Positions 1 to 30,901 of a DNA stretch of 30,901 bases are shown piece by piece. Under the pieces are notes generated by a model. The model saw only the letters and a list, made by a program, of their open reading frames with translations, searched no databases and was not told where the DNA came from. The stretch is from a virus (lineage: Duplodnaviria > Caudoviricetes), in IMG/VR virus record IMGVR_UViG_3300025012_000233, positions 1 to 30,901 of that record. One strand, written 5' to 3'. The translations under genes were made by a program, and so were the position numbers. Each line of letters begins with the position of its first letter. Position 1 is the stretch's first letter.

Positions 1-236
1 TTGAGGATTTCGAGGAAGATTTCTTTTTCTTCTATGGTTTTCCTGGTGGTGATGTTTTCGAGAGACATGGAAGAAAAAGCACCCTGGCCGGATTTGGCTT
101 CAGTTTTAGCCTGGGCGAGGGCTCGGTAGAATAGCATACGGTTGGATTTGTACTCCCGCTCGGAAGAGCAAGGGATACGGTAGATATCGCCTGGGGTTAT
201 GGAAAGGATCAGGCGGAGGTAGTTTGTACGGTTCAT
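1..236 (-). CDS. hypothetical phage protein, 3'-truncated by window edge (MNRTNYLRLILSITPGDIYRIPC...)
   Basis: Read manually: ATG at 236 preceded by AAGGA; frame stays open to base 1; not in the ORF track. Confidence 0.7.
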   Translation of the reverse strand, partial: MNRTNYLRLILSITPGDIYRIPCSSEREYKSNRMLFYRALAQAKTEAKSGQGAFSSMSLENITTRKTIEEKEIFLEIL

Positions 237-271
237 GAGGTTTTTCCTTGGTATTGATTTAAAGAGTGGTT

Positions 272-472
272 CTATTCTTCACAGATTTCCCATTCATGCC
301 CTGGGTCAGGAACGAACACGGCGCAGGACATAGTTTCATTCTCTTCCTTTGTTGTGACAATCCAGCCGTTGAATACGCGGAGGCGGTAGGTGTAAGGTGC
401 GACTTTCTCCCAGGTTGGATTCTTGCATTTATCAACTTGATCATCTTCATGTTTATACAGGTTCTCATTCAT
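272..472 (-). CDS. small hypothetical phage protein (MNENLYK...FVPDPGHEWEICEE)
   Basis: ORF 272..517; the ATG at 472 has a GGAGG RBS and overlaps the upstream gene's stop. Confidence 0.75.
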   Translation of the reverse strand: MNENLYKHEDDQVDKCKNPTWEKVAPYTYRLRVFNGWIVTTKEENETMSCAVFVPDPGHEWEICEE

Positions 473-611
473 ACGTTTCCTCCAAAAATGTGGGTGGTTG
501 GTCCAGGAGTCTATCACTTGCGAAGACTCCGACTATATCGCTTTCAGTTGGGAGAGCGAGGGTAAGGGCAAGGGCGAAGATTTCGTCCCAGCGGTAGAAT
601 GTCCAGTGCAT
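465..611 (-). CDS. 48-aa hypothetical protein (MHWTFYRWDEIFALAL...)
   Basis: Manual translation; AAGGAG RBS; fills the gap between neighbouring genes. Confidence 0.55.
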   Translation of the reverse strand: MHWTFYRWDEIFALALTLALPTESDIVGVFASDRLLDQPPTFLEETYE

Positions 612-624
612 TTAGGTTGGCTCC

Positions 625-930
625 TTAATAATTTCTGCTACCTTTACAAGTTGGAAAATTACAACAGCCGTAGAATTTCCCGTATTTTCCCTCGGTAAGA
701 ATTGTATCCTTTCCACAAAGAGGACAGGGACCCTCACCGTGGGGTTTAATCGTTTGTGAATATCTTCTTGTTGGGTCAGGCATTCTTGTATCAGTATTCT
801 CGTACCCAAGCTCATCAATGATGCCTTTTTCATAACCCTCATGCAAATTTCTGCCATTATCTACCCAAGATTGATACTCTTCCCAGTCATTCATTGCATT
901 ATCTAATGCATAGTCTGCCATATCACCCAT
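625..930 (-). CDS. protein with C-terminal topoisomerase-type C4 zinc finger
   Basis: CPLCG...GKYGKFYGCCNFPTCK matches the zf-C4_Topoisom pattern; MGDMADY N-terminus typical of small phage proteins; GGAG RBS. Confidence 0.85.
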   Translation of the reverse strand: MGDMADYALDNAMNDWEEYQSWVDNGRNLHEGYEKGIIDELGYENTDTRMPDPTRRYSQTIKPHGEGPCPLCGKDTILTEGKYGKFYGCCNFPTCKGSRNY

Positions 931-980
931 GACTGCTCCATTTGTATTAAGGTTATTGTAGTAATCCTAGCCTCTTTCTT

Positions 981-1007
981 GGAGGAACTGTGGAAGGTAG
1001 TTCCTCC
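981..1007. repeat. intergenic hairpin GGAGGAACT-N9-AGTTCCTCC
   Basis: Perfect 9-bp inverted repeat just downstream of the 1018..1347 gene; no U-tail on the minus strand. Confidence 0.6.
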
Positions 1008-1017
1008 GGGAAAGGTG

Positions 1018-1347
1018 TTAGAAAAATGCGCAGCCGTAAAAGTGGGAAAGTATACTTTCACTTTGCTTGTACTCTCCTGTTTCTTTTATATAGGTTAAAA
1101 TATTATCCGCACATTGGAGCGTACATTTTTTGAATCTAACTCCAATAACACAGAATGTTCCATCCGCTTCGAGAACAGAAGAACCTGGCCCTGGCTTCCA
1201 TCCTTCTTTTGTCTCCGTATCCAGTGTCATACAAGTCAGCCCAATTTCCGGGTCAAATGCCTTGATATATGCCGGGATGGAGTCTCCATCCTCGAAGATG
1301 TATGTGAATTCTGTCCCGATCATGAGTTTCATTTCTTCTGGTGTCAT
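1018..1347 (-). CDS. hypothetical protein
   Basis: 109-aa ORF with AAGGA RBS, in the leftward gene cluster. Confidence 0.75.
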   Translation of the reverse strand: MTPEEMKLMIGTEFTYIFEDGDSIPAYIKAFDPEIGLTCMTLDTETKEGWKPGPGSSVLEADGTFCVIGVRFKKCTLQCADNILTYIKETGEYKQSESILSHFYGCAFF

Positions 1348-1384
1348 TTTGTAGTCCTTTAAGATTGTAGGGTGGAGTTAGATT

Positions 1385-1399
1385 CGTGAAATTTTCACG
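1385..1399. promoter_or_regulatory. palindromic site CGTGAAATTTTCACG (copy 1 of 4)
   Basis: 7-1-7 palindrome, intergenic, repeated at 4215, 12173 and 27071. Confidence 0.7.
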
Positions 1400-1485
1400 G
1401 TTGAAACTGCTTGTGTTTAAGGTTTATATTTACGTGTATGGTTAGGGAGATTCTAACGCCTATTGTGTGCTGGAATCGGGCGGGA

Positions 1486-1731
1486 CTAGATACTTTTCGG
1501 GTCAATCCCTTTATCCAGCGCAAGCCTTAACTTCGCTATTCTCATAGAATCCCAGTTTTTAACTATCTTCCGCAGAGAATTACAGGCCTTTGTCAATTCC
1601 TTCATCTCTTCCATTGTCAGAATCATCGGATTATCAAGTGTAAAAGATTTGTCCAAATTCATTGCTCCACTTATCCGTAGCTTTGCCCAGTTTCTTTTCT
1701 GGGACATTATTTTCCAGTTATACTTTACCAT
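1486..1731 (-). CDS. basic hypothetical protein
   Basis: 81-aa ORF with AAGGAG RBS. Confidence 0.75.
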   Translation of the reverse strand: MVKYNWKIMSQKRNWAKLRISGAMNLDKSFTLDNPMILTMEEMKELTKACNSLRKIVKNWDSMRIAKLRLALDKGIDPKSI

Positions 1732-1984
1732 TCTAGCTCCTTCATAGTTAAGATTGTTCCAAGCACCGGACCGTTCGTCCCAAATGCTCTGCTATTACCG
1801 ATTTAAACAAGGTAAGGGCCAAGGTTTCCCTATGCTCTGCTATTGTAGGTTCCAGTTAATTTTGCCGCGATGGTCCGTACAATGTATTAATCCATCCGGG
1901 TATGTATTGGTATTACCCAACGTGTTATCGTCCCGTGGTGGGCATCGTCGTGACGATTTAACCCATTGTCATTATTCCATCCAT

Positions 1985-2021
1985 TCCACATCCATGGAAT
2001 ATTAATCCACATCCATGGAAT
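1985..2021 (+). repeat. 16-bp direct repeat TCCACATCCATGGAAT x2, 21-bp period
   Basis: Copies at 1985-2000 and 2006-2021. Confidence 0.75.
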
Positions 2022-2069
2022 CCCGTAATCCATCCGTATTACCATAGTACTATGCAGGATGCAATAGAA

Positions 2070-2492
<423 letters not shown>

Positions 2493-2498
2493 ACCTCT

Positions 2499-2597
2499 TC
2501 ACTGCAAAGGGATATTCCCGGCGAGTTCGATTATGCCAGTTAGGAAGTATAAGCTAGGAATGACAATCAGGAGGATTAAGGCAGTAGTGTAGTTCAT
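2499..2597 (-). CDS. 32-aa hydrophobic peptide (MNYTTALILLIVIPSLYFLTGIIELAGNIPLQ)
   Basis: Manual translation; GGAG RBS; one transmembrane-like stretch. Confidence 0.5.
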   Translation of the reverse strand: MNYTTALILLIVIPSLYFLTGIIELAGNIPLQ

Positions 2598-2631
2598 ACG
2601 GATCTCCAAAAGGATCTAAAGATATTATGGG

Positions 2632-2677
2632 AAAAGGTTACTGTAAAGGAAGAATACCTCGGTCACAGTAACCTTTT
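2632..2677. terminator. probable intrinsic terminator, possibly bidirectional
   Basis: AAAAGGTTACTGT-N20-ACAGTAACCTTTT, downstream of the 2699 gene, T-runs on both strands. Confidence 0.55.
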
Positions 2678-2698
2678 TGTATATTTTTACTTATTTAA

Positions 2699-2983
2699 TC
2701 ATCTCATTAGCATTTCCATCTCTTCCTGAAGTTTCGCAAGATTTTGCTTTGCGACCTGAATTTCCCTTTCCTTCTGCATTATCCTTTCTGCACGTGGGTG
2801 CATATCCAGAATAAGAATCAGTCCAAATCGGCAGAATAATTCTGCTATTGTGTCCTTATCTTTTACCTTTGGATGATATGTATATACTGTTTCAATTATT
2901 TCATACGTGGCATTGTCTAAGTTATCTGAAATATCATCCCCAGAAAATTCTTTGACCTTTTCTATAAATTCATGTATTTGCAT
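2699..2983 (-). CDS. hypothetical protein with C-terminal coiled coil
   Basis: ORF 2699..2995; the ATG at 2983 has a GGAGG RBS. Confidence 0.75.
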   Translation of the reverse strand: MQIHEFIEKVKEFSGDDISDNLDNATYEIIETVYTYHPKVKDKDTIAELFCRFGLILILDMHPRAERIMQKEREIQVAKQNLAKLQEEMEMLMR

Positions 2984-2997
2984 AATATCCTCCATAA

Positions 2998-3020
2998 TGA
3001 CCGGGATGGAATCCCGGTCA
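2998..3020. repeat. perfect 10-bp-stem hairpin TGACCGGGAT-GGA-ATCCCGGTCA
   Basis: Intergenic, between the 3038 stop and the RBS of the next gene. Confidence 0.7.
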
Positions 3021-3037
3021 GGGTTTATATTCTAAAA

Positions 3038-3442
3038 CTATTTAATAATCCCCAGGACTTTGGCCAGATTCATCGCCGCGACCTTTTCAGCTCCTTCCGG
3101 CATGGCTTCCAGCTTCTTCCTCGCTTCCGCCAAGGGGTCAATCTTCGCATTCGCCCTGGGTCTAGATACTCCTGTCCGAATTTCCTCCCATTTCTCCTCC
3201 ATAACCTTCGCCTGGTCCGGATATGCCACTCCATTCTTCGTCATTCCCGCAACTGTATCGGCAAGCTTTTGTTTCAATCCATGCCGGAAGATTTCAAAAA
3301 TCGGCTTCGCCATAGCCGAATCTTTCCACCCGACCATATCTGTAAATTCAAACGTAATCTTCGTCTCATCCGGGAAAGATACAACCATGTTATTATCGTT
3401 CAATGTCCAACCGAGTCGATTACTTTTCTTTTCCTCTGCCAT
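3038..3442 (-). CDS. phage hypothetical protein (HGLKQKLAD motif)
   Basis: 134 aa, GGAGG RBS, first gene after a consensus promoter; motif recalled from phage early proteins. Confidence 0.8.
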   Translation of the reverse strand: MAEEKKSNRLGWTLNDNNMVVSFPDETKITFEFTDMVGWKDSAMAKPIFEIFRHGLKQKLADTVAGMTKNGVAYPDQAKVMEEKWEEIRTGVSRPRANAKIDPLAEARKKLEAMPEGAEKVAAMNLAKVLGIIK

Positions 3443-3523
3443 TTCAAACCTCCAATATAGATGGATTCAACCGGGACAATTCCCGCAATATGGGTACCAT
3501 TCCCATACTTGGACCATGCAACC

Positions 3524-3552
3524 TTTATATCTCCATGGTCCGGGTATGTCAA
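3524..3552 (-). promoter_or_regulatory. sigma70-type promoter TTGACA-N17-TATAAA
   Basis: Near-consensus boxes with 17-nt spacer, facing the leftward genes. Confidence 0.8.
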
Positions 3553-3555
3553 GGG

Positions 3556-3726
3556 TTATTCATTATCACCGTCTTCAAAGTCCACAACTTCTACCAACTC
3601 CCCACATACATTACATTCAAAAACACATTCATTCATTCCGCCCAATGGTTCAAAACCTTGACCATCGATATTATTTCCGCATTTGCAGACATATGTATCA
3701 ACTTCTTTCATCGTTATTCTTTTCAT
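3556..3726 (-). CDS. 56-aa zinc-ribbon-like protein (CKC...CNVC)
   Basis: Within ORF 3556..3795; the ATG at 3726 has an AAGGTGG RBS. Confidence 0.65.
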   Translation of the reverse strand: MKRITMKEVDTYVCKCGNNIDGQGFEPLGGMNECVFECNVCGELVEVVDFEDGDNE

Positions 3727-3783
3727 TGTTTCCACCTTAAAATTTATTATTGGTTTATTCCCACATCCGTTATTCATGATTAC

Positions 3784-3811
3784 AATGTACCACATCCCCG
3801 CAAAATGTCAA
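3784..3811 (-). promoter_or_regulatory. sigma70-type promoter TTGACA-N16-TACATT with extended -10 TG
   Basis: Perfect -35 and TGnTACATT, upstream of the first leftward gene. Confidence 0.6.
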
Positions 3812-4004
3812 GGTGCAAACTGCGCTTCATTTCCCTTCACAGATCCCACCATCCGCATGAATCTCCAGACCCCCCCCCACCGAGCCCCAGGCCACCCGTC
3901 CTTGACGGAATAGACAGGTGCTTCACGATTCACAACTTGACTTTAGAGGTCCTACTGGGAAGGATAGTTGGAGGAGTAGGATCATGCACCCGCCGCTAGG
4001 TACT

Positions 4005-4175
4005 TGTTAGCATGGGCATTATGCCTTCACTACGGCCCTGCGTTAGTGGTACTGGAAATAGCGCGGGCCTTCGCCACGGGCACTGTCCTTCGCGTGATTA
4101 CCGCTGTTAGCACGGGCATTATGCCTGCCGCGCAACGCTGCCCTATATCCAAATAATAGCAGTAGCATTATGCCT
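4005..4175 (+). repeat. direct repeat TGTTAGCAyGGGCATTATGCCT x2 (100-bp period) plus partial third copy
   Basis: Copies at 4005-4026, 4105-4126 and GCATTATGCCT at 4165-4175; core GGCATTATGCC is palindromic. Confidence 0.75.
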
Positions 4176-4214
4176 ACCCTGTGGGGCTGCCCTCCGCAAA
4201 GAGTCAGAAAGAAT

Positions 4215-4229
4215 CGTGAAAATTTCACG
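4215..4229. promoter_or_regulatory. palindromic site CGTGAAAATTTCACG (copy 2 of 4)
   Basis: In the divergent switch region upstream of the late operon. Confidence 0.7.
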
Positions 4230-4368
4230 AATGAAACTCCCTCAAATGTCTGCTGGAGCTGTGTAAATAATCCTTGTGTTCTGTGTAGGATCTTCCCACC
4301 CGCCCACCCTACTCCAAATTCGGGGAGGGCACTCTTTCCAGTATCTTACGTGCTGTGCAGTTTTATTA

Positions 4369-4397
4369 TTGTCAGGTTGGAGAATATATGTTAGCCT
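4369..4397 (+). promoter_or_regulatory. possible rightward promoter TTGTCA-N17-TAGCCT (extended -10)
   Basis: Weak consensus ~40 nt upstream of the first rightward gene. Confidence 0.3.
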
Positions 4398-4438
4398 GAG
4401 TTTGTGATGATAAAGAACCTCTTAACTAAGGATAGAAC

Positions 4439-4933
4439 ATGTTCGAAAGTAAATTTAAAACAGCTCGACATATAGAAACAGTTCGAAATTTCCTTAATAG
4501 TGTAATTCGTGAATTACTGCGTCGAGGAGAATGTCACGATCAAAGTAAACTACAAGTTCCAGAGGTAGAAGTATTTGCAGAGTACACTGCAAAACTACGA
4601 AACTGTACATATGGATCTGAGGAGTATAAAGGATTCCTTCAAGGGATGCAAGTTGCACTCGATCATCATTATGCAAATAATTCACATCATCCAGAATATT
4701 TCACTGGTCCATGTATCCAGTCACCACTTGAGCGGATGACTCTTGTTGACTTGTTCGAGATGCTTTGTGACTGGAAAGCCGCTTCTCTTCGACATGTGGA
4801 TGGCGACATTTTTAAAAGTATTGAGATCAATCAACAGCGATTTGGTTACTCAGACGAAGTTCGTATGATTCTTATGAATACTGCACAGTGGTTAAATACT
4901 CAACAAGTAGAACATTTTGCGGACGAGTCATGA
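4439..4933 (+). CDS. DUF5662-family HD-like protein
   Basis: HDQSKL, YGSEEYK, HHYANNSHHPE and EMLCDWKAAS motifs; AAGGA RBS. Confidence 0.85.
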   Translation: MFESKFKTARHIETVRNFLNSVIRELLRRGECHDQSKLQVPEVEVFAEYTAKLRNCTYGSEEYKGFLQGMQVALDHHYANNSHHPEYFTGPCIQSPLERMTLVDLFEMLCDWKAASLRHVDGDIFKSIEINQQRFGYSDEVRMILMNTAQWLNTQQVEHFADES

Positions 4934-5274
4934 ACATAGAACCTTTCGCTCCCTTCGAAACCCAAGTCTGTAACATCGGTAAACATCAGTGGTCTGTCGC
5001 GAGGCTCGTAACCTTATCCCGCAACTTACCAGTATTCGATGCGCCGCTTAACTGTCTAAATATCTACACCAAATACGAGATAACTCTTCGTGAGCTTGTT
5101 GCGCACATCCAAGCAGTTAACAAAGCCGATCTCCGTTACCCTATCATCCTTGACGAGGATGGAGAGATAATGGACGGTAGGCATAGAATAATGAAAGCAA
5201 TTTTAAAAGGTCAGGACACAATTAAAGCTGTACGTTTCGACAAAAACCCTGATCCCTGTAGAATAAACGAGTAA
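4930..5274 (+). CDS. ParB/sulfiredoxin-like N-terminal domain protein
   Basis: DLRYPIILDEDGEIMDGRHRIMKA motif; ATGA overlap with the upstream stop. Confidence 0.8.
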   Translation: MNIEPFAPFETQVCNIGKHQWSVARLVTLSRNLPVFDAPLNCLNIYTKYEITLRELVAHIQAVNKADLRYPIILDEDGEIMDGRHRIMKAILKGQDTIKAVRFDKNPDPCRINE

Positions 5275-5278
5275 CACC

Positions 5279-5713
5279 ATGTCCATCGACCTCGACAAAG
5301 CTGAACTCCTTGCCCTGCTTGAACGCGGCTTTTCTCCTCCGGAAATCGCTAAGACCATGGGTACGACTCCGCCCACTATTCGTCAGCGTATCGCCGCTCT
5401 TCAGCAGGAGCAAGGAGTTCTTTTACAGTACAGACAGCTTCAGAACCTTCGCCTTACAGAACTCCAACACGCGATTCTCGAAGCCATAACCCCGGAGAAA
5501 ATCGCCGAGGCCCCACTGAATGTCCTTGTCCAGGCCTTCAAGATCCTGAAGGACAAGGAACTCGTAATGACCGGGAATCCGACAGAAATCAAAGGCCTCG
5601 TCGGGTACCTTGTTGAGCTTGAGAAACAGGAAATTGCTATCACTCTGAACTCCAACCCTGAACCTGTCATTGAACAGGAAAAGGAAGAAACATACATCCC
5701 GAGGTTACAGTAA
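5279..5713 (+). CDS. terS: HTH protein, probable terminase small subunit
   Basis: N-terminal HTH (GFSPPEIAKTMGTTPPTIRQRI) then helical region; lies upstream of TerL. Confidence 0.65.
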   Translation: MSIDLDKAELLALLERGFSPPEIAKTMGTTPPTIRQRIAALQQEQGVLLQYRQLQNLRLTELQHAILEAITPEKIAEAPLNVLVQAFKILKDKELVMTGNPTEIKGLVGYLVELEKQEIAITLNSNPEPVIEQEKEETYIPRLQ

Positions 5714-5716
5714 CCC

Positions 5717-5890
5717 ATGGCAAACATAATGACACCACCGCAAAATGCTGTGAAGAAAAAGAAGAAACTTGGTATGGAGGGAACGATTCAGGAGTCTGAT
5801 CCGAGTTTCAAAATGCCGAAACTTAGGACACTTGATGAGATCTATACCACGTACTCTAAATATGAACGTGCGAAGAAAGGAAGGAAGTAA
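5717..5890 (+). CDS. 57-aa Lys-rich protein (MANIMTPPQNAVKKKKKL...)
   Basis: Manual translation; fills the gap; stop overlaps the next start (TAATG). Confidence 0.6.
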   Translation: MANIMTPPQNAVKKKKKLGMEGTIQESDPSFKMPKLRTLDEIYTTYSKYERAKKGRK

Positions 5891-6051
5891 TGACTAACTT
5901 AATGTCTATCCCGGCTTCTCTCCTGAAGAAGAAACAGAAAGAGGCTGAGGACAAGGAACTTGTAAAGAAGAATCCAGTCAATGCCTCCCTTCTCGCCGGG
6001 ACTCTTCTTAACAGAAAGAAGAAACAAGAAGCTATCCTTGGAGATATGTAA
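5890..6051 (+). CDS. 53-aa Lys-rich protein (MTNLMSIPASLLKKKQKE...)
   Basis: Manual translation; stop abuts the TTG start of terL. Confidence 0.6.
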   Translation: MTNLMSIPASLLKKKQKEAEDKELVKKNPVNASLLAGTLLNRKKKQEAILGDM

Positions 6052-7533
6052 TTGTCCCTCTCCCCGGCCGTTTCTAAACTCCGAGAGTGGAAACATTCCC
6101 CTCTTATATTCGCAACTGAGTGTCTCAAGGTCCGTCCTTCTGAGCAGCAGGTGGAACTCCTCCAAGCTCTCGGGGACACCTCCATAAAGCGAATCACGAT
6201 TAGATCCGGACACGGGACTGGTAAAGACGCTTCTGCTTCCTGGGCCATCCTCTGGTTTCTTACTGTCCACCGTAATGCAAAGGTTGTATGTACCGCCCCG
6301 ACTGCGAGGCAGTTATCCGACATTCTATGGAGCGAACTTTCCAAATGGACTCGGCAAAGTGAACTCCTCATCGAAGAATTTACAGCCCAGAAGGATAAAA
6401 TATTCCATGTCTCCAATCCAAAAGAGTGGTGGTGCCGCGCCGTTTCTGCCTCCGTCAAGGCTACCAAAGAAGACCAGGCAGAGACTCTTGCTGGTTTCCA
6501 TGGGGATAATCTTCTTTTTGTTGTTGACGAGGCTTCAGGTGTACCTGATCCAGTCTATATTCCCCTGGAAGGCGCACTAACCCAGGAGAACAACCGAATC
6601 CTCCTAATCGGGAACATGACAAAGGCCAGTGGGTACTTCTACGATTCCCACTTCCACCCATCCATATCCAAGGCTTGGAAGAAACTCCACTGGCGGTCCG
6701 ACAAATCCAGTAACGTCAAACCCGACTACCCGAAATACATGGAGGAGAAGTATGGAAAAGAATCCAACGTCTACCGAATCCGTGTCCTTGGAGAACCTCC
6801 TCTTGTTGATGAGAGTACATACATCCCACTTGCGTGGGCTCAGCAGTGTATTGGCAACGACATTGGAGAGAATGAGTTTGACCCACTCTATCTTGGAGTC
6901 GATGTTGCAAGATTCGGAGATGATTCTTCAATTGTTCTCCCAAGGAAAGGTAACAACATCCGAGTCTGGGATGAATACCAAGGAATGGATACAGTCAATG
7001 TCGCAGGATTCGTAGCGAATGCGTATCTTGATCTTGAAGCGGAAGGTGTTGCTATAGACGAGGTAGGAATCGGGGGCGGAGTCTACGACATACTCACCCG
7101 ACGCAATCTCCCCGGCCTAGTTGGAGTAACCGTATCCGCCGCAGCCAATGACAAGGCTCAGTTCCACCGACTCCGCGATGAAATCTGGGGAATGATGCGA
7201 GACAAATGTATGCGTGCAGCCTACTCCTTCCCCGACCTCCTAGTCCCAGGGGAGCAAGAATCCTATGGTCAGCGACTTGCCAACGAACTCTCTTCTGTTA
7301 TGTATTCTTTTGATGCTAACGGAGCTATTGTTATAGAATCTAAACTCCAAATGCGAACTCGCGGGGTCAAGTCCCCGAACATAGCAGATGCTCTCGGTGT
7401 ATCCGAGGCGCTCTACTCCACCTCCTATCGCCTTTGGGGGAGTAAGAGAGCAAAGGATAGGATGAAAAGAAAGAAAGAACAGTTCTACCCTGGTGGTCCC
7501 ACTAAAAACTCCCAAATCTGGATGGCACAGTAA
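6052..7533 (+). CDS. terL: terminase large subunit
   Basis: Walker A RSGHGTGKD, Walker B FVVDEASG, coupling motif IGN, nuclease LGVDVARFGDD and SPNIADAL. Confidence 0.97.
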   Translation: MSLSPAVSKLREWKHSPLIFATECLKVRPSEQQVELLQALGDTSIKRITIRSGHGTGKDASASWAILWFLTVHRNAKVVCTAPTARQLSDILWSELSKWTRQSELLIEEFTAQKDKIFHVSNPKEWWCRAVSASVKATKEDQAETLAGFHGDNLLFVVDEASGVPDPVYIPLEGALTQENNRILLIGNMTKASGYFYDSHFHPSISKAWKKLHWRSDKSSNVKPDYPKYMEEKYGKESNVYRIRVLGEPPLVDESTYIPLAWAQQCIGNDIGENEFDPLYLGVDVARFGDDSSIVLPRKGNNIRVWDEYQGMDTVNVAGFVANAYLDLEAEGVAIDEVGIGGGVYDILTRRNLPGLVGVTVSAAANDKAQFHRLRDEIWGMMRDKCMRAAYSFPDLLVPGEQESYGQRLANELSSVMYSFDANGAIVIESKLQMRTRGVKSPNIADALGVSEALYSTSYRLWGSKRAKDRMKRKKEQFYPGGPTKNSQIWMAQ

Positions 7534-9398
7534 TGTATACAACACCCGAAGAGAAAGATGCCTTACTCCAGAAGTTAACAAAGTGGCTCGGGGACTGTGA
7601 AAAGTCCACCTCCGAAACCACCTACAACGATAATGCCAGGGAGGATTACCAGTTCTACGCGGGGAACCAAGACACTCCTGAAGTTAAAATGGAGTTGGAA
7701 CGTCAAAAACGCCCGACCACCACATACAACGAGGTAAAGCCGAAGATTGACATGCTGGTTGGGATGGGGAATCAGCTTGAGGGTTCTGTTACTCTCTTCC
7801 CCCGGACCAATGAAGATTCCGCTCTTGTAGAGCTTATGACTGGGACAGTGGAGTTCTTCCGTGAAAAGATGCGGCAGAGTTGGAAGGAAAACTCTTGTTT
7901 CGAACATGCTGTTAAAAGCGGGGCGAGTTGGTTACACTTCTGGGTGGATCAAGAAGATCCTGCTATTATAAAGTCCCAGCGTATTCCCGGCCGCGATATG
8001 CACTGCGATACGGATTCTATCGAGTTCGATAAGTCTGACGCAAGGTTTATCTTTCGGGATAAGTGGATGGACGCAGATGACATTGAAGCTGCGTGGCCGG
8101 AGTATAAGTTTGCGCGAGATGCAGCCGGGAATGTCATGCATACCTCCATCAATGCAGTACATTCCACAACTTCCTACACTCCCACATTCTTTAATCAAGC
8201 TCGGGAAAAGTATCGTATTGTAGAGGCTTGGTTTAGGAAGTATGAACAGAAATACTCCATTGTGAACCCATTCTCCGGACAACCGGAGGAGCTTTTCGAG
8301 GAAGAGTTTAAGGAATTCACCGCCTCTGTGAAGCGCGGGATTCAACTCCCGAACGGAGACCTGTTACAGAAAGACAAGGTTCCTTTTACAAAAAGACTTG
8401 TTAAAGTAATCTATTACGCTATCTTTACAGCTGACAAAATCCTCGAAGTCGGACGCAGCGTTTATAAACACAACATGTTTCCTTATGTATACCTGGAAGC
8501 ATACCATGATGAGGAGAATAACGCTCCGCAGTCAGTTGTGTACTCCATGAAAGATCCGCAGCGGGGATTGAATACAACCAGGAGACAGCTTGTATTCCTC
8601 CTGCAGCAGATCCATAAAGGTATAATGATTCATGAGGCGGGAGCGGTCCTGGATATAGAAGATTATGAACAGAATTCCTCCAAACCTGGATATCACATGG
8701 AGGTTTCGAAAGGTGGGCTGGAGAAGGTTAAGTTTGTAACCCAACCGCAAATTTCTCAAATATACCTCCAACTCGACCAGATGTTCCAGCAGTCTATGAA
8801 GGATTCTTCTGGGATTCAGGATGCCTTACTAGGGATTCAGACCTCCACAAGGGAACCTGGGATTACAGCTCGTATGCGGAATGACGCTTCCGTGGCAGTT
8901 CTGTACACCCTCTTCAGCAACTTGAAAGAGTTCAAATACAACTGCATGAAGATCCTTGTCTCCAACATCCAGCAGTTCGTCACTGAACCCATGGTTGTAC
9001 GAATCAAGGGACAAACAGGCTACGAACTCCTTCAAATAAACTCCCAAATGAACCCTCAAAGCGAGGGGTGGAATGACATCACCTCCGCACAGTTCGACAT
9101 CATCATTGACGAGGATATAGTAACAAAGGCCACCCGCCTTGCAGTAGCGGAGATCTTAACCCAGTTCGCACAGAATAACCCAGGCTCTATCCCGGTTGAC
9201 CTACTCCTTGAATACGCGAATCTTCCATACACCGCGCAGGTTAAGGTTCGGGAAAACCAGGCCATGATACAGCAAGCACAGCAGGAACAACAGAAACAGG
9301 AAAACCTCTTTAAAGCAAAAGAACTCGAACTCAAAGAGCGCGAGGTAGCTGCTAAGGAGACAGCAGCCAAAGCTAAACCTAAATCTGGAGGAGAATAA
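7533..9398 (+). CDS. portal protein, P22-like
   Basis: 621 aa after TerL; DYQFYAGNQ, RPTTTYNEVKP, MKDPQRGLN motifs; Gln-rich C-terminal coiled coil. Confidence 0.93.
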   Translation: MYTTPEEKDALLQKLTKWLGDCEKSTSETTYNDNAREDYQFYAGNQDTPEVKMELERQKRPTTTYNEVKPKIDMLVGMGNQLEGSVTLFPRTNEDSALVELMTGTVEFFREKMRQSWKENSCFEHAVKSGASWLHFWVDQEDPAIIKSQRIPGRDMHCDTDSIEFDKSDARFIFRDKWMDADDIEAAWPEYKFARDAAGNVMHTSINAVHSTTSYTPTFFNQAREKYRIVEAWFRKYEQKYSIVNPFSGQPEELFEEEFKEFTASVKRGIQLPNGDLLQKDKVPFTKRLVKVIYYAIFTADKILEVGRSVYKHNMFPYVYLEAYHDEENNAPQSVVYSMKDPQRGLNTTRRQLVFLLQQIHKGIMIHEAGAVLDIEDYEQNSSKPGYHMEVSKGGLEKVKFVTQPQISQIYLQLDQMFQQSMKDSSGIQDALLGIQTSTREPGITARMRNDASVAVLYTLFSNLKEFKYNCMKILVSNIQQFVTEPMVVRIKGQTGYELLQINSQMNPQSEGWNDITSAQFDIIIDEDIVTKATRLAVAEILTQFAQNNPGSIPVDLLLEYANLPYTAQVKVRENQAMIQQAQQEQQKQENLFKAKELELKEREVAAKETAAKAKPKSGGE

Positions 9399-9399
9399 C

Positions 9400-10206
9400 A
9401 TGGCAGGAATTGAGGACTTTTTTGAGGAGCAGGATACCACGGAAGAAGTGGTGGACATCAACAATCCTGAACCCGTACCACCCGAAACACCTCCGGCAGA
9501 TCCACCGCCGGAACCTATAGTAGAACCACCTGCGTCGGAAGTGGAGCCGCCAGTCACACCCGTAGCTCCACCTGCTTCCGAAAATCAGGCTGACACGGTT
9601 GCCTTTCTCCGTCAACAATTGCAGGAACAAGCCGAGGAATTGAAACAACTCCGTGGACAATCCAATGGGTTAACCAAAGCCTTAACCGAATCTGGAGCTA
9701 TTGACGAGGAGACCCTTGCGGGCTTAGAGACAGAAGAAAGCGGTTTCATTTCCCCAGAAAGGATTGAGCTACTTTCCGTACTGCAAGAGACGATGAAAGT
9801 AAACCCAATGTATAGTGACTTCGAGGAGGTCTGCTCGCAGGAAAATTTCAACCTGGTAGTGGATGCAATAGCTCGAGCCTCTGTACAGGAGAATGGAGGA
9901 AGACTTACTGATGCGATCCAGTCTGTGACGAAGGATATATGGAGTTTACCAAACCCATATAAGTTCGTATACGACACCTTGAAGGAGAATCATCCGAAGT
10001 ACGCTACCCCGGCTCCAGCACCTGCAACATCCCAACCTCAGAAGGACACACCCAAACCTCCCCCGAGCCTTTCCCAGGTTCCCGGCGGGGCTGGCTCCCA
10101 TCGTGACGGTTGGACAGCAGCAAAGATCGACGCATTACCTGAGGATGAACTTCACACAGTTCCAAAAGAAATCTATGACCGCTACATGCGGAATGAACTC
10201 CAATAG
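9400..10206 (+). CDS. capsid scaffolding protein
   Basis: Acidic and Pro-rich with a coiled coil; between portal and capsid genes. Confidence 0.8.
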   Translation: MAGIEDFFEEQDTTEEVVDINNPEPVPPETPPADPPPEPIVEPPASEVEPPVTPVAPPASENQADTVAFLRQQLQEQAEELKQLRGQSNGLTKALTESGAIDEETLAGLETEESGFISPERIELLSVLQETMKVNPMYSDFEEVCSQENFNLVVDAIARASVQENGGRLTDAIQSVTKDIWSLPNPYKFVYDTLKENHPKYATPAPAPATSQPQKDTPKPPPSLSQVPGGAGSHRDGWTAAKIDALPEDELHTVPKEIYDRYMRNELQ

Positions 10207-10219
10207 GGAGGAAGGTTAA

Positions 10220-11284
10220 ATGGCTAAACCTGTATTTTTAACAAATGACCCGTTGACTCGGAAGAAATGGGCGAAGGATCTTTTCCCGCTCGTTCTGAAG
10301 AATATTGAAGGGAATGAGCTGATCGGTTCCAGCGCAGACTCCATCATTCAGATGCGTACTGAGCTCGCGAAGGGGGAAGGGGATCAAATCACTTTCGGTA
10401 TCCGTCTCCCGCTGACCCAGGAAGGTATTGTCGGTGACGATACTGTTGAAGGGAATGAGGAGAAGCTCCGTTTCCGTAACTTCAAAATGACCATTGAAGA
10501 ACTCAACCTCGCCGTTGATACTGGCGGAAAGATGGATGAGCAGCGGATTCCCTACGACCTGATGCAGGAAGGGAAAGATGGCTTGCAGTATCGTTGGAGT
10601 GATATCTTATCCGACCAGATCTTCGCGCACCTGTGCGGGGATTCCACCTACAAGATCGCCGGAAAGGTATTCGCGCAGGCTCCACTCGAGCCCGACACGA
10701 ACCACATCATCGTCTGCAATGATGGCACTGCAACTGCCCTCGATTCTTCTCACGAGGCAGGTCTTGGTTTCCTCGATCGCATGAAGCAGCAGGCGGAAGT
10801 CCCGGTCTCCGAATCCACCGGATACAGAATCCGTCCAATCATGGTCAACGGCAAGAAGATGTACCGTGTTATTCTCCACAACTTCGTTTTCGACCGTCTC
10901 CGCGCAGATGTAAACGCCGGCGCCTGGGGTGATATGCTCCGTTCCGCCCAGAAACTCGGAGTCCCCAACGTCGAGTTTGAATACAACGGAATGCTGGTAT
11001 CCAAGTCCGAGCGTATCCGGTCCACCACCACTGGTGAATACCGTAACGTTCTTCTCGGCGCGCAAGCAGCATGTATCGCCTGGGGTGGGGCAGGTGAATC
11101 CAAATCCACTACTATGGCATTCGTCCCTTACACCCGTGACGCCGAACGCTACGTCATGATCCGTGGCGGAGGTATCCTCGGTGTCAAGGCCACCCGTTTT
11201 GTAACTGGTTCCAACGCCGACAGCACTGGCGAAGACTATGGTAAGATTGTCGGTCTGTCCTACGCCACTCGCCTCGGTTCTTAA
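10220..11284 (+). CDS. major capsid protein, N4-gp56/DUF4043-like
   Basis: ELAKGEGDQITFGI, GDDTVEGNEEKL and LLGAQAACIAWG motifs; strong RBS and codon bias. Confidence 0.92.
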   Translation: MAKPVFLTNDPLTRKKWAKDLFPLVLKNIEGNELIGSSADSIIQMRTELAKGEGDQITFGIRLPLTQEGIVGDDTVEGNEEKLRFRNFKMTIEELNLAVDTGGKMDEQRIPYDLMQEGKDGLQYRWSDILSDQIFAHLCGDSTYKIAGKVFAQAPLEPDTNHIIVCNDGTATALDSSHEAGLGFLDRMKQQAEVPVSESTGYRIRPIMVNGKKMYRVILHNFVFDRLRADVNAGAWGDMLRSAQKLGVPNVEFEYNGMLVSKSERIRSTTTGEYRNVLLGAQAACIAWGGAGESKSTTMAFVPYTRDAERYVMIRGGGILGVKATRFVTGSNADSTGEDYGKIVGLSYATRLGS

Positions 11285-11295
11285 GGAGGTTTAAA

Positions 11296-11697
11296 ATGGC
11301 AGATCTAAAAGCCAGAAAGCAGTCTGATGTACTATGGGTCAGGGCTTCCATCAAGGTAGCCCCGGCCGATGGTACACATGTCGTCTGCCCGATCCCCGCC
11401 AATACACTGGTGGAAGAAGTGAAGGTCTACAAATCCGTAGCCTTTACTGCGGCAGGCTCAACCCTTAAAGTTGGTTTCACAGGGAATAAGGAGGTAGCCG
11501 TAACTGACTATTTCATGACCTCTGAAACCGCGCTTCCAGGCGAAGTAGGTATGGTCTCCTCGTTCCAAGGGAAAGTCCCTGGGTCCGGCGGGAAGTACTT
11601 CACTCATCCTGGCAACATCACTATAACAACCAATGACAATGGCGGAACTGCAGGTACTCTCCAAGTATTTGTTAAATACGCCCAGGTCAAAAACTAA
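11296..11697 (+). CDS. virion structural protein, probable capsid decoration/cement
   Basis: Beta-rich 133 aa directly after MCP; AAGGAGG RBS. Confidence 0.65.
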   Translation: MADLKARKQSDVLWVRASIKVAPADGTHVVCPIPANTLVEEVKVYKSVAFTAAGSTLKVGFTGNKEVAVTDYFMTSETALPGEVGMVSSFQGKVPGSGGKYFTHPGNITITTNDNGGTAGTLQVFVKYAQVKN

Positions 11698-11710
11698 AGC
11701 GAGGTAGAAA

Positions 11711-12169
11711 ATGGCCTTTAAAGATCGACGAAGAAATGATGTACGGGATAACATCCAGGGACGGACTGTATGGATTACCTCTGCGGAGATTAACATTGCA
11801 GATGTAGGCGCCGGGACCACGGTTCTCTTCAGTTTCCCGAAAGCGAATGAGACCTATATTATCGACAAATGTGCGCTGGATGTACTGACGGACTTGGATG
11901 CGGGCACAGTAACTATCGGACACGGTTCCCTCCCGCTTGACACCACTGCCGAATCTGGAACCCTGACCACCACCAGTGCCACGTCTCTGTGGGATACTGA
12001 TAATGGTGATGAGACCACTGGAACCATCTTCAACATTGACGACCAAGCTCCCATCGTCCTTGTTGGTGCGGCCTCCACTGTCCCGGTTATCATCGCTACT
12101 ATCGCAACCGCAGCTACCGGTCGTTTCCGAGTACATCTGCGAATCACTGCCCTCCCGTCTTACAGTTGA
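11711..12169 (+). CDS. virion structural protein, second decoration-like protein
   Basis: Beta/Thr-rich 152 aa with a pattern similar to the upstream gene. Confidence 0.6.
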   Translation: MAFKDRRRNDVRDNIQGRTVWITSAEINIADVGAGTTVLFSFPKANETYIIDKCALDVLTDLDAGTVTIGHGSLPLDTTAESGTLTTTSATSLWDTDNGDETTGTIFNIDDQAPIVLVGAASTVPVIIATIATAATGRFRVHLRITALPSYS

Positions 12170-12172
12170 TTT

Positions 12173-12187
12173 CGTGAAAATTTCACG
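12173..12187. promoter_or_regulatory. palindromic site CGTGAAAATTTCACG (copy 3 of 4; extends to 19 bp)
   Basis: Directly after the head genes, before the adaptor gene. Confidence 0.7.
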
Positions 12188-12220
12188 AATCTAACTTAAC
12201 CATCTTAACAAGGTCAGGAA

Positions 12221-12859
12221 ATGAACTATCAAGAACTCCAGGATGAAGTCAGCATAGCCGTTACCTCAAGTACCACGGAACTTGATGAACTTATTCCTGG
12301 CCTTGTTAATGATGCAGTTGCGGCAATAGCGAATGAGCCGGGGGTTATTCTCCCGGCATTGAAGAGTATCACATCGGTCACCTTGGAGGCTAACGAAACC
12401 TCCATCTCCTTAACATCCGTAGACTCCACAAAACTTCTTTTCGCAGCAGTAAATGGTTCTTTAATATACCCTGAAAACAGTCTCGAAGCCTTTTTAGAAA
12501 AATACCCCGACCTGACAATTACCGGGGATGTGGAAGCTATAGTGTATGAGAACTCTACTCTATGGTATGCGCGGAAGTTAATTGAAGAACTCCCCGCGAC
12601 CTTGCTTCTGTATAAAAACCCTGATCTCTTAGAAGAGACAACTGACATCCCATCCTGCATTCCCCCGCATCTACACAGGGAAACCATCATCCCATACTGT
12701 GCAGCGTACCTTTGGGATAAGATAGAACATGAGATGGAACTTCAGCAAAAAACACAAACAAAAGCTTACGAATACCAGTACACCAAAGGTCTCCAGAAAC
12801 TTAAAGAATACCTTGCTTCCCGCCGCCGTGGGATGGTTCGCAGTGTGTGGAGTGTGTGA
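12221..12859 (+). CDS. head-tail adaptor-like protein
   Basis: MNYQELQDEV...LVNDA N-terminus, DIPSCIPPHLH motif, position after head genes. Confidence 0.7.
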   Translation: MNYQELQDEVSIAVTSSTTELDELIPGLVNDAVAAIANEPGVILPALKSITSVTLEANETSISLTSVDSTKLLFAAVNGSLIYPENSLEAFLEKYPDLTITGDVEAIVYENSTLWYARKLIEELPATLLLYKNPDLLEETTDIPSCIPPHLHRETIIPYCAAYLWDKIEHEMELQQKTQTKAYEYQYTKGLQKLKEYLASRRRGMVRSVWSV

Positions 12860-14079
12860 TGGAGGATATCAAACTCGGTCCCTTCCTTGGGATGAATAAC
12901 ATAACTCCCGACCACGCAGTACCGAAGGGATTCGTCAGGAATATAGTCAATGCTGATGTTAAGGGCGGGAAGGTTTCACGGCGAGGCGGGGAAACGAAAG
13001 TATATTCTGCATTGAAACCGAAGGGAGGATTCTCCTGCCCTGCTGGAAGTTACTTTATAGAAAAAGGATACATAAAGAAATTCCTTGGAACAACAGCCTC
13101 GACAATATATACTGGAATAAACGGAACTGAATACGCTTGGAATTACCTGAATGGTGTAGTATATTTCAGCGATGGAATTGTAAGCCTGAAAATTGAAAAC
13201 GACATAGCTCGAAACTGGGGTATGCAGGTTCCAAGTTCTCCTGTAATCTATGGTGTAAGTGGAACCTACGGCGGAGGACAGTATCTCGCTGCAATCTGCT
13301 ATGTTGATGCGGATGGAGTTGAATCCGGTGCGTCTGAGATTGTTGTTGTAGATTTACCGGATAATACTGGGATTGTCTTTGCGAACCTTCCTACTCCAAT
13401 TGATCCGCAGGTTTCATACGTTCGCCTATATCTCTCCACCCCGAATGGGAGTGAGCTATACCACATCGCAGATCTAACCCCCGGAACTCTTGATTATACT
13501 ATAACCTCCGGACGGTATGATGGAGGTAACATACTCGAACATACTTTCGTATCCCCGGCGCCAGCTGGGCGTATTATCCGATTCCACAACGGTAGAGCTT
13601 TTGTAGCAGATTCTTACGGAAGAGTCTTTTACTCCGATCCTTTAGAGTTAGACCATTTCAGACGCGGAGCAAACTTCCTACAGTTCTCTGCCATCGTGGA
13701 TATAATGGAGCCTGTGAAAGGTGGGATATTCTTTGCATACTCCAACACAACTGAGTTCCATGCTGGAGATGTGGAGGAAGGTTTTAACATTAGTTCCAAA
13801 TTCTCCTACGGTGGTATCTTCGGAACTGGGAGTAACGTCCCCAACTCTGACAACGTATGCTGGCAATCCCAACGTGGGATGTGCATAGGTTCCCCAGGTG
13901 GCGAGGTTAAAAACATAGTAGAAGAAAACGTCGCACCAGATTCGGGAACTTCCGGTGCATCACTTATCAAAGAACAAAACGGTCTACGGCAGTTCATCGT
14001 CTGTATAAAACAGCCTACAGCGTCTCCGCTGGCGGCAAAAAGTTGGATAGATGCCGAAGTAGCACGGCGAGGAGCTTGA
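12859..14079 (+). CDS. tail structural protein, nozzle/stabilisation-like
   Basis: FLGMNN...VRNIVNADV N-terminus and HNGRAFVA..VFYSDP propeller-like segments; TGATG overlap. Confidence 0.7.
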   Translation: MEDIKLGPFLGMNNITPDHAVPKGFVRNIVNADVKGGKVSRRGGETKVYSALKPKGGFSCPAGSYFIEKGYIKKFLGTTASTIYTGINGTEYAWNYLNGVVYFSDGIVSLKIENDIARNWGMQVPSSPVIYGVSGTYGGGQYLAAICYVDADGVESGASEIVVVDLPDNTGIVFANLPTPIDPQVSYVRLYLSTPNGSELYHIADLTPGTLDYTITSGRYDGGNILEHTFVSPAPAGRIIRFHNGRAFVADSYGRVFYSDPLELDHFRRGANFLQFSAIVDIMEPVKGGIFFAYSNTTEFHAGDVEEGFNISSKFSYGGIFGTGSNVPNSDNVCWQSQRGMCIGSPGGEVKNIVEENVAPDSGTSGASLIKEQNGLRQFIVCIKQPTASPLAAKSWIDAEVARRGA

Positions 14080-14081
14080 GA

Positions 14082-14579
14082 ATGAAATTTAAGAAAACAG
14101 GGTTCATCTACACCATTGAGCATGTTGGGGTTGATGGCAGGACTAAGAGCATTGAGTACGTGGAAAATATCATCCACACTCTGGGCAGAAACTACATAAT
14201 TGGCGCAGCATTCAAAGGAGCTTCGCAATTCACGAACTGGTATCTCGGTGCCTACGGTGCAGCGAGGATTCCTCTTGCCGCTGATACAATGATCACACTC
14301 ATGGCTGACTGCGAGGAACTTACCAGTTACACAGGAGATACCAGACTGGCTCTTACTCTTTCTGCTGTAGCAGATGGGGAGATGGATACCGTCGCAGCTC
14401 CGAATATTTTTGAGTTTCCTGCCGGTGCTACAGTCAGAGGAATTTTCCTCACCACCAACCCAACCAAGGGGAATAATACCGGCCTACTCGTTTCTTCGAT
14501 CATTCTTCCTTCCCCGAAGGTAATTGATGCTGGAGAGAGTTTGAAGGTTCCGGCTGATTTTACCCTCAATACGTTATAA
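14082..14579 (+). CDS. tail-associated structural protein
   Basis: ENIIHTLGRNYI..WYLG and TVRGIFL patterns; AGGAG RBS at the 14082 start. Confidence 0.65.
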   Translation: MKFKKTGFIYTIEHVGVDGRTKSIEYVENIIHTLGRNYIIGAAFKGASQFTNWYLGAYGAARIPLAADTMITLMADCEELTSYTGDTRLALTLSAVADGEMDTVAAPNIFEFPAGATVRGIFLTTNPTKGNNTGLLVSSIILPSPKVIDAGESLKVPADFTLNTL

Positions 14580-14591
14580 GGAGTCAACGGA

Positions 14592-14978
14592 ATGGGCGCT
14601 TTTACAGTAGCAGAAGCAAATGCCGTACTTGATGCTAGGTTCGTTACTGGCACCACATATTACCTTGCGCTGCACACCGGAGATCCAGGTGAAGATGGGG
14701 ATGAGAATGAGGTTCTTGTCGCAGCGGATGCGGATTACGTTCGACAGGGATTCACCTTTGCCGGTCCTGCAGCCCTGAAACAAAAGCTGAACGATTCAGC
14801 AGTATCTTGGACTGTTGACGCTGCTTCTGCAGGATACACAGTTACGCATGCTAGTATCTGGACTGCTGCTACGGCAGGGTCGTGTAAGTTCAAAGCAGCT
14901 TTGGCGGTCCCGAGAGCCTTGGTCGCAAACGGAGTTTTAACCTTTGAAATTGGCGAAGTTGTTGCCGCTTTGGATTAA
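14592..14978 (+). CDS. tail fibre/baseplate-type small protein
   Basis: YYLALHTGDPG..NEV..YVRQ..VTHASIW motif common in phage tail proteins. Confidence 0.75.
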   Translation: MGAFTVAEANAVLDARFVTGTTYYLALHTGDPGEDGDENEVLVAADADYVRQGFTFAGPAALKQKLNDSAVSWTVDAASAGYTVTHASIWTAATAGSCKFKAALAVPRALVANGVLTFEIGEVVAALD

Positions 14979-14989
14979 GGAGTTGTGAA

Positions 14990-15448
14990 ATGAAGATAGC
15001 ATATTCTGTTCGTGATCTAATGGTGCTGGCCGCTGCAGAAGCAATCAACGGCAATGTGATTCGCTGCTATGGTTCTCCTACAAGCGAGGCGGCGGCTGAT
15101 GCACTTATCCCGGCTACCCCTGAAGCATCGATTGGTGCTGCTACTCTTTTGTGCATCATTTCAGCAGGCGGCGATGGTACTGGTGTGAATATGGCGACTG
15201 TTCCAGTGAACGGAGTTCTAGCGAAAGACCCCGCAGAATCATGGTGGGGAACGATGCTGGCGTCCGGGTATTTTTCTTTTTACCGGATATCAGCTACCGC
15301 AGATACTGGAGGAGCAAGTGATACCGAGCCAAGATTGCAAGGTACAATCGGAGTGATTGGCGCGGATTTCATCGTCAGTAACAGGTTCAAGTCAATTGGC
15401 GAAAAACAGGAAATGAACGCGTTCTACATCGGGGAGCCTGCTGAATAA
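14990..15448 (+). CDS. tail-associated structural protein
   Basis: IRCYG..PATP..TLL..GYFSFYR..RLQGTIG pattern; AAGGAG RBS. Confidence 0.65.
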   Translation: MKIAYSVRDLMVLAAAEAINGNVIRCYGSPTSEAAADALIPATPEASIGAATLLCIISAGGDGTGVNMATVPVNGVLAKDPAESWWGTMLASGYFSFYRISATADTGGASDTEPRLQGTIGVIGADFIVSNRFKSIGEKQEMNAFYIGEPAE

Positions 15449-16308
15449 TGGCATTCGTTTATTCGAGTACGAAGGAACTAGACAATAATACGTCTTCGCC
15501 CCTTGGATTGAACATCCTTGCTGATGGATCAAAGTTGTTCTATTGCGGGAAAAATTCATCCGGAAATCCTTCTGTCATTGAATGCGCCTTGTCAACGCCG
15601 TGGAACATTGCGTCCTTGACGATTACTGCAGCACTTGAGGTTTGGGCGAATGCCAATCCGCCTCAGGATATTATATTTTTCCCTGATGGATCTGGTTTTC
15701 TTGTGGCTGGGTATAATTCTGCTGATAAGTATGGATTGTCACTGTACGAAGCGACTACGCTTTTTTCAGTTGCCGGTGCGTCTTTTGTAGACAAGACCAC
15801 GCTTTCGAATACGCAGGAAATACGTTCAGTCGTGTTCAATGCGGATTTCAGTAAGATGTATTGCTGTAAATACAGCTCTATTGGTTATCCCGAAGCCATC
15901 GCGCAGTATAATCTTTCAGTACCTGGAATAATATCAACTGCCGTACAGGTTTCGGCCATAAATTATGATGTCTTCGACTATAACAGGGTGCTGTCCGGCA
16001 GGATTTCTGACGATGGAACTGCTTTTTATGTTTTGCTTGAGGGAACCGTAGGTATTAAAAAACTGACTCTTTCCACCCCGTGGGATCTGTCGAGTTATAC
16101 AGACGATGGATACGTATGGGATGATTTGGAAGGAGAAAATAGTCTGACCGAAAGCGCGATATTTTTAGATAGCGGAGCGGATAATTTATTTATTCTTGGC
16201 AACGATAACATTCTTGGCACAGCAGTAGCTCATTATATCGCCGGGGAAGAACCACCACCTGTAACAGAGTTTTGGCAGAACTTCCACGGACAGACGGAAA
16301 TATTATGA
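15448..16308 (+). CDS. beta-propeller protein with LSTPWD-type repeats, putative receptor-binding protein
   Basis: Repeats LSTPWNIAS / LSVPGIIST / LSTPWDLSS alternating with DGSKLF / DGSGFL / DFSKMY / DGTAFY. Confidence 0.7.
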   Translation: MAFVYSSTKELDNNTSSPLGLNILADGSKLFYCGKNSSGNPSVIECALSTPWNIASLTITAALEVWANANPPQDIIFFPDGSGFLVAGYNSADKYGLSLYEATTLFSVAGASFVDKTTLSNTQEIRSVVFNADFSKMYCCKYSSIGYPEAIAQYNLSVPGIISTAVQVSAINYDVFDYNRVLSGRISDDGTAFYVLLEGTVGIKKLTLSTPWDLSSYTDDGYVWDDLEGENSLTESAIFLDSGADNLFILGNDNILGTAVAHYIAGEEPPPVTEFWQNFHGQTEIL

Positions 16309-18116
16309 TAGTCTGCGACGGCGATAGAAGTCTCAAGCGCAAGTGGTTTGCGAGGAAAAAACTCGCCTCCATAATTGAGATGGATATTCCCGCTGCCGCT
16401 GTCAAATTCGATGGGTTCGTGATACGAGTCAGGCAGATTGACGGAGAGGGCGGGGGGAGAATAACCGCTCCTGTCGGTGCGATTGTTACCTGTTCCAACA
16501 GTGCAGGAATAAAGATTATGGTAGCCGATCACTGGCTTGGTGCTTTTGATCACGCGGCATATCTTCACACCGTCTATTATTTTGGTGGAGCCGGGGTGAA
16601 GGTTCAGAAACTCTTTAACGCCTCCAGCGAAGAAGAGATGGTCGAAGACGGTAATGAGATCATAAAATTCAAACCTGCCGTTTATCAATCCCCATATGGC
16701 ACTGTCGATGGAGAGATAACCGGGGAAACCGTATATGTCTCGGATTGGCCATGCCAGCCGGCAGTGTTGCCGTTCAAGAGCGCCGAGGCCATGTGGGTTG
16801 TGATGTCCGATCAGGTGTTCATCGACTTCAACGGCAATGGGATCGCCGACCGTCCGAAATACATCTCTGAATTTGTGCTGTCGTATTATGCAGGAGATTG
16901 CAGCAATCTCGGTGGGAGAATCGGAATAGACCTGCAGATCGAGAACCTTTATAATGCCCCTTGGCGATTCATTCAGCAGTTATCCAAAACCAGATTCACA
17001 TCGTTTTTCAACGGATCACCTGATACTTACGGGGGAAAGGTAGTGGTTGCCAGGGACTACTCGCTACCAGACGGCAGTCTAGCGCCGGTTGATGGCAGTA
17101 TCACTGGACTCACCGCCGGATACACACTGCTGGAAGAGATCATTCCGGCTGGAGTTTTGCCAAGCGGATTGCGTCCTCTGCTTCTTTCTTTCCCTGTAAT
17201 GTCCGGGCCGATGGGGATATTTGCTTTCGAGGAATCAGAGGTCAGAACAACCCTCTATGTAGTCGATGCTTCCGATACAGGAATGTATTGGGGCGGGACG
17301 CAATACCCTGAGTTGAGGGATTGGTTCTCGGCAAATCCGGACCATGAACACTGGAAGCTGTTTTTTGTATTCATGGTGGGGAATACTTCGCACCTGGTTC
17401 ACTCGGGGCAGTTTATTGGGCTGCTGGCTGATCTTGCAACGATAGATATCCTTGGGCCGCCCGTATCATACAGCAATGCAAGAAGAATGCTGGAACAATT
17501 GAGTTTTGTTCCTCCTGCCAATCATAATTTCAAGGTGCCTTACGACACGTTCATGTTCAGGTGCCACGATGGAAACATCTATACCTGGACTCGAAAGTAT
17601 GGTGCAGTGAAGTTCACCTCGACAGGACTGTTTGCAGCGGATCTTGTTGTTCCGGAAACTGCCGATGGAGTGCGGCCGGAGATAATCTACGCCGGGATGT
17701 TTGCCGACGAGCCCTTGTATTTGTGCGTCTGCAATGACATCGGTAATTCGATAACTACTGTCTACCACGGTTCACCTTTTCTCTCATGGGCTGCTTTGCC
17801 GCATACCAAAGACGGTGATACTCTCGTTTATTGCAGGCCTGTAAAGGTTTCTCCTTTGGAGATAATGTTGATCGGCGTAATAAAATCAGAGGATAAGTTT
17901 TATTTCGGAATGCTTAGATGGATTCCCGGATCAACCGGGCAATGGGTCAGGATGGGTCGACTTCCAGTAAACGGTGAAGAAAAAAACTCCTGGAATACTT
18001 GTCTTTATGGAAATGGTATTGAGGTGGATAATCTGGAATCGTTTCTGTCCCAGCCTCCTGTTTCTCCGCAGACTCCAGTCGGCCCTTACAACCTTTATGA
18101 AATAGGTATGCCATGA
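16305..18116 (+). CDS. large tail-region protein of unknown function
   Basis: ~603-aa ORF with ATGA overlaps at both ends. Confidence 0.75.
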   Translation: MIVCDGDRSLKRKWFARKKLASIIEMDIPAAAVKFDGFVIRVRQIDGEGGGRITAPVGAIVTCSNSAGIKIMVADHWLGAFDHAAYLHTVYYFGGAGVKVQKLFNASSEEEMVEDGNEIIKFKPAVYQSPYGTVDGEITGETVYVSDWPCQPAVLPFKSAEAMWVVMSDQVFIDFNGNGIADRPKYISEFVLSYYAGDCSNLGGRIGIDLQIENLYNAPWRFIQQLSKTRFTSFFNGSPDTYGGKVVVARDYSLPDGSLAPVDGSITGLTAGYTLLEEIIPAGVLPSGLRPLLLSFPVMSGPMGIFAFEESEVRTTLYVVDASDTGMYWGGTQYPELRDWFSANPDHEHWKLFFVFMVGNTSHLVHSGQFIGLLADLATIDILGPPVSYSNARRMLEQLSFVPPANHNFKVPYDTFMFRCHDGNIYTWTRKYGAVKFTSTGLFAADLVVPETADGVRPEIIYAGMFADEPLYLCVCNDIGNSITTVYHGSPFLSWAALPHTKDGDTLVYCRPVKVSPLEIMLIGVIKSEDKFYFGMLRWIPGSTGQWVRMGRLPVNGEEKNSWNTCLYGNGIEVDNLESFLSQPPVSPQTPVGPYNLYEIGMP

Positions 18117-18739
18117 GCGTTCTTGCAAAAGATTTCCGGATGGAGAGGATTAAAGTTGGCGGCGCTGGTTCTGCGAATGTCGACAAACCTCCCGTTACAA
18201 TTATTACTACTGTTGATGCCAGCAGTTCGACAGTGCCGGCCCTTGATGTTCCATCGAGTTGGGTGCTGGCGACTGCAGAGGAGATCACGGAGGCGCAGCT
18301 TGCCCTATACGGTCCCGGCGAGATACGGAAAATGTTTGGCCTGATTTCCGCTGCAATACCGAAAAAGACGGATGGACTTGATAAAAAAATAGGAGATGAT
18401 GGTTGGATAACTTATTCGTTTCCGCAGTTCGGAGTACCGATATATGTTTTCCCAGATCAAACTTTTTTGGCTGTCTGGATGACGAATGATTTTAGGGCGA
18501 GCATTTTCAAGATGATGGGTTTCAATCCAGCGAATCCGCCATCTCTTTATATCGGTAAAATCAAGGGTTACTTTTTGCCGTTCTCGACTATAGGACACCA
18601 GAAATCTATCGGAGTGTGGAATTGTCCCAACGATCCAGTGAACTGTTGCGGCTGGGGCACCGGCATGGTGTCCGGATCGTTTCAAATGTCATATCAAGTG
18701 ACGTATGCGAATTATAATCCGATGTTTGGAATATATTAA
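18113..18739 (+). CDS. hypothetical tail-region protein
   Basis: 208 aa, translationally coupled to the upstream gene. Confidence 0.7.
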   Translation: MSVLAKDFRMERIKVGGAGSANVDKPPVTIITTVDASSSTVPALDVPSSWVLATAEEITEAQLALYGPGEIRKMFGLISAAIPKKTDGLDKKIGDDGWITYSFPQFGVPIYVFPDQTFLAVWMTNDFRASIFKMMGFNPANPPSLYIGKIKGYFLPFSTIGHQKSIGVWNCPNDPVNCCGWGTGMVSGSFQMSYQVTYANYNPMFGIY

Positions 18740-18750
18740 GGAGACAGTCA

Positions 18751-19386
18751 ATGCCAGGCGCAGGAGATGATTTTACTCAAGACGGCGGATATGATCCTTC
18801 AAAACCGCCGCTTCTTCCTCCGATATCCTTGCCGAGTGGCACAACTCCGCCGTCGCCAACTACCGTTGTCGTAAATATTCCAGGATCAACTACGGAATAT
18901 TACCATAATGAGCAGACAAGCGATATTCAGATAAAAGAAATTCTGAATCTTGGCTGGAACACCTGGGCAAGAAGCATTGAGCCTATACCGGTTGGTGGAT
19001 ACATTGTCTGCACTCTCATGGATGGGGTAATGGGTGCGTGTATTGCCATAGGCAGGGAGGGCATGGAAGGACAGAGTATCTCTGCCTTCCAATATTCTCT
19101 GATCATCGACAGGACCGGGATTAAAGCTCATGAAAATGGTGTTGTGGTAGATGAAATCAGAGCGGAGCACAGCCTGTTATCGGAAGTGAAAATATACCGG
19201 CAAGCGGACAATTCGATTGTCTATGTCGTCACAACTGAAAAGGAAACTCTGGTTTATACAAGTAATCTTGAAAATTTATTTCCGCCATTTATCCCTTTGT
19301 ACGTTTACGGGTATCTCTATTCCAGCGGAGACAAAGTGTTATCGGCTGAATTTGCGAACGGAACAGTCCAATACGGGAGCGTGTAA
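18751..19386 (+). CDS. tail-region structural protein (Pro-rich N-terminus, beta-sandwich)
   Basis: AAGGAG RBS; LGWNTWARSI motif. Confidence 0.7.
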   Translation: MPGAGDDFTQDGGYDPSKPPLLPPISLPSGTTPPSPTTVVVNIPGSTTEYYHNEQTSDIQIKEILNLGWNTWARSIEPIPVGGYIVCTLMDGVMGACIAIGREGMEGQSISAFQYSLIIDRTGIKAHENGVVVDEIRAEHSLLSEVKIYRQADNSIVYVVTTEKETLVYTSNLENLFPPFIPLYVYGYLYSSGDKVLSAEFANGTVQYGSV

Positions 19387-20567
19387 TGCTTGGAACCGGG
19401 TACTTATTTATCAGGGATTATGCGGTACTCTTTGAAGGTGAGGGGTCGCTGCGTGTTGGGAAGAACATATCGCTTGGTTCAGTTTCTTTCAACGGGAAAG
19501 GGTATCTACTGACCAATCCTGAAATTGCTTATGTCAATGTTGACCTTCCTGCCCTTGGCGGCGCGGCTTATGAGGTAAACAACTCAGGGTATGGGTATTG
19601 CGGCGCCATGCTCCCCGGTCTGATCACGGAAGCATCTGGAGGGTTTTATGTACCTGCTGAGCCACAGGTAGCATTCAGCATTCTCCCTGCTCTAACCACC
19701 TACGCCACTGGCATCTCGGTCGGTATCGGAGAACATGACAGCGAATTTTCTCCGCTGCAAGGTAAGGCGTGGGAAAGTACTGACGGCGGAGAATTATCTG
19801 CCACCCTTCCTGCCTTAAAGTCAATAGGTAGTGTAGACTTCTCTCCCGGCGAAGTACAGTTCTTCAACAGGATGTCCCTCATCAACACGTATAGTCCGGT
19901 CCAGGAACATATTTTTCTATTCAACTCTGCCGGTGTATTCGTTGATTCGTACTCGGCCAGCCGGGAGATGATAGCGTGGATGATCAATTCCATGACTATC
20001 AGTGTTGAGTATACCGTAATCGGTAGTTTCATTGCTCAATTCAGTAATCCAATGGTCGCTAATTTTGAAGTATTCGCTGCTATTGATGGTACGCCAGCAC
20101 TTGATGATACAGCCAGAGTATGGGTTGTTGAGATGGGATCTGGAGCTAGTTGGCAGTATGATAATTATGGATTTAACTCCTTTCTTGAAAAGGATGGAGA
20201 ATATTTTGGAATTGCTGATGATGGGATTTATAAGCTGGAAGGAGCCGATGACGCCGGGGTGGATATAGATTCCTGTATTGAAATCGGGAAGTCGATGTAT
20301 GGTTCCTACTTTAGTAAAAAATCCAGAGGTATCTATATTGGCTGTTCTTCTGACGGAGATATTTTCATAAAAATAGACACGGATGGAGTTGAGAACATCT
20401 ACCAGATTCAAGAAACTAGCACAACCCTTGCAACACATAAGGTTCCTGTTTCCCAGCGTAAGCTAGGAACATACTGGAACTTAACCCTTGTTAACTCCGA
20501 AGGTAGTGACTTTGATGTCTCTGACATTACCTTTATACTCTATACTATTTCAAGAAGGATTAAGTAA
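19386..20567 (+). CDS. tail structural protein with LPAL repeats and nozzle-like C-terminus
   Basis: Repeated LPAL/LPGL; QYDNYGFNSF...DGIYKLEG segment; TAATG overlaps. Confidence 0.7.
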   Translation: MLGTGYLFIRDYAVLFEGEGSLRVGKNISLGSVSFNGKGYLLTNPEIAYVNVDLPALGGAAYEVNNSGYGYCGAMLPGLITEASGGFYVPAEPQVAFSILPALTTYATGISVGIGEHDSEFSPLQGKAWESTDGGELSATLPALKSIGSVDFSPGEVQFFNRMSLINTYSPVQEHIFLFNSAGVFVDSYSASREMIAWMINSMTISVEYTVIGSFIAQFSNPMVANFEVFAAIDGTPALDDTARVWVVEMGSGASWQYDNYGFNSFLEKDGEYFGIADDGIYKLEGADDAGVDIDSCIEIGKSMYGSYFSKKSRGIYIGCSSDGDIFIKIDTDGVENIYQIQETSTTLATHKVPVSQRKLGTYWNLTLVNSEGSDFDVSDITFILYTISRRIK

Positions 20568-21532
20568 TGTCGAGTGAAGCGTATATAGAAAATATAATTT
20601 CCAACGCTATTGCTACTGCGACTAATAGTACTGAGCAAGCGCAGGATGCAGCGGATTCTTTAATCAATGAGTCGATAGGGTTTTACATAGCTCCCCCATC
20701 GACCACTACTGGATTCCAGGTAACAGCAACGGAACCTGATATCCCTGACGCTGCTGATTCCACTCTAACGTATGAAGCACAGTTGGAGAAATTAATCGCA
20801 CTCCTTTCGAATCAGCTTGCAAACTTCTTCACTACATATTACCCTTTATCTAACGATGCGTTTGACGAGGCTACGACTTGGCTGGTTAATACGATAACAA
20901 ATGGCGGGACAGGGATAAATGCGAATATAGAGGATCAAGCCTGGCAGAGGGATAGGGATAGAAGAACTGCAGAGGGAAGGAAGCTGAAAGCAGGAGTTGC
21001 AGTGGGGTATGCCGCGAAAGGGCATTTTATCGTCGCCGGTTCCATGCTGAAGAAGATGGAAGAGATTGATTTTGTAAATGCTGCGAATAACGGAATAGGT
21101 TCTACAAATAAGGCTGTTGAGCAACTGAAGATTGAAATCGAAACTGTACGGTTCGCGGTTGGGAAAGCTATAGATTCCAGAAACATGGCGATGAATGCAG
21201 CAGCGGATTATGTACGAGCTATAGCTTCCGCTCCTGACGCAGCTGCGAGAGTTGCCTCTTTGAATACAGATGTTAAGGCGAAGATGATGAGTGCTGCGGC
21301 GGATTTCTATAGGGTCCGGCTTGAGAGAGATAACTTAGTTCTTAAATCCAGTCTTGCAAATATGGACTCAACTGTCGATGTGTATAAGCACAGGCGGACC
21401 ATAGCGGTACAGGCGGATAATGTGAAGATCCAAGCTCTCGCCTCCGCTGCAGATGTGTTTGCGAGAACTGCTTCTGCAGCGCTTTCGTCCTTGAATAGTA
21501 TTGTTTCTTCTGCTGTTAACTCTTTCGCGTAA
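20567..21532 (+). CDS. Ala-rich helical virion protein, probable internal/ejection protein
   Basis: 321 aa, helical composition, precedes the large internal protein. Confidence 0.6.
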   Translation: MSSEAYIENIISNAIATATNSTEQAQDAADSLINESIGFYIAPPSTTTGFQVTATEPDIPDAADSTLTYEAQLEKLIALLSNQLANFFTTYYPLSNDAFDEATTWLVNTITNGGTGINANIEDQAWQRDRDRRTAEGRKLKAGVAVGYAAKGHFIVAGSMLKKMEEIDFVNAANNGIGSTNKAVEQLKIEIETVRFAVGKAIDSRNMAMNAAADYVRAIASAPDAAARVASLNTDVKAKMMSAAADFYRVRLERDNLVLKSSLANMDSTVDVYKHRRTIAVQADNVKIQALASAADVFARTASAALSSLNSIVSSAVNSFA

Positions 21533-21542
21533 GGTGGATGAT

Positions 21543-22343
21543 ATGGCTAATGAGTTTTTGGATAAGGTTAAGAGTAGATATAAAGAGTTCATGGCTCCAG
21601 AAGTCAAGATGGCAAAGACACTGGTAAGTGGATTAGCTGTGCCGCAAATTGCAGCTGCAAAAGGTGCAACAGCTATATATGGTGCAGCATATGGTAAGTT
21701 GAAACAGCAGAAGAAACAAGGACCTGCTGGAATGCCGAGTCATGGAGGATTCCCTGATAGGAATTGGATAAAGCTGGAAGGTACAGGGGAAAAGGTTGGG
21801 ATAGGAGCTGATGGGAATATTGTTAAGGTGGACAAGGATGGGAATAGGATCTCTAATATAAAAGGGAAGCTTACCAAAGATCCTAATCCTACAATGGAAA
21901 CTTCAAGTGGACTGTCTGTAAAGTTCGGGAATGGAGTATCCCCGGAAGCTAAGGCGAATTTCATGCGTGACCCCTCACAGCCGCCGCAAGGTACTGACCT
22001 TGGACCGAACAGAACTTTTCTGACGCAGGTAGCGCAGCGGAATAGTGGTGGGAGTAGTTCTGCCTCGGCTTTGAATACCTTCACAGATGTGATGCGGGAG
22101 AAAGCGAGGTTGTTCAGAGAGAAGCAAGGCGCAGATATAGCGAATGAAACCGCGAAAACCTCCTACTACAACAACTACCTTTCCTCACAAACTGAGAACA
22201 TGAATCAAGAAACATCCGCTATCCCTCTCCGTAAACGTATGGCGGAGCTACGTTACCTCGCTACACTTGGTGGATTGACCGCACCCTCCGAAGACGCCGG
22301 GAAAGATCCCGCTGATCTTATCGACGAAGAACTTAACAAATAA
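21543..22343 (+). CDS. putative internal virion/ejection protein
   Basis: ORF 21501..22343; the ATG at 21543 has an AAGGTGG RBS. Confidence 0.55.
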   Translation: MANEFLDKVKSRYKEFMAPEVKMAKTLVSGLAVPQIAAAKGATAIYGAAYGKLKQQKKQGPAGMPSHGGFPDRNWIKLEGTGEKVGIGADGNIVKVDKDGNRISNIKGKLTKDPNPTMETSSGLSVKFGNGVSPEAKANFMRDPSQPPQGTDLGPNRTFLTQVAQRNSGGSSSASALNTFTDVMREKARLFREKQGADIANETAKTSYYNNYLSSQTENMNQETSAIPLRKRMAELRYLATLGGLTAPSEDAGKDPADLIDEELNK

Positions 22344-22351
22344 GGAAACAC

Positions 22352-25300
22352 ATGGGTACTGAATCTGATTTCAATTCCGACCTTGCGTTTTTCGAGAACC
22401 TTAGGGTTGCTAGGGAGAAGGAAGCTAAGGCTGCGCAGAAGCTGAACACGGCGCGGGATACGTATCTGAATGATACGGAGAAGATGTCGCGGGATATAGC
22501 TGTGCGAACGAAGGACTTGCTCCCGGAAAAAGTTAAGGTAGCAAAGGCTCCAATTGGTGGGAGCATAGGACATAGGGAGGTTGATGCCTCCTTCTCCGAA
22601 GAGAATCCTTTAGCTGGTATCGGGTCGCAGGTCTCGGATGTACTGAGTAAGCTGAAGGGAAAGAAACTAAAGGGAGATATCAAAGGGGAAGGGCTGACAG
22701 ACTTGGTGTATCAAAAGGTTCTGCAGAAACGACTCCCAGCAGCATACCAGTATAAATTAAAACAAGATACTTCAATCCTCGGAGATGAGACAGGGAATCT
22801 TCCTGGGTATGATAAGTTCAGAGAAAAGTTCGACGCGGAAAATCAGCCGGATGTAAGTAGGTATTACAAAGGCTTGACCCCGAAAGGGATAGCTACGAAC
22901 CTGGGAATAGCGGCGGCAGGTAATCTTGCGATAGAAGGAGTTGGTAGAGCTGGTGCAGGGTTAGGGATGAAGGGTCTGGCAAAGCTGGCTGGGAGGGGTT
23001 TGTTCGGACTCCCGACTCCAGGCGCTGGAAAGTTTGTCACGAAAGCAGCCGGACTCGCATTAATGACAGCTGCTGACTTCGCCGTGTTTGATGCTGCAAG
23101 TGAAGTGGTTGGGCAGAGTAAGTGGGCGAAGGCGAGGGAAGATGAGCCGCTGAAAGTCCTGGGTGCGGAAATGGTTGCTGGACTTGGCGCGGGAGTTGTC
23201 GCGTCCAAGGTCGTGAAGGGTGGTTCGAAGGCGATGATGTCTGCTGTGAAGACATATGGGCTGGAGAAAGCGAGGAATGAAGCAGCTGCGGAAGTGCTCG
23301 GGAAGACTGGGACTGTTAGTTCCTTGATGGAGTGGAATAAATCGCTGAAGAGATTGGAGAGGAGTAAAGCTGTATCGGTCGGAGAAGTGGATAACTTTAT
23401 TCAACTGAATAAGAAGGAGGTTGGGAGACTTACTCTGGAAGACGCAGTGTCGAAATATAACCCTGACATCCCAGGCGGACACAGCGTCTTCAGTAAGGAA
23501 GGTATCTCCCGTATGGCAGAGACGGAAAGGTCTCGGAAAGCAGCAGAGGCTATATCCTCATTCGAGAAAGAGGCAGGGTACTCCCCGGAAGTTCCAGGTT
23601 CCGCGTTCATTCCGAAGCAACTTCCTGCACCTGGAACACAGCGTGTAGCTGTGGAGGTTGTGGAAGGTCTCCCAACGAAGGAACCTTTGCTTATAACCGA
23701 TGTCCAAGAACGCGCGCTTACCATCCGTAAATCCGCTGGCACCCCGCAGGAAGTTGCAGAGAATAGCTGGATGGGGGAATATTCTGTTACAATCCATGAT
23801 CCAAAGTTCCATGCACATACTCCAATGCTTGAAGGAACGGGGGCTAGACTCGCACTCCCCGCACCGGTGGAGAATATTGTAGCGGATCAGCTGCCCTTAC
23901 GGGCGAGGGTTGCGATACGTACTGCGTATGAACAGAATAGGAATCTGAGGAAAGCGACGATTATTCTGGGAGAGAAAGGACCTCCGGATTTGTCTCCGGA
24001 TTCACTGACAAAGATCACGGAGTTCTTCACGCATCATATAAATGCTACGAAGGTTCCGGAGACTTTGCTCGGTCCTGATCCAGTTCTTGTAAATGTGCTG
24101 AAGGAGATTAATCTTGGGTTGGCGAAGAGTGGGAATAAAGCCCCGGCAACTTTAACTGACAACGTATGGGGATACGGACTCGATAAAGTCCCCTTCACGC
24201 AGAAGCTTCGGATGCTGGATAACGCTGCGGTGGAGGAGGTTAAGGCTGCTGCGGAAAGTGGGATTCCTTCCTCCTTAGCCGTGCCGGAGGCTGCGAAGAA
24301 GAGCGCTGCGAGGAAGGTACGGAAGAATGCTGCGGCGGAGGTTAAGAGGGATGCGGAGGTTGTAGCGGCTACGAAGAAGGGTGTTGTAACTCGGAAGAAG
24401 ACTACGGAAGTTATTACATTAAAGGCTGCTGAAACTCCGGTCAGTGAAGGGATCGCTGCTACGGATGTAAGTAACCTGATGAAGAAGGGTGCGGAGAAGA
24501 GTACGATCACGAATCTGGAAGTAGGTGCTGTTACAGGTAGGACTTTAACTCCAGAGCAAATAGCGAAGTTTAAAGCAGCGAAAGAGAAACAAAAACGTGG
24601 AGCTTTAAGCCGTGTCCTTGCATCAAAGGAAGAAAAAATGGCTGCTGATGCAGCTTTAATGGACGCCTCCGCGGCAGATCCGGAGATAGGATCTTACATA
24701 AAGAAAGCTCTAGTCACAGTCCCGCTCTCCGCTGTCGCCCTCGTAGGAATGGATGCGAGTGATGCTGATGCAAGTGTGCTTGGAAGTGTATCCGCGTTAG
24801 GGGTTGATCTTGCAAAGAAAGCTGTTGGGGATAGTGCGAGTAAGCTTATTTCAGTATTAAAGAATAGCTCCCTTGTCGGGGAAAAGGGCAGGATTCTGGG
24901 AAGGGTGGAAAAGTGGATGGATGGGATTTCAGTTAAACCCACCATGGATGTACTGGAAAAGACAACCTCGAAGATCCCTGCGTTTTTCAGGAATACTGTA
25001 ATGACCCCGGCCGCTGTTGCTGGTAGGTTTTACAAAGCAGAAGCTAATCCACTTGTGGAGCTGGCTACCCGTATGACTGCGATGCACAACAACATTAAGA
25101 TGCATTCGCAGGCAGTGAAAGAAATCCTTGCTATGGTTCCGGAGTATAAGAACTCTACTGAGAAAGTCCGGCAAGCTATGAAGCCATTGGTGGAGAAATA
25201 TGAAGTCCCACTGGCGGAAGCTGGATATCATGAGGGTATGATTGCGAGACTTGGGGATGATCTGAAGAAAACGAATAAGGCGAAAGATCCGGAGGTGTAT

Positions 25301-27061
25301 GCGGAACTGTCGAAGTCGCTGAAAGAACATCATGCGAAGCTGAATGGATTAAAAGCGGATACTGCAGGGTATGAAGCGGAGTGGACGAAGCTGGCGCAAG
25401 GGACTGCGAAGGAGCATTCAAGTGCGAGGATCGCACTGGCACTGGAGGATACAGCAGAGTTTATCCATTACCCCTGGTTGAAAGGGATGATGACTCCGAA
25501 TGAACTGTCAGCAGTTTCTATGCTGAAGGATTTGAATAAGGTCACAGAAACACGGATAATTGAAGCTGGCGGGAAGGTTATTAAAGATAGACCTTACGCA
25601 CACCATGCACTGCACCCGGACTCGAATACTGTGAAATTGCGGGAAGCGTTTGCGGGGTTGACTCCGAATGTGGAGAATGCTGTTAATCTCGCGCGGCTGA
25701 ACAGTAGGAATGTTGGGTCGAAAATGCTCATGCCGGATGTAGAGTATATGTACGCGAAGTATGTTCCGGATGTAGAGAGAAGAATCCAAGGTATGGAGTT
25801 CTGGAAGAAGGGACAAGAAGGCGGCTGGCACGCGCATGTTAAGGAACTCCGGAAGAATGGAGTTATGACGAAGGAACTGGATGAGCTATGGACAGGGATT
25901 AATAAGTCCCTGGAACCAGTAGCACATTCTGGAATGGCGCAGTGGGCGAATAGATATTACTCGATGGAGGTATTGTGGAGGTTGTTTGCGTCACCGTCTG
26001 TTGGGTTTAAGCATCTGATGAAGCAGACAGGAAACCTTGCTATCTTCCCACCTGACGTATGGGCAAAGGCGGTGGTGAAAACTCCGGGGGTCATGGCCAG
26101 GGCAAAGGTTATGGAGCTGCAGGAACGCTGGCCGAAGGTATTCGGTGGGATTAAGCTGAAGCAGAATGACGCAGTGGATCTTGTCCGGGCTATGACGAAT
26201 CAGGGGAAGTATAATAGCTCTATTGCGGAGCTGGATATGTTTGATACTCCACTGAATCGGTTTGATAAGATTCTGGGGAAGGTGAATGAGACAGGGTCTT
26301 TTATCGTCGGGGCTGTAGAATCCTTTGATAGAACAGCTACTGTCCTGATGGGAATGGAGATGGCTGCGAAGAAAGGCATGACCCCAAGCCAAGCAGCTTT
26401 CGCGGTGTATGATTCTATACTGAAAGCGAACTTCCTATCAGGGGTACATAATCCGAGTTGGGTTAGAGATCCTTACGCGCGGGCTTTCTTTATGTTCCAA
26501 GGTACTCCGTTTAAGCTGATGGAGCAAAGGTTGCTGCTGGCGGCGAAGGGAGGGAAGGCGATTGTGAAGGCGGGCGGGGTTACGCTGGAACAGTTGAAGG
26601 AATTGAAGCATTTTATTAAGGAAGGGGAGTATAGAGTAAAGCATGGGATGATCTTGGATGCACTCAATTCGGAGAAGGATATCTTCGGGCAGAGTTCTGC
26701 GAAACAGTTCGCAGTTAGTACATTAATGATAGGTGGATTAATTGGAATCGGGGATAAGATGTTTGACTCCAATATTCAAGACCAGGTATTCCACCCGCCG
26801 TTTATTAAGATGGAAGGGGAATCCCCTGGAGTGTATCTTAACCCAGTAACCAGCGCGGCGTATAAAACCTGGACAAAGCGGCATGAAGAGGATAGGGGTC
26901 TTCTGTTTACTGAGTTTGTAAATAACTGGCTTGGACATTCAGGTGCAGTTCCTTCTACATTTAGGAAGGCTATGAGGTTGACAGAGAATGATATACCTGA
27001 GATATACAGGAACTCAAAGCTACGATATTTCTTCGGTGTACCTGCGGCAAAGGGTGAATGA
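22352..27061 (+). CDS. large (1569 aa) internal virion / DNA-ejection protein
   Basis: Ala/Lys/Gly-rich, helical, hydrophobic Gly-Ala stretches; position typical of podovirus ejection proteins; no catalytic motif recognised. Confidence 0.65.
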   Translation: MGTESDFNSDLAFFENLRVAREKEAKAAQKLNTARDTYLNDTEKMSRDIAVRTKDLLPEKVKVAKAPIGGSIGHREVDASFSEENPLAGIGSQVSDVLSKLKGKKLKGDIKGEGLTDLVYQKVLQKRLPAAYQYKLKQDTSILGDETGNLPGYDKFREKFDAENQPDVSRYYKGLTPKGIATNLGIAAAGNLAIEGVGRAGAGLGMKGLAKLAGRGLFGLPTPGAGKFVTKAAGLALMTAADFAVFDAASEVVGQSKWAKAREDEPLKVLGAEMVAGLGAGVVASKVVKGGSKAMMSAVKTYGLEKARNEAAAEVLGKTGTVSSLMEWNKSLKRLERSKAVSVGEVDNFIQLNKKEVGRLTLEDAVSKYNPDIPGGHSVFSKEGISRMAETERSRKAAEAISSFEKEAGYSPEVPGSAFIPKQLPAPGTQRVAVEVVEGLPTKEPLLITDVQERALTIRKSAGTPQEVAENSWMGEYSVTIHDPKFHAHTPMLEGTGARLALPAPVENIVADQLPLRARVAIRTAYEQNRNLRKATIILGEKGPPDLSPDSLTKITEFFTHHINATKVPETLLGPDPVLVNVLKEINLGLAKSGNKAPATLTDNVWGYGLDKVPFTQKLRMLDNAAVEEVKAAAESGIPSSLAVPEAAKKSAARKVRKNAAAEVKRDAEVVAATKKGVVTRKKTTEVITLKAAETPVSEGIAATDVSNLMKKGAEKSTITNLEVGAVTGRTLTPEQIAKFKAAKEKQKRGALSRVLASKEEKMAADAALMDASAADPEIGSYIKKALVTVPLSAVALVGMDASDADASVLGSVSALGVDLAKKAVGDSASKLISVLKNSSLVGEKGRILGRVEKWMDGISVKPTMDVLEKTTSKIPAFFRNTVMTPAAVAGRFYKAEANPLVELATRMTAMHNNIKMHSQAVKEILAMVPEYKNSTEKVRQAMKPLVEKYEVPLAEAGYHEGMIARLGDDLKKTNKAKDPEVYAELSKSLKEHHAKLNGLKADTAGYEAEWTKLAQGTAKEHSSARIALALEDTAEFIHYPWLKGMMTPNELSAVSMLKDLNKVTETRIIEAGGKVIKDRPYAHHALHPDSNTVKLREAFAGLTPNVENAVNLARLNSRNVGSKMLMPDVEYMYAKYVPDVERRIQGMEFWKKGQEGGWHAHVKELRKNGVMTKELDELWTGINKSLEPVAHSGMAQWANRYYSMEVLWRLFASPSVGFKHLMKQTGNLAIFPPDVWAKAVVKTPGVMARAKVMELQERWPKVFGGIKLKQNDAVDLVRAMTNQGKYNSSIAELDMFDTPLNRFDKILGKVNETGSFIVGAVESFDRTATVLMGMEMAAKKGMTPSQAAFAVYDSILKANFLSGVHNPSWVRDPYARAFFMFQGTPFKLMEQRLLLAAKGGKAIVKAGGVTLEQLKELKHFIKEGEYRVKHGMILDALNSEKDIFGQSSAKQFAVSTLMIGGLIGIGDKMFDSNIQDQVFHPPFIKMEGESPGVYLNPVTSAAYKTWTKRHEEDRGLLFTEFVNNWLGHSGAVPSTFRKAMRLTENDIPEIYRNSKLRYFFGVPAAKGE

Positions 27062-27070
27062 AGTTGGGAT

Positions 27071-27085
27071 CGTGAAATTTTCACG
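27071..27085. promoter_or_regulatory. palindromic site CGTGAAATTTTCACG (copy 4 of 4)
   Basis: Intergenic, between the large protein gene and the tail spike module. Confidence 0.7.
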
Positions 27086-27110
27086 GATTTAACTGGGAAC
27101 GGGTGATAGA

Positions 27111-27368
27111 ATGAGTGATAAAACGAAGATGGTTGTAGATGGGAATAAGAATGTGGTACAGGTGTTTACTCCGAGAAGGGTAGAATCTGTGGAAGCAGAT
27201 ACGGCGTGGACGCCGCTGAAGAAAGATATTGCGTATGCTGTATCTGCGGATTGTACAGTTAAGATTTCAGGTGGAACTGCTACAGCTCTTCTGCAGGGAA
27301 CAATTCGCGGGATTGTGGAGGGAGCGACATACACCTTTTCTGCCACGCAGACGATTGAGGTTATGTGA
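27111..27368 (+). CDS. small beta-rich virion protein, possible fibre adaptor
   Basis: 85 aa, coupled to the tail spike gene. Confidence 0.65.
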   Translation: MSDKTKMVVDGNKNVVQVFTPRRVESVEADTAWTPLKKDIAYAVSADCTVKISGGTATALLQGTIRGIVEGATYTFSATQTIEVM

Positions 27369-29353
27369 TGGAACTGGGATTAATGCAGAATGGAGGGATG
27401 GGAAAGAATGGAGGATTGGTACTGCCTAGGGATGGGTTGGTTGGTTGCTGGTTGGAAAAAAATGGGATGATTGATAGTATCGGCATATCGGGCAGAGCGG
27501 TAAAGCCGAAGTATCATCTCCTTGGCGACAACACCGGCTATCTCTCTGGCACCGTTGCGGCAGATGTAACCGTTGTCTCAAAGGAGGGCACTGCCGCCGT
27601 AACTATCCCCTCCGCAAATCGTATAAATGTTGGCGTCGGAACCCTGTGGAGCCTGCTATTGAGCAATGGGAGTCGCTATGAACTACCCACGATGACCAGT
27701 GCCACAACCGCCGTGATGTATGATGTAAGCGGCAACGGCAGACACCTCACCCTCACAGGCTACACTCTTGCAACGGCGGTTGTCGAGTCGCTGACTACTG
27801 GCTCGGATTGGCTAAACCAAATCGGCTGGACGATGCACCAGAACTCGCTCTATCCGTCTCTTGATCTGTCGGCATGGGCCAAGGGAGCGGTTGTAAATAC
27901 GCTCACTCACTCCGCTGGCGTCACCACGGCAACGTTTATCGCAGGGACCGGCACCGCCAGGATTCGCCCGAGTTCTACCGCAACAACTATAGGGCTATAC
28001 TCTGGATATGCAAAATTTCGAGCGACAAATCACCGATATGTAGGTGTACGGCTTTTTTGCATCAACCCCTACATCGGGACTGCACCTTATCTTGTTGTTG
28101 ATACTGTTTGGAAAAAGGTAGTTTTTGCAGTTGCCACAGCGTCAAATGTTGCCATCTCCTGGGACGATGACAACTGGTTCACCCTCGTTTACACCTATGA
28201 CAACCTCACGGATTCCGCCAAATATTTTCAAATCGGCCTGACAGACTATCTCGGAAACGAGTCGATCGCCGCAACAGGAAACGAGACCCTTGAGGTTGCT
28301 GGCGCTGGGTGGGTCAAGGACGATTGGATTCATTTTTACCCTGCGGTTTCTGCCGCGATCAATGCGACAGTGCCTGCAACTGCAAACGGTGTTTCCGCGC
28401 TTGACGGCAGCAGTGCAAACACGAACGCATGGAGCATTAAAACCCTGTCGAAAGATATCTCCTCTTGGGGCGATTCCCATACCATGGGCAACCGGTGGGA
28501 TCTTGGAATTTACCCGCGCCTGCTGGCGTTTAATACCCCTGGCCGAACTGTTTTTAATGGCGGTTATGGCGGGCAGGGCGGTGAATATATCCTCTCACAA
28601 ATGGCACTTTATCCTGAAAAATATGGAGATATCTCTGTTTTATGGTTGTGCAATAACGATATTCAGGATTCTGGTGACGCCGCGATCATACAGGACAATA
28701 TCTTGTTTTTTATTGAGTCGGCAGTTGAATGGGTAGTCGGCGCTGGCGGGCAGTATGTCGTCTTAACGCTGGTACCCAACAACGTCCGCATAATTGGCAC
28801 GTTTGGCGGTGATCTCATAACGTCTGTAAATAACGCGATCATCGCCACCTACCCCAATAACCACATCGACATTCGCACCGAGCTACAGGCGTATGGTGAC
28901 GGGTCCGCTGATGACCTGGCTGATATCGCAAACGGCCTAGTCCCCCGCTCTCTTCGTTTGGCCTACGACAACGTCCACCATAACCACAAAGGTAATTCGA
29001 TTGTAGCTGGGATCGTGTGGGATTTTATCAACACGAACCTCTCTCCGCTTGGGCTGCAAAAGGATTATGTCGGTGGAGCAGGCAGGGTCAAATACTCGCT
29101 GCTAGGCGTAGATGGTGCCTACTATTGGCCATCTGCTCCCGACATCATCGCCGTGACCGGAGTGGACAATGCAGTTTATAACGCTGACGGCAGCGGAAAA
29201 ACGTTCACCACTCAGGCACTCGCCCTGGCCGCCCTCGCATCACTGGCAGACGACGAATATCTATTTGGCGGGATAAAAGCCGCGGTGCTTTACCTAGTCT
29301 CGATGCTCGCAAAAGCGGCAGCGATAAAGCGTGCCGTCGGTGATGCTGCGTGA
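27368..29353 (+). CDS. tail spike/fibre with SGNH/GDSL esterase domain
   Basis: Blocks WGDSHTMG, GYGGQ, LCNND and DNVHHN, preceded by a carbohydrate-binding-like beta domain. Confidence 0.85.
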   Translation: MELGLMQNGGMGKNGGLVLPRDGLVGCWLEKNGMIDSIGISGRAVKPKYHLLGDNTGYLSGTVAADVTVVSKEGTAAVTIPSANRINVGVGTLWSLLLSNGSRYELPTMTSATTAVMYDVSGNGRHLTLTGYTLATAVVESLTTGSDWLNQIGWTMHQNSLYPSLDLSAWAKGAVVNTLTHSAGVTTATFIAGTGTARIRPSSTATTIGLYSGYAKFRATNHRYVGVRLFCINPYIGTAPYLVVDTVWKKVVFAVATASNVAISWDDDNWFTLVYTYDNLTDSAKYFQIGLTDYLGNESIAATGNETLEVAGAGWVKDDWIHFYPAVSAAINATVPATANGVSALDGSSANTNAWSIKTLSKDISSWGDSHTMGNRWDLGIYPRLLAFNTPGRTVFNGGYGGQGGEYILSQMALYPEKYGDISVLWLCNNDIQDSGDAAIIQDNILFFIESAVEWVVGAGGQYVVLTLVPNNVRIIGTFGGDLITSVNNAIIATYPNNHIDIRTELQAYGDGSADDLADIANGLVPRSLRLAYDNVHHNHKGNSIVAGIVWDFINTNLSPLGLQKDYVGGAGRVKYSLLGVDGAYYWPSAPDIIAVTGVDNAVYNADGSGKTFTTQALALAALASLADDEYLFGGIKAAVLYLVSMLAKAAAIKRAVGDAA

Positions 29354-29436
29354 TTGCCGAATCGATAAACATCAGCATGGTTGTCGTAACAATTCTGACT
29401 GCCATGATTTGGCGTCAGCTTCTGCGGCGACCGTGA
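29350..29436 (+). CDS. possible 28-aa membrane peptide (MIAESINISMVVVTILTAMIWRQLLRRP)
   Basis: GTGA overlap with the spike stop; hydrophobic core and basic tail. Confidence 0.35.
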   Translation: MIAESINISMVVVTILTAMIWRQLLRRP

Positions 29437-29489
29437 CTGATAAGAAACTATTATCAATCATTTAACATTAAACTATACGGAGGTTTAAA

Positions 29490-30023
29490 ATGTGGAAAAG
29501 TCTTTTACTTAGCTGTATCTTTGTTATACTCTTAGCCGGATGCGGGGATAGTGGAATTATGAACATCACAAAACTTCCTGTGTCAGATGAAACAGTGCTG
29601 GGAATTGCCGGGAATGTGAAGGACGCGAGTGTGCAGAAGGAGATAGTGGTGCATCAGACGCTGCAGAAAAGAGATGCAATGTATGCGAAGATGTATAAAG
29701 AATCTGGATTCTCTGTGGAGTTTGAACTGGTGGAGGTATCTCCAGGGATGAAGGTGCAAGTTATGAAGAAGGTGCAGTTTAGAGAAGCGCCGAAGTTTGA
29801 TTCGCATCTACCAACCGCTCCTTCAGAGCATCCAATGTGGGGAGTGTTGAAGAGTACGATAAAGGATGCGAAGGAAGGATTTATGTTTTATACTGGGATT
29901 CAGGCGTTGGATAGTATTCTCGGGAAGAGCTTAGATTCTGCTCAGCCGAAGTATTATGGAGATTATAATCCACAGACAGCTGCACCATATGTTGTTTATC
30001 CTGAAATCGTGACAGTCCCATGA
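29490..30023 (+). CDS. lipoprotein, possibly spanin-like
   Basis: Signal peptide with lipobox LLAGC; GGAGG RBS; begins the lysis-type cluster. Confidence 0.75.
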   Translation: MWKSLLLSCIFVILLAGCGDSGIMNITKLPVSDETVLGIAGNVKDASVQKEIVVHQTLQKRDAMYAKMYKESGFSVEFELVEVSPGMKVQVMKKVQFREAPKFDSHLPTAPSEHPMWGVLKSTIKDAKEGFMFYTGIQALDSILGKSLDSAQPKYYGDYNPQTAAPYVVYPEIVTVP

Positions 30024-30109
30024 AACCCTTAGTTATAACCTTGACAGTTAAGATAGAGACTGTTAAGGTTATCTTGAAGAGATTATTACAGAGGCTTAGG
30101 ATTATATGA
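30020..30109 (+). CDS. 29-aa basic amphipathic peptide (MKPLVITLTVKIETVKVILKRLLQRLRII)
   Basis: ATGA overlaps at both ends bridge the lipoprotein and PLA2-like genes exactly. Confidence 0.55.
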   Translation: MKPLVITLTVKIETVKVILKRLLQRLRII

Positions 30110-30387
30110 AAGACTACTGCTCACTAAGTCCAGATAATCCATTCGGATATGACATCTCTTTCTGATGAGCGCTGCATGACGAAGGGTATGAGAGACAGGA
30201 TCGGGATAGGTTGGAAGTGGATCTTGATTTTAAACTCTGACTCGAACGTGCAAGCAATCAGGAGATTGCTAAGGTGTATTATGATTTTGTAAGGTTGTTT
30301 GGGGAGGTTTGGTGGATTCGTGTAAGGATGATTAAATGGTATAGGGAAAGGAGGAAGAAAGATGGAAAAGCTGGTTTTGTTTTTTAG
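30106..30387 (+). CDS. phospholipase A2-like protein with three in-frame UGA codons at Cys positions (putative selenoprotein, 93 aa)
   Basis: MKDYCSLSPDNPFGYDISF-U-U-ALHDEGY...RLEVDLDFKL-U-LERASNQEIAKVYYDFVRLFGEVWW...; TGA at 30163, 30166 and 30238; ends at TAG 30385-30387. Confidence 0.85.
30253..30270 (+). promoter_or_regulatory. bacterial SECIS-like hairpin AGCAAUC-AGGA-GAUUGCU
   Basis: Perfect 7-bp stem starting 12 nt after UGA 30238-30240; loop 19 nt from the UGA with G at loop position 2. Confidence 0.65.
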
Positions 30388-30613
30388 AGTTATGAAGGCG
30401 GGGGAAGAGGTGGCGGACCCGACGAAGTGGAAGAATGTACAGGCGATGGCTATTGCGTTGCTGATGATTTTGAAGGGAGTGCTTGGGTATGTGTTCCCGG
30501 ACTTGAAGATTGAGGATCAGTTTTATCAGTACCTCGCTGATGGAATTTCATACCTGCTTGGGGCGGTGGCAGTGTATCTCACATATGCAACCTCGAAGAG
30601 GGCTGGGGTGTAG
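30362..30613 (+). CDS. holin-like protein with two transmembrane segments
   Basis: 83 aa, two hydrophobic helices, VADPTKWK and ATSKRAG motifs, AAGGAGG RBS. Confidence 0.7.
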   Translation: MEKLVLFFRVMKAGEEVADPTKWKNVQAMAIALLMILKGVLGYVFPDLKIEDQFYQYLADGISYLLGAVAVYLTYATSKRAGV

Positions 30614-30615
30614 GG

Positions 30616-30900
30616 ATGGAGATACGGAACACGCGGAGGTATCTGACAGATGAAGACGCGGAGGCAATTGCTACGGCGTTCGCGAAACAGCAGCAACATG
30701 CCTGCAGGTTCCATGATATTGATAGAGATAGGATGATGGGAGCGATAACTACCTCGGAACATATTGAAGCAGTGACGAAGGAGATAGGTAGTGCTGTACG
30801 GGTTACGCTGGTGAAGGGAGGATTATGGGCGGTAGGGGTGTTGCTGTTTGTGGGGTTGATGGTGAAGTTGAGGGAGTGGTTGAAGCTTCCGATACCTTGA
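30616..30900 (+). CDS. single-TM membrane protein, lysis-cassette associated
   Basis: 94 aa; LTDEDAEAIA..CRF soluble part and a C-terminal hydrophobic helix. Confidence 0.65.
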   Translation: MEIRNTRRYLTDEDAEAIATAFAKQQQHACRFHDIDRDRMMGAITTSEHIEAVTKEIGSAVRVTLVKGGLWAVGVLLFVGLMVKLREWLKLPIP

Positions 30901-30901
30901 A

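Follow-up and report, generated by a model that had tools for sequence, protein, structure and literature searches.

A concealed phospholipase A2-like gene of a tailed phage, with three in-frame UGA codons at cysteine positions, as a probable host-decoded selenoprotein

Near the end of a 30,901-nt stretch of viral DNA (hereafter, the window) lies a gene for a small phospholipase A2 (PLA2)-like protein that is interrupted, at positions where its relatives carry Cys, by three in-frame TGA codons, two of them adjacent. The window belongs to a tailed phage, in which a terminase, a P22-like portal and a major capsid protein are recognised. That the three UGA codons are read as selenocysteine (Sec) is, in our assessment, very likely; that the gene is, as a whole, a phage selenoprotein decoded by the host, with a single SECIS element likely serving all three codons, is probable. 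The Sec reading had been put forward in a preliminary description of this DNA, and the Cys columns in the family, the retention of TGA in related phages, the selection acting on the gene and the PLA2-like fold all support it. The features concerned are collected in Table 1.

Table 1. Features of the PLA2-like gene and its surroundings (positions in the window)
Feature	Position	Strand	Remarks
PLA2-like gene, 93 codons	30106..30387	+	codons 20, 21 and 45 are in-frame TGA; final TAG
Tandem UGA20-UGA21	30163..30168 (30163-65, 30166-68)	+	CC position before catalytic His24-Asp25
UGA45	30238..30240	+	Cys column in a helix; probably bonded to residue 20
Predicted long hairpin, 80 nt	30173..30252	+	from 4 nt past UGA21 to the SECIS base; UGA45 in its 3' strand
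SECIS-like hairpin	30253..30270	+	stem of 7 bp; purine loop of 4 nt (30260-63), its first two positions G
Lipoprotein-like gene	29490..30023	+	hydrophobic N-terminus, lipobox-like LAGC; no Pfam/PHROG match
29-aa basic amphipathic peptide	30020..30109	+	translationally coupled upstream; charge +6, hydrophobic moment 1.91
Small membrane protein	30362..30613	+	holin-like by size and place only; hydropathy; no Pfam/PHROG match
94-aa protein	30616..30900	+	C-terminal transmembrane stretch; last gene of the strand

Translation of the window agrees with the frame proposed earlier, with its three TGA codons and its TAG end. The gene occupies the gap between the 29-residue peptide and the small membrane protein, and its ATG shares bases with the TGA that ends the peptide gene, as expected of the ATGA coupling that had been suggested. 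A change of the genetic code throughout the phage had been discounted, and codon counts over 32 hand-picked ORFs of the window are those of the standard code: TGG is used 124 times and TGC or TGT 72 times, TGA terminates 12 of the 32, and in-frame TGA occurs three times in total, always within the PLA2-like gene. UGA as a genome-wide sense codon was thus not found in these ORFs. Assembly error was checked over positions 29900-30700 in Logan contigs from four runs of four different studies; all four lack an alternative letter at the three codons, two of the runs being possibly the source of the window itself and the other two contributing single contigs at depths of 2.5 and 3.8. By a rough count, the probability that three nonsense changes, each a random substitution of one base, would strike Cys codons alone is about 6e-4; more weight belongs to the conservation seen in divergent relatives. 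The hidden gene is a real, conserved and intact late gene of the phage.

The read-through protein matches the Pfam family of prokaryotic PLA2s, PF09056, with an E-value of 1.4e-6 and 29.3 bits, just below the cut-off of 29.4, and phrog_6098, a phage family of unknown function, over its full length (E 4.9e-14). An exhaustive search gave 89 protein relatives, in which Cys5, His24, Asp25 and Tyr28 are present without exception and Asp39 in all except one; the His-Asp dyad, the Tyr and the second Asp are all intact in the window protein. A profile of 98 sequences matches the solved microbial PLA2s 7ygk, 8k1w, 4aup and 1faz at E-values of about 1e-12, and no NCBIfam family is common to the 98 aligned members. 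The PLA2 fold expected from the motifs is recovered by an AlphaFold model, made with TGA read as Cys, which has three helices and a pLDDT of 92.9; the top Foldseek matches of this model are the same solved PLA2s, with a probability of 1.00, TM-scores of 0.56-0.60 and weak E-values (0.018-0.03). We therefore regard the protein as a predicted enzyme, a minimal phospholipase A2 of the prokaryotic type. The likeness to the microbial secreted enzymes (PF09056; 1faz, 7ygk, 8k1w, 4aup) extends to the D-x-C..PD and C-x-x-H-D-x-x-Y motifs, the helical Asp, the YY..VR.FG motif and the all-helical fold. Unlike them, the phage protein is shorter and without a signal peptide, carries UGA at three Cys columns and lies in a likely lysis cassette; the CC pair and the Cys45 column replace the region of the second microbial disulfide. 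It has neither a signal peptide nor a membrane span (the highest 19-residue hydropathy is 0.48), so that it presumably folds in the cytoplasm, and its C-terminal helix is basic and amphipathic.

In the 89 relatives, Cys occupies columns 20, 21 and 45 in 73, 88 and 66 sequences, respectively, as anticipated if the three UGA codons stand at Cys positions. The earlier proposal of a bond between residues 20 and 45 is strengthened by their co-occurrence: both Cys are present in 66 relatives and neither in 16, with mixed cases numbering four and zero (p 5e-14). Their being present or absent together fits such a bond. The other proposed pairing, between residues 5 and 21, agrees with the near-invariance of both columns and with the alignment to the solved microbial PLA2s. 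In the product, then, a Sec20-Sec45 and a Cys5-Sec21 bond would be expected from these sequence comparisons. Many relatives are all-Cys, and Sec is hence not required by the family.

Relatives that carry TGA were sought by scanning viral, metagenome and genome contigs for degenerate DNA patterns, and these succeeded where a word-indexed protein search and a back-translation scan with the read-through protein returned no relatives. The first pattern gave one true homologue among 31 loci. A total of 330 pattern sites were scored, of which 216 distinct ones passed 18 bits; about 16 of 54 metagenome loci were chance matches. At 30 bits, 35 distinct TGA-bearing sequences were retained, including that of the window itself (locus L166) and hence 34 others, in line with the expectation that related phages keep TGA at these columns. 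Statistics were computed at 55 bits (84-85 all-Cys genes, 15 with TGA at column 45 only and 18 with TGA at column 20 or 21, a truncated gene, L181, being left out), and a quick tree was built at 60 bits from 109 rows and 75 columns with the three TGA/Cys columns masked. With U standing for TGA and C for Cys at columns 20, 21 and 45, the 35 sequences fall into the classes CC-U (16), UC-U (8), UU-U (6), CU-U (4) and CU-C (1), so that TGA occupies column 20 in 14 of them, column 21 in 11 and column 45 in 34; these counts are shaped by patterns that favoured TGA at the three columns and by a metagenome scan that required it at column 45. Some of the 35 are near-copies, and the 19 that were aligned share 24-60% identity with the window protein. 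In the viral scans that allowed either Cys or TGA at each column, TGA was found in 16 of 82 genes, and nine of the ten genes with TGA at column 20 or 21 carried it at column 45 as well.

All 59 TGA codons of the TGA-bearing set are confined to the three Cys columns, and no TAA, TAG or off-column TGA occurs in its 2,098 core codons, an absence that the search patterns did not favour. Selection downstream of the TGA codons, another expectation of the preliminary description, is evident in nine close pairs: dN/dS is 0.14 for codons 5-19, 0.10 for codons 22-44 and 0.30 for codons 46-69. The last value is raised because dS falls to 0.30 in this segment, which lies over the SECIS region, as expected of a constrained RNA. 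Sister genes exchange TGA and TGY at columns 20 and 21 (L206 CC and L167 UU; L069 CC and L056 UC; L035 UC and L043 UU), and in the pair L037 (UC) and L157 (CU) the quick tree places a swap of TGA between the two positions. The confinement of TGA to Cys columns, the lack of other stops, the low dN/dS and the TGA/TGY exchanges together exclude a pseudogene and point to a Cys-like residue. In databases, phrog_6098 is represented only by Cys forms or by products cut at UGA. Three database proteins of 43-46 residues (P0005, P0049 and P0059) stop just short of column 45, and the 44-residue P0005 is the L064 gene cut at its UGA45; gene callers evidently truncate such genes.

The chromosomal relatives that were read are of the Cys form. 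No TGA-at-Cys form occurs among the matches listed by the genome-contig scan over 55 of 64 parts, nor among the matches read from 401 Desulfobacterota-group and 301 Nitrospirota-group genomes, where Cys forms only were seen. Chromosomal all-Cys relatives that end in a WGFG or WGYG motif and often bear a signal sequence (L342-L359, L376-L390) are present, distant matches counted, in 43 of the 401 and 35 of the 301 sampled genomes. Three stop-bearing genome matches were examined as recoded forms and turned out to have a terminal stop or a Trp nonsense codon instead; the latter, in the chromosomal relative G656, is a nonsense change at a Trp and not a Cys codon.

A bacterial SECIS consists of a short stem capped by a G-led loop, which lies inside the ORF and 16-37 nt past the UGA (PMC13188914; PMC10778597). 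After UGA45 the window has such a hairpin, of -10.4 kcal/mol, whose loop lies 19 nt downstream of the codon and which fits the bSECIS model (16-37 nt) of PMC13188914; no Rfam family matched within the window. A hairpin that fits the model follows 29 of 33 UGA45 codons, compared with 27 of 85 Cys45 codons, a loose test in that about 30% of the Cys45 forms pass. The stem is also supported by covariation: among 21 distinct aligned genes, six of its seven pairs show two-sided changes and 79% of the cells are paired, and the covariation score, which is inflated by kinship, was reached by none of 500 shuffles and by no slid register. Synonymous divergence, as noted above, is lowered over codons 46-69. 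The hairpin after UGA45 argues for decoding by the SelB protein of the host.

The situation differs at the tandem codons. UGA20 and UGA21 sit 94 and 91 nt from the SECIS loop, and a local bSECIS at 16-37 nt after either is absent in the window. A hairpin that fits the model follows two of 14 UGA20 and four of 11 UGA21 codons, with a background of 17/104 and 18/107 for the corresponding Cys codons, and a local hairpin excess after codon 21 was found in no class of genes (mean z about 0.1). Instead, the segment between the tandem codons and the SECIS is predicted to fold into a long hairpin, which in the window has a z of -2.7 and is matched by none of 60 synonymous redraws. Across genes this structure starts 4-9 nt past codon 21 and ends at the foot of the SECIS. 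A long helix, defined by at least four expected pairs, is predicted in 16 of the 18 UGA20/21 genes, three of 15 UGA45-only genes and 14 of 84 all-Cys genes. When synonymous codons were redrawn with protein and SECIS held fixed, two or fewer of 60 redraws reached the helix of the natural gene in 15 of the 18 UGA20/21 genes as against two of the 15 UGA45-only genes. Both exceptions among the UGA20/21 genes, L056 and L167, possess a local model-fitting hairpin of their own, which their CC sisters L069 and L206 do not. A local model-fitting hairpin is likewise found in the one CU-C gene, L044 (1854-2099, minus strand; see also L071), which is a distant member of the clade with TGA at column 21 only; this TGA is probably an independent origin of Sec in the family.

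In 15 of the 16 long-helix genes the predicted fold places the SECIS 0-4 nt beyond the base of the helix. With the helix taken as zero length, the distance from UGA21 to the loop becomes 10-18 nt (11 in the window), often below the 16-nt minimum of the model. The register of the helix slides by up to one codon between genes: a fixed register of eight pairs is only 62% paired, a slide of +2 scores nearly as well on covariation, and RNAalifold gives no consensus structure over the 16 long-helix sequences. Fifteen of the 16 form one clade, and L116, on a separate branch, represents a second origin; the helix is kept in the CC-U gene L203 and lost in L064, a CC-U member of the clade, and a test of helix against UGA20/21 by independent pairs had three pairs and no power. 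The long helix is thus a well-supported prediction that rests on about two lineages and has no fixed register.

We propose that SelB and tRNA-Sec of the host would read the three UGA codons as Sec. With the ribosome at UGA20 or UGA21, codons ~23-49 would form the long hairpin, looping out ~75 nt and placing the SECIS near the site expected of a local one; after melting the helix, the ribosome would meet the same SECIS at the usual distance from UGA45. By established selenium chemistry, bonds involving selenium resist reduction, and here they may hold better than disulfides in the cytoplasm, where the protein presumably folds. At lysis, the enzyme would attack membrane lipid through its basic amphipathic C-terminal helix, and three inefficient recoding steps may also limit its amount. 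The broader proposition, that this family of phage lysis PLA2s are true selenoproteins with up to three Sec residues, including a Sec-Sec pair, in structural bonds that enable cytoplasmic folding, and that a natural mRNA hairpin docks one SECIS beside several UGA codons in turn, is one towards which we incline with some reserve.

The identity of the inserted residue is where the main rival lies. A host tRNA-Cys with a UCA anticodon, as in the selC*/SelB* systems of some Desulfobacterales, might read the UGA codons as Cys, possibly with the help of the same hairpins. Suppression of UGA with Cys by tRNAs of this kind is reported (PMC5389517), the runs that match the window come from groundwater and sediment, and sister phages exchange TGA and TGY freely, as if the residues were equivalent. 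Yet in that study all selC*-bearing genomes have a full Sec apparatus, so Sec would compete at the SECIS (PMC5389517); moreover, a stop codon and an RNA signal kept for Cys alone would have no clear gain over TGY, and 12 of the 32 window ORFs end in TGA as an ordinary stop. We consider this explanation unlikely, and the SECIS-like and long hairpins, both missed by the preliminary description, favour Sec over plain Cys suppression. All three residues might also be Sec with no long helix involved, UGA20 and UGA21 being read through weak local signals or by SelB acting on the downstream SECIS without a fixed fold. The want of a column-wise consensus helix in RNAalifold, the few independent origins of the helix and a short hairpin that forms across the His-Asp-x-x-Tyr codons in some genes are in keeping with this. 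It fits less well with the lack of a local hairpin excess after codon 21 and with a helix that beats synonymous redraws gene by gene, is lost in L064 and recurs on the separate branch of L116, and we judge it rather unlikely.

Two further explanations would leave no place for Sec. The gene might be dead, or deliberately silenced so that UGA terminates and yields a short peptide or traces of leaky readthrough; that three consecutive recodings would be inefficient speaks for this. Against it stand the dN/dS of 0.10-0.30 downstream, the 2,098 codons with no TAA, TAG or off-column TGA, and the covarying hairpin, and when a real nonsense change did arise, in G656, it struck a Trp codon; we hold this to be very improbable. 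Alternatively, UGA might stand for Trp, Gly or Cys throughout the genes of the phage or its host, or the TGA codons might be errors of assembly. The genome in the nearest bin, G001, measures 0.5 Mb, as is typical of certain groups that include lineages with a recoded UGA. The idea is contradicted by the 32 ORFs, with 124 TGG codons and no other in-frame TGA, by the TGA stops in ATGA overlaps and by the agreement of all four runs, and we give it hardly any credence. Host-decoded Sec remains the reading that we prefer.

No tRNA-Sec was found in five related phage records, and a search of the window and of 16 loci gave no tRNA with a UCA anticodon, so that decoding would fall to the host. G001 holds positions 105-16452 and 19160-27477 of the window, on phage-only contigs; it has no selB above the cut-off and lacks the region of the PLA2-like gene, and for these reasons it is probably a binning neighbour. 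As to the host, no close prophage or spacer was found in the 401 Desulfobacterota-group and 301 Nitrospirota-group genomes sampled.

As in bacterial genes decoded through SelB and a SECIS, UGA occupies a conserved Cys column, coding conservation extends on both sides of it, and an in-ORF stem follows, here 19 nt after UGA45. Unlike those genes, this is a phage gene, and UGA20 and UGA21 stand far from the loop and mostly without a local element. Su, Li and Gladyshev reportedly showed in 2005 that, in an engineered E. coli construct, a distant SECIS in the 3'-UTR, brought close to the UGA by pairing, allowed insertion of Sec; the phage arrangement, in contrast, would be natural, in-ORF and based on one SECIS reused for three codons. 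In the parts available, the viral selenoproteins named in six sources are poxviral (PMC8310308; PMC2398784; PMC9402790; PMC10778597; PMC2792357; bioRxiv 10.64898/2026.09.15.751765), and one of these states that viral sequences are absent or very rare in its data for some other families, which include selenoproteins (PMC9402790). The selenoproteins of molluscum contagiosum and fowlpox viruses are captured host antioxidant glutathione peroxidases with a eukaryotic SECIS and one Sec (PMC8310308). The phage gene resembles them in being virus-encoded and relying on Sec decoding by the host, and differs in belonging to a phage hydrolase family in which Sec would be structural. A catalogue of 2026 lists 119 families of prokaryotic selenoproteins, a few with two or three Sec; its available part includes no phospholipase and no UU motif, and neither phage nor virus appears there as a word (PMC13188914). 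A phage selenoprotein or Sec-containing PLA2 was not found in the openly accessible articles searched.

If the phage protein is indeed a selenoprotein, the output of a lysis gene would be tied to the selenium status of the host, and gene callers would overlook the gene. A natural fold in which one SECIS serves several UGA codons, an arrangement that the standard bacterial model does not foresee, would, if confirmed, loosen the rule that a bacterial SECIS directly follows its codon; SECIS-based predictors would then miss multi-Sec genes, and proteins with several Sec residues could be built on a compact and directly testable design.

The neighbours of the gene suggest that it may act in membrane breakdown at lysis. 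Beyond the window, the locus contains an endolysin-family gene on the opposite strand, and endolysin-family genes lie near all six TGA-bearing loci whose candidate was scanned; similar small membrane proteins and varied endolysins accompany the relatives (about 11 of 17 loci). The 29-residue peptide resembles in character the outer-membrane-disrupting peptides of phages. Peptides like it occur near relatives (L056, L053), and in L170 (3941-4324), L196, L208 and L177 such a segment forms a C-terminal extension of the PLA2-like protein itself. The cassette as a whole (29480-30901) is absent from G001 and differs from the remainder of the late strand in its strong GC skew, which is 0.4 in the last kilobase; possibly the module was exchanged.

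Elsewhere in the window, an AT-rich non-coding stretch separates two gene blocks at 2063-2499, a place that G001 assembles differently. It contains a T-run of ~37 nt (2249-2286) flanked by a 19-nt inverted repeat, and tandem repeats of 9 nt to either side of the run form a 116-nt imperfect inverted repeat; the stretch is possibly an origin or a genome end. Inside the terminase gene, ~90-100 nt at 6749-6854 are absent from G001, probably an assembly difference.
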